A stretch of DNA of 61,243 bases, the filler included, from Chthonomonadaceae bacterium (GTDB lineage: Bacteria > Armatimonadota > Chthonomonadetes > Chthonomonadales > Chthonomonadaceae): NCBI GenBank assembly GCA_035650735.1. It is 4 parts of 4 records of this genome, joined end to end, with 100 filler letters (N's around TTAATTAATTAA, not from the genome) between each part and the next. Parts side by side here need not be neighbours in the genome. Positions count along the whole stretch, not along the records: positions 24,662 to 44,504 come from DASRGZ010000138.1; 3 more parts are not named here. One strand, given 5' to 3'. Below are positions 1 to 61,243 of the stretch, piece after piece. Under the pieces are notes generated by a model that was not told where the DNA came from, did not search any database, and was given only the letters and a program-made list of their open reading frames with translations. Made by a program: the position numbers and the translations under genes. Numbering within the stretch: the stretch's first letter is position 1; the number at the start of each line of letters is the position of its first letter.

Positions 1-340
1 CGCCAACGGTATCCCTACCCTTATAAGCCCCCCCGGCCCCCTTCCCTGCGAACGTAGTGAGCGCATCAGGGAGGGGGGGACCCGGCTTCGCTTCTCCCTT
101 CTCCCTGGCAGGGAGAAGGGCCGGGGAGGAGGTCTCTCCCCTCTCCCGCAGCGCCGGGAGAGGGGCCGAGGGTAAGGGCCACAACCATATCCGGTCGGGT
201 CCCTCCCTTCCCTTGTAGGGTCGCAAGGCGGAGGCCCGAACCATTGCAGGGCCGACCCTAGCAATCCGTTGTAGGCCCGACCCTTGCAGTGGGGGCTGGG
301 GGTTAGGTCAGGAAGGGCCGGGGGTGAGGGCGATTTTCAC
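1..340. repeat. Cluster of palindromic REP-like intergenic repeats (CCCTCTCCC...GGGAGAGGG type plus GCAAGGCGGAGG / CCGACCCTTGCAGT units)
   Basis: Several GC-rich inverted repeats; the same motifs recur at 13853-13935, 17385-17567, 26385-26430, 40133-40660 and 44757-45150. Confidence 0.8.
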
Positions 341-344
341 CTCC

Positions 345-1214
345 TCACAGCCGGATACGGGAGGCGAATTCCGGCACGCCCTGAACGCCCTGGCGCAAGC
401 GGAACAGCGCGCCGGCCCCCGGCCCATCCGTCTCCTTCTGGTCGCCGCCCGCCGTCGTGACATACATATCGGTATAGTCTTCTCCGCCAAAGGTGACGCT
501 GGAGACCTTGCGTGCCGGGAAGGGAATACGCAATACCTCCGTGCCGTCCGGGGCGTAGCGCACCAGGCAGCCCCCATCCCAGAAGGCCGACCAGACGTAG
601 CCTTCCGCATCCACCGCCATGCCGTCGGGCAGCGCGCCCTCTTCTCCCACACGCACGAAGAGCCGCCGGTTGGAGAGGCTGCCGGTTGCCTGGTCGTAGT
701 CGAACAGATAGATCTCCTGCTTCAGCGAGTCGGTATAGTACATGCGCTTGCGGTCGGGCGTGAAGCCCATGCCGTTAGAGCAGAGCACGCCGTCGAGCAG
801 CTGGGTCAGCGTGCCATCGGTGTCCAACCGGTAGAGCCGTCCCGTCGCGTTGCCCTCCTCGCGCGGCACCGTCCCGCAGAAGACACGGCCTGCCGGGTCG
901 GCGATGACGTCGTTAAAGGTGGCTTCGCGCTCTGCGGGGATCTCCTCCACGAGCGTCGTCAATTCGCCTTCCCGCCAGAACTTGATCGCGCCGCCCCCCA
1001 TGAAGAGTAGCAGGGCGCCGTCGGCCTGCACGGTAAACCCGCCCACGGATGCGCCCTCGTAGCACTGTTCGTGCTGGCCCGTCGCCGGGTCGTAGCGGAA
1101 CATGCGGCCCGTCGCGATGTCGGTCCAGTAGACCCGTTTCTCGTTCGGGTGCCATAACGGCCCCTCCCCCACAACACATTGATAGTCGGCAATCAGTTCC
1201 GGTTCTGTGTTCAT
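345..1214 (-). CDS. SMP-30/gluconolactonase/LRE family protein (sugar lactone lactonase)
   Basis: Motifs GEGPLW, FNDVIADPAGR, SNGMGF, PDGMAVDAEG; ATG at 1214, alternative GTG at 1223 sits 7 nt from GGAGG. Confidence 0.92.
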   Translation of the reverse strand: MNTEPELIADYQCVVGEGPLWHPNEKRVYWTDIATGRMFRYDPATGQHEQCYEGASVGGFTVQADGALLLFMGGGAIKFWREGELTTLVEEIPAEREATFNDVIADPAGRVFCGTVPREEGNATGRLYRLDTDGTLTQLLDGVLCSNGMGFTPDRKRMYYTDSLKQEIYLFDYDQATGSLSNRRLFVRVGEEGALPDGMAVDAEGYVWSAFWDGGCLVRYAPDGTEVLRIPFPARKVSSVTFGGEDYTDMYVTTAGGDQKETDGPGAGALFRLRQGVQGVPEFASRIRL

Positions 1215-1247
1215 CTCGCTCACCCCAAAGCCTCCGCTAGAAGTCCC

Positions 1248-1409
1248 TATTTGCTCCCTTGCAGCGTGGGAAGCTCGTCTACCCGGCACGCGCGCCTCGC
1301 GGGGGGCATATTTGCTCCCTTGCAGCGTGGGAAGCTCCCTTAACCACCTAGCTACCTAGAACCGCAGCACCTAGAGTTCCTTATTGCTCCCTTGAAGCAT
1401 AGGAAGGAT
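1248..1409. repeat. Three direct repeats of 29 nt (TATTTGCTCCCTTGCAGCGTGGGAAGCTC twice, third copy degenerate)
   Basis: Identical copies at 1248-1276 and 1309-1337 (32-nt spacer); degenerate copy at 1381-1409 (43-nt spacer). Confidence 0.85.
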
Positions 1410-1433
1410 AACATGCCATATTTGGTGTGTCAA
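1405..1433 (-). promoter_or_regulatory. Sigma70-type promoter for the lactonase gene
   Basis: Minus strand reads TTGACA-N17-TATCCT with a TG extended -10. Confidence 0.65.
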
Positions 1434-1515
1434 GTTCCTCTGTGCGTTTTGCGGTCTAACTTTCCCCAAGCCAGCCGCTGAGTCTCAGACTATGGTTAAG
1501 TGAGGCGCTGCCGGT

Positions 1516-1531
1516 TGGCATGTTTCTTGCA
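1516..1531 (+). promoter_or_regulatory. Sigma54 (-24/-12) promoter upstream of the PEP-CTERM gene
   Basis: TGGCAT-GTTTC-TTGCA with exact GG-N10-GC spacing. Confidence 0.7.
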
Positions 1532-1593
1532 ACAAACTCCCGTACAGGCTACCTTGCATACGGCGCGGAGTTTTTGCACGCCTGCACCACAGG

Positions 1594-1690
1594 AGTCTCC
1601 AGAGTACTGTAGGCTTCCTGGCGAGAGGCGCGCTTGCGGGGGTGGGGCGCAGCAGAACTCCAGTCTCCAGAGTACTGTAGGCTTCCTGGC
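1594..1690 (+). repeat. Perfect 29-nt direct repeat pair in the PEP-CTERM leader
   Basis: AGTCTCCAGAGTACTGTAGGCTTCCTGGC at 1594-1622 and 1662-1690; second copy lies just upstream of the RBS AAGGAG. Confidence 0.85.
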
Positions 1691-1707
1691 TGAAAGGAGA
1701 AAGCATC

Positions 1708-2265
1708 ATGACTTGTGGTAAGGGCAAGCCTCTGCTGTTCCTCCTGGCTCTCACGCTCGTCAGCCTTCCGCAGTTTGCGGTGGCCCAGACCCCCTACGTC
1801 GGCTCGGAATCGGGCAGTTTTACATTGAGCCTAACGTCTGCGACGACCGCCCATGCCAACGCCACTGCTACCGGCTCAGACAATTTCGGCAGCTTTACTT
1901 CCGTCATAACTGCCGACCTGGACCTCAGCAATCCGAGCTTGAACATCGTCTCCAACGGCACCTTTGATCGCACCTATGTCGACGGCACGATCTTCGGGAC
2001 CTTCACTGGAACCCTCAGTCCCACCAGCGCGACAACAGCCACTTTCACCCTGCCTTTCCTGGTGACGGGTGGCACAGGCCACTTCGCCGGGATCACAGGA
2101 AGCGGGCTTGAAGAGGGAAATGCTACCTTTACCGGCCCGCTCCGCGCCGATTTCACGTCGAGCTTCCGCGCGACCGTTGTGCCGGAACCGGGCACACTGG
2201 CGCTGCTGGCAGGCAGCCTATTCACGGGCAGCCTGATGTCTTTACGGCGTCGGCGCCATCGCTAG
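1708..2265 (+). CDS. PEP-CTERM sorting domain protein
   Basis: Signal peptide, Ser/Thr/Gly-rich body, C-terminal VPEPG + hydrophobic helix + RRRRHR; RBS AAGGAG. Confidence 0.92.
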   Translation: MTCGKGKPLLFLLALTLVSLPQFAVAQTPYVGSESGSFTLSLTSATTAHANATATGSDNFGSFTSVITADLDLSNPSLNIVSNGTFDRTYVDGTIFGTFTGTLSPTSATTATFTLPFLVTGGTGHFAGITGSGLEEGNATFTGPLRADFTSSFRATVVPEPGTLALLAGSLFTGSLMSLRRRRHR

Positions 2266-2351
2266 TTCGCTTTTGTCCTCCTTTCCCAGAGCCGCCTGAG
2301 GATTTCCCACCGGGCCTTTTCAACGCGACTCCAGTGCGTTGGGAGAACAGA

Positions 2352-5162
2352 ATGAGAGCACGTCGGGGCCTCTCGCGCCGTGAATTCATGCAGGAGGCGG
2401 CCCTGCTGGCCGGAGGCGTGGCGGCAGCGCCGTTGCTGGAAAGCGAGAGCGGGAAGCAGCCTGCGCCCGCTGCGCCGGATTCTGCCGCTTCCGAAGACTG
2501 GCCGATGCCCCGGCATGACCGCCGCCTGACCAATCGCTCCGGGCTGAAAGGCGCGCTCCAGGACGCCCCCCGCGAGCTATGGCGGCTGAACACGGGATTC
2601 TGGACAGGCGACCTGGAGGTTGTGGCCGCGCCGGAGGCGGGCACGGTCCCTCGGAACATGACGGTCGGGGCGGCGTCGGAAGCGCAGGCAAAGTCGGCGG
2701 AGGGGCGCAGGCAAGTCCTGTGGCACAGCCGAATGCTGGACGTGGCCGGTTCCGGCACGCCGGTTGCCGTGGGCGCAGGCTACTGGGGCGCGCTCCTGCC
2801 GGGGCGGAAGGGCCTACAACGGGTCGCCTGGACGAGCGTCTGGGGAGATAGCCCCTCGCAATTGCAGTGCTTTTCCTACGAAAACGGCCTGGAACACCCC
2901 CGATTGGAGTGGGAGACAGCCCCGGAAACAACGGTCTATGCCCCGCAGACCCTGCTCGCGGACGTGAACGGCGACGGCAAGAGGGAAGTGGTGTGTGCCA
3001 TGCACTACCGCATCCTCATCTACGAGGGGGCGACGGGCAGAAAGCTGCACGAGCTCCGCTACCATCGCCTGCGCAACTACGGCTTCTTCGGCCTCTTTTT
3101 CGAGCCGGGCGACCCCTACGCCAAGTTCGTCAACATTAGCGATTTCGCCAACCACTTTGATGTCGTCAACTTCGATGGCGGGGGGCTGCTGGTGGCGTTC
3201 CGGCGCGACATCGAGGGAACGCAGGACGGCGGCATCGAGCGCCACACTAAAATCGTCCGGCCCGGCCCGAACCCTCTGGAAGACATTGACGGCGACGGCC
3301 ACGCCGAGATGACCTTCAACCTCTTCAATGACGAGGGCGACGGCAAGTGGCATGTCATGTCCTACCAGCCCCTCACCGGCACGGTCAAGCTCAACCTGGC
3401 GGGACACTATCTCGTCGGTATCTATGACGTGGACGGCTGCGGCTTTCCCGAACTGCTCTGCCAGACGGTCTCCGCGCGCCACATGACCGGCTGGCACGGC
3501 CTACGAATCGTCAAGCTTCGGAACGGCAGCATCCAGGATCTTTTCGCGACCAAGCGCGCGCGCTTCGGCACGTTCGACCTCGCCTACTTGCCGCCGACCG
3601 CCGACACGGGCGCGGCGGGCGGACGCACAACGGCAGCCGCCGGGCGCATCGGCCCGCAGGGTGAGCCGGGATTCGTTGTCTTACGCCCGGACGCGGACTT
3701 GCAGCCGGCACGCGCGGAGGCTGCCATCTGGCGCGATGGCGGTTTTGCGCCCGGCTGGGAAGTCGCTGCGCCGAGCGGCGGCGCGATAGCGATACAGGGA
3801 GTGCAGGGCCGGGAGTACGGTGAGAGCGTGCCGCCACACACGCCTGCCCCTGTGCTTCTGAATATCTCCAGCCCGGCCTCAACGGCAGTCGTCACGGTGC
3901 AGGGCGCGAGCGTCCGCACGTTAAGCTGGCAGGCGCGAGCAGTGCTGGCTCCGCTCCCGGTCGTGGTGACGGCAGGCAAGCGCAAAATCCTGGTCACAGA
4001 GATGAGCAGCAATCGCGTTGCCGCGTATGCGCTCTCCTCGCAGTCGGAGCCGCCCCGGCTGCTCTGGGAGCGTCCGGGCCGGGGTATGGCGACGGGAAGC
4101 GGGCGCCCCGGAGGCATTGCCGCCGGAGATGTGGACGGCGATGGCCGCCCGGAGGTCGTCTTTGCGGCGCAGGATGGACGCACGGGCGCGGCGGCTCTTC
4201 TCGCCGTGGACATGAACGGCCACACGCGCTGGAAGCGCGTCTTCTCCGGCTTCGACAGCGACCGCCCGCAGTGGAATATGGGCGGGCTGACCCTCTGGAC
4301 TCTCGCGCATCTGACCGAGGCCGGGCGGCTCGACGTCTATGTCAACACCCGCCGCAGCACCATGCACAGCGATGAGAGCGTCGTTCTCCATGGGCGGACG
4401 GGCGCGGTGGTCTGGGCGGGGGATGCCGTGCCGGTGAACGATGTGCCCAAATGGGGATTCGGCGGGACGCTGGTGGCCTGCGCGGACTTGCAGGGCAGCG
4501 GGTTAGAGCAGATCATCTCCGAATACCCGGTGGTCTACTATGTCGTGGATGGGCGCAGCGGTCGCTTTCTCCGCACGGTGGATTTGGCGGCGCAGACCGT
4601 GCTGCCCGGATGGGCCGCCTATGGGGTTCCGGTCGTGGCGGACTTTCTGGGCAGCGGCCAGTGGCAGGTGCTCGTGCCGTCGCCCTATGTCTACGGCCTT
4701 CTGACGCCGGAGGGCAAAGCGCTCTGGAGCGCACCCACGAAACGGGACGGCCTGCCGGATGCCGGTGTCAGCGGCTGTGAGGTAGGCGACTTCGACGGCG
4801 ACGGGCGGCTGGAGGTCGCCCGGTTGTTTATCTCCGCGTCGGCACCGGAGCGCACCCTGCTGGAGCTTCTCGACGGAGCGACCGGCAAGCCAAAAGGAAA
4901 CCCGTTCCTCCATGCACAGGCCCGCCTCCAGGGGGCGGTTGTCGCGGACCTGAACGGCGACGGGGCGGACGAGCTCCTACTGCGAACCGAGCCGAATACC
5001 GTGGGCGCGTTGAGCATGAATCGCGGAGAACCGAGATTGGTGTGGCAATTTCGGCTGCCCGCCGAGCCGGTACGCGCGATTGTTGCCGATGTCAACAGTG
5101 ACAGGATCGGTGAGCTGGTCGTTGGCTGCGCCGACGGCGCTTTGATCGCCCTCGGAAAATGA
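2352..5162 (+). CDS. Tat-exported FG-GAP/VCBS repeat beta-propeller protein
   Basis: SRREFM twin-arginine signal; about nine DxxGDG-type repeats; WPMPRHD PQQ-propeller-like N-terminal motif. Confidence 0.8.
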   Translation: MRARRGLSRREFMQEAALLAGGVAAAPLLESESGKQPAPAAPDSAASEDWPMPRHDRRLTNRSGLKGALQDAPRELWRLNTGFWTGDLEVVAAPEAGTVPRNMTVGAASEAQAKSAEGRRQVLWHSRMLDVAGSGTPVAVGAGYWGALLPGRKGLQRVAWTSVWGDSPSQLQCFSYENGLEHPRLEWETAPETTVYAPQTLLADVNGDGKREVVCAMHYRILIYEGATGRKLHELRYHRLRNYGFFGLFFEPGDPYAKFVNISDFANHFDVVNFDGGGLLVAFRRDIEGTQDGGIERHTKIVRPGPNPLEDIDGDGHAEMTFNLFNDEGDGKWHVMSYQPLTGTVKLNLAGHYLVGIYDVDGCGFPELLCQTVSARHMTGWHGLRIVKLRNGSIQDLFATKRARFGTFDLAYLPPTADTGAAGGRTTAAAGRIGPQGEPGFVVLRPDADLQPARAEAAIWRDGGFAPGWEVAAPSGGAIAIQGVQGREYGESVPPHTPAPVLLNISSPASTAVVTVQGASVRTLSWQARAVLAPLPVVVTAGKRKILVTEMSSNRVAAYALSSQSEPPRLLWERPGRGMATGSGRPGGIAAGDVDGDGRPEVVFAAQDGRTGAAALLAVDMNGHTRWKRVFSGFDSDRPQWNMGGLTLWTLAHLTEAGRLDVYVNTRRSTMHSDESVVLHGRTGAVVWAGDAVPVNDVPKWGFGGTLVACADLQGSGLEQIISEYPVVYYVVDGRSGRFLRTVDLAAQTVLPGWAAYGVPVVADFLGSGQWQVLVPSPYVYGLLTPEGKALWSAPTKRDGLPDAGVSGCEVGDFDGDGRLEVARLFISASAPERTLLELLDGATGKPKGNPFLHAQARLQGAVVADLNGDGADELLLRTEPNTVGALSMNRGEPRLVWQFRLPAEPVRAIVADVNSDRIGELVVGCADGALIALGK

Positions 5163-5189
5163 GAGTCACCAGAGCGCTTGTGCAGGTTG

Positions 5190-6644
5190 CTAACTCGCCT
5201 CAAGTGATTCTGGGTCCCAGGCGGCGCGCGGGGTGAAGCGCGAGGGATCGAAGGCAAATCCCAGGCCGAACGGCGAATCGACGACGCTGCCGACCTCAAG
5301 CCTACCCTTCTGAATAGCCAGCGTCGCGTAGCCGCGCTCGTGGCGGCGGTACAGGTCCGGGTGATGCGCCAGCACCTGCTCCTGCACCTCTGCGGGCAAC
5401 ATGCTCAGGCCCGTGAAGTAGTGATGCCCGTTGCGCTCGACATGCTCGATCCCCAGGCAGGCCATGACCGCCAGGTCCTGAAGCAAGGCGACCGGGCCGA
5501 CATTGGCCAGGTCCTCGCCGCTGAGAAGGTAGCGCCCTTGTGGATCGGTGCGCTGGCGGTGGGCGATCAGGCAGGCATTGGCGATCCCCTTGAACACCCC
5601 TTTACAGTTCTTGTGGCTAGTGCCGATATAGCCCAGAGCGAGCGCCGTGCGCGCGCTGTCAAGCTGCCCATCTGATTCGTCAATAAGGAGCGGGGGACGA
5701 TGTGGCCAGCGGGCCAGAGCGCGCCCGACCTCCTCGGAGAGCGCGATGTCGCGGTGCAGGGGCTGCTCGACAAACAACAGATGGCTGAGGAAGGGCGCCA
5801 GGGCCGCATCGTGGATCAGCGCGCGCCAGAGCGCCTGGAACGGCTCGACGGCGTGGTACTGCTCGTTGCCGTCGAGCGTGAAGGCATAGTTCGGGACGGC
5901 CTGGCTATCGAGCAAGGAGGCGATGCGCTGTAGGCGGGCGCGGTCTTTCTCCAGGTCGCCATGCAGCTTGATCTTGAAGTGGGTCAGCCCGTAAGCCCGG
6001 ATGCAGGCTTCGAGGGACTGCGGCAGGCCATCATCAATCCGCTCGGCGGCAGGGATATCCTCTTCGCGCAGCGGGTCCCCCAACCCGACGGTATGCCGGG
6101 CGATGAGGGTGCGGCGCGGCCGCTCCGGGAGGAGGCCGGCAGGCGCATGCTCGGCCAACTCCGGGTGTATCTGCCCCAGACGTATCCCCAGCAGGTTCCG
6201 GCGTACCGCCGTGGAGAAGCTGACGCCCTGCGCGCGGCAGAACGCCTCGATTAGCGCGCGCTCAACCAGGCTGACGCCAAAGCTCCACAAAAGCGGCGGA
6301 TAGGTTGTTCCCTGCGCCCAGCGCTCCTGCGCCTGATACGTCTGCTGCCACAGGTCGAACACCGTGGGGGCGCTCTCGATCTGCCGTGCCAGCGCACAGG
6401 CCGACTCGGTGATACGCAGCATATCGGCCCAATCGTCGCGCAGCGACGTGGCGGGATCCTTGGTGAACCACTTGGGCGCCAACCCGTCCGCCGCGACGCC
6501 GGAGTGAAGTTTCCCGTTGATCTCCAGTTCGCAGCGGACGAACAGGTGCGGCAGCGCCGTCATGGAGACGATGCCATAGCGGAAGGGCATGCGCGTGCGC
6601 ATGTTGAGCACGTACAGGTCAGTTTGGCGTAAGCGCAGGCTCAT
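5190..6644 (-). CDS. Enolase-superfamily-like protein of unknown function
   Basis: KIK, LDGNEQ, VEQP and IDESD motifs match the enolase/mandelate-racemase metal-ligand layout. Confidence 0.65.
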   Translation of the reverse strand: MSLRLRQTDLYVLNMRTRMPFRYGIVSMTALPHLFVRCELEINGKLHSGVAADGLAPKWFTKDPATSLRDDWADMLRITESACALARQIESAPTVFDLWQQTYQAQERWAQGTTYPPLLWSFGVSLVERALIEAFCRAQGVSFSTAVRRNLLGIRLGQIHPELAEHAPAGLLPERPRRTLIARHTVGLGDPLREEDIPAAERIDDGLPQSLEACIRAYGLTHFKIKLHGDLEKDRARLQRIASLLDSQAVPNYAFTLDGNEQYHAVEPFQALWRALIHDAALAPFLSHLLFVEQPLHRDIALSEEVGRALARWPHRPPLLIDESDGQLDSARTALALGYIGTSHKNCKGVFKGIANACLIAHRQRTDPQGRYLLSGEDLANVGPVALLQDLAVMACLGIEHVERNGHHYFTGLSMLPAEVQEQVLAHHPDLYRRHERGYATLAIQKGRLEVGSVVDSPFGLGFAFDPSRFTPRAAWDPESLEAS

Positions 6645-6650
6645 GGATGC

Positions 6651-8513
6651 TCAGAACGCCTCCCCGCCGACGGTCGCCAGTGCCTCCGCCACCTGGCCGT
6701 AGGGATGTCCCTCTGCCACCAACTCCACCGCGAACGGCTGCCGTCGGCAGGGGCCGGAGGGCTGGATGGAGAGCGTACAGGAAACCTCTGCGTGGGCCGG
6801 AGCCATCAGCGTAGCCGCTTCGCCCTCCCATCCGGTCGGGCCAACCAGCCGAACCTCCAACGGCGCGCTCCGGGGCAACGGGTTGCGCACGGTTACCTGC
6901 ACTGTGATCGGCCCCGCCTCTTTAAGATGGGTCCGGTAGGGCCAGATCCATCCGCCCCAGCTATCCAGGTTGAAATGGGCCTGATCCGCCTCCAGCGGCA
7001 TAATCAGGCGATGCAGTTCCGCGTAGTCCCGGTTCCAGCCCTGGATATGCGCGAAGAAGTGGGAATCGGTGAACATCGGGGGCTGGTGCCCCTGGAGCAC
7101 GATGTCCGGCCGCCAGTCCAGCATCCAGCGGCCACTTTGCGCATAGCCATCCAGCAAGGCCCCGTTGCGATAGACGTGGTTCTGCGACCGCGCATTGTTC
7201 TGGAAGTCTTCCACCCCATTGATAAAAAAGTACTGGTCGCCGGTATGGGCGAAGCGCCTGCCGTCGGCCTCAAAGCCGATCAGCGCCGAGAAGCGCGTGT
7301 GCCCGTTCATCGGATGCAGGTGGAACGTGTACTCCTCCCAGGTGAACGGCTCCTCCAGCGGCAGGCGGCGATCTATCCGCGCGGGCACAGGCCAGTTGCA
7401 GGGAAAACAGTGGGCCTGTGGATAAGCGAGCAGGTCGGCGAAGTTGGCGGCAGCCCAGCATTGGGTGCCAAAGACCCGCTGCAAGACCGGGATGCCGCAG
7501 ACGTGATCATCGTGGAAGTGGCTGACCAGCACCACGTCAATTCTCTCAATGCCGAACTGCTGCTTGAGGCCTTCCAGCCCGTGCAGCAGGGCGCGGCGGC
7601 GCTCGGGCTTGGGATAGCCGGACCAGGCACAGGTGATTGTGTTGTAGCCGTAGTCAATGGCAAGGGCTTTGCCGGAGTCGCTGAGGAGATACCAGGTATT
7701 GGCCATGGAGTGGGTATCCAGCCAGACATGATCGGTCACCTTTTGCAGGGAGGGCGTATCGAGCTCCTGCAACTGTTCGGCCATGCCCGGACGCACGGCG
7801 ACGAGCTTGCGCAGGTTCTCCTGCAACAGGGCCAGGGCTTCGTCGGCGTTCTGGCAGATGGGCTCACCCAGGCTGGGCAGCAGGGCGTCAGGCTTGTAGG
7901 CGCGCAGGAGGCGGGCAGAGTAGTCGCATTGCACGACGCCGGAGAGGTCGTTGTAGTTGTATTGCAGCGGCGCGACGCGGGCCAGCCGCCCTGGCGAGTG
8001 GATGGCCTCCCCGCAGAAGACGACCCGCTGCCCGTTCGGCAGCGTGATGCCAAGCCCGGCCTGGGTCAGCGTCACTCCCGGCAGCGGGATCACTTCCACG
8101 TCCAGGCCGGCCAGGCTCAAACGGTCGTAATCGCGCAGCACTCCGGTCACCGGCACGCCCTCGATGGGCGCAAACAGATCCCAGAGGTTGTCGTAGAGGA
8201 TATAGGTCTCTCGCTGGCGGAAGTGCTGAGCGGGATCGGCGAAGATAGCCTGCTCTCCCGCAGGCACATAAATGGGGATGCCTGCCTGGGACGCCTGGAG
8301 TGCCCCGGCGGCATGGTCGCGGAAATAGTGCGTACAGGCCAGGGTACAGGGCTTGTGGGGCAATTCCTCCAGGTGCGAGAGCCACCGGCCCGTGCCCGCG
8401 TTGATGATCAGAAGGCCGGTCTGGCCTTCTACGGCGTAGACGTTGCAGCTATCGCGGAATAACCACACGCCAGGCAGTACCGTAATCCATTTCCTAGGGC
8501 CGTTCTCTTCCAT
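6651..8513 (-). CDS. Two-domain MBL-fold metallo-hydrolase
   Basis: Degenerate THYFRDH in domain 1, SHFHDDH + GHT + TGD in domain 2; RBS AGGAGG. Confidence 0.8.
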   Translation of the reverse strand: MEENGPRKWITVLPGVWLFRDSCNVYAVEGQTGLLIINAGTGRWLSHLEELPHKPCTLACTHYFRDHAAGALQASQAGIPIYVPAGEQAIFADPAQHFRQRETYILYDNLWDLFAPIEGVPVTGVLRDYDRLSLAGLDVEVIPLPGVTLTQAGLGITLPNGQRVVFCGEAIHSPGRLARVAPLQYNYNDLSGVVQCDYSARLLRAYKPDALLPSLGEPICQNADEALALLQENLRKLVAVRPGMAEQLQELDTPSLQKVTDHVWLDTHSMANTWYLLSDSGKALAIDYGYNTITCAWSGYPKPERRRALLHGLEGLKQQFGIERIDVVLVSHFHDDHVCGIPVLQRVFGTQCWAAANFADLLAYPQAHCFPCNWPVPARIDRRLPLEEPFTWEEYTFHLHPMNGHTRFSALIGFEADGRRFAHTGDQYFFINGVEDFQNNARSQNHVYRNGALLDGYAQSGRWMLDWRPDIVLQGHQPPMFTDSHFFAHIQGWNRDYAELHRLIMPLEADQAHFNLDSWGGWIWPYRTHLKEAGPITVQVTVRNPLPRSAPLEVRLVGPTGWEGEAATLMAPAHAEVSCTLSIQPSGPCRRQPFAVELVAEGHPYGQVAEALATVGGEAF

Positions 8514-8567
8514 GCGTTAAGCCTCCTGTTTAGAGGTCGCGCCCCGATACGTCCGGAAACGGCGCGT

Positions 8568-8899
8568 TCACAGCGTCGCCTGCCACTTTCGATACTCTTC
8601 CATCACCTGCTCGCGCGAGCAGCGCGGTCGCAAGACGGCCCGTGCCTTGAAGCCATACTCCTGGAGTACTTCGTACTTGGGCACGATGAACTGAAAGTCC
8701 CAGGCGGGGTTCGTCGTCTGCCGCGCCGCGTTCAGACCGCCGCATTAAGCCCGGCAACGGTCGGTACGAAGAGGCTCCGGGAGCCAGACACATGGCGAAG
8801 GCTCCACAGGCCGTTGTAGCCTGCGCGATGATCCTCGTGGGCCTGGTTGTCGCCTATTACCGCGACAAGATCACCCGCCTGGAAGGTTGCATGGGCCAT
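8568..8899 (-). pseudogene. Internally deleted, frameshifted hypothetical gene (N- and C-terminal fragments joined out of frame)
   Basis: RBS + ATG 8899 gives MAHATFQAGDLVAVIGDN...HRAGYNGLWSL...LFVPTVAGLNAAV* (stop 8732); another frame gives GGLNAARQTTNPAWDFQFIVPKYEV...WQATL* (stop 8568); both look protein-like. Confidence 0.6.
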
Positions 8900-9258
8900 G
8901 AATATTTTCCCTCCCTGCCTGCCGATCTGCCCTGCCCAGCAAAACGGTAAGTATATAACCCAAGTTGCTACCTAGGAACACGTTTGAGAGAGAATCGCTC
9001 TGGAAACCGGCTTTTGCATCACCGTTTGCCTTCTCGAAGAGGCAAGGTAGCAACTTGAGTTATATACCCTGATGCCAATCGGGTTCCCTTCTGAAGATGC
9101 AACAAAAATCGGGCAGGAACTTCCAGAGAGGTCGCGAAGGTTATCTCTTGAGCCTGTTGGCGCTTTGCCACAGCAAACGTGAGCAGGGGACAGTCGTGCT
9201 TTAGCCGATAGGGAACTGCTTCTCCTGCTCAGACGGGCCTGCACGCGCCAGTACGCAT

Positions 9259-10869
9259 TCATAGCCTCGCCAGCCGCTCCTGAATCGGAGGCGGCGACCA
9301 GGGAGCCGGCAAGCCGAGATCGGAGAGCAATACCTGCGCACAGTTGTAGCCCGGAAGCCCGGTGATGTTGCCGCCCGGATGGCAGCAGGAACCGCACAGA
9401 TATAGCCCCTCCAGATGACCGCGATAGTGACCGGCTCCCGGAAAAGGACGGTGGTAACCAGTCTGGCCGTGTGTTAAGGCGCCCACAAGCAGGTCTCCCT
9501 CGCGCATATTCGGCAAGCCCTGTTCGGTATCCAGTGGGCTGCGCGTGAACCCTGCCAGAACGGCCTCCTCCAGGTTGGGCGCAAATTCCTTCCAGAGCGC
9601 CAGTATCCGCTGGCCGTGCCCCTCCTGGGCCTGCTCCCAGTTGCGGGCGTCCCCATGCAGCCGATAAGGGACTTTCTCCCACACGAAGGCAGTATGTCTG
9701 CCGGGCGGCGCCTGCGAGGGATCGAAAAGCGTGGGGCAGCTTCCCCACAGGACGGTCGGTGGGAATGTGCCTGCTTCGTGATGTGTTACCATCTCTTCGA
9801 ATTGCCCAATATGCTCCAAGCCCAGGATCACCATGAATGCCTCCTTGAGCCAGGGCTGGTCGTGAGCGGCTGTATATTCGGGCGGCGCACTCAAGTTGAG
9901 ATGCAGGGCGAACAGGGGAGCGAGCAGGTTATATCGGTACTGCCGCGCCCTGTCCTGCCAGTCCGAAGGCACCACCTGCGGGTCCAGCAGTTCCAGGAAC
10001 GTCTGCTGCGGATTGAGTCCGGAGGCGACAAAATGGCGGGCCGGAAATATCTCCCCGTCGGTAGTCTCCACAGCCACAACGCGACCGTTCTCCACGCGGA
10101 TGCGCCTGGGCGTGGTTTGCAGCTTGATTTCGCCGCCGCTTTCCTGGACGGCGGATACCAGAGCGCGGGCGAGATTGGCTGAGCCGCCCCGGCACATCTG
10201 GGCCTTGCCGCTGCTGGCCAGCAAAGCGGGAATATGATGCCCAAAGCCCGGACAGCGCATATCCACTTCCCGCAGGCCGTTGAAAAAGAGCAGCCCGGCC
10301 TGGATAACCGGATGCTCAAACTCCCTCTGAACAAATTCCAGGGGCGAATAGGCGCTAACTTCCAGCAGGCGACGTCCGTGCGGGCTGCGTGCGAGCAAAG
10401 CGTTGCGAAGGTCGGGAGGAAGCGGAGGCGATTGGCTCTCAGGGATCAGGATTTGGTCCACGATAGGCAAGAACGCCTCCCGCCACCGCCGGAGCGTATC
10501 GGCGTCTTTGCGGCTGAAACGCGCGAAGGATTCCACCGTCCTGTCGAAATCGGTCCACCACGTAAGAGTCTGGCCGCTGCGGAGGATCAGGGCGACGTTG
10601 AGCGCGGGTTCCAGATAGACGGCGCCACGGCGCTCCAGTGCCAGATCGCGGTACCAGGGCATATGGTTGAGAGCGCGGTGATAAAACGAGTGCGTATTAT
10701 GCAGAAAGCCGGGGTAGGCCGGGTCTTCTATCGTGGCCAGGCCGCCACCGGGCGTATCCCTTCGATCCAGGCAGAGGACCTTCAATCCGGCCTTGCCGAG
10801 GTAAGCTTGCAGGATCAGGCTGTTGTGGCCTGCACCGAGAATAATGCCATCATAATCGTCCGTGTGCAT
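9259..10869 (-). CDS. Phytoene dehydrogenase-like FAD-dependent oxidoreductase
   Basis: GAGHNSL dinucleotide-binding motif, RGGS, C-terminal GLYLCGSCCHPGGNITGLPGYN. Confidence 0.88.
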   Translation of the reverse strand: MHTDDYDGIILGAGHNSLILQAYLGKAGLKVLCLDRRDTPGGGLATIEDPAYPGFLHNTHSFYHRALNHMPWYRDLALERRGAVYLEPALNVALILRSGQTLTWWTDFDRTVESFARFSRKDADTLRRWREAFLPIVDQILIPESQSPPLPPDLRNALLARSPHGRRLLEVSAYSPLEFVQREFEHPVIQAGLLFFNGLREVDMRCPGFGHHIPALLASSGKAQMCRGGSANLARALVSAVQESGGEIKLQTTPRRIRVENGRVVAVETTDGEIFPARHFVASGLNPQQTFLELLDPQVVPSDWQDRARQYRYNLLAPLFALHLNLSAPPEYTAAHDQPWLKEAFMVILGLEHIGQFEEMVTHHEAGTFPPTVLWGSCPTLFDPSQAPPGRHTAFVWEKVPYRLHGDARNWEQAQEGHGQRILALWKEFAPNLEEAVLAGFTRSPLDTEQGLPNMREGDLLVGALTHGQTGYHRPFPGAGHYRGHLEGLYLCGSCCHPGGNITGLPGYNCAQVLLSDLGLPAPWSPPPIQERLARL

Positions 10870-11072
10870 GAAAATCGCCTTTCTCTGTTCCGGCTTTGGT
10901 TTACGAGGTATTTTCGCTGGATACAGCCTCCGATGTCAAGCTACTGAGCCGGGCCTCGCTTTCTCAAGGCCCTCTGCGTGCCTGAAGCCAGCTTGGAAGG
11001 CACACGGGAGAGAAATCTGGAGAGAGGAAGGCGCGCATCTGGTTATTTTTCAAGCCGAGGGAGGAAATGGTG

Positions 11073-11525
11073 ATGTCACAGGGGATTGTCAAGCCCTACG
11101 TCTACCCGGAAGAGGTAGAAACACAGGTCTTCGACTGGGGCAGTATCAAATGGCTGAGTGAACCGCGCGTGACCGGCACGGAGCGGTTCACGATGGGCGT
11201 GGTGATTCTGGAGCCAGGGAAGGGGCATACGCGCCACAATCATCCGGGCGTCGAGGAGATTTTGTATATCGTGTCGGGCGAGGGAGAGCAGATGGTTGAG
11301 GTTCCCGATGGGCAGGGCGGGATGCATCCGGAGCGGCGACCGGTGCGTGCGGGTATGCTTGTTCATATTCCCGCCGATGTCTACCATGAGACGATCAATA
11401 CCGGCTGGGAGCCGTTGAAACTGGTCGCCGTCTATGCGCCGCCCGGCCCGGAGGCCATTCTGCGCGCGATGCCGGGATGCACAGTCGTCCCGGCAGGACA
11501 GTTACCGGGCCGCACTTCCGCCTGA
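11073..11525 (+). CDS. Cupin domain protein
   Basis: HNHPGVEEILYIVSGEG and IPADVYH cupin motifs; RBS GGAGG. Confidence 0.88.
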   Translation: MSQGIVKPYVYPEEVETQVFDWGSIKWLSEPRVTGTERFTMGVVILEPGKGHTRHNHPGVEEILYIVSGEGEQMVEVPDGQGGMHPERRPVRAGMLVHIPADVYHETINTGWEPLKLVAVYAPPGPEAILRAMPGCTVVPAGQLPGRTSA

Positions 11526-11539
11526 AGGGAGCCTCAGCG

Positions 11540-12823
11540 ATGGACGAGAAGGTTGTGGCGGTCCTCGGCACGTTGGACACCAAAGGGGTGGAGGCGGCCT
11601 ACCTCAAGGAGTGCGTGAGACGCGCGGGACAGCCAGCGCTCCTGATAGACACGGGCGTTCTGGCCGAGGCGTTGGTTCCCGCCGACGTGGCGCGGGAGGC
11701 GGTCGCGCAGGCAGGCGGAACAAGCCTGAAGGCGCTGCGCGAGGCCGGGGATCGCGGACAGGCGGTGGTGGCGATGGGCCGGGGAGCCGCCGTCCTGCTG
11801 GCCAACTTGCACCGGGCCGGGCGGCTCGTCGGCGTCGTCGGTTTGGGCGGTTCCGCCGGAACCAGCATTGCCGCGACCGCCATGCAGGCCCTGCCGGTCG
11901 GCCTGCCCAAGCTCATCGTCTCGACCATGGCTTCCGGCGATACGCGCGCCTATGTCGGCGTCAAGGACGTGACGCTGATGTACTCCGTCGTGGATATTGC
12001 GGGCCTCAACCGATTTTCGCGGGAGGTGTTGGGGAACGCCGCCGCCGCTATCGTCGGGATGGCCGCTCGCTATGCCGGACGTGAGGCGGCCTCTTCGGAG
12101 GAGAAGCCACTCATCGCGGCGACCATGTTCGGCGTGACGACGCCCTGCGTGACATGCGCCAGGGAATATCTGGAATCGCGGGGCTATGAGGTCCTCGTCT
12201 TTCATGCGACCGGTACCGGCGGGCGCGCGATGGAGGGTTTGGTGGCAGACGGCTTTATTGACGGCGTCCTCGATGTCACGACAACCGAATGGGCCGATGA
12301 ACTGGTCGGCGGTATTCTCAGCGCCGGGCCGCACCGCCTGGAGGCGATAGGGCGGCGAGGCATCCCGCATGTGGTCGCTCCCGGCGCGCTGGACATGGTG
12401 AACTTCGGCCCGCGTGACACCGTTCCCGCCCAGTTCGCCAGCCGCCTCCTCTATCAACACAACCCGCAGGTCACCCTGATGCGCACCACCGTCGAGGAGA
12501 ACCGGCAGCTCGGCCAGATCCTCGGACAGAAGCTCAACCTCGCTCCGGAACAGGTCGAGGTCTTTTTGCCGTTGGGCGGCGTGTCGGCGATTGACCGGGA
12601 GGGCCAGCCCTTCTACGATCCCGCCGCCGATGCTGCCTTTCGCGACTCCCTGCGCGCCACGCTGAACCCGGCCATACCCATTCACGAGATGCCTGCCCAC
12701 ATCAACGACGAAGCGTTCGCTCTGGCGATGGCGCGCAGGCTGGAGGAAATGGTGCAGCAGCGCCGGGAAGGCCAGGCGGTTGCAAGTCAGCCCTCCATGC
12801 GCGAGGCGCACCACCGAGCATGA
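11540..12823 (+). CDS. UPF0261 / Tm-1-like ATP-binding domain protein
   Basis: [49 protein letters not shown]. Confidence 0.92.
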
Positions 12824-12827
12824 AAAC

Positions 12828-12870
12828 GCCTCTCCCCTCTCCTTGCGAAGGAGAGGGGGCGGGGGTGAGG
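12828..12870. repeat. REP-like palindrome inside the operon
   Basis: CCCCTCTCCTT-GCG-AAGGAGAGGGG followed by GGGGGTGAGG. Confidence 0.7.
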
Positions 12871-12906
12871 TCTATTTTGCCCTCAGGAAGCGAAAGGAAT
12901 GTTGTC

Positions 12907-13749
12907 ATGAGCGAGCCAGCGCAAAGCCGGGAAGCGATTCTGGAGCGCCTGCGCGCCAAAGGCGCACAAGGCCAGCCGATCATCGGGGCGGGGGCCGGCA
13001 CGGGGATATCGGCAAAGGCTGCCGAGATGGGCGGCGTGGATCTGCTCGTCATCTACAATTCGGGCCGGTATCGCATGGCCGGGCGCGGCTCGCTCGCCGG
13101 ATACATGCCCTATGGAGATGCCAACGCTATCGTGATGGAGATGGCGGGCGAGGTCTTGACGGTGGTGGAGCAGACGCCCGTGCTGGCCGGTGTATGCGGC
13201 ACCGATCCCTTTCGCAAGATGGACTATTTTCTTCGGCAGGTGCAGGAGATTGGCTTTGCGGGCGTGCAGAACTTTCCCACCGTCGGCCTGATTGATGGCC
13301 TGTTCCGGCAGAACCTGGAAGAGACCGGCCTGTCCTATGCGCTCGAAGTCGCGATGATACGCCAGGCGCACGCACGGGGATTGTTGACGACGCCCTACTG
13401 TTTCAACGAGCAGGAGGCCGAGCAGATGGCGGACGCCGGAGCCGACATCCTCGTAGCCCATATGGGCCTGACGACCAAAGGGGCTATCGGCGCGCGGACG
13501 GCCTTAACCCTTGATGAAGCCGCCGTGCGGGTACAGCGCATCGCCGACGCGGCGCACGGCGTCCGGCCTGATGTGTTGGTCCTCTGTCACGGCGGGCCTA
13601 TCGCCGAGCCGGAAGACGCCGCAGTTATCTTCGAGAAGACACGTAATATTGCCGGATTTTATGGCGCGTCTAGCATGGAGCGGCTTCCCACCGAACGCGC
13701 TATCCGCGATCAGGTCCTCCGCTTTAAGAACCTCAAAATACCTGTCTAA
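12907..13749 (+). CDS. TIM-barrel signal transduction / phosphoenolpyruvate hydrolase family protein
   Basis: [54 protein letters not shown]. Confidence 0.92.
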
Positions 13750-13782
13750 GCGGCGCATCCAGTAAGTCTGCCGTCCTTTGTG

Positions 13783-13935
13783 CGGCAGGCTAAACCCTGC
13801 CGCTGTGGGGCCTACGGCCCGCTGCCTGCCTACGCAGGCAGAGGTCATGCTGACTGCAAGGGTCGGCCCTGCAATGGTTCGGGCCACTGCAAGGGTACGG
13901 CCCTTGCCTCCGCCTTGCGACACCTTGCGACACCT
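13783..13935. repeat. Composite repeat: GGCAGGCTAAACCCTGCC palindrome family plus inverted GCAAGGCGGAGG-family units
   Basis: Same motifs at 17445-17507, 23310-23437 and 44352-44504. Confidence 0.75.
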
Positions 13936-14037
13936 GTGCGGGCAGGAAAAGGCGCCTCCACGAAAGGGCAGCGAACTTGCCGGAGGCGCCACTTAGCCAA
14001 CAGCGTAGCAGGCTATAAGGAGGAGTGGAAACCTCTG

Positions 14038-14086
14038 CTGTCGAATAAGGCATTCAACGCTATAATGGCGAAAATTACCGTATAAT
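14038..14086 (+). promoter_or_regulatory. Candidate sigma70 promoter(s) for the oxidoreductase-nuo region
   Basis: Two TATAAT boxes (14061-14066, 14081-14086) in AT-rich DNA; -35 match is weak. Confidence 0.45.
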
Positions 14087-14148
14087 GAAAAAGAACATAA
14101 ATTAAACTGGCAGCAATCCAGAGGAATACTGGTGTAGGAGATACGGGC

Positions 14149-15942
14149 ATGACCTTGCAGACAGAGTTGGCGCAAACCGACGTCGTGTTGCGCCTCGTCG
14201 GGGAATCCGGCGAAGGAACCGTCAGCCTCGGGGACCTGGCGGTGAAGATGTTCGTGATGATGGGGCTGGATATCTACACGTTCCAGACGTTTCCTGCCGA
14301 GATCAAGGGCGGCACCGTTATGTACCAGATTCGGGCGCGGTCCGGTGTCCCACTCTCACACGGCGATGCCGCGGATGTCCTCATCGCCCTCAACGATGAA
14401 GGGTTTGATCTTTTTGGTGAGGGGCTGCGCGAGGACGGCATTCTGCTCTATGACTCGGACGTCTTTACGCCGACGCCCTGTCCAGGCCGCACGGACTATG
14501 GCCTGCCCATCTCCGCGCTGGCCCGCATACAGAAGGAGGCGGTCCGTCACGAGGTCACGCCCGAACAGCTCAAGCGCCTGCCCGCGCCCAAGAATATGGT
14601 CGGCCTGGGCGCGCTGCTGCGCCTCGTGAACGCCCCTCTCCAGCCCGCCGAGCAGTATATCCGCGACCTGTTCGGGCGCAAGGGCGAAGCCATCGTCCAG
14701 ATGAACATCTGCGCGCTGCATACCGGCGCGGATCGCGTTGCCGAACAGATCGGCAGCAAGCGCACGCCCCGCCTCTTCCCCGTGCCGCGCACCGAACCGA
14801 TCATCACGATCAACGGCAATCAGATGCTGGCGATGGGGGCCATCGCCGCCGGGATGCGCTTCTACGCGGGCTATCCCATTACCCCCGCCTCCGAGATCAT
14901 GGAGTTTCTGGCCAAGGAGCTGCCCCGCTTTGGCGGCAACTTGATCCAGGCCGAGGATGAGATGGCCGCCATCGGCATGTGCCTGGGCGCCAGCTACGCG
15001 GGCGTGAAGTCCATGACCGCCTCTGCCGGTCCGGGCATCAGCCTGATGGTCGAGCAGATCAACCTGGCCGGACAGGCGGAAATTCCCCTCGTCGTCGCCG
15101 ACATCCAGCGCGGCGGCGCAAGCACGGGTATGCCGACCAAGACCAGCCAGGGCGACCTCAACCTGGCCCTCTACGGCGTCCATAACGAATCGCCTCGTAT
15201 CGTCCTGGCCGCCGCCAGCGTGGAAGACTGTTTCTGGACGACCCTCGAAGCCTTCAACCTGGCCGAAGCCTATCAATGCCCGGTCCTCCTGCTCTCCGAT
15301 CAGGCGCTCGCCACCCGCAAATGCACCCTCCCGCCGCCCGATCTGAGCCAGGTCAAGGTGGTCAACCGCCTCACCCCCACGCCGGAGGAGCGCGCAGCCG
15401 GCTATAAGCGCTATGCGGATACCCCGACCGGCATCTCGCCGATGTCGGTGCCGGGCATGGAGAAGGGCGTCTATGTCAGCACGGGCATCGAGCACGATGA
15501 AGAAGGCAATCCCGGCTACACCCCGGAACTGGCCAGCAAGATGAAAGCGAAGCGGTTCCGCAAGCTAGAGACGCTGCGGCGCGAGCGCGCGCATGAATTC
15601 GTGCGCCTGTGGGGGGATACGGGCGATCTGGACGTAGGCATCATTGCCTTCGGCTCCACGGAGGGCGTCATCCGCGAAGCGACCGATCGCGCACGCGCCG
15701 AAGGGTATAAGGTGGGCCACCTGCACCTGCGCATGCTGAACCCGCTTCCGGTGGAGTCCGTTCAGGAGTTCGCGGCGCGCTGCCGGCAGATCCTCGTGCC
15801 CGAACTCAACTTTACCGGCCAGTTGGCGGGCTGGCTGCGCGTTAACACGGACATCCGGTTCCATCCTTTCCATAAGGACGAAGGCATTCCGTTCCTTCCG
15901 AATGAGATTTATCGTCAGATCACGATGCTGGCAGGGCAATAG
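14149..15942 (+). CDS. korA: 2-oxoacid:ferredoxin oxidoreductase alpha subunit (gamma-alpha fused type)
   Basis: GESGEG, YAGYPITPASE, QAEDEMAA, QRGGASTGMPTK; substrate specificity cannot be read from the sequence. Confidence 0.88.
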   Translation: MTLQTELAQTDVVLRLVGESGEGTVSLGDLAVKMFVMMGLDIYTFQTFPAEIKGGTVMYQIRARSGVPLSHGDAADVLIALNDEGFDLFGEGLREDGILLYDSDVFTPTPCPGRTDYGLPISALARIQKEAVRHEVTPEQLKRLPAPKNMVGLGALLRLVNAPLQPAEQYIRDLFGRKGEAIVQMNICALHTGADRVAEQIGSKRTPRLFPVPRTEPIITINGNQMLAMGAIAAGMRFYAGYPITPASEIMEFLAKELPRFGGNLIQAEDEMAAIGMCLGASYAGVKSMTASAGPGISLMVEQINLAGQAEIPLVVADIQRGGASTGMPTKTSQGDLNLALYGVHNESPRIVLAAASVEDCFWTTLEAFNLAEAYQCPVLLLSDQALATRKCTLPPPDLSQVKVVNRLTPTPEERAAGYKRYADTPTGISPMSVPGMEKGVYVSTGIEHDEEGNPGYTPELASKMKAKRFRKLETLRRERAHEFVRLWGDTGDLDVGIIAFGSTEGVIREATDRARAEGYKVGHLHLRMLNPLPVESVQEFAARCRQILVPELNFTGQLAGWLRVNTDIRFHPFHKDEGIPFLPNEIYRQITMLAGQ

Positions 15943-15986
15943 CAGGAGCGCCTGCGTCTCCCGCCAGCCTCTCCTGGAGAATTCTA

Positions 15987-16880
15987 ATGGCTACCGCCCC
16001 GATACAATTGACCCCGAAAGACTACAAGAGCGACCTCAAACCGATCTGGTGCGCCGGCTGCGGCGATTTTGGCGTGCTGAGCGCGCTCTACAAGGCGCTG
16101 AGCATCTGCAACTACGACCCTGAGCAGACGGCCATCGTCTCCGGCATCGGCTGCTCCTCGCGCCTGCCGGGTTTTGTGACGACCTATGGCTTTCATGGCG
16201 TGCATGGCCGCGCCTTGCCGATTGCGACCGGCCTGAAGTCATCGCGACCGGAACTCAACGTCGTTGTCGTCGGCGGCGACGGCGACGGCTACTCCATCGG
16301 CGCCGGCCACTTCCCGCACTGCGCCCGCCGCAACCCGGACATCACCTATCTCATCATGAACAACAACACCTATGGCCTGACTAAAGGCCAGGTGTCACCG
16401 ACCTCGATGATACCGCTCGCCTCCAACGATCCCAAGATAGACCCCAAACGCTGGAAGACCACGCCCTACGGCATGACGGAGGACTCGCTCAACCCGCTTG
16501 CGCAGGCCATCGCCTGGGACGTTTCGTTTGTGGCGCGCGCCTTCTCCTACAAGCCCAACCAGTTGACCGACCTGCTCGTGCAGGCGCTCCAGCACAAGGG
16601 TTTCGCGCTCCTGGACGTCTTCTCGCCCTGCCCGACCTTCAACTCCGACCAGACCGAAGACTACTATAAGGAGCACGTCTTCGACGTGCCGGAGGACCAC
16701 GATCCCACGGATCGGGTGAAGGCGTTCGCCTTGTCGCTGTGCATGGACGGCTATCCCATCGGCGTGCTCTACAAGCATGAGAATAAACCCAGCCTGCTGG
16801 ATGAGCAGGCGTGGCTGCGCCAGCGCTTCACGCAGGAGCCGTCCGCCGCGCTGGAGGCGCTTTTCCACACGTTCGACTGA
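15987..16880 (+). CDS. korB: 2-oxoacid:ferredoxin oxidoreductase beta subunit
   Basis: WCAGCGDF, SGIGCSSR, HGRALP, GGDGDG TPP motif, YGLTKGQ, SPCPTF. Confidence 0.9.
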   Translation: MATAPIQLTPKDYKSDLKPIWCAGCGDFGVLSALYKALSICNYDPEQTAIVSGIGCSSRLPGFVTTYGFHGVHGRALPIATGLKSSRPELNVVVVGGDGDGYSIGAGHFPHCARRNPDITYLIMNNNTYGLTKGQVSPTSMIPLASNDPKIDPKRWKTTPYGMTEDSLNPLAQAIAWDVSFVARAFSYKPNQLTDLLVQALQHKGFALLDVFSPCPTFNSDQTEDYYKEHVFDVPEDHDPTDRVKAFALSLCMDGYPIGVLYKHENKPSLLDEQAWLRQRFTQEPSAALEALFHTFD

Positions 16881-17007
16881 CGCGCAGGGCGAACGCATAG
16901 AGCGCCTTGTCCCTCTCTCGTGCCGGACGCCCCTGGCTTGCAGGAGAGGGAAATGCGTCTGCCCTGGATTAACGCGGAGGCGAAGAAAGAAGGAGGGCTG
17001 ACAGAAC

Positions 17008-17382
17008 ATGAACACCGCTCCGCTGATTGGCGTGGGCTACCTGCCCGTTGTGATCTTCGCGCTCGTCGGCTTTGCCTTTGTGGGCGTGAACCTCTTTATC
17101 GCCCGGCTGATCAGCCCTTCCGCCCCGACGCCGGAGAAACGCGATACCTATGAGTGCGGCGTGCCGCCTGTCGGGGATGCGTGGCGGCAGTTCAATCCGC
17201 GCTACTACCTGTTCGCGCTGCTGTTCGTGGTCTTCGACGTGGAGGCCGCCTTTCTCTATCCCTGGGCCGTCGCGTTTCGGAAGGTCGGCGCGTATGCCGT
17301 CGCCGAGATGCTGATCTTTGTGGCGCTGCTCGGCCTGGGGCTGGCCTACGCCTGGCGGCGGGAAGCCCTTCAATGGGAGTGA
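17008..17382 (+). CDS. nuoA: Complex I subunit A
   Basis: YECG, FVVFDVEAAFLYPWA, C-terminal ALQWE. Confidence 0.96.
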   Translation: MNTAPLIGVGYLPVVIFALVGFAFVGVNLFIARLISPSAPTPEKRDTYECGVPPVGDAWRQFNPRYYLFALLFVVFDVEAAFLYPWAVAFRKVGAYAVAEMLIFVALLGLGLAYAWRREALQWE

Positions 17383-17384
17383 AA

Positions 17385-17567
17385 TAGCCCTCACCCCCGG
17401 CCCCTCCCCCAAGAACAGGGGAGGGGAGAGCAGAAGCCAGCATGGCCTCTGCCCACGCAGGTGGGCAGCGGGCCGCAGGCCCCACAGCGGCAGGGTTTAG
17501 CCTGCCGGAAGAGCAGAAGCTAGGTCCCTCCCTTCCCTCCCAGGGAAGGGGGACGGGGGGTTAGGTG
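17385..17567. repeat. Stack of palindromic repeats between nuoA and nuoB
   Basis: CCCTCACCCCCGGCCCCTCCCC..., CGGCAGGGTTTAGCCTGCCG, CCTTCCCT...AGGGAAGG. Confidence 0.8.
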
Positions 17568-17619
17568 GAAGTCTGCGCAGAAGAGGGCTGATGTGTCAGG
17601 ATGACAAGGTGATCTGGGT

Positions 17620-18183
17620 ATGGCAATAATCGGGAAACCCCTATCTCAAGAAGAGGTGGACTCCTGGCGCGTGCCGGTCCCCGGCGGGGCCGCTGTCATT
17701 GCGCCTCTGGATCGCCTGGCGCAGTGGGCGCGCAAGAATTCGCTCTGGTCGCTGACGTTCGGCCTCTCATGCTGCGCCATTGAGATGATGGCGACCGCCG
17801 CGCCGCGCTTCGATCTGGACCGCTTCGGGATGTTCTTCCGCGCCACGCCCCGGCAGGCCGACGTGATGATCGTGGCCGGGTGGGTGACGGTGAAGATGGC
17901 CCCCTTCATCAAGCGGCTCTACGACCAGATGCCAGAACCGAAATACGTGATCGCGATGGGCGGCTGCGCGTCGGCGGGCGGGCCGTACCGCGACAGCATC
18001 ACCATTGTCAAAGGCGTAGATCAGTTCCTACCGGTGGATGTCTACGTCTATGGCTGCCCTCCCCGCCCGGAAAACCTGATCCATGGCATTCTCAAGCTTC
18101 AGGAGAAAATCCAGCAGGAACACGCCCTGACCCGGCGCGGCCAGCGGCCCCCCGCAAAGGAACCCATCGTCATCGAAGGCTGA
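17620..18183 (+). CDS. nuoB: Complex I subunit B
   Basis: [42 protein letters not shown]. Confidence 0.96.
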
Positions 18184-18242
18184 AACATAAGATGACGACA
18201 ATCCATCCGCCGATGGATTGGGGACTGAGAGGAGGATTTAGG

Positions 18243-18545
18243 ATGGTCAAGATGGAGCGCGGGCTGGAACTGCATGGGCGCTCGTGTCGCGGAGAAAGTC
18301 TGGAACGCGCTGAACTGAAAGCCTGGTACGCGCAGATGGATGCCGCTGAGAAGGGAATGCTAAAGGCCACCGAAGAGGAGCCGTCCGTCGAAGCGCTTCG
18401 TATCCAACTGGACTCAGAGGTGCGCGCCCTTCGGCAGACCGTCGAAGAGATTCAGTCCATCTATGCTACAAATGCTGCCTTACGGCAGGAAATCGCCGCT
18501 CTAAAACGCCGGTTGGCAGAAAAGCAGACGCTGCCCGTTAAATGA
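18243..18545 (+). CDS. Small coiled-coil hypothetical protein, coupled to the HNH gene
   Basis: RBS GAGGAGG before ATG 18243; heptad-like C-terminus; ATGA overlap with next ORF. Confidence 0.65.
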   Translation: MVKMERGLELHGRSCRGESLERAELKAWYAQMDAAEKGMLKATEEEPSVEALRIQLDSEVRALRQTVEEIQSIYATNAALRQEIAALKRRLAEKQTLPVK

Positions 18546-19297
18546 AAATCTCGCAAAGGGACTTCGAACAAGTTCGCGAGCGTGCCGGGCGCGTATGCGA
18601 GTATTGCGGTGTCAGCGAGATAGATTCTGGTGGTTTGCTGACCGTAGATCACTTCCAGCCACGCGCGAGTTCCGGCAGCGATGCACTTGATAATTTAGTC
18701 TATGCTTGCTTTCAGTGCAACAACTATAAGAACGCCTATTGGACTGGTAAAACCGCACTGGCAGATATATGGAATCCACGCACGGACCCTGCCTCTACCC
18801 ACTTTGTAGAACTGGAAGATGGGCGGCTTCTTGCGCTTACTCCTGTGGGCAGTCGAACCATTGAGGTTCTCAGGTTGAATCGTCCTCCGCTCGTGGACTA
18901 TAGGCGTGTAAAACAGAGGAATAGAGCGCGTGATGCAGTCCTGGCGAGAATCATCGAAGTCATCCGCCTGCGTCGGCAGGCAGAGCGCGAGCGCAGTCAG
19001 GCGATGAAGGATCAGACCGACCTGCTGAAAGAACTCCGGGATATTCTTGCGGCTCAGGATATGATAGAAACAACGGAAGCCCCGATGCTTTCTGCGGATC
19101 GCGCTTTGAGCATTGCCCAGGCAGATGCGATCCAGGCTTACCGCGACCTCTCCCTATATCGTATTCGCCTGGAACTTGAGCCAGACGGTTGGCATGTGGA
19201 TTACGAACCTAAAGACCCGAAAGTCAAAGGAGGCGGACCCCATGATGTGATTGACCGATTCACGGGGGCTATCGTCTCCAGAAGGTACGAACAGTGA
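18542..19297 (+). CDS. HNH endonuclease (zinc-finger type) with extra C-terminal domain
   Basis: CEYCG...TVDHFQP...DNLVYACFQCNNYK; visibly lower GC than the nuo genes. Confidence 0.88.
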   Translation: MKISQRDFEQVRERAGRVCEYCGVSEIDSGGLLTVDHFQPRASSGSDALDNLVYACFQCNNYKNAYWTGKTALADIWNPRTDPASTHFVELEDGRLLALTPVGSRTIEVLRLNRPPLVDYRRVKQRNRARDAVLARIIEVIRLRRQAERERSQAMKDQTDLLKELRDILAAQDMIETTEAPMLSADRALSIAQADAIQAYRDLSLYRIRLELEPDGWHVDYEPKDPKVKGGGPHDVIDRFTGAIVSRRYEQ

Positions 19298-19836
19298 ACT
19301 CTCCCATGAGTGAACCAGGCAGCGGAGAAGCCGTCGTGAGTGAAGAGAGCGAGGGCTTGCGCGGAATTAAGGAGCGGTTTGGGGAGGCGCTGCTGGCGGC
19401 GGAGGAGGCGGACGGCGAACTGCGCCTGACCGTCGCGGCGGGGCGGCTGACGGCGCTCTGTGCGTATCTGCGCGATGAACCGATCCTTGCCTTCGACTAT
19501 CCCGCCGACCTGACGGCCCGCGACACCGGCGAGCAGTTGATTCTCTGGTATCGCCTGGTCTCCATCGCGCACAACCGGACGGCCCTGCTGCACGTCGAAC
19601 TGTCCCGCGAGAACCCCGCCGTCGCCAGCGTGACGTCCATCTGGCCGGGGCTGAACTGGTTCGAGCGTGAGTGCTTCGACCTGTTCGGCATCCGTTTCCC
19701 CGGCCATCCCGACGACGGCGACCCCGCCCGTATGCGGATTCTGCTGCCCGAAGACTGGGAGGGGCATCCCTTCCGCCGCGACTACGAACCCGTCTTCAGC
19801 GGCGACCCTCTGCACGGCCCGCAGGAGAGAAACTGA
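19294..19836 (+). CDS. nuoC: Complex I subunit C
   Basis: WFERECFDLFGIRFPGHP, RILLPEDWEGHPFRRD; start could be 19294, 19306 or 19336. Confidence 0.93.
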   Translation: MNSPMSEPGSGEAVVSEESEGLRGIKERFGEALLAAEEADGELRLTVAAGRLTALCAYLRDEPILAFDYPADLTARDTGEQLILWYRLVSIAHNRTALLHVELSRENPAVASVTSIWPGLNWFERECFDLFGIRFPGHPDDGDPARMRILLPEDWEGHPFRRDYEPVFSGDPLHGPQERN

Positions 19837-19860
19837 GACTGCACGCGCCCAGGAGAAGCG

Positions 19861-20976
19861 ATGACGCTGACCACCACCGAAATCTCCAGCCCCGGCATGA
19901 CCCTCAATATGGGGCCGCAACATCCCTCCACGCACGGCGTTCTCCGCCTGGTGGTGGAACTGGACGGCGAAGTCATTCACTCCTGCCGCCCGGTCATCGG
20001 CTACCTGCATCGCGGCCTGGAGAAGATGATGGAGGCGCGGCCCTATCGGCAGAACGTCCCCTTCACCGATAGGCTGGACTATCTGGCCTCGCTGAACTGC
20101 AACCTCGCGATGGCGCAGGCCATCGAGCGAATCGGGAACGTGACCGTGCCGGAACGGGCGCAGTATATCCGCGTGCTACTCTGCGAGCTCAACCGCATCG
20201 CCAGCCATCTGGTCTTCCTCGGCACCTTCGCCACCGATCTGGGCGCTACGACCGTTTTCCTCTACAGTTTCCGGGAGCGCGAGAAAGTCCTCGACCTGCT
20301 GGAAGCGATGACGGGCGCGCGCCTGACCTACAACTGGATTCGGGCTGGAGGCGTGGCGGCGGACCTGCCGGAGGGCTTTGCCGAGGGCGTCCGGGCCTTT
20401 CTGGAGGAGTTCCGCGTGGCGCTGGACGAGAACGACCGCCTCCTGACCGGCAACCGCATCTTTCGCGCCCGCTGTGAGGGCGTCGGCGTGATCCCGCGCG
20501 AAATGGCAATAGCCTATGGCGCGTCGGGGCCGGTGGCGCGCGGCTCCGGCATTCCCTACGACATTCGGCGGGTCGCGCCCTACGATGTGTACGACCGCAT
20601 GGAGTTCGATGTCCCCGTCTTTTCCGAAGGGGATTGCCTGGCGCGGTACTGCGTGCGTATCGAGGAGATGCGGCAGAGCGCGCGGATCATCCTGCAATGT
20701 CTGCGGGAGTTGCCGGAAGGCGAGACGACGACCAAGCTGCCCAAGATATTCAAGCCGCCGCCCGGCGAAGCCTATTCCCGTACCGAGTCGCCGCGCGGTG
20801 AATTCTCTGTCTATCTGGTCAGCGATGGGTCGCCCAACCCGGTGCGCGTTCACATCCGCACGCCTTCGTTCGTCCACCTGGGGCTGCTGCCTGCACTGCT
20901 GCCGGGCGTCAAGGTCGCCGACGTGATCGCGATCCTCGGCAGCCTGGATACCGTTCTGGGGGAGGTGGATCGTTGA
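19861..20976 (+). CDS. nuoD: Complex I subunit D
   Basis: NMGPQHPSTHGVLRL, GYLHRG, DRLDY, ESPRGE, C-terminal GEVDR; no NiFe CxxC motifs. Confidence 0.96.
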   Translation: MTLTTTEISSPGMTLNMGPQHPSTHGVLRLVVELDGEVIHSCRPVIGYLHRGLEKMMEARPYRQNVPFTDRLDYLASLNCNLAMAQAIERIGNVTVPERAQYIRVLLCELNRIASHLVFLGTFATDLGATTVFLYSFREREKVLDLLEAMTGARLTYNWIRAGGVAADLPEGFAEGVRAFLEEFRVALDENDRLLTGNRIFRARCEGVGVIPREMAIAYGASGPVARGSGIPYDIRRVAPYDVYDRMEFDVPVFSEGDCLARYCVRIEEMRQSARIILQCLRELPEGETTTKLPKIFKPPPGEAYSRTESPRGEFSVYLVSDGSPNPVRVHIRTPSFVHLGLLPALLPGVKVADVIAILGSLDTVLGEVDR

Positions 20977-22082
20977 GCATACAGACGACCGCCCCGAACC
21001 GCGCTTCGCAGGCCGGACAGTGGGCTGCCGGAATATTGATCACCGTCCTGCTGGTGGCGATAGTGAGCGCGCTGCCGCTGCTGCCCTGGCAAAAGCTGGA
21101 GCCGGTGACGCGCTTCTTCGGCGAACACCCGCTGCTCAACGCCCTGATCAAAGCCGTCCTCGTCGCCACCGTCATCGCCCTGCAATGCCTGTTTCTCATC
21201 TGGCTGGAGCGCAAGTTCGCCGGCTGGATGCAGGCGCGGCTGGGGCCGATGCACGTGGGGTGGAAAGGCACCTTGCAGACGCTGGCGGACGCGCTGAAGC
21301 TGCTGACGAAGGAGGACGTCATCCCGGCACAGGCCGACCGGGCGCTGTTTGCCCTCGCGCCCTATCTGGTGTTCGTGGCCTCCATGCTCACCTTCATGGT
21401 GCTGCCGTTCAGCCTGACCTGGGTGGGCTACGACTACAACCTGGGCGCGCTGTTCGCCCTCTCCATCTCGACGGTGGGGGCGCTGGGCATTCTAGCTGCC
21501 GGGTGGGGAGCGAATAACAAGTATTCGCTCCTGGGAGGCGTGCGGGCCGTCGCTCAGTTACTCTCGTATGAGATTCCGATGATCCTGGTCGTCCTGTCGG
21601 TCGTGACCCTGGCCGATACGCTGTCCCTGACCCGGATCGTGCAGCAGCAGGCGGGCCTGTGGAACATCGCAGCCTATCCGCTGCTGCTGATCCCCGGATT
21701 TCTGATCTACTTCGCCTGCGCGCTGGCGGAGGTCAATCGTGCCCCGTTCGACCTGCCCGAAGCCGAGTCCGAGTTGGTAAGCGGTTTCCACACCGAGTAT
21801 TCGGGGATGCGCTTCGCCATCTTCTTCCTGGCCGAGTTCGCGAATAACTTCTTCACCGCCGGGTTTGCCGTCGTTCTCTTCTTTGGGGGCTGGCAGGGGC
21901 CGATTCTGCCGCCCGTCGTGTGGTTTACGATCAAGACGCTGCTGCTCATCATCCTGATGATGTGGGTGCGCTGGACGCTGCCGCGCCTGCGCATTGATCA
22001 GATGATGGGCTTCTGCTGGAAACTGCTGGTTCCGCTCGCGCTCGCCCTTTTCTGTGCGACCGCCGTCTATTTGGTGCGGTAG
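20973..22082 (+). CDS. nuoH: Complex I subunit H
   Basis: ERK...QARLGP, DALKLLTKE, SYEIP, AEVNRAPFDLPEAESELVSGFHTEYSG. Confidence 0.96.
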   Translation: MSIQTTAPNRASQAGQWAAGILITVLLVAIVSALPLLPWQKLEPVTRFFGEHPLLNALIKAVLVATVIALQCLFLIWLERKFAGWMQARLGPMHVGWKGTLQTLADALKLLTKEDVIPAQADRALFALAPYLVFVASMLTFMVLPFSLTWVGYDYNLGALFALSISTVGALGILAAGWGANNKYSLLGGVRAVAQLLSYEIPMILVVLSVVTLADTLSLTRIVQQQAGLWNIAAYPLLLIPGFLIYFACALAEVNRAPFDLPEAESELVSGFHTEYSGMRFAIFFLAEFANNFFTAGFAVVLFFGGWQGPILPPVVWFTIKTLLLIILMMWVRWTLPRLRIDQMMGFCWKLLVPLALALFCATAVYLVR

Positions 22083-22097
22083 AATGGAGGCTCTTTG

Positions 22098-22709
22098 GTG
22101 ACAACGACACGCCCGAAACAGAGTGCGGTGCGCGATTTCTTCTCCGGTTTCGCCAGTTTCTTCCGGGGGATGGGAGTGACGGCAGTCAACCTCGTCGCAC
22201 GACGCAAGATCACGGTTCAGTATCCCTACGAGCGCGTGAAGGTGTCGCCGCGCTACCGGGGCCTGTTCTACCTGCCGTATGACGAGGAGGCGAAGCGCCT
22301 GAAATGCACCGGCTGCACGCTCTGCGAGCAGGCGTGCCCGACGAACGTGATCTCGATGGAGAAGCTGGGCGCGGGCAAGCACGGCGGCGTGAGCGAATTC
22401 ACGATGGACCTGGGCCGGTGCATGTTCTGTAATCTCTGCATTGAGGCGTGTCCGTTCGAAGCTATCTACATGGGGCCTGCCTATGAGCTGGCCTCTTACG
22501 ACCGCAACGCCAGCGTCTTCCGCATCACGGATTTGGCGCAGGGCGGCGCGGCGGCGGTGGAAACCAATATCCGCACCATCACGGACGCACTCGCGGAGGA
22601 GGCGGCAGCCAAGGCCGCAAAAGCCGCTCTTGCCGCCGAGAAGCCCGCGCGGCAGCGGCCAGCCTCCCCAGAGACGGCCATCGCGAAGGCCGGGGAGACG
22701 CCCGCATGA
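22098..22709 (+). CDS. nuoI: Complex I subunit I
   Basis: TVQYPYE, two CxxCxxCxxxCP ferredoxin motifs. Confidence 0.95.
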   Translation: MTTTRPKQSAVRDFFSGFASFFRGMGVTAVNLVARRKITVQYPYERVKVSPRYRGLFYLPYDEEAKRLKCTGCTLCEQACPTNVISMEKLGAGKHGGVSEFTMDLGRCMFCNLCIEACPFEAIYMGPAYELASYDRNASVFRITDLAQGGAAAVETNIRTITDALAEEAAAKAAKAALAAEKPARQRPASPETAIAKAGETPA

Positions 22710-23293
22710 ACGGCCTGGCCGCGCAGATCGCGTTTTACAGCCTGGCCGCGCTGACCCTGATTCCGGCGCTCTGCGTGGTGCGGGCGCGCAGCGTTCTGCA
22801 CGCCGGGTTCTGGCTGCTGCCCTGCTTCGTCGGCATCGCCGGATTCTTCGCCCTGCTGGAAGCCCATTTCTTTTTCGTCGTGCAACTGCTCATCTATGCC
22901 GGGGCGATCCTGGTGCTGATGCTGTTCGCCTTGATGCTGACCCGCGACGTGATGAACCCGCAGGTGCCGCAGAGCAACCGCCTGGGGCGGTGGGCCGGGC
23001 TGATCTGTGGGGCGCTCGGTATCGCGGCAGCGGCGATTCTGGCCCGCCAGACGTGGCCCCTTACAGACGCGCGGCCTGCCGACGCGAGCGCACAGACTCG
23101 CGCGCTCGGTGAGGCGCTTATCGGCCTCTATGCCGTTCCCTTCGAGGTCGCCTCCCTGCTGCTGCTCGCGGCGCTGATCGGGGCGGTCGTCCTGGCGAAG
23201 TCGGAGCGCGGGCCGGTGCCGGAGACGCCGCCGCTCGCCGACACAGCCCCACTCACGCGCGAAGTGGCAGAAGTGGTCGGCATGCCGGATTAG
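22706..23293 (+). CDS. nuoJ: Complex I subunit J
   Basis: QLLIYAGAILVL, PFEVASLLLLAALIGAVVLA. Confidence 0.95.
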   Translation: MNGLAAQIAFYSLAALTLIPALCVVRARSVLHAGFWLLPCFVGIAGFFALLEAHFFFVVQLLIYAGAILVLMLFALMLTRDVMNPQVPQSNRLGRWAGLICGALGIAAAAILARQTWPLTDARPADASAQTRALGEALIGLYAVPFEVASLLLLAALIGAVVLAKSERGPVPETPPLADTAPLTREVAEVVGMPD

Positions 23294-23309
23294 GTATTGC
23301 CTCGATCTC

Positions 23310-23437
23310 GCGGCAGGCTGAACCCTGCCGCTAGGGAGCCTTCGGCTAGCTGCCCGCCTGCCCAGACAGAACGTTCCGCCCACGCAGGTGGGCGACGGGC
23401 GCTCTGCGCCCCACAGCGGCAGGGTTTAGCCTGCCGG
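23310..23437. repeat. REPIN-like inverted doublet between nuoJ and nuoK
   Basis: GCGGCAGGCTGAACCCTGCCGC ... GCGGCAGGGTTTAGCCTGCCG in inverted orientation. Confidence 0.8.
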
Positions 23438-23466
23438 GTTTGCCAATCGCCCTGAGGGAGAGGAAA

Positions 23467-23772
23467 ATGGGACTGACACATTACCTCGTTGTCGGCGCGC
23501 TGCTATTTGCTATCGGCGCGTATGGCGTGCTGACACGCCGAAACGCCATCGCTGTCCTGATGGGCGTGGAGTTGATGCTGAACGCGGCGAACCTGAACTT
23601 CCTCGCCTTCTGGCGGTTTCTGCATCCGGCCTCGATGGAGCCGCAGGTCTTTGTGCTGATCGGACTGACGGTGGCCGCCGCAGATGCCGCCGTTGGATTG
23701 GCTGTGGTGCTGAATATCTACCGGAACTTCGGCGTCATTGAAGTGGAGCGGATCAATACCCTGAAAGGATAG
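23467..23772 (+). CDS. nuoK: Complex I subunit K
   Basis: LFAIGAYGVLTRRN, ELMLNAANLN, VAAADAAVGLA. Confidence 0.95.
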   Translation: MGLTHYLVVGALLFAIGAYGVLTRRNAIAVLMGVELMLNAANLNFLAFWRFLHPASMEPQVFVLIGLTVAAADAAVGLAVVLNIYRNFGVIEVERINTLKG

Positions 23773-23784
23773 AAAGCCGCCCCG

Positions 23785-24561
23785 ATGAACAGTCTCCCTC
23801 TCTGGCTTATCCCGCTCGCGCCCGTCGTCGCGGCGTTCCTGGCGGGCCTGCTGGCCCTGACGCGCCGCGCAGAGAAGACGGCCCCCTACCTGACCATCGC
23901 CGCCACCGCCCTTAGCGGCGTGACCGCCCTGGGGCATCTGCCGGACAGGGCGCGCATGGCCGACGGCCAGGTCACGGCGGACTGGCTGACGATCCCCTCC
24001 GGTTTGCAGGTTGCGCTGGGCGTGCATCTCGACGCGCTGGCCTGGACGATGGCGCTGGTTGTCTGCGTGGTCAGCCTGCTGGTGCAGGTCTATTCCATCG
24101 GCTACATGCGGGGCGAGAGCGGGTACGCGCGCTACTTCGCCTATCTGGGCCTGTTCACCGCCTCCATGCTCGGTCTCGCCGTCGCGGACAATCTGTTCCA
24201 ACTCTACGTCTGCTGGGAACTGGTCGGCATCTGCTCCTATCTGCTCATCGGCTTCTGGTGGTTCAAGCCGTCGGCGGCGAGCGCGGCGAAGAAGGCGTTC
24301 GTGGTGACGCGCTTTGGCGATGTGGGCTTCCTGCTCGGCGTGCTGCTGCTTGCCGCAACAGCTGGCTCGTTCCAGTTCGATACCGTCGCGCAGGCGGTCG
24401 GGCGTGTCCAGGCCGGGGCGCTGTCGCCGCCGCTCGTCTCGGCGCCGACCTTCCTCTGGCTAGCGCCGCTCCTGCTCTTCTGTGGAGCCGTCGGCAAATC
24501 GGCGCAGTTCCCCCTGCACGTCTGGCTGCCTGACGCGATGGAAGGCCCGACGCCGGTCTCG
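23785..24561 (+). CDS. nuoL: Complex I subunit L, cut by contig end
   Basis: YSIGYM, WELVGICSYLLIGFW, GKSAQFPLHVWLPDAMEGPTPVS then Ns. Confidence 0.95.
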
Positions 24562-24661
24562 NNNNNNNNNNNNNNNNNNNNNNNNNNNNNNNNNNNNNNN
24601 NNNNNTTAATTAATTAANNNNNNNNNNNNNNNNNNNNNNNNNNNNNNNNNNNNNNNNNNNN
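24562..24661. other. Artificial contig linker
   Basis: N-run, TTAATTAATTAA, N-run; 100 nt. Confidence 0.98.
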
Positions 24662-24717
24662 CCCCCTGATATTTTGTCTTAAACACAGGGGACAATCCAA
24701 CGGCTGCTCGCAGTCCG

Positions 24718-25656
24718 TTACGCTAATTGCTCAATTGCGGCCAGCCCGCGTCCTAGCCTTTCCTTGAGAGCCTCAGCCGCCTCTGGAGGCCACTTGTAGG
24801 CCCCCTTGCCAGTCTTTACTCCTAGCTCCTTACTCGCCACTTTCGCCTCCAGCCAGGCCAGAGCCTCCCGGGATCCTTCCAGTGTCGGGAACAACTGGGA
24901 GGCAATAGCCAGCCAAACATCCAATCCAGAGTTATCCAGCACCTCGAAGGGGCCGGCCACAGCCAGCCGCCTGCCGAAGCCGTTCTTCACCATCGTGTCC
25001 AGGTCGCGGGCGTCAACGACCCCCTGCTGCACCAGGAAGAGGGCTTCCCGCAGAAGCGCGGCTTGCAGGCGGTTGGCTACAAAGCCGGGTACTTCTTTGT
25101 GGAGCAGGATGGGGCGCCTGCCTACCCGGGTGAGCAGGTCGAACATGGTGGTCAGCGTCTCTTCGGAGGTCTGCTCGCTCCGCACCAGCTCCACACCCGG
25201 AAGCAGGTAGGGAGGATTGAAGTAGTGGGCTACCAACACCTTGTCAGGCCGCCCGGTCGTCGCAAAGAGGGCGCTCGGCATAAAGCTTGAGGTATTACTG
25301 GCCAGCAGCGTCCGCTCGGGACAGAGAGGGCTTAGTTCCGCAAATACCCGTTGTTTCAGTGCCAACTCCTCCGGTACGGCCTCGATGACCACATCGGCCT
25401 CTTCGGCGATCTCCGGGAGGTGAATACTGGCAGCGATCCGCCCTGGCGCCGCCTGCGCCTGCTCCGGCTGGACCAATCCCAATCGTAATAGCAGCTTTAA
25501 GTCGGCCTCGATTGTCTGGAGGGCCTGCTCCAGCCTTTGCTGGGTGCAGTCGTGCAAGCCGACCTCATAGCCGGCAACGGCAAATTCGAGGGCGATAGCG
25601 TGCCCCATCAAACCGGCTCCGACCACCCCGATACGTCGTATGGCCTCCGCGTGCAT
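24718..25656 (-). CDS. 3-hydroxyacyl-CoA dehydrogenase family protein
   Basis: GAGLMG, IEAVPE, ASNTSS, HYFNPP, PGFVANRLQ; RBS GGAGGAGG. Confidence 0.93.
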   Translation of the reverse strand: MHAEAIRRIGVVGAGLMGHAIALEFAVAGYEVGLHDCTQQRLEQALQTIEADLKLLLRLGLVQPEQAQAAPGRIAASIHLPEIAEEADVVIEAVPEELALKQRVFAELSPLCPERTLLASNTSSFMPSALFATTGRPDKVLVAHYFNPPYLLPGVELVRSEQTSEETLTTMFDLLTRVGRRPILLHKEVPGFVANRLQAALLREALFLVQQGVVDARDLDTMVKNGFGRRLAVAGPFEVLDNSGLDVWLAIASQLFPTLEGSREALAWLEAKVASKELGVKTGKGAYKWPPEAAEALKERLGRGLAAIEQLA

Positions 25657-25953
25657 CGCCTCCTCCTTTCTCCGGAGCAGAAAGCCCCCTGGCCTCTTTG
25701 CGCTTCTTCAATCTAGCGCGTTATAGCATTTATGGATGAGCGGGTAGGTGATTTCTTCGACAAGGACACGCCGGTTCCTGCTGTTCCTCCACCGAAACAC
25801 CGAAAACGAAAGGACCCTATGCATCCGTAAGAAATGCAGGGAAGCGCCAGATGTATAGGGAATATCTGGACGCCATGAAGCGTCCGGCCTTTTCCTGAGA
25901 GGAAAGGGATACGGATCGCCTGCATAGGCTATTTCAGCGAAGGAGTGAAAGTC

Positions 25954-26376
25954 ATGTCACGACGCAAGACCGTTTGGCTGGTAAGCCTGTTGCTGCTGGT
26001 AATGACCGTTGCCGCTTCCGCCCAGATCGGCAAGATTTTAAAAGGCGGCGGCATCGCCTATGCCATTTCACAGTTCGGCCCGGAGATCAACCGCTTCATC
26101 AACGGCCTGACCAAGACCAGCAACGCCAGCCCCACCTACGAAACGAAGGTCGTGCCCGTGCTATCGGCGGGTACGGGCGCGTATGTGGGCGGCGTGCAGG
26201 TCATGGGGCCGCGCAGCGCCGTGGATAAGGTGCAGGCTGTGGTACAATTGGAAGGCAAGTTCAATCCGCTGGGAATGCGGGTGCGCGCCCTGGTTCCGGT
26301 CGCCACCAAAAGCGTCACCAATATCCGACGCATTCCCGGCGTGGGCATTAGCGGGCTGCTGGATTTCAAGCTCTAA
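25954..26376 (+). CDS. Secreted hypothetical protein
   Basis: RBS AAGGAG, Sec signal peptide ending ASA-Q, GC-rich codon usage. Confidence 0.75.
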   Translation: MSRRKTVWLVSLLLLVMTVAASAQIGKILKGGGIAYAISQFGPEINRFINGLTKTSNASPTYETKVVPVLSAGTGAYVGGVQVMGPRSAVDKVQAVVQLEGKFNPLGMRVRALVPVATKSVTNIRRIPGVGISGLLDFKL

Positions 26377-26384
26377 GGTGGGAA

Positions 26385-26430
26385 TAGCCCTCACCCCCGG
26401 CCCCTCTCCCGCAGCGCGGGAGAGGGGAGA
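26385..26430. repeat. REP-like palindrome
   Basis: CCCTCACCCCCGGCCCCTCTCCCGCAGCGCGGGAGAGGGG. Confidence 0.75.
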
Positions 26431-26477
26431 GGCGCTTTCGTGCGAGGGGATGCTCACGCAGGGAGGGCTGAGTTGGA

Positions 26478-27149
26478 ATGCTTACGTTCGTCGCAACCCC
26501 CATCGGCAACCTCAACGACATCACCCTGCGGGCGCTGGAGACGCTGCGCGAGGCCGATGTCGTCGCCAGCGAGGATACCCGCAAAACCGGCCTGCTCCTC
26601 AAGCACTTCGGCATCCAGAAGCCGCAAATCGCCTACCATGAATATAACGAGGAGCGGGCCGGCGAGCGCATTATGGCGCTGTTGGCGGAGGATAAGAAGG
26701 TGGCGGTCGTGACCAACGCGGGCACGCCAGGAATCTCCGACCCCGGCTATAGGCTGGTTCGGAAGGCCATTGACGCCGATATTCCGGTGACGATGGCTCC
26801 CGGCCCAACTGGATTAGTCATGGCGCTGGTGCTCTCCGGCCTGCCCGTTCACAGCTTTACGTTTCGGGGGTTTCCGCCGCGCAAGCCCGGCCCGCGCCGC
26901 CGCTTCCTGGAGGTGGATAAGGACTCGCCCCACACGCTCATCTTCTATGAAAGCCCCTACCGGCTGGAAGGGTTCTTTGCGGACGCCCTGGCGGTCTATG
27001 GCGACCGACAGGCGGCGCTTGCCAATGAGCTAACCAAGAGGTTCGAGAAGGTCGAGCGCGGCACGCTCTCCGCGCTGGCTCAGGGCCTCTCCGGAACGAA
27101 GCCCCGAGGAGAGTACGTCATCGTGATTGCGGGAGCGGGCGATGCGTAA
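26478..27149 (+). CDS. rsmI: 16S rRNA C1402 2'-O-methyltransferase
   Basis: [43 protein letters not shown]. Confidence 0.95.
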
Positions 27150-28239
27150 CGGCGTTCTTTCCCTGGCGCACGGCGCCCTGCGCCTGCCGGCCTTCCTGCC
27201 GGACGCCACGCTGGGCGTCGTGCGCGCCGTCGACTCCGCCGACCTGGAGGCGGCGGGCATCCAGGCGGTCGTGATGAACGTCTTTCATCTCATGCAGAAG
27301 CCCGGCTCCTCCACGATCCAGGCGCTGGGCGGGCTGCACAAGATGGCGGCCTGGCCGCATCCCATCGTCACCGACTCGGGCGGCTTTCAAGCGTATTCGC
27401 TCATCCGTCAGAACCCCAAGTTCGGCAAGATCAGCGACCAGGGCATTACCTTTCAGCCCGAAAGCGCAGACCGCAAGTTCCTGCTGACCCCCGAAAAGAG
27501 CGTTCAGCTTCAGATGGCCTACGGCGCGGACATCGTTATCTGCCTGGACGACTGCACCCACGTAGATGCTCCGCTCGCCGAGCAGCAGACCTCCGTGACG
27601 CGCACTATCAAGTGGGCCAGACGCTGCAAGGCCGAGTATGAGCGGCAGTTGGCCCAGCGCAAGAAAGAACCGGAAAAACGGCCTCTGCTGTTTGCGGTGG
27701 TGCAGGGTGGGGGAGATGTGGCGCTGCGACGGCAGTGCGCGGAGGCGCTGCTGGAGATCGGCTTTGATGGATTCGGTTACGGCGGCTGGCCGCTCGACAG
27801 CCAGGGCAAACTGCTGGAGGAGATCCTGGCGGCGACTCGCGCCCTCATCCCCGCCGAATTTCCCCTGCACGCCCTGGGCGTCGGCCACCCGGAAAACGTG
27901 CTGGACTGCGCCCGCCTAGACTACGGCCTGTTTGACAGCGCCCTGCCGACCCGGGATGCGCGCACCGGGCGGCTCTATACCTTCACCGCCAACCCGAACG
28001 CGCCGGATTTCCGCCTCTGGGGCGACTGGTTCGCCTACCTCTACATTGACGACGAGAAGCACATCAAGGCCGATACGCCCCTCTTTCCGGGCTGCGACTG
28101 CCACACCTGCCGCAGCTACGCGGTCGGCTATCTGCGCCACCTCCATAAATCCGGCGATACCCTCTTCTTCCGGCTGGCGACCATCCACAACCTGCGCTTC
28201 ATGACGCGCCTCATGGACCTGATCGGGAGCGGCGCATGA
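27142..28239 (+). CDS. tgt: tRNA-guanine transglycosylase family protein with atypical substrate pocket
   Basis: [23 protein letters not shown], zinc site CDCHTC...HNL; GGWP where bacterial TGT has GGLA. Confidence 0.82.
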
Positions 28240-29045
28240 GCGATTCTTCTCAACTGCTGGAGCAACTGCTTGCGGAAATAGGCGCCGGCCCGAAGTACCG
28301 GCACGTCAGCGCCGATCTGGTACGTCGTATCGGGCAGCGCGAGCTGGCGGCGCGGCGCAGCTTCAATGAGGCCGTGCACGCGACCCGGAACAAGCTCCAC
28401 CAGATCGCGGGCGCCTATCTCGGCGGCAGGATGCGCTATACGAAATGGCTCGATCTGCTGGCTGCCGCCGCGCCCAATGGCGATCCGGCGCTGCGGGATG
28501 CCTGCGCGCAGATCATGGCCTATCACGCTTCGACGCGCGAACGCCTGTCCATTCTCGCAGAGTTCTACCGGACGACGCTCGCGCAGATAGCTCCCATTTG
28601 CTCCGTGCTGGATGTCGCCTGTGGCCTCAACCCGCTGGCGCTGCCCTGGATGGGGCTGGATCGAGACGTCGCCTACTATGCCTGCGACATCTACGCGGAC
28701 ATGATGGACTTCCTCAACGGCTTCTTCGCCATCGCAGGCGTGCCCGGCTGCGCCGAGGTCTGCGACGTGGTCGGCGGGCCGCCCGCGCACTCGGTAGACC
28801 TGGCGCTGGCGCTCAAAACGCTGCCGCCGCTGGAGCAGGTGGAGAAAGCGGCGGGATTGAACCTGCTGAAAGCCCTCCGCGCGCGTCATATCCTGGTCTC
28901 CTTCCCCACCCATAGCCTCGGCGGACGCGATAAGCAGATGCGGATTAACTACGAACAGCGCTTTCGGGAGATGGTGCGCGCCGAACGCTGGACCTTGCAG
29001 CGGTTTGAGTTTGCCACCGAGCTTTGCTTTCTCCTTTCGACCTGA
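28236..29045 (+). CDS. 16S rRNA (guanine(1405)-N7)-methyltransferase, ArmA/Rmt/Sgm (FmrO) family
   Basis: KYR, KLHQIAGAY, HASTRERL, LDVACGLNPLA, LKTLP, VSFPTHSLGGR, C-terminal EL. Confidence 0.9.
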   Translation: MSDSSQLLEQLLAEIGAGPKYRHVSADLVRRIGQRELAARRSFNEAVHATRNKLHQIAGAYLGGRMRYTKWLDLLAAAAPNGDPALRDACAQIMAYHASTRERLSILAEFYRTTLAQIAPICSVLDVACGLNPLALPWMGLDRDVAYYACDIYADMMDFLNGFFAIAGVPGCAEVCDVVGGPPAHSVDLALALKTLPPLEQVEKAAGLNLLKALRARHILVSFPTHSLGGRDKQMRINYEQRFREMVRAERWTLQRFEFATELCFLLST

Positions 29046-29063
29046 TACCTCTTTCAGATTTGC

Positions 29064-29092
29064 TTGCTGGACTCCCCTTTACGATGTATAAT
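29064..29092 (+). promoter_or_regulatory. Sigma70-type promoter for the NfeD-flotillin pair
   Basis: TTGCTG-N17-TATAAT; downstream inverted repeat TGCCT-N7-AGGCA. Confidence 0.55.
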
Positions 29093-29185
29093 GGATCGAG
29101 AGATAATTGTTGACAACTGCCTATTAAAAAGGCATTCCATCCGTGCAAGATAGGGCAGTCGCACGGCAGCTAGAGCGGAAGGCAG

Positions 29186-29893
29186 GTGGCGAAGATGCTC
29201 TTTTTTCTGGCTCTTATGGTAGCGGGCTTCACCGGGCTGATCTTTCTGGCGCTGCCGGGAATGCTGCATCATGGCATGGGGTCGCAACATGCCGGGCATA
29301 CCGGACATGATGGAGGTCACATCGGACACGGCGGTCATGCGGGACATACGATTGGCAGTCACCATGCCGGGCATCTTGCTCACTCGGGCCAGCACGCAGG
29401 CGGACATCCTACTGGGCATGCCGCGCATGGGCACGGCGCCCACGCCGAGGAGACGGCAGGAACGCCGGTAAAGAGCTTCGGCGGACTAGTACCCTCCCCG
29501 CGCGTTATCTTTACCTGGCTGGCGCTATACGGTGCGTTCGGCTATGGGCTGGTCGGGGGCGCGCACTGGACGCCGCTGCTGGCCGGGCTTGCGGCTCTGG
29601 TTCCCACCTGGCTGGTGGATAGACTGCTGGTCACGCCGCTGTGGAACCTGCTGTTCCAGTTCCAGGGCAAGCCGGATTCGCCTCTGGAGAGCCTGGTAAT
29701 GGGCGATGCGGAGGCGGTGACGCCCTTCACGAACGGGCGCGGCATGGTCAGCGTCGTGCGGGATGGGAGACTGGTGCAGTTTTGCGCGCATCTGGCCGAC
29801 GCGCAGGCCGGAATGCGCGTCCGTGTCGGTGATAAGCTGCGTATCGAAGAGGTGGATGCCGAGAACGAGCGCCTTACCGTCACCTTGCGTTAG
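29186..29893 (+). CDS. NfeD/YuaF-like membrane protein with His/Gly-rich loop
   Basis: TM helix, 19-His tract, two more TM helices, C-terminal OB-fold-like region; upstream of an SPFH gene. Confidence 0.7.
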   Translation: MAKMLFFLALMVAGFTGLIFLALPGMLHHGMGSQHAGHTGHDGGHIGHGGHAGHTIGSHHAGHLAHSGQHAGGHPTGHAAHGHGAHAEETAGTPVKSFGGLVPSPRVIFTWLALYGAFGYGLVGGAHWTPLLAGLAALVPTWLVDRLLVTPLWNLLFQFQGKPDSPLESLVMGDAEAVTPFTNGRGMVSVVRDGRLVQFCAHLADAQAGMRVRVGDKLRIEEVDAENERLTVTLR

Positions 29894-29971
29894 TATTGTG
29901 GGGCCGGACACGGCGCGTTCGGCGGAGGCAGCGCGGCAACCTCAGCATCCGCGCAGAAAGAGAGACCAAGA

Positions 29972-31345
29972 GTGGAAACATTGCTGATTGTGGCCGGGGC
30001 CGTCGTAGGCGTCCTGATCCTGACGTCGATCATCATTACGACGTTCCTGCGCAGCGTGGATGCGGGCGAGATTTTGCTGGTAAGCTGGTTCGGTCGGGGG
30101 CGAGAGCGGCAGATTTTTCGCGGGCCGTGCAAAGCCTTTGTCGTGCCGCTCTTTACCCAGACGCGCGTGATCCCGGCCCAGGCGATCAACGTGGACATTG
30201 ACATCACCGACCAGACCGCCGACGTGGACGCCAACGGCAGGCCCGCGCCGGTCAAGGTCACGGTCAAGGCGTCGGCCATCGTCAGCGTCGGAGAGGACGA
30301 TGCGATGGTCAACACCGCCGCCAACAAGTTCTTCTCCAAGCCGCCGATGGAGCAGCTTGGCACGCTGACGGACGTGCTCTCGTCCGCCGGACGACGCGCC
30401 ATCAATCTGCTCAAGCACGATCAGTTGTTCAACGCGCGCACGGGAGGGCCGACCGGCACGGCGCTGGCGGTGCCCGCGCCGGGCACGGCGACCGACCTGG
30501 TGCGCCAGCAGGACGATGATGAGCTCGCCGTCATCATCAAGGAAGCCTGTTCTCGCGAATTGCAAGACCTGGGCCTCTCGTTCAACAGCCTCAACATCAA
30601 GGCCGTCTTGAGCGAGGTCGCGGAGGCCAGGCGGCGCGAGTCGGCAGCCCGCGCGAAGGCTAGCGCCGATGTCGTGCAGGCCCAGGAGGAGCAGCGCGCC
30701 CGCATCGCCCAACTGGAGGCGCAGCAGAAGATCAACGATCAGGAGCGCGCCCTGAACATGCAGATCGCCGCCAACGGTGCGGCCATCGCCCGCGCGGAGG
30801 CGGAGCGGCAGGCCGCCGTGCGCGAACAGCGTGAGGCCGAACTAACCGCTAGCCAGATCACTCAGGCCCGTGCCGATGCCGAGCAGAACGTCATCCAGCA
30901 GGAGGCGGAAGGTCGCGCGCAGGCCGCGCGTATCCGTCTGACCGCCGAGGCCGAAGCGGATGCCATCCGCAAGAAGGCGCAAGCCCTGGCCGAGGCGGGA
31001 CAGGCCTATCTCGACCTGCGCCGCCTGGAACTGGCGCCAGAGCTAACGCATGAGGTCGCGCTGGCGCTTGCCCGAGGCCAGTTCGTTAACTTCGGCTCCG
31101 GGGGTGCGGGCGGACAGAGCGCTGCCGCTTCCGGCTCCGACGATGTGATGCGCGTCGTCCAGACCTTGATGGCCGCTCAGATCATCACCAACAACGGACG
31201 CAGCGATGGCTTGCGGCGTGAGACTGGGGAGGCTATCGCAGCCGTTCCGCCGTCCTCCGAGCAGGCGGTCGTCACGCCTGCGCCCGGACAATCGGGGCAG
31301 TCGGCAGCACCGTCGCAACAAAGATCGGCCTTCCGAAAAAGCTGA
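29972..31345 (+). CDS. SPFH/flotillin family protein
   Basis: N-terminal TM, SPFH-like domain, Ala/Glu-rich coiled coil with AEAEA repeats. Confidence 0.8.
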   Translation: METLLIVAGAVVGVLILTSIIITTFLRSVDAGEILLVSWFGRGRERQIFRGPCKAFVVPLFTQTRVIPAQAINVDIDITDQTADVDANGRPAPVKVTVKASAIVSVGEDDAMVNTAANKFFSKPPMEQLGTLTDVLSSAGRRAINLLKHDQLFNARTGGPTGTALAVPAPGTATDLVRQQDDDELAVIIKEACSRELQDLGLSFNSLNIKAVLSEVAEARRRESAARAKASADVVQAQEEQRARIAQLEAQQKINDQERALNMQIAANGAAIARAEAERQAAVREQREAELTASQITQARADAEQNVIQQEAEGRAQAARIRLTAEAEADAIRKKAQALAEAGQAYLDLRRLELAPELTHEVALALARGQFVNFGSGGAGGQSAAASGSDDVMRVVQTLMAAQIITNNGRSDGLRRETGEAIAAVPPSSEQAVVTPAPGQSGQSAAPSQQRSAFRKS

Positions 31346-31400
31346 TCGGAGCGTGCGGCCATGGCCGGGCCATGAAAATACCTTAGGGTCTACTGCCGTT

Positions 31401-31529
31401 GCCGGGCACGGAAAGTACCCGGCTAGGGGGCCTAACGGCCAAGCGTCCTGGCGGACGCCCTGCCAAGCCAGGTTTTCCGTCCGAAGGACGGTCGGCGGCG
31501 TAGCCGCCCCGGCACTTTCCGTGCCCGGC
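31401..31529. repeat. MITE/REPIN-like element with 16-bp terminal inverted repeats
   Basis: GCCGGGCACGGAAAGT ... ACTTTCCGTGCCCGGC; related copies at 37279-37414 and 57646-57881. Confidence 0.8.
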
Positions 31530-31592
31530 TGGATTGACCAGACCGGTCCTTTATGGCCCGGCAAAACCCAATTGGTAAGATTCGTAAATAAG

Positions 31593-32675
31593 ATGCAACC
31601 TCTGATTGGAATAACGACTCAAGAACTAGAAGCTGTCGCTCAGGAACTGGGCCAGCCGGCCTATCGCGGGCGGCAGCTTGCCTCCTGGATTTATAAGCGA
31701 GGCGCGACCTCCTTCGACCAGATGACCGACTTGCCGCACGACCTGCGCGCCCGCCTGGCCGAATCCTATACGGTCGGCACGTTGAAGATAGCGCATAAAG
31801 ATGCGGCGGCGGATGGAACCATCAAATATCTGGTCGAATTGCCGGATGGCGAGAAGGTCGAAAGCGTCTACCTGCCCTATCCCGACCGCGTCTCTGTCTG
31901 CCTGTCTACCCAGGTCGGCTGCCCTGCCGGGTGCACCTTCTGCGCGACGGGACAGGGCGGGCTGGCGCGGAACCTGACGGCGGGCGAGATCGTCGGGCAG
32001 TTTCTGCTCATGCAATCCGGGAGCGCGCGGCGCATCACCCATGCGGTCTACATGGGCATGGGCGAACCGCTCTGGAACTATGAGGCTGTCGTGAAGAGCC
32101 TGCGCCTGCTGGGCAAGGAAGTCGGCGTGTCGCTGCGTAATCTCACCGTCTCCACGGTGGGCGTCGTTCCGGGCATCCGCGCGCTGGCCCAGGAAAACCT
32201 GCCCATCACGCTGGCGCTGTCGCTGCACGCCCCTGACGACGCCTTGCGCGCCCAACTCATCCCGACGGCCCGCAAGTGGAAGCTGGATGAGATCCTGGAC
32301 GCCTGCAAGGAGTACGCAAGCAGCACGCACCGCAATCTGACGTTTGAGTATCTGCTGATCGGCGGCATCAACGACAGCCCGGAGCAGGCCCGCGCCCTGG
32401 CCGCGCTGCTCAAAGCGAAGCAGTTGCCCGGCAACGTCAACCTGATACCGTTCAACTACGTGGAGACCCCGCAGGGCTTCCGCCGCCCGTCGCGGGAAAG
32501 CATTCTCCGCTTCCGCGAGGAGCTGGAGAAGGCGGGCCGGGTCACCACGCAGCGCATGACGCGCGGCCACGCCATCTCCGCCGCCTGCGGGCAGTTGCGG
32601 CGCAGCCTGACGCCGGGGGCCACGGCGCGTCCGGCCTGCCTGCGGGGAACGATGCTGGCCCTGACTCCGCGCTGA
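31593..32675 (+). CDS. rlmN: 23S rRNA A2503 C2-methyltransferase (radical SAM)
   Basis: CLSTQVGCPAGCTFCATG, MGMGEP, SLHAP, VNLIPFN, AACGQL. Confidence 0.95.
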   Translation: MQPLIGITTQELEAVAQELGQPAYRGRQLASWIYKRGATSFDQMTDLPHDLRARLAESYTVGTLKIAHKDAAADGTIKYLVELPDGEKVESVYLPYPDRVSVCLSTQVGCPAGCTFCATGQGGLARNLTAGEIVGQFLLMQSGSARRITHAVYMGMGEPLWNYEAVVKSLRLLGKEVGVSLRNLTVSTVGVVPGIRALAQENLPITLALSLHAPDDALRAQLIPTARKWKLDEILDACKEYASSTHRNLTFEYLLIGGINDSPEQARALAALLKAKQLPGNVNLIPFNYVETPQGFRRPSRESILRFREELEKAGRVTTQRMTRGHAISAACGQLRRSLTPGATARPACLRGTMLALTPR

Positions 32676-32763
32676 CCGCGCTGAGAGGCCGCGCCGGCAG
32701 CCATCGCGCAGGTAAGCAATTCCGACGACGTAGAGCCAGACCTTGCATGAGGTATATCCTTAC

Positions 32764-33357
32764 ATGGCCTCTGCCATAAATAGGGGGATCGCTTGCAGCC
32801 TGGCGCTCGCGCTGCTGCTTGTGGGCGTTGGGTGCGGCGGAGCGCGCGTCAAAGCGGCCAAAAAGCCGGAACCGACCGGCGCGGCGGAGACGCAGCCCAG
32901 CCTGCCCGGAGGCATTACCGGGCAGGAGTGGCATATTCTGTGGTCCACCCGCAATCCTACTCAGCCGAACGGCAAGCCGCTGCCCGTCGTGGACGCCCAT
33001 GCCCGCACCGGCGAGCTCATGGACCGCGCCGAGGGCGATACGATCCTGCTGCATGACGTCCATGCCCGGCTCTATCGCAACGGCAAGCCCGCCGCCATTA
33101 TAGATGCTCCGCAGGTCACGGCGAACCAGCGGGACCGTATTCTCGTCGGGACGGGCGGCGTTACCCTGATCTCTCTAGCCGACCCGCCGGATACGACGGT
33201 GAAAGCCAATAAGATCACCTGGAATACGCGCACGGATGAGATCGTCGGGGTCGGCAATACGCATATCGTTCGGCGATTGCGGGACGGAACGCCCTTTGAG
33301 CAGATCGGCGGGCGCGTTACCTATGATAGCAAGGCGAAAGATTTCAATATTGAGTGA
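32764..33357 (+). CDS. lptC: LptC-like LPS export protein, possible lipoprotein
   Basis: Hydrophobic N-terminus ending VGVGC, beta-rich body, first gene of the lpt block. Confidence 0.55.
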   Translation: MASAINRGIACSLALALLLVGVGCGGARVKAAKKPEPTGAAETQPSLPGGITGQEWHILWSTRNPTQPNGKPLPVVDAHARTGELMDRAEGDTILLHDVHARLYRNGKPAAIIDAPQVTANQRDRILVGTGGVTLISLADPPDTTVKANKITWNTRTDEIVGVGNTHIVRRLRDGTPFEQIGGRVTYDSKAKDFNIE

Positions 33358-33477
33358 TAGGGCTGCGGATAGCGGTCCCATAAGACCGATCTCCCCAGGC
33401 AGGTTTTCCCAGGATGGCAGAGCGCCTGAGGGGATAGGCTTTAAGCGCATGGAGACCTTCAGGACAAAGGAAGTCGA

Positions 33478-35244
33478 ATGAACCGTTTCGAGGACAGGAG
33501 AATCCTCGCCGCAATGCTGGTCGGCCTCGGCCTGCTGGGGCTGCTAGCCGGCCGGCCAGCGCGCGCTACCCAGCCGCCCGCCGCCGTACCGAAATCTGAG
33601 CGGCAGCCGGCCCGCCCCGCTCCCCAGAGCGGCCCGAAGATATCGCGCTTCGGCAAGGACGTTACCATTACCGGGTACACCCAACTCAAGGCCAAAGCCG
33701 ATGGGTCCGGCGTCACCATCCTCGGCCCCAACACCCTCGTCGTCCTTCAGGATCCGCGCAGCCGCTCCACCCTCCGCCTGCACGCCGATACCCTCACCTC
33801 TCGAAAGGAAGGTACGGAGCTGCTGGGCCGGATTGATTTGAGCGGGAACGTGCGCTACACCATCACGCAGCGGACGGAATCCGGGACCCAACGCACGGTG
33901 GAGGGCACGGCGGGCCATGCCTTCTATCGGCGCGCGACCAACCGCTTAGAGCTGACCGACGGCGTGCGGGCCGCTCTCCTCGATCCCGAGCGTCTCAGCG
34001 GGCCGGGCTCGCTGTTGGCGGGCCGCGTCACGGTCGAGATCGGGCCGGGGCCGTATCGCTATATCATTGAGGGCAGCAACAACGATATCCGCTTTACGCC
34101 GCGTGAAAATGCCGGAAGCGCGGGCAGGCCGCAGCCTGGCGAAGTCCATATCTACGGCTACGAGTCCGGCGAGTTTGTGGTCGGGCAGAGGGCGCAGTTC
34201 TCCGGCGCGGGCACGACGGTAGATTTCGACAATCCGACGGATAAGACGCATACCCGCTTCCAGGCCAATCGCATCGCCGCCGCCTTCACGCCCGACCACG
34301 CCGCCTTGAGCCGCGCGGAGGCCGAAGGGGGCGTCCGCTATGCGATTGAGCGGCCCGCGCCGAGCGGACAGGGCCAGCAGGCTGTGAAGGGCACCGGTGC
34401 GCGCGTTACCTACGACGCTCAAAGCTCCCAGGTCGTGTTGCAGGGGAGGGTGCGCGCCGACATCACGGACTCGGAGGCGCTGCTCAGGCCGGCGCGCATG
34501 GTGGCGGATCGGGTGGTCGCCTTCCTGGGAACGGCGGAACAGCCCACGCACTATAAAATGACGGGCGAGGCGAATCAGACGCGCCTGCGCTTCACGCCGC
34601 GCCCGCCCGCCGGAGCGGAAACGGTTGGCAGCGAAGGGCAGCCCCGCAACTTTCCTATCGGTGAGGTGGAAGTTGTCGGCTTCACCGTCGGGGAGTACTA
34701 TCCAGGTCAGAGCCTATCGCTGCACGGGCCAGCAACGACCTTCGGCACCTTCGACCGGGCCACGCGTACGCGCACGCAGTTCCAGGCCAGCCACATCCTC
34801 GCGGCCTTTGCCCGGAATCGCAACGTCACTAACGTCGAGGCGACAGGAAATGTCCGCTTTTATGTCGAACAACCTTCTACCGCCACCGAAGCTTCCGGAG
34901 GCTTGAATAAGAATCTGGAATCGGTGACCGGCACGGCCCAGAAAGTCGTCTTTACGAATACGCCGGAGGCGAAGAAGGTCGTGGTGCAGGGCAAGTTTGT
35001 CGCGCACGTACGCGACCCGGAAAACCTGCAAGGGCCGGGACTCATCCGGGGCGAGGCAGGCGGCACCCTCGCCGAGGCCGATACGCTGACGCTGGATCTG
35101 TCCGCGCGGCCCTATGAGTTCGATATCTCCAGCCCCAAGCAGACGGCCTCGATTGAGTTCCAGCCGCGCGAACGAAGCCAGGCGCAGGGCACGCCAGCAG
35201 GCAAGGCGCCCGCCTCCTCGAAGCCGGGAACAAAGAAACCATAA
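33478..35244 (+). CDS. LptA/OstA-like periplasmic protein with three tandem repeats
   Basis: Signal peptide; three ~180-190 aa units, each with GxVRY/F...V.GT...D.E.L..P...F.PR; directly upstream of lptB. Confidence 0.65.
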   Translation: MNRFEDRRILAAMLVGLGLLGLLAGRPARATQPPAAVPKSERQPARPAPQSGPKISRFGKDVTITGYTQLKAKADGSGVTILGPNTLVVLQDPRSRSTLRLHADTLTSRKEGTELLGRIDLSGNVRYTITQRTESGTQRTVEGTAGHAFYRRATNRLELTDGVRAALLDPERLSGPGSLLAGRVTVEIGPGPYRYIIEGSNNDIRFTPRENAGSAGRPQPGEVHIYGYESGEFVVGQRAQFSGAGTTVDFDNPTDKTHTRFQANRIAAAFTPDHAALSRAEAEGGVRYAIERPAPSGQGQQAVKGTGARVTYDAQSSQVVLQGRVRADITDSEALLRPARMVADRVVAFLGTAEQPTHYKMTGEANQTRLRFTPRPPAGAETVGSEGQPRNFPIGEVEVVGFTVGEYYPGQSLSLHGPATTFGTFDRATRTRTQFQASHILAAFARNRNVTNVEATGNVRFYVEQPSTATEASGGLNKNLESVTGTAQKVVFTNTPEAKKVVVQGKFVAHVRDPENLQGPGLIRGEAGGTLAEADTLTLDLSARPYEFDISSPKQTASIEFQPRERSQAQGTPAGKAPASSKPGTKKP

Positions 35245-35277
35245 GACTTAACCCTGGGGAGATCAGGAAGCGCACGA

Positions 35278-36129
35278 TTGGAAATTCGCACGGAAAATCT
35301 GGTTAAAATCTACCGCGGGCGTCGGGTCGTCAACAATATCAGCCTGGAGATCCAGGAGGGCGAGGTCGTCGGGCTGCTGGGCCCCAACGGCGCGGGCAAG
35401 ACCACCACGTTCTACATGATCGTCGGGCTGGTCAAGCCCAACAGTGGGCAGGTGCTGCTCGACGGGCAGGACATCACGCGCCGCCCGATGTACAAGCGGG
35501 CGCGGGCCGGCATCGGCTACCTGCCGCAGGAGGCGTCCGTCTTCCGCAATCTGACGGTGTGGGAGAACCTGTATCTGGTTCTGCAAATGCAGCCGCTCTC
35601 CCAGGCCGAGCGCAAGGCGCGCGCCGAGGCGCTGCTGGAAGACCTGCATATCACCCACCTGCGCAATCACTACGGCAAAACGCTCTCCGGCGGCGAGCGG
35701 CGGCGCGTCGAGATCGCCCGCGCCCTGGCCGCCTCGCCACGCTTCATCCTGTTGGATGAGCCCTTTACCGGCGTAGACCCCAAAGCCATCGAAGACATCG
35801 AGACGATCATCTACCGCCTGTCCAAGCGGGACAAAATCGGCATCCTGATCACCGACCATAACGTGGAGGCGATGCTGCGGATCACGGAGCGCGCCTACAT
35901 CATTGCCGATGGGGAGAAGCGAGTCTCCGGTCCCTCCCGTCAACTGCTGCACGACCCGGAGGCGCGCGCGGCCTACTTCGGCGAGCGCTACGGCCAGAGG
36001 CGCGACCTGGCGCGCGAGGCCGCCGAGGCGGAATTGCAGGAGAGCCTGGGCGGCGATTGGAGCGCGGAGACGCCGGAAGAGAATGGCGACGAGGATGAGG
36101 GAGGAAGCGGCAACGATGCGTCTGATTGA
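35278..36129 (+). CDS. lptB: LPS export ABC transporter ATPase
   Basis: GLLGPNGAGKTTTFYMIVGL, GYLPQEASVFR, LSGGERRRVEIARAL, LITDHNV. Confidence 0.96.
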   Translation: MEIRTENLVKIYRGRRVVNNISLEIQEGEVVGLLGPNGAGKTTTFYMIVGLVKPNSGQVLLDGQDITRRPMYKRARAGIGYLPQEASVFRNLTVWENLYLVLQMQPLSQAERKARAEALLEDLHITHLRNHYGKTLSGGERRRVEIARALAASPRFILLDEPFTGVDPKAIEDIETIIYRLSKRDKIGILITDHNVEAMLRITERAYIIADGEKRVSGPSRQLLHDPEARAAYFGERYGQRRDLAREAAEAELQESLGGDWSAETPEENGDEDEGGSGNDASD

Positions 36130-37258
36130 TAAGCTGGTGTTCATAGACCTCATCGGCCCGTTCCTCAATGGGATGGTAATGTTCCTGACGCTGCTGTTCG
36201 CCGCCACCTACCTGTTCCCGGCAACGGAGCTGCTCGTGCGCGGCATTCCGCTGCTCACCGTCATTCGGCTGACCCTCCTGCTGCTGCCGAGCATCCTGAC
36301 CCAGACCTTTCCGATGGCGATGCTGCTGGCGGGCCTGCTGGGCCTGGGGCGCATCTCCGCCGACCACGAGGCGGTGGCGATCTTTGCGGCGGGCATCAGC
36401 TTTCCCCGCGTCGTGCGGATCGTGCTGATTACCGGCACCCTCGTCAGCCTGATCGCCTTTCTCTGGAACGATAACGTGGTGCCGCCGGCCAGCGCTGCCG
36501 CGCTCAGAATTCGGCAGGAAGCGGAAAAGCATATCCAGAATCTAGATAAGCCGCTCAGCTATACCGTCGAGGGCAAACAAGGAGTCGAGGAATTTGTCAA
36601 AATAGATGGCGGCTTCGATGCGCAGACTCGCACCCTTCGCCGCGTCTCTATCGTTAAATACAGCCAGGATCCGCAACGGCAGGGGCAGCCGGAAGTCCTC
36701 ATCTACTGCAGCCGGGCCATCGCCAACGATGAGAAGGGCCTGGACTGGACTTACTACGACGGCTACCTGCTCCCCATTACGCCCGGCAACGACCGCAATA
36801 GCATCGATAATTCCCTGGTTATTAACTTCAAAGAGCTGAGGGCGCTGCCCCGCGGGGCCTCCATCGGCAAGCGATGGGATGAGGTCCTCAGCGTTCAGCG
36901 TGACGACCCCAACAGCAAGAGCTTTAGCCAGCTGCGCCAGGAGATCGAGGCCGAGCGCCAGAAGGGCATGGATACCGGCGGCAAAGAAGTGGATCTCTAC
37001 GGCAAGATCTCGCTGCCGCTGGCCAGCCTCATCTTCGGGATGGTGGGCGCGGCGCTGGGCCTCAACACGCAGCGCGGCGGCGGCAAGACCGTCGGCTTCG
37101 GCATGGCGATCTTTATCGTCTTTCTCTACTGGATCTTCTATCACTCTATGTTCGTGCTCGGCAAGGGAGGCAGCCTGCCTCCGATGCTGGCGAGCTTCCT
37201 GCCCGATATTGTGGGGGCGGTTGTCGGCGTTATCCTGACCGTGCGCGCATCCCGTTAA
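36116..37258 (+). CDS. LptF/LptG family permease
   Basis: MRLIDK...GPF start, 3 TM + periplasmic domain + 3 TM, overlaps lptB. Confidence 0.9.
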   Translation: MRLIDKLVFIDLIGPFLNGMVMFLTLLFAATYLFPATELLVRGIPLLTVIRLTLLLLPSILTQTFPMAMLLAGLLGLGRISADHEAVAIFAAGISFPRVVRIVLITGTLVSLIAFLWNDNVVPPASAAALRIRQEAEKHIQNLDKPLSYTVEGKQGVEEFVKIDGGFDAQTRTLRRVSIVKYSQDPQRQGQPEVLIYCSRAIANDEKGLDWTYYDGYLLPITPGNDRNSIDNSLVINFKELRALPRGASIGKRWDEVLSVQRDDPNSKSFSQLRQEIEAERQKGMDTGGKEVDLYGKISLPLASLIFGMVGAALGLNTQRGGGKTVGFGMAIFIVFLYWIFYHSMFVLGKGGSLPPMLASFLPDIVGAVVGVILTVRASR

Positions 37259-37278
37259 TCTCTCGCGACCGATAGGGA

Positions 37279-37414
37279 GCCGGGCACTGAAAGTACCCGG
37301 CTCTAGGGCCTACGGCCAAGCGCCCTGGCGGACGCACAGCCAAGCCAGGTGTTCCGTCCGGGAGGACGGTTGGCGGCGCAGCCGCCCTCTAGACGGGTAC
37401 TTTCCGTGCCCGGC
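37279..37414. repeat. MITE/REPIN-like element, same family as 31401-31529
   Basis: GCCGGGCACTGAAAGTACCCG ... CGGGTACTTTCCGTGCCCGGC. Confidence 0.8.
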
Positions 37415-37485
37415 ACGGATCGGAGGTTTTCAATGCCCGGCTAGGACCTTTGTGCGAGGTTCCAGCGGACAAGGGGTATCCTGCC

Positions 37486-39072
37486 ATGTTATGGACACTG
37501 CTCGCCCTGGCGTCTCTGGTGGCGCTGGGCGGGTTTATCGCCTATTATGGGGATCTGCAGGGGAGGCGCTGGGGCAAAAAACGGGTCTCCTGGTTCGGCC
37601 TGCGTCCTAAACATACCGCGATCCTGATCACCAGCCTGACCGGCGCGTTCATCTCGCTGCTAAGCATCGTCACGCTGCTTGCCATCAACCAGCCGCTGCG
37701 CGAAGCCATCCTTAACGGCGAAACGGCCATCCGCGAGAACAAGCGGCTCAACTCGCAGTTAGTTATCGAGCGTATTCAGTCGGAAAACAGCTTAAACGAA
37801 TCCCGCTCCCGGGAACAGATCGCCCGCGCCAACTATGAAAATGCCTCCCGCGCCGCCGCCGATAAGCAAAGACAATTAGAGCGACTCAATGCCAAGCTGG
37901 CCGATCTCAACACGCACATCCAGAAGCTGCTGGCGCAATATAGTGCCCTGCAGCAGCAGTATTTCCGTGAGCAGCGTGCGGTCCTGGCCGAACAAAATAA
38001 GAACCGTAAGCTGCACGCCGACAATCAGGAATTGACACAGCTCAATGAGACCGCCGGAAAGATCAACGAGGCCATCGGCAAGCAAAATGTGGACCTGGCC
38101 CGGCAAAAAATCGAGCTGAGCAAGAACAACCAGAAACTCAAGCAGGCCAACGCCAGGCTCACCGAGGGCAATAAGACCCTGCTGACCGTCCGCGATCAGC
38201 AGATTGAGAAGAACGCAGAGCTTTCCAGACAAAACGCGGCGCTGGCCGAGGCGAACAAGCAACTGCTTGGCAGCAACCGGGATCTGGAGCAGCAGGCCAG
38301 AGACCTGCAAGCCCGGATCGCTCAGCTCAATCAAGAATACGCCTCGCTCTCCGGCGAACGGCTCAATATCGCGCGCAGCTATCTGGCGCTGCGGCAGGGC
38401 AAGTTCAGCCTGCGGGCCGGGGCGGAATTGGCGCGGCGGACCTTTGATGCCCACCTGCGCCCGGAGGCCGTGCGCGCCCGATTGAGCGATCTGCTGGATG
38501 AGGCAAGCGCAATGGCGATCACGCATGGAGCCGTGCGCGCCGACAATGGCCGCGCGGTGCGAATCGTTACCAAGCGCTTCCTTCTGCTGGCGGGCCAGAT
38601 GGACGCCGATGAGCGGGCCAGCGTGGATGCCCTGGTGGATCGCCTTACCGCCAGCGATACGCCGGTCGTCGTGGTGGCCAACGCCGTCAACAACAGCGTG
38701 GAGGGCGAGCAAGTGCTCATCGAGCTAACCCCGTTCGCCGTGCGCCGCGTTTTCGGCAAGGGTGAGCGCGTCGCTTCCTGCGTGATCAACGCCCGCCAGC
38801 CCACCGACCGGATCTTCGACTCCATCGTTCAGTTCCTCAACCAGGATGTGCGCGATGCGGCGCTCAAGGCCGGCACCATCCCGCAGACCGATCCCGAGAC
38901 GGGCCAGCGCCGGGTCGGCAGTATCGAGACGAGCGACCTGCTCAAGCTGACGGAGCGCATCCGCCGCATGAACGGGCAGGTGCTGCTGACCGCAATCGCC
39001 AAAGAAGAGACCACTTCCGCCGACCCGCTGCGCCTGGACTTCAAGCTCTCGCGCCCGGCAGAGGGGTCCTGA
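37486..39072 (+). CDS. DUF3084 family membrane-anchored coiled-coil protein
   Basis: GGFIAYYGD...GKKRVSWFGLRPKHTA...ITSLTG, then a long coiled coil. Confidence 0.88.
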   Translation: MLWTLLALASLVALGGFIAYYGDLQGRRWGKKRVSWFGLRPKHTAILITSLTGAFISLLSIVTLLAINQPLREAILNGETAIRENKRLNSQLVIERIQSENSLNESRSREQIARANYENASRAAADKQRQLERLNAKLADLNTHIQKLLAQYSALQQQYFREQRAVLAEQNKNRKLHADNQELTQLNETAGKINEAIGKQNVDLARQKIELSKNNQKLKQANARLTEGNKTLLTVRDQQIEKNAELSRQNAALAEANKQLLGSNRDLEQQARDLQARIAQLNQEYASLSGERLNIARSYLALRQGKFSLRAGAELARRTFDAHLRPEAVRARLSDLLDEASAMAITHGAVRADNGRAVRIVTKRFLLLAGQMDADERASVDALVDRLTASDTPVVVVANAVNNSVEGEQVLIELTPFAVRRVFGKGERVASCVINARQPTDRIFDSIVQFLNQDVRDAALKAGTIPQTDPETGQRRVGSIETSDLLKLTERIRRMNGQVLLTAIAKEETTSADPLRLDFKLSRPAEGS

Positions 39073-39208
39073 TACCAACTCCAGTGGAATTCTTAGTTGA
39101 TCCACGCTGGCCAGCCTCGCACGCAACTGCTAGCCAGTGGAATCCTTGGTGTCTCGCTACCTCAAACAGCGGCGCATACGGGAACGACTCCACCGGAGGG
39201 GATATAAA

Positions 39209-39682
39209 ATGCCGGTGAACGAACCTCACTTTTCGGAGGTCGCTCTGACGCCGTCGGCAGCCGGGGAGGCGCGCGTCATCCTTGCCGTGGATCCGGGCAG
39301 CGCCAAATGCGGCGTTGCCGTCGTGCGCTCGGATGGGGTTGTGCTGTTTCGGGCTATCATGACGGTAGATAGCCTGGTGGAGGAGGCGCGCGCCCTGGTC
39401 GCCCGTTTCCGGCCCCTGGCGCTGCTGGTGGGCGGGGGAACCGGCTCCGGGACGCTGCTGCGCGCCCTGGAGGCCGCCCGGTTACCGGTGCCGGTGCGCC
39501 GTGTGGATGAGGCGCATACCTCGGAGGCGGCGCGCGCCCGCTTTGTGGCGGAGAATCCGGCGCGCGGCTGGCAGCGGCTGTTGCCCCGCAGCCTGCGCAC
39601 GCCCTGGTGCCCCTACGACGACTATGTCGCCATCATTCTCGCCGAGCGCTATTGGAACGCGGAAGCTGGCGGACTCCCCTGA
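39209..39682 (+). CDS. YqgF/RuvX-like RNase H-fold nuclease
   Basis: LAVDPGSAKCGVAV, GGGTGS, VDEAHTSEAAR, DDYVAIILAERY. Confidence 0.85.
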   Translation: MPVNEPHFSEVALTPSAAGEARVILAVDPGSAKCGVAVVRSDGVVLFRAIMTVDSLVEEARALVARFRPLALLVGGGTGSGTLLRALEAARLPVPVRRVDEAHTSEAARARFVAENPARGWQRLLPRSLRTPWCPYDDYVAIILAERYWNAEAGGLP

Positions 39683-39753
39683 ACTGCCCGCTGTGCCTGC
39701 ATCCCGCAAAGCGCTTTTGTTGCTGCTCTTGCCGAGGGAATCCCAATAGAGGA

Positions 39754-39781
39754 GGAACCTTTTGTCGCTTGCTATCGTCTA
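39754..39781 (+). promoter_or_regulatory. ECF-sigma-type promoter
   Basis: GGAACC-N16-CGTCTA. Confidence 0.6.
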
Positions 39782-39787
39782 CCGCAT

Positions 39788-40100
39788 GGATAGCGTGATG
39801 AGGCGTCTCGCGGAAAAATCAATAAAACGAGACGGCCGGGTGTCACTGCTTTCCCTGCCGTCTCGGAGCATTTACGGCCGAATGTGGCAGCGGGCTGAAT
39901 CTTACGTCATGGCAAGAGAGCCCGCCGCTCGCGCGTAAATGCAACGATGAGACGGCAGAAGGCCGTTATGGGTTCCCCTGTTATCACAGGCAGTACAATG
40001 TGAGGGATGAGGACGCAGCGCCGCCCCGAGCCAATGCAAGAGTTCTGTGCAAGTGATGAGGCCGCAGAAACCAGCTTCTGGTGTTTCTGCGGCCTTTGTT
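39788..40100 (+). ncRNA. Candidate ~310-nt structured non-coding RNA
   Basis: Lies between the ECF-type promoter and a terminator; long nested stems at 39855-39958; no ORF with an RBS. Confidence 0.5.
40059..40100 (+). terminator. Intrinsic terminator
   Basis: 13-bp stem AGGCCGCAGAAAC / GTTTCTGCGGCCT followed by TTGTT. Confidence 0.7.
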
Positions 40101-40132
40101 CTGCCAGGAAGGCTCTTTTGCGCCTACTTAAT

Positions 40133-40660
40133 AGACCTCACCCCCGTCCCCTCTCCTTCTAAAGGAGAGGGGAGAGGACTTCACTCTCAGGTACTTCGGT
40201 TCTGCCTGATCTCCCCTCATCCCCGTCCCTTCTCCCTGCAAGGCAGAAGGGGGAAGAGAAGCCAACTCTGTCTCTCCCCTCCCCCAATTCTAGGGGAGGG
40301 GATAAAGGGGTGGGGGCCGCTCCCCTCTGCCGCAGCGTGGATCGCAAGGCGGAGGCCCGAACCATGGCAGGGCCGACCCTTGCAGTAGGGGTTGGGGGTG
40401 AGGGCCACAACCATCTCAAGTTGGGTCACCCCCTTCCCTCGTAGGGTCGCAAGGCGGAGGGCTGTGGCAAGGCGGAGGCAGGGGCCCTAACCCTGCCGAC
40501 GGCCAGTATTCGCAACCCTTCCACCTTAGATGTTGATGTCGTAAGGCGGAGGCAGGGGCCGTAACCCTGCCGACCCTGGCAGTCCATTGCAGGCCCGACC
40601 CTGGCAGTGGTGCGAGCGTGCGCAGCACCGATCCTAGCAGTGGGGGACGGGGGGTTAGGT
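40133..40660. repeat. Large composite repeat cluster
   Basis: Several CCCCTCTCC/GGAGAGGGG palindromes plus GCAAGGCGGAGG and CCGACCCT(G/T/A)GCAGT units; 40540-40660 nearly identical to 45027-45148. Confidence 0.85.
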
Positions 40661-42022
40661 CAGCCAGTGGAGCAGCAGCGAGGCCAGCCAGAGGAACACG
40701 CCGAAGCCGATCACATCCTGAAAGGCGGTCTCAAACGGCCCGGCGGTGGTCGCCGGGTCGAAGCCGAGGCGCTTGGAGATCATCGGAATGATGGTTCCCA
40801 TGAAGCCTGCCGTCAGCATCGAGCAGGTCAGCGCGCCGCCAATCACCAGCCCGAACGTCAGGCGATGCGACCAGATCGCCCCGGTCACGCCCAGCAGGAT
40901 GCCGCAGGCAAACGCCATCAGCAGCGAGGTCGCCAGCTCCTTGGCCACCGGACGCCACCAGGAGGTCAGGCTGACGTGGCCCGTATCCAATCCGCGCACG
41001 ACGATGGCGGCAGCTTGCAGCCCCACGTTGCCGGAGATAGCCGAGATCACCGGCATGAACGAGGCCAGCAGCATGACCTGCTTGAGCACGTTGTCGAAGT
41101 GGGCGATGATCAGCCCGGCCATCAGCTCGATCAGCATGGTGCCCAGAAGCCAGGGCAGGCGCAGGCGGGCCACCTGCGCCGGAGTGCGCCGCTCCATCTC
41201 CTCGGCGTCCGAGCCCACCAGGCGCAGGTAATCCTCGTTGAACTCCTCCACGAGAACATCAATGACATCATCCACCGTGACGATCCCCTGCATGCGGCCC
41301 GCCGCGTCCACCACCGGCACCGCCAGCAGGTCGTAGCGGGAGATGAGCCGCGCCACCTCCTGCTGGTCGGTCTCCGGCGAGACCGCGATGAGGTCGGTGA
41401 TCATGAACTCCCGGATCGGCCGATTCAGGGGCGCCACCAGCACGTCGCGCAGGGAGGAGACGCCAACCAGCCGCTCGCCGCCGTTGAGCACATAGACGAT
41501 GTTGACGGTTTCCAGGACATCGGCGTTGCGGCGCAGATAGTCGAGCGTCTGGGCGGCGGTGGTGTCCGGCGAGACGACGGCAAACTTGTCGGTCATCAGG
41601 CGCCCCGCCGTCTGCTCGGGATACGAGAGAAGCTCGCGCACCTCCTCCGCGTCGGCGCGGGGCAGAGCGGCCAGCAGCGGCCCGGCCTCCGCCGAACCAA
41701 GCTCCGAGACGACCTCCGCCGCATCGTCCATCGGCAAGATGTCCAGCAGCGAGACCATGCGGTCGTGCGGCGAGTTCTCCGTCAGGTAGCGGGCGGTTTC
41801 CGTGGAGACCTCATCCAGCACCTCGGCGGCCCGCTCGGCATCTAAATGCGCGAAGACGATCAGCGCTTCCGGCAGCGTCAGCTCCTCCAGGATGAAGGCG
41901 ATGTCGGAGGGATGCAGCTCCTGAAGAAGCGCCGTCAGGGTGGCCGCCAGGGCCGGCCCTGTCTCGCGGTCCAGTGCCTGCCGCACGCGCTCGATGATCG
42001 GTTCCGTCGTGATGACTCGCAT
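40655..42022 (-). CDS. mgtE: Magnesium transporter
   Basis: N-domain, YPEQTAGRLMT, CBS pair, GIVTVDDVID, RLPWL, GNVGLQ, DPATTAGPF. Confidence 0.95.
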   Translation of the reverse strand: MRVITTEPIIERVRQALDRETGPALAATLTALLQELHPSDIAFILEELTLPEALIVFAHLDAERAAEVLDEVSTETARYLTENSPHDRMVSLLDILPMDDAAEVVSELGSAEAGPLLAALPRADAEEVRELLSYPEQTAGRLMTDKFAVVSPDTTAAQTLDYLRRNADVLETVNIVYVLNGGERLVGVSSLRDVLVAPLNRPIREFMITDLIAVSPETDQQEVARLISRYDLLAVPVVDAAGRMQGIVTVDDVIDVLVEEFNEDYLRLVGSDAEEMERRTPAQVARLRLPWLLGTMLIELMAGLIIAHFDNVLKQVMLLASFMPVISAISGNVGLQAAAIVVRGLDTGHVSLTSWWRPVAKELATSLLMAFACGILLGVTGAIWSHRLTFGLVIGGALTCSMLTAGFMGTIIPMISKRLGFDPATTAGPFETAFQDVIGFGVFLWLASLLLHWLT

Positions 42023-42231
42023 GGTCGTGTCCTTTCCCTCCCCTCCGCAGACGCCCGACTCCGGGCGCGGCGCACAACCGGGCACGTCCGGGGCGTTCGC
42101 GGGGCGTGCGGATGAAAGCGTGATCTACTTTTAGGCCGGAAAGGAACGAAGGAGGAGGAAAAGAAGGAGGGGACCTCCCGCTTCCACCGTGGGCCGGGGC
42201 GGCCTGGCGGAAGCAGAGGCGAGGAGTCGCC

Positions 42232-42297
42232 TTAGCGTCCGAGGCGCAGGCCGGGCGGCCTATCGTTCCTGCCGCGTTCGTGACTGTCGTCTGACAT
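42232..42297 (-). CDS. Candidate 21-aa leader peptide upstream of mgtE (MSDDSHERGRNDRPPGLRLGR)
   Basis: AAGGATGGA upstream of ATG; lies between the promoter and mgtE; followed by a hairpin and a pyrimidine tract. Confidence 0.45.
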   Translation of the reverse strand: MSDDSHERGRNDRPPGLRLGR

Positions 42298-42352
42298 GGA
42301 CTCTATCCATCCTTGCGCTGCCGGGGTAAGATTACAAACGCAGCGCCGTGTC

Positions 42353-42382
42353 ATTATATCCCCCTTCTCTGCGCTCTGTCAA
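42353..42382 (-). promoter_or_regulatory. Consensus sigma70 promoter for mgtE, giving a ~325-nt leader
   Basis: Minus strand TTGACA-N18-TATAAT. Confidence 0.75.
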
Positions 42383-42611
42383 CCCGGACAGCGGTACTTT
42401 GCGCGCTTTTTCTCGGTTGGCTGCGCGCGCCTTTTTCCTGACGCGCCGGTTGGCAACTTTGTTCGCCAAAATCAGGGATTCGGCCAGAGCGCAAACATAC
42501 CAACGACGAATTCGATACTCCAGCACTCAGCCGGGATGGACAGCCGGCCCAAAATCCGTTACAATAGAGCGGCCCGACATACGGGGCTATTTCCCTTTTC
42601 TGGTGGCACGC

Positions 42612-43619
42612 ATGACCGGACCGTCCCGAACGCTGCGCGAACTGCCCACCCTCCTTCTGCTGCTGGTCGTGGGCGCGCTGATGGCCGCGCCCATTCCCGA
42701 TCTGCATCTGCCGGGCCGGCTGGGCGCCTTCCTGGCGTCCTGGCACAATATCTCCACGGCCTTTCGTTCGCCCGGCAACCTAACCACCCTAGGGCAAAAC
42801 GCGGCGTTCATCGGCATCATGGCCTGCGGCGAGGGCCTGGTCATCCTCAGCGGTGGCCTGGATCTGTCGGTCGGCTCTATCCTGGCGCTGGCTAGTTGTC
42901 TGACCGCAATGGCGCTGGCCGCCAACTGGGCCTGGCCACTGGCAGCGCTGGCCGGGCTGGCGGCGGGCGCACTGGCCGGAGCCTTCAACGGCGCGTTCAT
43001 CACCTATCGCCGCCAGCCACCCATCCTGACCACGCTCGCCACGCTGCTGCTGTTCCGCTACGGCGTCAGCATCCTGTCCCATGCCCGCAACTACGGCCCC
43101 TTCCCGGCAGAGTTCAACCGCATCGGCGCTGGCTGGACGCCCGCCGTCCTGTTCGTCCTAGTCACGGCGCTGTTTGTGGTGGCAATGCTGCGGACGCCCT
43201 TCGGGCGCTGGGCCATCGCCGTGGGGGGCAGCGAACTGGCGGCGCGACTCTCGGGCGTGCCGGTAGACCGGGTGAAACGCGCAACCTATCTGCTTTCCGG
43301 GCTGTGCGCGGGCCTGGCCGGGCTGATCACCATGGCCTTCAACAACAACACGCAGTCCACCGCCGGGCAGGGCTACGAGTTGGACGTGATCGCCGCCTGC
43401 GTCGTCGGGGGCGTGCGGATCACGGGCGGCGACGGCACGGTCCTGGGCGCGGCGCTGGGCGCACTGCTGATCGCCCTGCTGCGCGACGCCCTGATCCTGA
43501 CGGGCCGTCCGGTAGAGCAGTACGGCCTGTTTACTGGCGCGGTCATCCTGGCGGCGGCGGCTCTGGAGCAGTGGCGCGTCTGGCGGCAGGAGCGGCGCCG
43601 ACAAGCCAGCGCCGGTTGA
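42612..43619 (+). CDS. RbsC-type sugar ABC transporter permease
   Basis: GGLDLSVGS, RTPFGR, AVGGSELAARLSG, YELDVIAACVVGG. Confidence 0.92.
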   Translation: MTGPSRTLRELPTLLLLLVVGALMAAPIPDLHLPGRLGAFLASWHNISTAFRSPGNLTTLGQNAAFIGIMACGEGLVILSGGLDLSVGSILALASCLTAMALAANWAWPLAALAGLAAGALAGAFNGAFITYRRQPPILTTLATLLLFRYGVSILSHARNYGPFPAEFNRIGAGWTPAVLFVLVTALFVVAMLRTPFGRWAIAVGGSELAARLSGVPVDRVKRATYLLSGLCAGLAGLITMAFNNNTQSTAGQGYELDVIAACVVGGVRITGGDGTVLGAALGALLIALLRDALILTGRPVEQYGLFTGAVILAAAALEQWRVWRQERRRQASAG

Positions 43620-43634
43620 TCCAGGGACGGAGCC

Positions 43635-44279
43635 ATGAACCCATTGACTCGGGGCCGCGTCGCGGCCATCATTCTGGCGGCGGGCAGGTCGCAGCGCATG
43701 GGGCGGCTCAAGCCGCTGCTGCCCTTCGGCGAGAAGCCCCTGCTGGCGCGGGTGATTGAAACGCTCGTTACGGCGCAAAATATCTCTCCGATTTTCGTTG
43801 TCACCGGCCATGCCGCGCAGGAAATCGCTGCCGCCGTCGGTGAATATAACATTCGGCTTGTACATAATGCGAACTATGCGGCGGGCGAAATGCTCTCTTC
43901 GGTGCAGGCGGGCGTGCGCGCGCTTCCTGCCGACTGCGCCGCCTTCTTTCTGGTGTTGGGCGATCAGCCGATGGTGCAGCCGGAAACCTTCCGGGCGCTG
44001 CTCTCTGCCTGGCGTCAGAGCGATGCGCCCCTGGTGGCGCCGACCTTTGAGGGCAGGCGCGGGCACCCTGTTCTGTTCTCCTCGCGTTGCGCTGCCGACA
44101 TCCTGGCCCTGCCCGTCGGAGAGACCTTGAAAACGGTCGTCGCCCGCTATGCCGCCCAACGGCGGGAAGTCCCCGTCTCCGACCCGGCCATCCTGGCCGA
44201 CGTGGACACCCCGGAGGACTACGCGCGCGCCCTGCGGCTCTGGCAAGACCAGACCGAACAATACGGCAGTGGGGAGTAG
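43635..44279 (+). CDS. MocA/MobA-like nucleotidyltransferase (molybdenum cofactor cytidylyltransferase-like)
   Basis: ILAAGRSQRMGRLK, LGDQP, GHPVLF, DVDTPEDY. Confidence 0.88.
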   Translation: MNPLTRGRVAAIILAAGRSQRMGRLKPLLPFGEKPLLARVIETLVTAQNISPIFVVTGHAAQEIAAAVGEYNIRLVHNANYAAGEMLSSVQAGVRALPADCAAFFLVLGDQPMVQPETFRALLSAWRQSDAPLVAPTFEGRRGHPVLFSSRCAADILALPVGETLKTVVARYAAQRREVPVSDPAILADVDTPEDYARALRLWQDQTEQYGSGE

Positions 44280-44351
44280 GATCAAAACCTTTGACCCTCT
44301 CAATCGGTGCTCTGCCCGCGAATGTGCCGCCAGGAGGAGGCCCGACCCTGA

Positions 44352-44504
44352 AGCGGCAGGCTAAACCCTGCCGCTCGGGGGCGCAAAGCGCCCGTCGCCC
44401 ACCTACGTGGGCGAAAAAGGTGTTTTGCCCGCGTAGGTGTCGCTAGGCAGAGCCGTGTCGCAAGGTGTCGCAAGGCGGAGGCAAGGGCCGTAACCTTGCC
44501 GACC
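44352..44504. repeat. Composite repeat at contig end
   Basis: GCGGCAGGCTAAACCCTGCCGC and GTCGCAAGGCGGAGGCAAGGGCCGTAACC units. Confidence 0.75.
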
Positions 44505-44604
44505 NNNNNNNNNNNNNNNNNNNNNNNNNNNNNNNNNNNNNNNNNNNNTTAATTAATTAANNNNNNNNNNNNNNNNNNNNNNNNNNNNNNNNNNNNNNNN
44601 NNNN
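44505..44604. other. Artificial contig linker
   Basis: N-run, TTAATTAATTAA, N-run. Confidence 0.98.
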
Positions 44605-44799
44605 GGCGAAGTGCGCGTGGGCAATAACGTTATTCTGGGCGCCAACGCGGTGGTCAACCGGGACATCCCCGATAACTGCGTGGCCGCCGGGGTTCCGGCG
44701 CGCGTGCTGCGAACCATTCCCCCTGGCTCGCTAAACGCGCTGGCCGGATCATTAAATGCCGAGGGAGAGGGGAGAGACCTCACTCCCGTTCCCTCTTAA
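44605..44799 (+). CDS. C-terminal fragment of a hexapeptide-repeat acyltransferase
   Basis: VRVGNNVILGANAVVNRDIPDNCVAAGVPARV; 5' end lost at the contig start. Confidence 0.8.
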   Translation, partial: GEVRVGNNVILGANAVVNRDIPDNCVAAGVPARVLRTIPPGSLNALAGSLNAEGEGRDLTPVPS

Positions 44800-45150
44800 C
44801 CTAACCCCCGTCCCCCTTCCCTACCCGCTCGTACCTCGCTAGGGAAGGGAGGGACCCATCTTGAGATGGTTGTGGCCCTCACCCCCAACCTCTCTCCCAA
44901 TTCTAGGGGAGAGGAGAAGCCGGGTCACCCTCTTCCCTCGCAGGGTCGCTAGGTGTCGCAAGGCGGAGGCAGGGCTTCGATCTGCGCCCCCTCGACGGCG
45001 AGCTTGCAGTCGCAAGGCGGAGGGCTGTGGCAAGGCGGAGGCAGGGGCCGTAACCCTGCCGACCCTGGCAGTCCATTGTAGGGCCGACCCTGGCAGTGGT
45101 GCGAGCGTGCGCAGTTCCGACCCTAGCAGTGGGGGACGGGGGTTAGGTGA
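44757..45150. repeat. Composite repeat cluster
   Basis: Same units as 1-340 and 40133-40660. Confidence 0.85.
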
Positions 45151-45193
45151 AGCATGAGGGGCGGAGGCTATTTTGATTTATGTTTGCGGTAAA

Positions 45194-45209
45194 TGGCATG
45201 GAACGTGCA
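45194..45209 (+). promoter_or_regulatory. Sigma54-like site upstream of a GT4 gene
   Basis: TGGCAT-GGAAC-GTGCA, GG-N10-GC spacing. Confidence 0.45.
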
Positions 45210-45277
45210 AACAAGCGTTTCGGGCAGAAAGCTGCGCTCAACAGAGGCGGCTGCCCGCACGATTGAGTTGAAAACCT

Positions 45278-46381
45278 ATGGATAAGCGCCTTTTGATAAT
45301 CGGCCCCTTGCCGCCGCCCTATGGCGGCTATGCGCATCAGGTCGCCTCCTTCCTGCGGCACCCGTTCGCCGACGCCTTTACGCTCCTGCCTTACGACACG
45401 CGCCTCCACGATGCCGTCGAGACGCGCCCGCTGCTTCCGGTCCTGGGGCGCGCGGCCCGGCAGGTCGCCGTGTTCCGGCCATTCCTGGCGGCCAACCGGC
45501 CCGATAGGGTTGTGCTGTTTACGGCCCTGACCGGATGCTTCTGGCGCGACTTGTTGCTGCTGCGCCGCTGCTATCGGGCGGGCCTGCCGACGATCATCAA
45601 GCTGATCGGCGGCGACTCCACGCTGCGATTGGAGGCCCAGCCCGCGCCTCTAAAACGGCTCGCCCTCGCCCACCTCGCCCGCGCCGCCGCCATCCTGGTC
45701 GAGACGGAGGAGATGGTAAAGCACCTGAGCCAACTCCTCCCCAACACGCGCGCCTACCGCTTCCCCAACTTCATCCATAGCGAGGATGTCCCGGCGCGAC
45801 CCAAGCAAACGCGCCCGGACGGGCCGCTCGGCGTGATCTATTTTGGCAATATGACGCCGACTAAAGGCGTGGAGACGATCCTAGCCGGCGTGGATAAGGT
45901 CTGCGACCGGCAGGAGACGACCTTCCACTTTGTCGGCGGGGAGCTGGAGCCCGGCTACCTGGAGCGCTTCCGCGCGCGCGTCTGCCAGTTGCGCCATGCC
46001 GACTGCGTACAGGTTCATGGCCGCTTGCCGCGTGAGAGGGCCCACGCCCTGGCCGGTGCATGCCAGATATTTGCCTTCCCGACGCAATGGCCGGGCGAGG
46101 GACAGCCCGCCGCGCTCGTCGAGGCCATGAGCCTGGGGCTGGTGCCGGTCGCAACCCGCTGGCGGGGCGTCGCCGAGATCGTCCGTCACGAGCACAACGG
46201 CCTGGCCCTCCAGTCGCCCGACCCGGAGCTTCTCGCCAGAGCCATTCTCCGGCTGGGCCAGGACTGCGCCCTACGCGAACGGCTCGCTCAGAACGCGGTC
46301 GGCACCATCCAGAACGAATACGAGGCCCACGCGGCCCTTCAACTATTTCAGCAGATCATGGCGCAAGCCATCCCGGTATAG
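45278..46381 (+). CDS. Glycosyltransferase family 4
   Basis: GPLPPPYGG, KG, EGQPAALVEAMSLG (EX7E). Confidence 0.9.
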   Translation: MDKRLLIIGPLPPPYGGYAHQVASFLRHPFADAFTLLPYDTRLHDAVETRPLLPVLGRAARQVAVFRPFLAANRPDRVVLFTALTGCFWRDLLLLRRCYRAGLPTIIKLIGGDSTLRLEAQPAPLKRLALAHLARAAAILVETEEMVKHLSQLLPNTRAYRFPNFIHSEDVPARPKQTRPDGPLGVIYFGNMTPTKGVETILAGVDKVCDRQETTFHFVGGELEPGYLERFRARVCQLRHADCVQVHGRLPRERAHALAGACQIFAFPTQWPGEGQPAALVEAMSLGLVPVATRWRGVAEIVRHEHNGLALQSPDPELLARAILRLGQDCALRERLAQNAVGTIQNEYEAHAALQLFQQIMAQAIPV

Positions 46382-46390
46382 AAATCACCT

Positions 46391-47896
46391 ATGGACCCAA
46401 GAACCGTCAGCGCCTATCAGGCGGAAACAAGCCAATACCCATGCAGCGCGCCCTTCCACCCGGACCGGGCCTATCCGGAATACACGCTGGGCGCGCTCGC
46501 CCCGGAGCCAAACCACGTCTACCATGCCGTGCGCGAATGCTTCCGCGTGGCGGGCCTGGATGTCGAGCGTTTCGGCACGCCCGCCTGGAACCCGCTTGCC
46601 GACCTGCTTCGTCCCGGCGAAACCGTGCTGCTCAAGCCCAACCTGGTCAAAGAGTGCCACCCGCGCGACCCCGAAGGATGGCAGTATGTCCTCACGCACG
46701 GCAGCGTCATCCGCGCCGTCGCCGACTATGTCTGGAAGGCCCTGGAGGGCCGGGGCAAGGTGATCGTCGCCGACGCGCCCCAGACCGACTCCTCCTTCGC
46801 AAAGATACGCCAGGTCTTGCAGCTGGACGCCATTCGTGACCTCTACCGAAACGCCGGCCTGGACTTCGAGATCGTAGACCTGCGCCGCGAGGAGTACGTT
46901 AACAAGGACGGCGTTATCGTCGAGCGCACCGCCCTGCCGGGCGACCCCAACGGCTATATCGCCTACGACCTGGCCGACTCCAGCGAGTTCGTCAGCCACA
47001 ACGGCGGGGGCCGCTACTACGGCGCCGACTACGACGACGGCGAGGTCAACCGCCACCATACGGGCGGGCGGCACGAGTACCTGATCTCCGGCACGGCCAT
47101 CCTCCCGGACGTCGTCTTCAGCCTGCCCAAGCTCAAAACCCACAAGAAGGCGGGTATCACCGTCAGCCTCAAGAACCTGGTCGGCATCAACGGCGAGAAG
47201 AACTGGCTGCCCCACCACACGGAAGCTGGCGCCGACGACCCCGGCGATGAGCGCCCGCTCGTCAAAAAGGGCCGCGCGCCGGAGCGCCTGCTGGTGCGCC
47301 CCTTCCGGTATCTCTCCCTGCACAGCCCGATTATCGGCCCCTGGCTGCACCGGCAGGCTCGGCGCGTGGGCCGCAAGGTCTTCGGCGACACCGAGGAGGT
47401 GATCCGCAGCGGAAATTGGCACGGCAACGATACGATCTGGCGGATGTGCCTGGACCTCAATAAGATCATCTGCTACGGCAACCCGGATGGCACGCTCCGG
47501 CCCGACACGCCGGACAACCGCAAGCGCCACTATGCCCTGGTGGATGGCATCGTCGCGGGCGAAGGGCGCGGCCCGATGAATCCCGATCCGGTCCCGGCGG
47601 GCCTGATCCTCTTCGGCCTGAACTGCCCCAGCGTAGACGCCGCCTGCGCCTGGCTGATGGGCTTTGACCCGGACCGCATCCCCATCGTGCGCCAGGCGTT
47701 CCGCTGCCGCCACTTCCCCCTGGCCGAGTGGGATTGGCGAGATGTGCGCCTGGTCAGCAACCGCCCGGAGTGGAACCGCCCTCTGCCCGAGATCCCGGAC
47801 GCTTCCACCCTCCATTTCAAACCGCATTTCGGCTGGGTCGGGCACGTCGAGCGCCGGAAGGCCGCGCAGGAGGTCATTGCGCATGGCCGACCTTGA
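46391..47896 (+). CDS. DUF362 domain protein
   Basis: VLLKPNLV, SLPKLKTHKKAGITVSLKNLVG, DGIVAGEGRGP, LMGFDP. Confidence 0.88.
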   Translation: MDPRTVSAYQAETSQYPCSAPFHPDRAYPEYTLGALAPEPNHVYHAVRECFRVAGLDVERFGTPAWNPLADLLRPGETVLLKPNLVKECHPRDPEGWQYVLTHGSVIRAVADYVWKALEGRGKVIVADAPQTDSSFAKIRQVLQLDAIRDLYRNAGLDFEIVDLRREEYVNKDGVIVERTALPGDPNGYIAYDLADSSEFVSHNGGGRYYGADYDDGEVNRHHTGGRHEYLISGTAILPDVVFSLPKLKTHKKAGITVSLKNLVGINGEKNWLPHHTEAGADDPGDERPLVKKGRAPERLLVRPFRYLSLHSPIIGPWLHRQARRVGRKVFGDTEEVIRSGNWHGNDTIWRMCLDLNKIICYGNPDGTLRPDTPDNRKRHYALVDGIVAGEGRGPMNPDPVPAGLILFGLNCPSVDAACAWLMGFDPDRIPIVRQAFRCRHFPLAEWDWRDVRLVSNRPEWNRPLPEIPDASTLHFKPHFGWVGHVERRKAAQEVIAHGRP

Positions 47897-49271
47897 GGCG
47901 ATCTACCTGCGCATGCCCTTTTTCGTGCAGAACGCCCTCTGCAACGTACAGGGCTGGAAGAACGAGCGCCAGCGCTACGGACGCGCCTTCCCCGCCCTGC
48001 TGCGTGAGGCCGAGGAGCGCGTCGGCTGGCCGCAGGAACAGATGATCGCCTTCCGCGACCGGCGCCTGCGCGCCTTTGTGCAGCACTGCGCCCGCACCGT
48101 CCCCTACTATCAGCGGCTCTTTCAAAAACTATGTATTGGACCGGAGGAGATCCGGACCCTGGAGGATTTGCAGCGCCTGCCCATCCTGACCAAGGATGAG
48201 GTCCGCGCGCACAGCCAGGAGCTAATCTCGCAGGCCGTTCCCGAGCGGGAGCGCATCTGGATGCACACCAGCGGCACGACCGGCGGCGGCCTGCGCTTCC
48301 CGACGACCGCCCAATCGCTCCGCGAGGTCTACGCCGCCTGCTGGCGCTACCGCCGCTGGCACGGCCTGGAGCGGGGAACCTGGGGCGCGTTCTTTGCGGG
48401 CCGCTCGCTGGTGCCTCTCACCCAGAGCCAGCCGCCTTTCTGGCGCATCAACGCCGTCGGCAGGCAGATCCTCTTCAGCGGCTACCACATGAGCCCCAAC
48501 AACCTGCCTGCCTATGTGGCGGAGCTTCGTCGGCGGCGCCCGCCCTGGCTGCACGGCTACCCCTCCCTGCTGGCCCTGCTCGCCGCCTACCTGCTCGATA
48601 CCGGGCAAGACCTGGGCTATCCCGTGCGCTGGATTACCCTCGCCTCGGAGAGCCTGCTTCCCCAGCAGGCCGAGCAGATGCGGCTCGCCTTTGGCGTTAC
48701 CCCGCGCCAACACTATCATATGACCGAGTCGGTCGCCCATGCCTCCGAGTGTGAGTATGGCGCGCTGCATGTGGATGAGGACTTTGCCGCCGTGGAGTTC
48801 GTGCCCAACGCTGACGGCGCAAACTTTAAGGTGATCGGCACCAACTTCACCAACCTGGCCTTTCCGCTGCTGCGCTACGAGGTGCAGGATCACGTCACCC
48901 TGGGCGAGGTGGCCTGTCCCTGCGGCCGTCCGGGTCGGATTCTGGCCGACGTGGATGGCCGGCGCGAAGACTATGTTCTCCTCAAGAATGGCGCGCGCCT
49001 GGGCCGCCTGGACCATATCTTCAAGGACATGGTCCACGTCCGGGAAGCCCAGATCGTCCAGCGGCAGCGCGGCCAGATGATCCTGCGCATCGTTCGGGGC
49101 AGCGGGTACACACAGGCCGACGAGGCGCGGTTGCTGGAGGAGACGCGGCGGCGCGTCGGCGCGGATATGGATCTCCTTGTGGAGTATTCCGAAAGCCTGC
49201 CGCGATCCCGTTCCGGAAAGCTGCGCTTCGTCCTCTCCGAAATCCAGGATGGGCAGCTAACCACGTCCTGA
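47883..49271 (+). CDS. Phenylacetate-CoA ligase / CapK-like adenylate-forming protein
   Basis: LPILTK, TSGTTG, GYPS, PLLRYEVQD, CPCGR, GRRED, SGKLR. Confidence 0.88.
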   Translation: MADLEAIYLRMPFFVQNALCNVQGWKNERQRYGRAFPALLREAEERVGWPQEQMIAFRDRRLRAFVQHCARTVPYYQRLFQKLCIGPEEIRTLEDLQRLPILTKDEVRAHSQELISQAVPERERIWMHTSGTTGGGLRFPTTAQSLREVYAACWRYRRWHGLERGTWGAFFAGRSLVPLTQSQPPFWRINAVGRQILFSGYHMSPNNLPAYVAELRRRRPPWLHGYPSLLALLAAYLLDTGQDLGYPVRWITLASESLLPQQAEQMRLAFGVTPRQHYHMTESVAHASECEYGALHVDEDFAAVEFVPNADGANFKVIGTNFTNLAFPLLRYEVQDHVTLGEVACPCGRPGRILADVDGRREDYVLLKNGARLGRLDHIFKDMVHVREAQIVQRQRGQMILRIVRGSGYTQADEARLLEETRRRVGADMDLLVEYSESLPRSRSGKLRFVLSEIQDGQLTTS

Positions 49272-49480
49272 GACTTCCTCTCCCTCCACCTCGCAGCCCG
49301 GCCTCCAGGGGCCGGGCGGGCTTCCCACGCAAATCTGCGGCATTCTCCCGTGTCGGGAACTATTCGGTATTGGCCTGCCGCTTACCTGATCGGTAGCACC
49401 ACAGGAAACGGTGATTCCATCTCGGACACCCGATCTCAAATCACGGTTGAGTGGGTGCTGTCACCCGATCAGGAAAGACG

Positions 49481-51175
49481 ATGGAATTTCCGGCACGCCC
49501 TGCGCCCACCCAGAACGCCCCTCTGCGTTTCGGGGTCATCTGCCCTGGAACCATCCTGTCTGCCTGGCAGGCGCAATGCATTCGCCGCCTGCTCATCGCC
49601 AATGTCGCCCGACCGGCGCTACTGCTCGTACAGAAGAACGCCGGGCCAACTCAGGCAGGCAAAGCCACGGGAAGCACGCAGCCTCCGCGATCGCTGTGGT
49701 CGCTTTACCGGCAGTGTATGCGCGTGCCTGCCGAGCGCCCGGTCAGCCTGGAAGCGGATCTCGCTGGCGTCCCCGCCCTCTGCATTGAGAGCGCGCCGGG
49801 ACTGCGGGTGTCGGAGGCCGTTCTGGAACAGATAGGCGCGCTCCATCTGGATTTCATCCTGCATTTTGGCGTCGGCCTCGTGGAGGAGGCCCTCCTCCGG
49901 GCAGCGCGCTACGGCGTCTGGTTCTATCTGCACGGCCAGGCGCCATCCTTCGGCAGCGCGGCGCCCGGCTACGCCGAAATCTGCGCCGGGGAGCCGGTCA
50001 CGATGGCGAGCCTGCGCCGATGGGTCGCTCCCGAATGCAGCATTGTCCTGAGAGAGGGCTGCTTTAAGGCCCTTCACCATGCGTATGCGCGCGGCCTGAA
50101 CGCACTCCTTGCCGGCAGCGCCTGCTGGCCCGCGCAGGTGTGCACCGATATTCTGAATGGGAATGCAGACTATCTGGAGGACGCCCCTCCTGCGCCCAAT
50201 CCTCCCATCCGCCCGTCTCCCGGCAATCTACAGACGGTGGGCTTTCTGCTCCGGCAGGCAAAGAGCGCAGGGGCCTGGCTCTGGAGTCACTTGCGCCCCG
50301 GGCAGTGGAACATCGGCATCGTGGAGGCGCCCATCCAGGCGTTCCTGACGCCGGGCGCAAAGCCTGCGGTCCGCTGGCTGGCGCCCCCCGCCGCAAGCGA
50401 ATTTGTCGCCGACCCTTTTGCCCTCTATGATGGGAAGAGCCTGTCTCTGCTCTGTGAGCAGTTTCGCTACGCGGCCTCCAGGGGACGGATCGCCTGCGCG
50501 CAGCTGGACCTGGAGGGCCGCGCGTCCGGGCTCACCGCCGCGCTGGAGATGCCGGCGCACATGTCGTACCCGTACCTGCTGGAGCATGACGGGGAGATCT
50601 ATTGCATCCCGGAGACAGCCGAGGCGCGCGAGGTGGCCCTCTACAAAGCGCGGGAACTTCCAACGCAATGGACGCGCGTGGGGACGCTGCTGGCAGACGT
50701 GGCCGCCTGCGACAGCACCGTATTCGCTTACGAGGGCCGCTGGTGGCTGCTGCACACCGACGCCGAAGAAGACCCGAACCTTCAGCTTTATGCCTGGCAC
50801 GCGCCGAGCCTGTTCGGGCCGTGGCAGCCGCACGCGAACAACCCGATCAAGACGGATATCCGTTCGGCGCGGCCTGCCGGGACGCCCTTTTTCCACGAAG
50901 GCCATCTGTATCGCCCCGCTCAGGATGCTTCCGTGCGCTACGGCGGGCGCTTGCGGTTGCAGCGTATCCTGCGCCTGACGCCCACGGAATTCCGGGAGGA
51001 GACGGCGGCCATTATCGCGCCCTATGCCGGCAGCCCCTATTCGCAGGGAATGCATACGCTGGCTGCGGCCGGCCCGATCACGCTGGTGGATGGGGCCTGC
51101 TATCGCTTCAACAAAACCGCGTTCCTAGCAGCCTTGCGCCGCGCTGCCGCGCGCCTGTTGCGCGCTCAGCCCTGA
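49481..51175 (+). CDS. Polysaccharide-cluster protein with formyltransferase-like N-region and five-bladed propeller (GINT1/GH43-like) C-domain
   Basis: RYGVW in the N-region; ADPF, HMSYPYL, YCIPET, PHANNP, ARPAG, RPAQD, GMHT in the C-domain. Confidence 0.72.
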   Translation: MEFPARPAPTQNAPLRFGVICPGTILSAWQAQCIRRLLIANVARPALLLVQKNAGPTQAGKATGSTQPPRSLWSLYRQCMRVPAERPVSLEADLAGVPALCIESAPGLRVSEAVLEQIGALHLDFILHFGVGLVEEALLRAARYGVWFYLHGQAPSFGSAAPGYAEICAGEPVTMASLRRWVAPECSIVLREGCFKALHHAYARGLNALLAGSACWPAQVCTDILNGNADYLEDAPPAPNPPIRPSPGNLQTVGFLLRQAKSAGAWLWSHLRPGQWNIGIVEAPIQAFLTPGAKPAVRWLAPPAASEFVADPFALYDGKSLSLLCEQFRYAASRGRIACAQLDLEGRASGLTAALEMPAHMSYPYLLEHDGEIYCIPETAEAREVALYKARELPTQWTRVGTLLADVAACDSTVFAYEGRWWLLHTDAEEDPNLQLYAWHAPSLFGPWQPHANNPIKTDIRSARPAGTPFFHEGHLYRPAQDASVRYGGRLRLQRILRLTPTEFREETAAIIAPYAGSPYSQGMHTLAAAGPITLVDGACYRFNKTAFLAALRRAAARLLRAQP

Positions 51176-51473
51176 AATGCTGCCATCCAAACCGGTGTGC
51201 CCTCGTTTCTGGAGGCTTGACATGCGGGCGCCTGTCGCCCCATAGCAACACGCTTAACTCTCTACCCTTGATCGGCACCACCACAGCACGACCCTTTGCC
51301 GTCCAACGCCCACGACCGAACGACCCACCTTCGGCCCACCAATAAATCGCCCCGACCCAGCTATACGGTAGACATCCTCCGTCGTGTGGCGGTATTTCCT
51401 TGCTGCCTGGCTTCTTGGGAGGCGCCCACACAGGGCGGAGGGATTACCGGCCACGCATAATCACTTAACGCAA

Positions 51474-52553
51474 ATGGAAAAGGCCCTGGAACGTGTCACT
51501 CTGGTCGGGGGCTACCCACCGCCCTATGGAGGCGTGACAACCCATATGGAACGGCTGGCCCACAAGCTGATCGCCGATGGCTGCCGTGTTGCCGTCATCA
51601 ATCCGTATAACCTCGGCGTCGCCGTCTCCTCCGGGTGCGTCCCGCCCCGTCTGCTCCTGTCCCGGCCCGCCTCACGCCTGCGCGGCCTCTGGCAATTGAT
51701 GCGCGCCCTCGTCCGGGAATCGCGTGGCGCCGTCGTCCACTTCCATATGGTGGAGGGAGATCGCTTCTATCGCTGTGCGCCCCTCTTCCTCGCCCTGACG
51801 CGCCGGGCCTGCAAGCGGGTGCTGACCATTCATAGCGGCGGGTGGGCCCGGGCGTTTTTCAAGCTCGGTCCCCTACAGAGGCGGCTCGCCGTGCACAGCT
51901 TGCGCGCCTTTGATGACATCATCTGCGTCAATGCCAGCCAGCAGCGCATCCTGGAGCCTCTGGTTTACGGTCGGGTGCATGTTATCCCGGCCTTTCTGCC
52001 CCCCTGCCCCACTCTGGAGCCATTGCCGGAGCCCCTTCTCGCTTTCCTCGACAGCCTGGACCATCTCTTTGTCACTTCGGGATGCGGCGAAGCCCTCTAC
52101 GACTACGAGACGATAAGGTACGGCCTGGAGTTGGTCCGAGGCCGGATACCCGCGCGGATCGGGCTGGTGGTCGCCACGTACTCTTATTGGGACCCCGGCT
52201 ACTGGCCTTCGATGGCCGCGCGCCTCCAATCAAGCGGCGTAGCCACCTGCATCACGCGCGGGCTGACGCCTCCGCAGTTTCTGGCGCTGCTCTCCCAGGC
52301 CCGTATGTATCTGCGCGCCAGCCTGACCGACGGCGACTCCGTAGCGATCCGGGAGGCGGCCCTGATGGGCGTTCAGGTGCTGGCGACCGACGCCGTGCCG
52401 CGTCCGCCCGGCACGGCGCTCTTCCCCGCAGGAGATGCCTGCAAGCTCGCCGAAACGATTCTGGAAGCGCTGGCCAACCAGGAGATCGGGCGGCTGCCTG
52501 CCGAATCTTATTGCGATACCTACGCGGCGCTCCTGAAGGTCTACCGGGACTAA
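51474..52553 (+). CDS. Glycosyltransferase, GT4-like
   Basis: GGYPPPYGGVTTH, TIHSG, DGDSVAIREA. Confidence 0.8.
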   Translation: MEKALERVTLVGGYPPPYGGVTTHMERLAHKLIADGCRVAVINPYNLGVAVSSGCVPPRLLLSRPASRLRGLWQLMRALVRESRGAVVHFHMVEGDRFYRCAPLFLALTRRACKRVLTIHSGGWARAFFKLGPLQRRLAVHSLRAFDDIICVNASQQRILEPLVYGRVHVIPAFLPPCPTLEPLPEPLLAFLDSLDHLFVTSGCGEALYDYETIRYGLELVRGRIPARIGLVVATYSYWDPGYWPSMAARLQSSGVATCITRGLTPPQFLALLSQARMYLRASLTDGDSVAIREAALMGVQVLATDAVPRPPGTALFPAGDACKLAETILEALANQEIGRLPAESYCDTYAALLKVYRD

Positions 52554-52651
52554 AGCCATAATAACTCAACTGATCTTACACACCCGGGCTTCTCCGGGCC
52601 ATAAATGACTCGTTCCTGGAAAATAGTGCCTTTGACCGGCCCAAACGACCA

Positions 52652-54298
52652 ATGCAGCTCTCTCGCTATCTTTACACGGTCCGTTACCTACGCCCGATTC
52701 AGATTTATGGGCGGCTCTGGTTTCGACTTCATAAGCCGCGTCCGGATATGCGCCCCGCGCCGCCCCTCCGCCCGCAACAGGGCCGATGGACGCAGCCCGC
52801 GCGCCGCGAGCCCTCCCTGCTCGGGCCGCAGACCTTCCTTTTCCTCAACCGAAAGCAGGAACTGACATTCCCGGCAGGCTGGGACGACAGCGCACTCGAA
52901 AAGCTCTGGCTCTATAACCTCCACTACTTTGACGACCTTAACGCCCGTGAAGCCGAGCGGCGCGCGGACTGGCACCGGGCGCTCCTCGCGCGCTGGATTG
53001 CCGACAGCCCACCCGGACAGGGCACGGGCTGGGAGCCTTACCCGCTCTCCCTGCGGCTGGTCAACTGGATCAAGTGGGCGCTTGGCGGCCATGCCCTGCC
53101 GGAAGAGGCCCTGCACAGCCTGGCGGTTCAGGCGCGCTACCTGCACGGGCGCCTGGAGTGGCATCTGCTTGGCAACCACCTGTTCGAGAACATCAAGGCC
53201 CTGATCGCCGCCGGGCTGTTCTTCGCCGGCCCGGAGGCGGAACGGTGGCTGGCGCTGGGACTGCGGCTGCTGGATCAGGAGCTGCACGAACAGATTCTTC
53301 CCGACGGTGGACACTTCGAGCGCAGCCCGATGTACCACAGTATTCTCACCGAGGATCTGCTTGATCTGATCAATCTGACTGCCGTCTACCCGGAGGCCTT
53401 TGCCGCAGATCGAGCCGCCCTCCCCGGCCTTTGGATGGATACGGTCCAAAGGATGCGGCGCTGGCTGAAAACGATGTGCCATCCCGACGGCCAGATCGCC
53501 TTTTTCAATGACGCCGCCTGGGACATCGCCCCGGCGCCCGCCGAGATGGACGCCTATGCCGGGCGCCTGGGCCTTCCCTCCGTGGCCGCACCGGAGGATG
53601 GCCTTACCCATCTGCAACAGAGCGGCTATATCCGCATGCAGTGCGGCCCGGCGGTCGCGCTGCTCGATGTCGGACCGGTCGGCCCCGACTACCTTCCCGG
53701 CCACGCCCACGCGGATACCCTCTCCTTCGAGCTGTCGCTCTACGGGGCGCGCGTCCTTGTCAACGCCGGCACGTCCACCTATGTCAGCGGGCCGCAACGC
53801 CAGTGGGAGCGCTCGACGGCGGCGCACAACACGGTCACTGTGGACGGCCAGGACTCCTCGGAGGTCTGGGGCGGGTTCCGCGTGGCGCGGCGAGCGCGCC
53901 CGGCTGCGCTCTGCCTATCGGCCCCCAATGAAAGGCCACTCCAGGTCAGCGCCGCGCACGACGGGTATCTGCGCCTGCCGGGCCGCGTGCTGCACCGCCG
54001 CTCCTGGAGCCTTACCGCTCGCTCTCTGGAGATCCGCGATACCCTGGAAGGCCGATTCTCCGCCGCCGTGGCCCGCTTCCATCTCCACCCGTGTCTGGTA
54101 CCGCAGCAAACCGCGGCTTCGCCGGAAGGCATCCGCTTTCTGTTTTCGGGCCACACGCTTATCTGGCGTCCGCAGGGCGTCGCCGCCTCCCTCGAACAGA
54201 GCGCCTTCCATCCCGGGTTCGGACTCTCGCAGCCCACAATCTGCCTGACCGCGCGCTTTCAGGAAGCTATGGCGGCAAGCCTGTTCACCTGGGAATAG
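52652..54298 (+). CDS. Heparinase II/III family protein of polysaccharide loci
   Basis: KLWLYNLHYFD, LLGNHLFEN, EQILPDGGHFERSPMYH, GHAHAD, RSTAAHNTV. Confidence 0.92.
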   Translation: MQLSRYLYTVRYLRPIQIYGRLWFRLHKPRPDMRPAPPLRPQQGRWTQPARREPSLLGPQTFLFLNRKQELTFPAGWDDSALEKLWLYNLHYFDDLNAREAERRADWHRALLARWIADSPPGQGTGWEPYPLSLRLVNWIKWALGGHALPEEALHSLAVQARYLHGRLEWHLLGNHLFENIKALIAAGLFFAGPEAERWLALGLRLLDQELHEQILPDGGHFERSPMYHSILTEDLLDLINLTAVYPEAFAADRAALPGLWMDTVQRMRRWLKTMCHPDGQIAFFNDAAWDIAPAPAEMDAYAGRLGLPSVAAPEDGLTHLQQSGYIRMQCGPAVALLDVGPVGPDYLPGHAHADTLSFELSLYGARVLVNAGTSTYVSGPQRQWERSTAAHNTVTVDGQDSSEVWGGFRVARRARPAALCLSAPNERPLQVSAAHDGYLRLPGRVLHRRSWSLTARSLEIRDTLEGRFSAAVARFHLHPCLVPQQTAASPEGIRFLFSGHTLIWRPQGVAASLEQSAFHPGFGLSQPTICLTARFQEAMAASLFTWE

Positions 54299-54392
54299 GC
54301 CGCTCCCATCCTCCGCCACCCGAACCCGTAAAAAATACCAGTTCCCGTTTCCGGCAACGCAGACGACGAAAAATTGTCACGTCCGCAAGGCA

Positions 54393-54413
54393 TCTGGCAT
54401 GAAAAATGCCAGA
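54393..54413. promoter_or_regulatory. Palindromic sigma54-like or operator site
   Basis: TCTGGCAT-GAAAA-ATGCCAGA: perfect 8-bp inverted repeat with GG-N10-GC spacing. Confidence 0.4.
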
Positions 54414-54592
54414 GTGCTATACGTAACCTGGGCCGGGAGGACATTCCCACTCGTCTCGCCTGCTCCTTTCCGCCTATCGCCTATCGGCGGTGCCGCAGTT
54501 TCTCCAGCGGATGGCGCCACTGGCAGCGAAAGCCGAAGCCTACCCGTTCGTTGTTTTCGCCCAGGAACGACCCAAAACGCTGAGGCACCTTT

Positions 54593-56026
54593 ATGCGGAT
54601 TCTTTTCTTCTCAGATAATTTCAGGCCGGAGCCCTGTCCACCGGCCGCCCATGTCTACGAGCGCGCCAAACTCTGGGCCAGTTGGGGGCATGAGGTCACT
54701 GTCATCACGACGGCCCCCAACTTCCCGGAAGGCAAAGTCTTCCCTGGCTACACGAACCGCTGGCGGTTCGTGGAGAATATGGACGGCATCCGTGTCGTCC
54801 GCGTCAAAACCTTCATCGCACGCAACGAGGGCTTTCTGCTGCGCAGTCTGGACTACATGTCCTTTGTTCTGCCCGCGCTCTGCTGCGCTCTCCTGGAAGC
54901 CAGGCCCGATATCGTTATCTCCACCTCCCCGCAGCTCTTTACGCCGGTGGCCGGCGTGCTCTATTCCAAACTGCGGCGCGTGCCCCACGTCTTTGAGCTG
55001 CGCGACCTCTGGCCGGCCTCCATTCTCGCCACCAGTTCCATGCAGCCTGGGCGGCTCTATCGCCTGCTGGAACGTCTGGAGATGGCGCTCTACCGGCACT
55101 CGACCCGCATCCTCTCCATCACCAACTCCTTTGTCAAGGACCTGACCGCGCGCGGCATCTCCGCCGACAAGATCGATGTGGTCCTCAACGGCACCAACCT
55201 GGACCTGTTCTCCCCCCGTCCCAAAGACGAAGAGATCGAGACGCGCTATGGCCTCAAGGATCGATTCGTTATCGGATACCTGGGCACGCTGGGACTGGCG
55301 CACGGCCTGGAAAACGTCCTCCACACCGCGCAACTGCTGCGAGATCTGCCCGTGTCGTTCCTGTTTGTCGGCGTCGGCGCCGCGAAGGAGAAGCTACAGG
55401 CGCGCGCCCGCGAACTGGAACTACAAAACGTCGTCTTCGTGCCTCGCCAGTTGAAAGAGGACATGCCCCGTTTCTGGAGCGTCTGCGACGCCTCGCTGGT
55501 GCATCTGCGCAATGCCGAGCTTTTTAAAACGGTCATTCCCTCGAAGATATTCGAGTCCATGGCGATGGGCCTGCCGATCCTCTTTGTCGGGCCCCGGGGC
55601 GAAGGGGCCGAGGTCGTTGAGCGCCATCGCGCCGGGCTGATCGTTACGCCGGAAGACCCGCAGGCCCTGGCCGGGGCGATCCGCACCCTGCTGGGCAATC
55701 CCAAGCTACAGGAGTCGCTGGCCGATAACGCCTTGACTGCCGCCCCCGGCTATTCCCGCAAACGCCATGCGGAGGGAACGCTGGAAGTGCTGACCAGGGC
55801 GCTACAGGCCTATCTTGGCCGGAAACGACGGCGGGAACCGGATGCGGCGCTCCCACCATTGACAGAAGCGGTCGTAGATTCCAGGCTGGTGACGCTGCCG
55901 CGAGAGCAGCGTCCCTGGCCGGATGCGATTACTCTCATCTATGCGCGCGACCCCCGACCGGACGGAACACGGGAAACCCTGGAAACGGCCCTCAGTATGC
56001 CGGACAGCGACAAAGAGCGAATCTGA
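54593..56026 (+). CDS. Glycosyltransferase family 4 (WbuB-like)
   Basis: GHEVTVITTAPNFPEG, FELRDLWPAS, YLGTLGLAHGL, PSKIFESMAMGLPI. Confidence 0.9.
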   Translation: MRILFFSDNFRPEPCPPAAHVYERAKLWASWGHEVTVITTAPNFPEGKVFPGYTNRWRFVENMDGIRVVRVKTFIARNEGFLLRSLDYMSFVLPALCCALLEARPDIVISTSPQLFTPVAGVLYSKLRRVPHVFELRDLWPASILATSSMQPGRLYRLLERLEMALYRHSTRILSITNSFVKDLTARGISADKIDVVLNGTNLDLFSPRPKDEEIETRYGLKDRFVIGYLGTLGLAHGLENVLHTAQLLRDLPVSFLFVGVGAAKEKLQARARELELQNVVFVPRQLKEDMPRFWSVCDASLVHLRNAELFKTVIPSKIFESMAMGLPILFVGPRGEGAEVVERHRAGLIVTPEDPQALAGAIRTLLGNPKLQESLADNALTAAPGYSRKRHAEGTLEVLTRALQAYLGRKRRREPDAALPPLTEAVVDSRLVTLPREQRPWPDAITLIYARDPRPDGTRETLETALSMPDSDKERI

Positions 56027-56437
56027 ACGTGAAGCGCTGCCCTTGCCATGCGCGTTGCGTTCCCTGCCTTGCCGGCCGCAGCCTCCATCCCGTGAAAGCC
56101 TTCTGCTTTGCCCAGCAGCCAGCCACATCAGCGCAAACGGAAACTCCAGACCCCTGCCTGGAGTTTCCGTTTGCCGCTTGCCGACCCCTCAGTAGCGATA
56201 ACCGCAGAGCCAATCGAGGAAATCCTTCTCGCCTGTCGAAACAGATGGCATACTTTTTGTTAATGTAGTGTTGGCCCTGCATAAGGGTACGGCGAGCCAC
56301 ATCTTACCATGGTTTCGCCGTATATAACCCTATTTCTGGTAGAACTGCACGCAGCGGTGATTCTCAGGAACGCTTGAATCGGTTTTCACGCTTAATGCAG
56401 TACTGCCTTATTTACTCGAGCGGAGGTTGGCAAGATT

Positions 56438-57545
56438 ATGAAATTAACCTGCGTGGTGGGCGCGCGCCCCAACTTTATGAAGGTAGCCCCCATCCTGGCC
56501 GCCGCCAACCAACGGCCCCACCTAAACTGCCGCCTGGTCCATACCGGGCAACACTACGACCAGCGCATGTCCACGCTCTTCTTTACCGAACTCGGACTCC
56601 CAGAGCCCGATGTCTACCTGGGCGTCGGCTCCGGCAACCCGGCCGCCCAGACCGCCCGCATCATGCTCGCCTTCGACCAGGCCCTCGATACCCATCCGGC
56701 CGACCTGGTCCTGGTCGTCGGCGATGTCACCTCCACCCTGGCCTGTGCCCTGACCGCCCTCAAGCGCGGCCTGCCCCTGGCCCACGTCGAGGCCGGCCTC
56801 AGGAGCGGGGACCGAACCATGCCCGAAGAGATCAACCGCATCCTGACCGACCAGATGGCCGACTACCTCTTGATTACCGAGCGCAGCGCCCAAGAGAACC
56901 TGCTGCGGGAAGGCATTGCCCAGGAGCGCATCCACTTTGTCGGCAACGTCATGATCGATACCCTGCTGCGCCATCGGGAGCAGGCCCGAAAGAGCGATAT
57001 TCTCTCTCGCTTGGGGCTTTCGCCGGGGGCCTATGCCGTCTGCACGCTGCACCGTCCCAGCAACGTGGACACGCTTTCGGCCGCGGAGAACACCCTGCAA
57101 GCCCTGGAGGTGCTGGCAGAGCGGCTGCCGGTGGTGCTGCCGCTGCACCCGCGCACGCAAAGCAAGCTGGAGAGGTTCGGTCTGTTGGAGCGTCTGCTGG
57201 GCTTTCCCCGGCTTTGTGTGACCGAGCCGTTGGGGTACCTGGAGTTTCTGGCCCTGCTGGATCAGGCGCAGTTGGTCTTTACCGATTCGGGGGGCATTCA
57301 GGAGGAGACGACGGTGCTGGGGGTTCCGTGCCTGACGTTTCGGGAGAACACGGAGCGTCCGGTGACGATCACGGAGGGAACCAACCGGTTAGTGGGTCGG
57401 GATCCGTGCGCGGTGGCAGCGGCGGTGGAGGCCGTGTTGGAGGGCAAGCATCCAGGGGGACGGATCCCGGAGTTGTGGGATGGGCAGGCGGCCGAGCGGA
57501 TACTAGATGTTCTGGAGAGGCATGCCAGCGTCCCCGCGTCGGCTT
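56438..57545 (+). CDS. wecB: UDP-N-acetylglucosamine 2-epimerase (non-hydrolysing), stop codon lost at contig end
   Basis: GARPNFMK, HTGQHYD, HVEAGLRS, PEEINR, TDSGGIQEE, RENTERP. Confidence 0.95.
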
Positions 57546-57645
57546 NNNNNNNNNNNNNNNNNNNNNNNNNNNNNNNNNNNNNNNNNNNNTTAATTAATTA
57601 ANNNNNNNNNNNNNNNNNNNNNNNNNNNNNNNNNNNNNNNNNNNN
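57546..57645. other. Artificial contig linker
   Basis: N-run, TTAATTAATTAA, N-run. Confidence 0.98.
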
Positions 57646-57881
57646 GACGGGGGTTTTCACCCCCCGGCGTGCCGGGGCGGCTATGCCTGCGGACGGAACC
57701 ACCTGCCTATCGGGAGGTTGCTGCCTTCGTAGGGCAGGCAGACCTTGCCACAAGGGGGCGTCCGCCAGGACGCTTGGTCGTAGGCCGACCTGGAAGCCGT
57801 CATCACCTTGCAGCTTATCCGGGGGCGTCCGCCAGGACGCCTGGCCGTAGGCCCTAGAGCCGGGTACTTTCAGTGCCCGGC
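57646..57881. repeat. Repeat region of the 31401/37279 family, reverse orientation, with an internal duplication
   Basis: GGGGGCGTCCGCCAGGACGC(T/C)TGG twice; ends in GCCGGGTACTTTCAGTGCCCGGC. Confidence 0.75.
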
Positions 57882-57930
57882 GAGGAACGGACCGGGCGCA
57901 GCGCAGAAGCGCAGAGGAAAAGAGAACGCC

Positions 57931-58593
57931 ATGAATCCCGAAAGCAGGCCCTTTGAATTAGGGAAGAACCGCATCGAGGCGCTGAGCGATGGCCTGTTCG
58001 CCATCGCCATGACTCTGCTCGTTCTGGAACTGAAGGTACCGGAACTGCCGCATAACTCACCGAATGTAATCGTTTTCCCGGCCCTGATGAAGCTGGTGCC
58101 CAAGCTGGGCACCTATGCCGTCAGCTTTATTAGCCTGGGTGTCTTCTGGGTCGGGCATCACAACATGTACCATGCGATCCGGCGCGCGGACCGCGTGCTG
58201 CTCTGGCTCAACATTCTCTTCTTTATGTTTGTCTCGCTGCTGCCCTTTGCGACCAGCGTGCTCAATGCCTTCCCGATGGCCCAGATAGTGACGGTCGTGT
58301 TCGGGCTGAACCTGACCCTCATCGGCTGGACGCTCTACCTGCAATGGGTCTATGCGTGCACACAGCCGGATATGCTTGCAGAGTTCATCACTCCGGCCTA
58401 CCGCGACCTGGTGCGGTCGCGCTTCCTTACCTATCCGGTAGTGGCGACGCTGACGATACTCATCTGTTTCTGGAGCATCGAGATCAGCCTGGGCATCTAT
58501 CTGTTGCTGCTGCCGCTCTATATGATTCCCGGCAAGATTAATCAACCCGGCGTTCCAGGTCTGGAAGCTGTCGGTCGGGAAAATGGACTATAA
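57931..58593 (+). CDS. TMEM175 family potassium channel
   Basis: RIEALSDGLFAIAMTLLVLEL, FWVGHH, LLWLN...LLPFAT. Confidence 0.92.
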   Translation: MNPESRPFELGKNRIEALSDGLFAIAMTLLVLELKVPELPHNSPNVIVFPALMKLVPKLGTYAVSFISLGVFWVGHHNMYHAIRRADRVLLWLNILFFMFVSLLPFATSVLNAFPMAQIVTVVFGLNLTLIGWTLYLQWVYACTQPDMLAEFITPAYRDLVRSRFLTYPVVATLTILICFWSIEISLGIYLLLLPLYMIPGKINQPGVPGLEAVGRENGL

Positions 58594-59264
58594 TGAAGCA
58601 GCGCAGGAACGCCGAGGCGTCTCTGTTAAGACGTGGATGGGATGAACCCATGACGGATATGCATCACTCCAAGCGTGCTGCCGAGAAGTTTGAAGCCCTG
58701 CTTGAGCCGATACTGGGCGCGGCCTACGGCACGGCCTACCACATGACGCACAACCGTGAAGAGGCCGAAGACCTGGTACAGGAGGCGGCGGTACTGGCCT
58801 TCCATGCCTTCGATACGTTCCAGGAGGGGTCGAACTTCAAAGCCTGGTTCTTTAAGATTATGATCAATCGCTGCCGCGCCAACTACCGCAAACGCCGTCG
58901 CGAGCTGGAGATCGCTCCGCTGGACGACGCGCCCGACCTCTATCTCTACATAGAGACGTCCAACGCTGGCTTGCAGGCGCGGAACACCAATCCGGCAGCG
59001 CTCGTCATCAACAAAATGAGCGAAGAACAGATCGAGGCGGCTATCCAGGCGTTGCCCGAGGAGTACCGGATCGTCTCCGTGCTCTACTTCATGGAGGAGA
59101 TATCCTACCAAGAGATCGCAGATATTCTCGACTGCCCCGTCGGCACTGTCCGCTCCCGTCTCCATCGCGGGCGAAAACTACTACAGAAAGCGCTGTGGCA
59201 GGTGGCCCAGGAGCATCATGTTGTTGCGGCTCTCGGCGCTGAGAAAGAGGGGCAACTGAGATGA
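58593..59264 (+). CDS. ECF RNA polymerase sigma factor (SigR/SigH-like)
   Basis: AEDLVQE, GSNFKAWFFKIMIN, SYQEIADILDCPVGTVRSRLHRGR; alternative start 58650. Confidence 0.93.
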   Translation: MKQRRNAEASLLRRGWDEPMTDMHHSKRAAEKFEALLEPILGAAYGTAYHMTHNREEAEDLVQEAAVLAFHAFDTFQEGSNFKAWFFKIMINRCRANYRKRRRELEIAPLDDAPDLYLYIETSNAGLQARNTNPAALVINKMSEEQIEAAIQALPEEYRIVSVLYFMEEISYQEIADILDCPVGTVRSRLHRGRKLLQKALWQVAQEHHVVAALGAEKEGQLR

Positions 59265-59521
59265 GACAAATGGACCGATATGATTGCGAGCATGTATTTA
59301 AGCGTCTGGATGATTACCTGGACCGTGAGCTAACGCCGCAGGAGATGAAGCTTATCGAGGAGCACCTGGAGATCTGCGCGTGGTGCGCCGAAACCTACCA
59401 GTTTCAAGCCGAAGTCCTGAACGCAGTGCGCAGCCGATTGCAGCGTATTCCGACCTCCTCCCGGCTCCTCGCCAAAGTGTCCAGCGCTCTGAAGAAGGCG
59501 CAGGGGGAAGTCTCCGATTAG
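59261..59521 (+). CDS. Soluble zinc-binding anti-sigma factor (zf-HC2)
   Basis: C...LDDYLDREL...HLEICAWC (HxxxCxxC); ATGA overlap with the sigma gene; no TM helix. Confidence 0.92.
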   Translation: MRQMDRYDCEHVFKRLDDYLDRELTPQEMKLIEEHLEICAWCAETYQFQAEVLNAVRSRLQRIPTSSRLLAKVSSALKKAQGEVSD

Positions 59522-60351
59522 TCGCGGCCCTGCGGGGCCTGTCCGGCATAGAGGGTCCGCAAGGCCGCGACCTCCTCGGCGGAGTAGCCAACGCCCGCGA
59601 GGAAAGCATCGGGCAGATAGGCTATTCCGGCACGGAGCGTCTGTTGATCTAGCGAGCAAGGCCCGACGTGGTCAACCTGATCTAGTCCCGTCGCCAGATG
59701 CAGGTCGGAACAACGGACAAATAACGTATGCAATAAGAGCGTTCCCTCCAGGTCGGCCCCCTGGAGCGCGGCCCCATACAGATTGGCACGTGTCAGATCG
59801 GCATTGCTTAAATTCGCTCCACGTAAGTCTGCCTCGGCCAGATTAGCCCCGATCAGGGTCACATAGCGCAGATCGGTGCCCGTCAGGATCGAGTGGCTCA
59901 GGTTTGCCTCCGTCAAGTCCGCGCCCGCTAAATCTGCATCCTTCAGGTTGATCTCCTCCAGCTCGGCGCGAAACAGCTTCATGTTCTGGAGGCAGGCGCC
60001 GCTCAGGTCCACTCCTTTCAGGCTGGCCCGCGTCAGGTCTGCGCCGTCTAATTTAGCATCGCGCAGCCGGACTCCCCACATCCGCGCCGCCGTCAGGTCG
60101 GCCCCCCGCAGATCGGCTCCGGTCAGGTTCGCGCCCCATAAGCATGTTCCCATAAGTTTTGCGCCGCTCAAGAGCGCGCCTGTCAGATAGGTCTCGTTCA
60201 GATCGGCCCCAGACAGATCGGCGCCCGTCAGGTCCATCCCGGAAAGGTTCGCCTCAAACAGATTCACGTAAGGCAGATCGGCATTCGCCAGGCTGCTCGT
60301 CTCCCGACGCAGAAGCACTTCGCCCGTCTTCTTATGCCGTATCTCAATCAT
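59518..60351 (-). CDS. Pentapeptide repeat protein
   Basis: Long run of A(D/N)LxG repeats; RBS GGAGG. Confidence 0.93.
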   Translation of the reverse strand: MIEIRHKKTGEVLLRRETSSLANADLPYVNLFEANLSGMDLTGADLSGADLNETYLTGALLSGAKLMGTCLWGANLTGADLRGADLTAARMWGVRLRDAKLDGADLTRASLKGVDLSGACLQNMKLFRAELEEINLKDADLAGADLTEANLSHSILTGTDLRYVTLIGANLAEADLRGANLSNADLTRANLYGAALQGADLEGTLLLHTLFVRCSDLHLATGLDQVDHVGPCSLDQQTLRAGIAYLPDAFLAGVGYSAEEVAALRTLYAGQAPQGRD

Positions 60352-60535
60352 TGCCGTCCTCCCTATCCTGAACCTGCTCTGAGGTGTTTCTGGCCCCCAA
60401 ATGCTCGCCCACAAACCAAAATACCCCAAAACTTCTATGCTGTATCACAAACAGTGGGAACCATTCTGCGTGCGCTGGCATTGTAGCAAGCAACAAAAGG
60501 ATTCTAGCGCAACGACAGCGTTGAAGGAGATTTCT

Positions 60536-61126
60536 ATGTTAACTAGAATAGTGAAGCATACCTTTAGACTTCCTCGACCCACACTTCTTATGGGGAGCGT
60601 CCTGTTGTTTGCCCTGGAAGCACCGGCGCTCTCTATGGACAGGCAGTACCCCTATGCCATCGAGGTCGCCGCGCCGGAACTGGTCGGCGGTCCCTGGCTC
60701 AATACGCCAAAGAACGCGCCGATCAAGCTGGCGGCGCGCAAGGGCAAAGTCACCATCGTCGAGTTCTGGACTTTCGGCTGAATCAACTGCATCCATAACC
60801 TGCCGAGTTACGGCAGATGGCAGAAGCAATTCCAGAAGCAAGGCGTGATCCTCATCGGCGTCCATACCCCGGAAACCGAGGCGGAGAAAGTTCCGGCCAA
60901 TGTGATCCGCAGGGTAAAGAGCCTGGGTATCACCTATCCGATTTTGCTGGACCAGAAGGGGGAGAACTGGAAGCGCTGGGGGCAACAGTTCTGGCCCACC
61001 GTCTACCTGATAGATAAAAAGGGCCGCGTGCGCTATCGCTGGGAAGGCGAGCTCGAATACGAGGGCGCGGGCGGCGAGGCGCAAATGACCCAAAAAATCA
61101 AGGAACTGCTGCAAGAGGCCAATTGA
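60536..61126 (+). CDS. Thioredoxin-fold redoxin (DipZ C-terminal/TlpA-like), probable selenoprotein with UxxC
   Basis: RBS AAGGAG; reading through TGA 60779-60781 gives EFWTFG-U-INCIHNLP...IGVHTPE...WPTVYLIDKKGRVR, 196 aa with U at residue 82. Confidence 0.82.
60787..60823 (+). promoter_or_regulatory. Candidate bacterial SECIS hairpin
   Basis: CCAT-aac-CTGCCG-agtta-CGGCAG-ATGG, lower stem starting 12 nt after the TGA; apical loop contains G. Confidence 0.65.
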
Positions 61127-61148
61127 GGGCGCTCAGGAGGTAGCGCGC

Positions 61149-61243
61149 ATGAAACGGCTGGAGAAGAAGCACCCTCTGGCGATTCGCTGGTTCCATTGGG
61201 TTAACTTTCCCGTGCTGATGGTCATGATCTGGAGCGGGCTGCT
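61149..61243 (+). CDS. Cytochrome b/b6 domain membrane protein, N-terminus only
   Basis: RBS AGGAGG; MKRLEKKHPLAIRWFHWVNFPVLMVMIWSGL matches the R..HW.N...SGL heme-b helix. Confidence 0.78.
   Translation, partial: MKRLEKKHPLAIRWFHWVNFPVLMVMIWSGL

Follow-up and report, generated by a model that had tools for sequence, protein, structure and literature searches.

Convergent ECF-type promoter motifs at a single-copy, genus-restricted locus in Chthonomonadaceae suggest a nested pair of structured RNAs

An intergenic locus that carries a promoter motif, a strongly folding stretch and a terminator, in a genome of the Armatimonadota, raises the question of what RNA it encodes and on which strand. 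The window analyzed here comprises 61,243 nucleotides from a Chthonomonadaceae bacterium (Armatimonadota; assembly GCA_035650735.1; 6.5-Mb genome, here G000), joined by N runs at 24562-24661, 44505-44604 and 57546-57645 between contigs of a metagenome-assembled genome, and the locus lies on contig C138 (19,843 bp, window positions 24662-44504). The initial annotation read the + strand as a stand-alone structured RNA driven by an ECF-type promoter, and proposed a stress-regulated sRNA or a 6S-like RNA. The stand-alone, non-coding and structured character is borne out by conserved promoter boxes, the lack of a conserved ORF, and terminators. The sRNA reading holds as regards a stand-alone locus with an ECF-type promoter motif; the 6S-like part does not, and that reading had missed a second, convergent promoter motif as well as a terminator-like hairpin on the - strand. 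We consider it an evenly balanced call that this is a single-copy, genus-restricted non-coding RNA locus, transcribed by an ECF sigma factor from two convergent promoters into a predicted ~310-nt + RNA and a nested ~125-nt - sRNA (Table 1).

Table 1. Features of the locus in window coordinates, with identical alignment columns between the window and the second species of the genus (G001).
Feature	Position	Strand	Description	Identity
Conserved module	39754-39976		223 bp; GGAAC-N17-CGTC motif at each border	
P+, ECF-type promoter	39754-39781	+	-35 GGAACC 39754-39759, 16-nt spacer, -10 CGTCTA 39776-39781	20/28 (-35 to -10)
Predicted + RNA	39788-40102	+	~310 nt; putative start 6-8 nt past the -10, end at the terminator U-run	
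5' region, next 45 nt				14/46 (background level)
Block A, GGCGTCTCG	39802-39810	+	pairs with B to give the 5' hairpin of the + RNA	
Block B, CGAGACGGC	39828-39836	either	contains 8-mer GAGACGGC, the same as in block D; invariant in G001	
Block C, CTGCCGTCTCG	39855-39865	either	partner of B (hairpin) or D (rod closure)	
B to C				27/41
Inner long hairpin	39868-39942	either	stem GCATTTACG/CGTAAATGC plus upper helices	
Apical 16-nt block, GTCATGGCAAGAGAGC	39906-39921	either	invariant in both species; putative seed	
Block D, GAGACGGCAG	39949-39958	either	rod closure with C in the + RNA; complement holds the P- -10	
D to right-hand box (P-)				24/33
P-, ECF-type motif	39976 down to 39950	-	-35 GGAACC 39976-39971, 16-nt spacer, -10 CGTCT 39954-39950	
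Predicted nested - sRNA	39816-39943	-	~125 nt; inner hairpin plus B:C terminator; putative ends	
terminator-like element	39814-39865	-	hairpin B:C 39828-39865, then U-run TTTTATTGATTTTT 39827 down to 39814	
+ intrinsic terminator	40059-40102	+	13-bp perfect stem (17 bp with bulge), then TTGTTCT	
Core alignment A3				91/158
Left flank				7/21 (random level)
Right flank				36/129 (random level)

Comparison with Rfam at gathering level returned no matches across the whole window, and a permissive search (E up to 10) of positions 39600-40700 gave sub-threshold noise, such as an eL15 leader at 15.6 vs 33.7 bits, and no 6S; the locus thus matches no family. Resemblance to 6S RNA (RF00013) is limited to a long, mostly double-stranded rod from a stand-alone gene: the 6S model does not match here, the genome's own 6S RNA is encoded elsewhere (G000:C204:2566-2752, 66.7 bits), and the rod lacks the large central bubble, its internal loops and bulges spanning at most 5 nt per side in the minimum free energy (MFE) structure. 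A riboswitch or attenuator leader was also rejected, since in both species what lies ahead on the + strand is a terminator and, past it, convergent genes; in the window the - strand points at the 3' end of a RuvX-like gene, and a - strand ORF lies downstream in G001 only.

ECF promoters in general follow the consensus GGAAC, about 16-17 nt, CGTC. The GGAACC-N16-CGTCTA promoter claimed for the + strand is present on direct reading of the sequence, and G001 retains its elements GGAGGAACCTTTT and TCGTCT without change (13 and 6 invariant bases) around a spacer that has diverged. Counts over G000 show that the motif is a genuine signal there: GGAACC-N16-CGTCT occurs at 27 sites vs 1 for a backwards control of the same composition, and 2 of the 27 are at this locus. 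The background of this strict motif is ~1 per 13 Mb of both strands. When the spacer of GGAACC-Nx-CGTCT is varied, lengths of 13-20 yield 3-11 matches each except N16, a sharp optimum, and the distance from GGAAC to CGTC is exactly 17 nt in all six instances compared (P+, P- and the sigma-gene promoter described below, in two species each). A looser motif, GGAAC-N16/17-CGTC, places 138 of 346 matches in the 22% non-coding-like fraction of the genome vs ~75 expected; these counts are inflated because a REP-like palindrome holds GGAAC-N16-CGTC by its own symmetry, and ~35 of the 138 sites, as counted from their listing, belong to this repeat. The palindrome (GGACGGAAC...GCGTCCG; window 37329-37359, - strand) has 38 matches genome-wide.

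Among the 49 sigma70_r2 genes of G000, the strict motif lies upstream of one, an ECF sigma gene on contig C15 (TIGR02937, 110 bits; L029:3289-4229, - strand), which encodes 259 aa and carries its own GGGAACC-N16-CGTCT with a ~134-nt leader. The G001 orthologue (L030) has 74% identity and keeps the promoter motif. Downstream of the C15 gene are two ORFs, one of 265 aa that matches no Pfam family and one of 583 aa. By motif likeness alone, the C15 protein is a candidate for the cognate sigma factor of the locus.

Two further matches to the motif (G000:C116:9166-9585 and G000:C139:34248-34667, both - strand) have no ORF within 400 nt. Past each of them, a stretch of ~200 nt leads to a similar terminator, and the two are alike in 150 of 257 aligned columns; they are unrelated to the locus studied here and are candidates for a second ECF-promoted sRNA family. 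At G000:C215:518-620 (+), a strong hairpin and six T come ~60 nt after GGAACC-N16-CGTCT, and a small zinc-ribbon-like ORF lies downstream; this is a candidate ECF-promoted sRNA of ~65 nt.

On the + strand, the RNA is predicted to fold as a rod with an MFE of -129.2 kcal/mol (z -3.2; 1 of 100 shuffles as good); the corresponding fold in G001 has a z of -6.4. All three rod helices that had been described were recovered, with 10 perfect base pairs at 39855-39864/39949-39958, 9 perfect base pairs at 39868-39876/39934-39942, and 9 of 10 at 39887-39896/39919-39928, as was the 13-bp terminator (40059-40071/40083-40095, perfect, then TTGTTCT). Segment 39828-39836 can pair with either 39855-39865 or 39802-39810. 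Forcing B:C on the + RNA costs 5.3-6.3 kcal/mol in the window and 3.4 kcal/mol in G001; at so few kcal/mol above the rod MFE, the two folds do compete, as had been claimed, with the rod favoured. The outer pairing TGTCACTGC/GCAGTACA is without support, since it lies partly inside a segment missing from the only homologue. Block A has a different sequence in G001 (GGTCTGCC), and it still pairs with that species' own B region. G001 too has a terminator hairpin in + orientation, unrelated to that of the window and with TTCGATTTT after it; no + strand gene lies ahead of that terminator. A consensus terminator scan of 39000-41000 reported none under its rule of 3-8 nt loops; it missed those of the locus because their loops are longer or branched.

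The earlier reading stopped at the + strand, and the - strand folds at least as well, with its own promoter motif and a terminator-like hairpin. The P- -10 lies inside the complement of block D. P+ and P- are strict motifs on opposite strands, 171 nt apart, and form the sole such pair within 400 nt in G000. A search of 42 family genomes for convergent pairs with a gap of 120-240 found two, which are the two RNA loci, and none in controls. With a wider gap, pairs occur in 12 of 401 phylum genomes vs 2 of 401 controls; to judge by their sequences, the 11 that are not in G000 seem coding or unrelated, and one (G041, another genus of the family) was examined further. That match (L039:1501-1700), in the gap that separates an ABC-F-like gene from a convergent ORF, has GGGAACAATAGACAGGAGAGTTCCGTCT, then ~150 AT-rich nt and a strong intrinsic terminator; it is an ECF-promoted sRNA candidate that is not homologous to the locus. 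At the position of P-, G001 has GGAACG-N16-CGTCT, a variant that is not enriched in G000 (10 matches vs 18 in the control), so P- in G001 may be weak.

The full-locus - strand fold reaches -134.3 kcal/mol (z -6.1). Over the predicted - sRNA stretch (129-140 nt), the window gives a clean two-hairpin fold of -64.3 kcal/mol (z -5.2), with the MFE structure making up 10% of the ensemble, and G001 gives -54.2 kcal/mol (z -4.0; 14% of the ensemble). The B:C hairpin of G001 is followed by CTTTTC, that is, four U only. A genome scan for complements of the invariant 16-mer with at most 2 mismatches yielded no convincing target site. An hfq gene is present in the genome.

The locus has one homologue. 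The 347-nt query matches only itself in G000 and is no repeat, and BLAST against 40 relatives returned one weak match, in G001. A covariance model of the core (R1) scores 172 bits in G000 and 166 bits in G001 and finds no others in 42 family genomes; in 151 genomes across the phylum there are none besides G000, with one 16-bit match at E 0.54. A three-block pattern scan of metagenome contigs yielded 13 loci: 2 identical to the window, 1 identical to G001, and 10 unrelated (at most 24.6 bits), among the last a coding-like tandem repeat (L023). A two-block scan of genome contigs returned the G001 contig only. As these scans recover only window and G001 copies, two distinct sequences exist. Another of the ten, on metagenome contig L024 (1028-1191), has GAGACGGC, GCCGTCTC and GAGACGGC at similar spacing and is otherwise unlike the locus (R1 13.9 bits, E 0.021); the shared 8-mers may be chance or mark a distant analogue.

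Identity between the two species is arranged in blocks. Similarity opens at the P+ -35 and closes at GTTCC(C), which is the P- -35, and the GAGACGGC/GCCGTCTC copies in B, C and D, together with the apical 16-nt block, are invariant across both. The gene context differs. The locus is flanked in the window by a RuvX-like ORF and mgtE (TIGR00400, 340 bits), and in G001 by a Pro/Ala-rich ORF and a ThuA gene; mgtE and the ThuA gene are convergent. The G001 RuvX-like gene adjoins a convergent ORF with ~17 nt between the stop codons, and the G000 ThuA orthologue is on contig C123, while R1 in G000 matches C138 only. The presence of the two copies in different neighbourhoods indicates that the module acts as an independent unit. 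A position downstream of yqgF, given earlier as the context of the RNA, is thus not conserved, and the yqgF call itself falls short of the family threshold: the ORF at 39209-39682 (+) scores 22.1 bits against Pfam RuvX (cut-off 29.2) and has no NCBIfam match. Upstream of this ORF is a 540-aa ORF with DUF3084. The rest of the 970-nt intergenic region, window 40130-40650, is densely filled with further families of short repeats, direct as well as inverted, among them hairpins rich in C or in G and GGCAAGGCGGAGGC units; given the ~17-nt gap in G001, either this block was inserted in one lineage or the other lineage lost it.

In the comparison of G000 and G001, B:C with the inner stem pairs in 35 of 36 cells with 4 pairs changed on both sides, and C:D with the inner stem pairs in 36 of 38 with 3 such changes; the inner stem itself has three pairs changed on both sides with pairing kept in G001. 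Slid controls show 21-47% pairing and zero double changes. The stems are thus retained through 3-4 double changes, but there are only two distinct sequences, which makes the power low, and 35 of 500 (B:C) and 64 of 500 (C:D) shuffles reach the observed values. At the base of the hairpin, a C-G pair is swapped to G-C, which keeps B:C and does not keep C:D.

Choice of strand is not decided by the predicted energies. For the inner hairpin, the window gives -34.8 (+) and -41.9 (-) and G001 gives -30.3 (+) and -27.7 (-), alignment folds of the two strands give -30.15 and -29.75 kcal/mol, and strand-specific wobble pairs are about equal in number by our own reading of the folds. Other features fit a transcribed + strand: P+ matches the strict motif in the two species alike, non-homologous + oriented terminators lie downstream in both, and the 5' hairpin with B is retained by differing sequences. 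These features, together with the rod as the MFE structure of the + RNA in both species and the non-enriched GGAACG at the P- -35 of G001, would also be expected if the + RNA alone were made and P- were a by-product, with D fixed for its pairing with C and GUUCCC for a role in the + RNA. We regard this as a real though minority possibility, since a different set of features fits a transcribed - strand: P- of G000 is a perfect GGAACC-N16-CGTCT despite the rarity of that motif by chance, similarity stops exactly at the P- -35, the C-G to G-C swap retains B:C and not C:D, and in both species the + strand has an A-run ahead of B, read as a U-run from the other strand, which together with the swap fits a terminator.

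The converse, that the ~125-nt - strand sRNA alone is functional and P+ is inconsequential or part of another unit, appears improbable. The - strand has a classical sRNA architecture with a well-defined ensemble and folds better in the window, and the 45 nt past P+ are unconserved; against this, P+ is a conserved island (with a diverged spacer between its invariant boxes) in two unrelated neighbourhoods, the G001 + terminator has no other + strand gene upstream, and P- is the weaker motif in G001. The locus could also act as DNA, whereby the three GCCGTCTC/GAGACGGC copies and two GGAAC boxes would bind or titrate ECF holoenzyme or a regulator, or form a cruciform, with any RNA incidental. The 8-mer is indeed invariant at three places where plain stems could covary, and the folds are strand-symmetric, but the inner stem and the B:C base have double changes that preserve pairing, a sign that a folded strand is under selection, terminators are oriented on both sides, and no regulated gene is adjacent in both species; we judge a DNA-level element quite improbable.

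A type I toxin-antitoxin system, or another small-protein gene with an antisense RNA, is very improbable. The layout is convergent and overlapping, and ORFs of 58 and 61 codons, one per species, begin in the promoter region; these start upstream of the inferred transcription start, however, and have neither a hydrophobic peptide nor a ribosome-binding site. Reading frames are unconserved, with B and the apex in different frames in the two species, the top same-strand ORF pair has a BLOSUM62 local score of 24, and a search for ORFs of at least 12 codons on both strands in both species found none conserved. A dispersed repeat (MITE or REP) or a chance palindrome without function is hardly credible: although the window and genome are repeat-rich, with several families next door at 40130-40650, there is one copy in G000 and one in G001, a copy number that refutes a repeat, and conservation is patchy and in blocks, in two neighbourhoods, with flanks at random level.

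The reading with two convergent promoters and nested RNAs suggests a possible mechanism. The C15 sigma factor, or a paralogue, once released under stress, would fire both promoters. The short - RNA has a predicted 5' stem-loop bearing the invariant 16-nt block, a terminator hairpin and a U-tail; it would likely pair with targets in trans, perhaps aided by Hfq. The long + RNA, its full complement, would likely antagonize the short RNA through duplex formation and through transcriptional interference or promoter occlusion, in the way SraC counters SdsR. In this scheme the 8-mer GCCGTCTC/GAGACGGC would have a triple role, as the P- -10 element, as part of the short-RNA terminator stem and as part of the rod-closing helix of the long RNA, and such a role would explain its invariance. 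That the whole forms a self-contained circuit, in which one sigma factor and promoters 171 bp apart serve a regulator and its perfect antisense antagonist with a triple-duty 8-mer, is a speculative proposal that we consider unlikely to hold in full. If true, it would provide a pulse or threshold filter on a stress response. The literature searched held no description of such a layout for ECF regulons.

The components of the proposal have precedents. RybB and MicL are stand-alone non-coding RNA genes with an ECF-type promoter and an intrinsic terminator. The available part of one account likewise describes MicA as a stand-alone, ECF (sigma-E) dependent sRNA gene with ECF-type -35 and -10 elements and an intrinsic terminator (PMC1851643). 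The locus shares with these three an ECF-type promoter, an intrinsic terminator and the lack of a conserved ORF; it differs in that they are 70-140 nt long, with a single-stranded seed and porin targets, whereas the + RNA here is long and rod-like and there is a second promoter motif on the opposite strand.

Nested pairs are known as well. In the portions of the published accounts available for SdsR (RyeB) and SraC (RyeA) of Escherichia coli and Salmonella, a ~100-nt sRNA under a stress sigma lies inside a ~250-nt intergenic sRNA gene on the opposite strand, with extensive complementarity and mutual control between the two (PMC3333887, PMC8687705). For the present locus the prediction is likewise of a shorter RNA (~125 nt) inside a longer one (~310 nt). 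The RNAs of the present locus are predicted, come from another phylum (Armatimonadota) and have no sequence or Rfam relation to that pair, which depends on sigma-S whereas the motifs here are of ECF type; in addition, the SraC promoter is, in the same excerpts, variable and its expression inverse to that of SdsR, whereas both promoters here have the same ECF-type motif. For Campylobacter jejuni, the part of the source available describes CJnc190 and CJnc180 as a cis-encoded sRNA pair in which one partner is an antagonist and the precursor is a long stem-loop cut by RNase III (PMC8687705). Their sequence and promoters are unrelated to the locus. As far as these partial accounts go, both systems share with it facing promoter motifs in one intergenic locus, the overlap here being predicted from promoter and terminator positions. 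On the favoured reading, the locus probably encodes a sense/antisense RNA pair resembling SdsR/SraC in an ECF regulon.

ECF-dependent sRNAs and nested sRNA pairs are thus both known already, and the locus is a new, unrelated case in Armatimonadota. Its practical weight is modest, given that it is confined to one genus known solely from metagenome-assembled genomes. Almost no regulatory RNAs have been described from the Armatimonadota, and the literature search turned up nothing published on sRNAs from Chthonomonas or related bacteria. If both strands use the same type of sigma factor, the locus would offer a compact natural case in which one signal governs both a regulator and the antagonist encoded in cis to it, useful for the study of stress thresholding. 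Together with the three or four other ORF-less sites that carry the ECF motif, it suggests that large ECF sets, such as the 49 sigma70_r2 genes of this genome, may control non-coding RNAs besides proteins.
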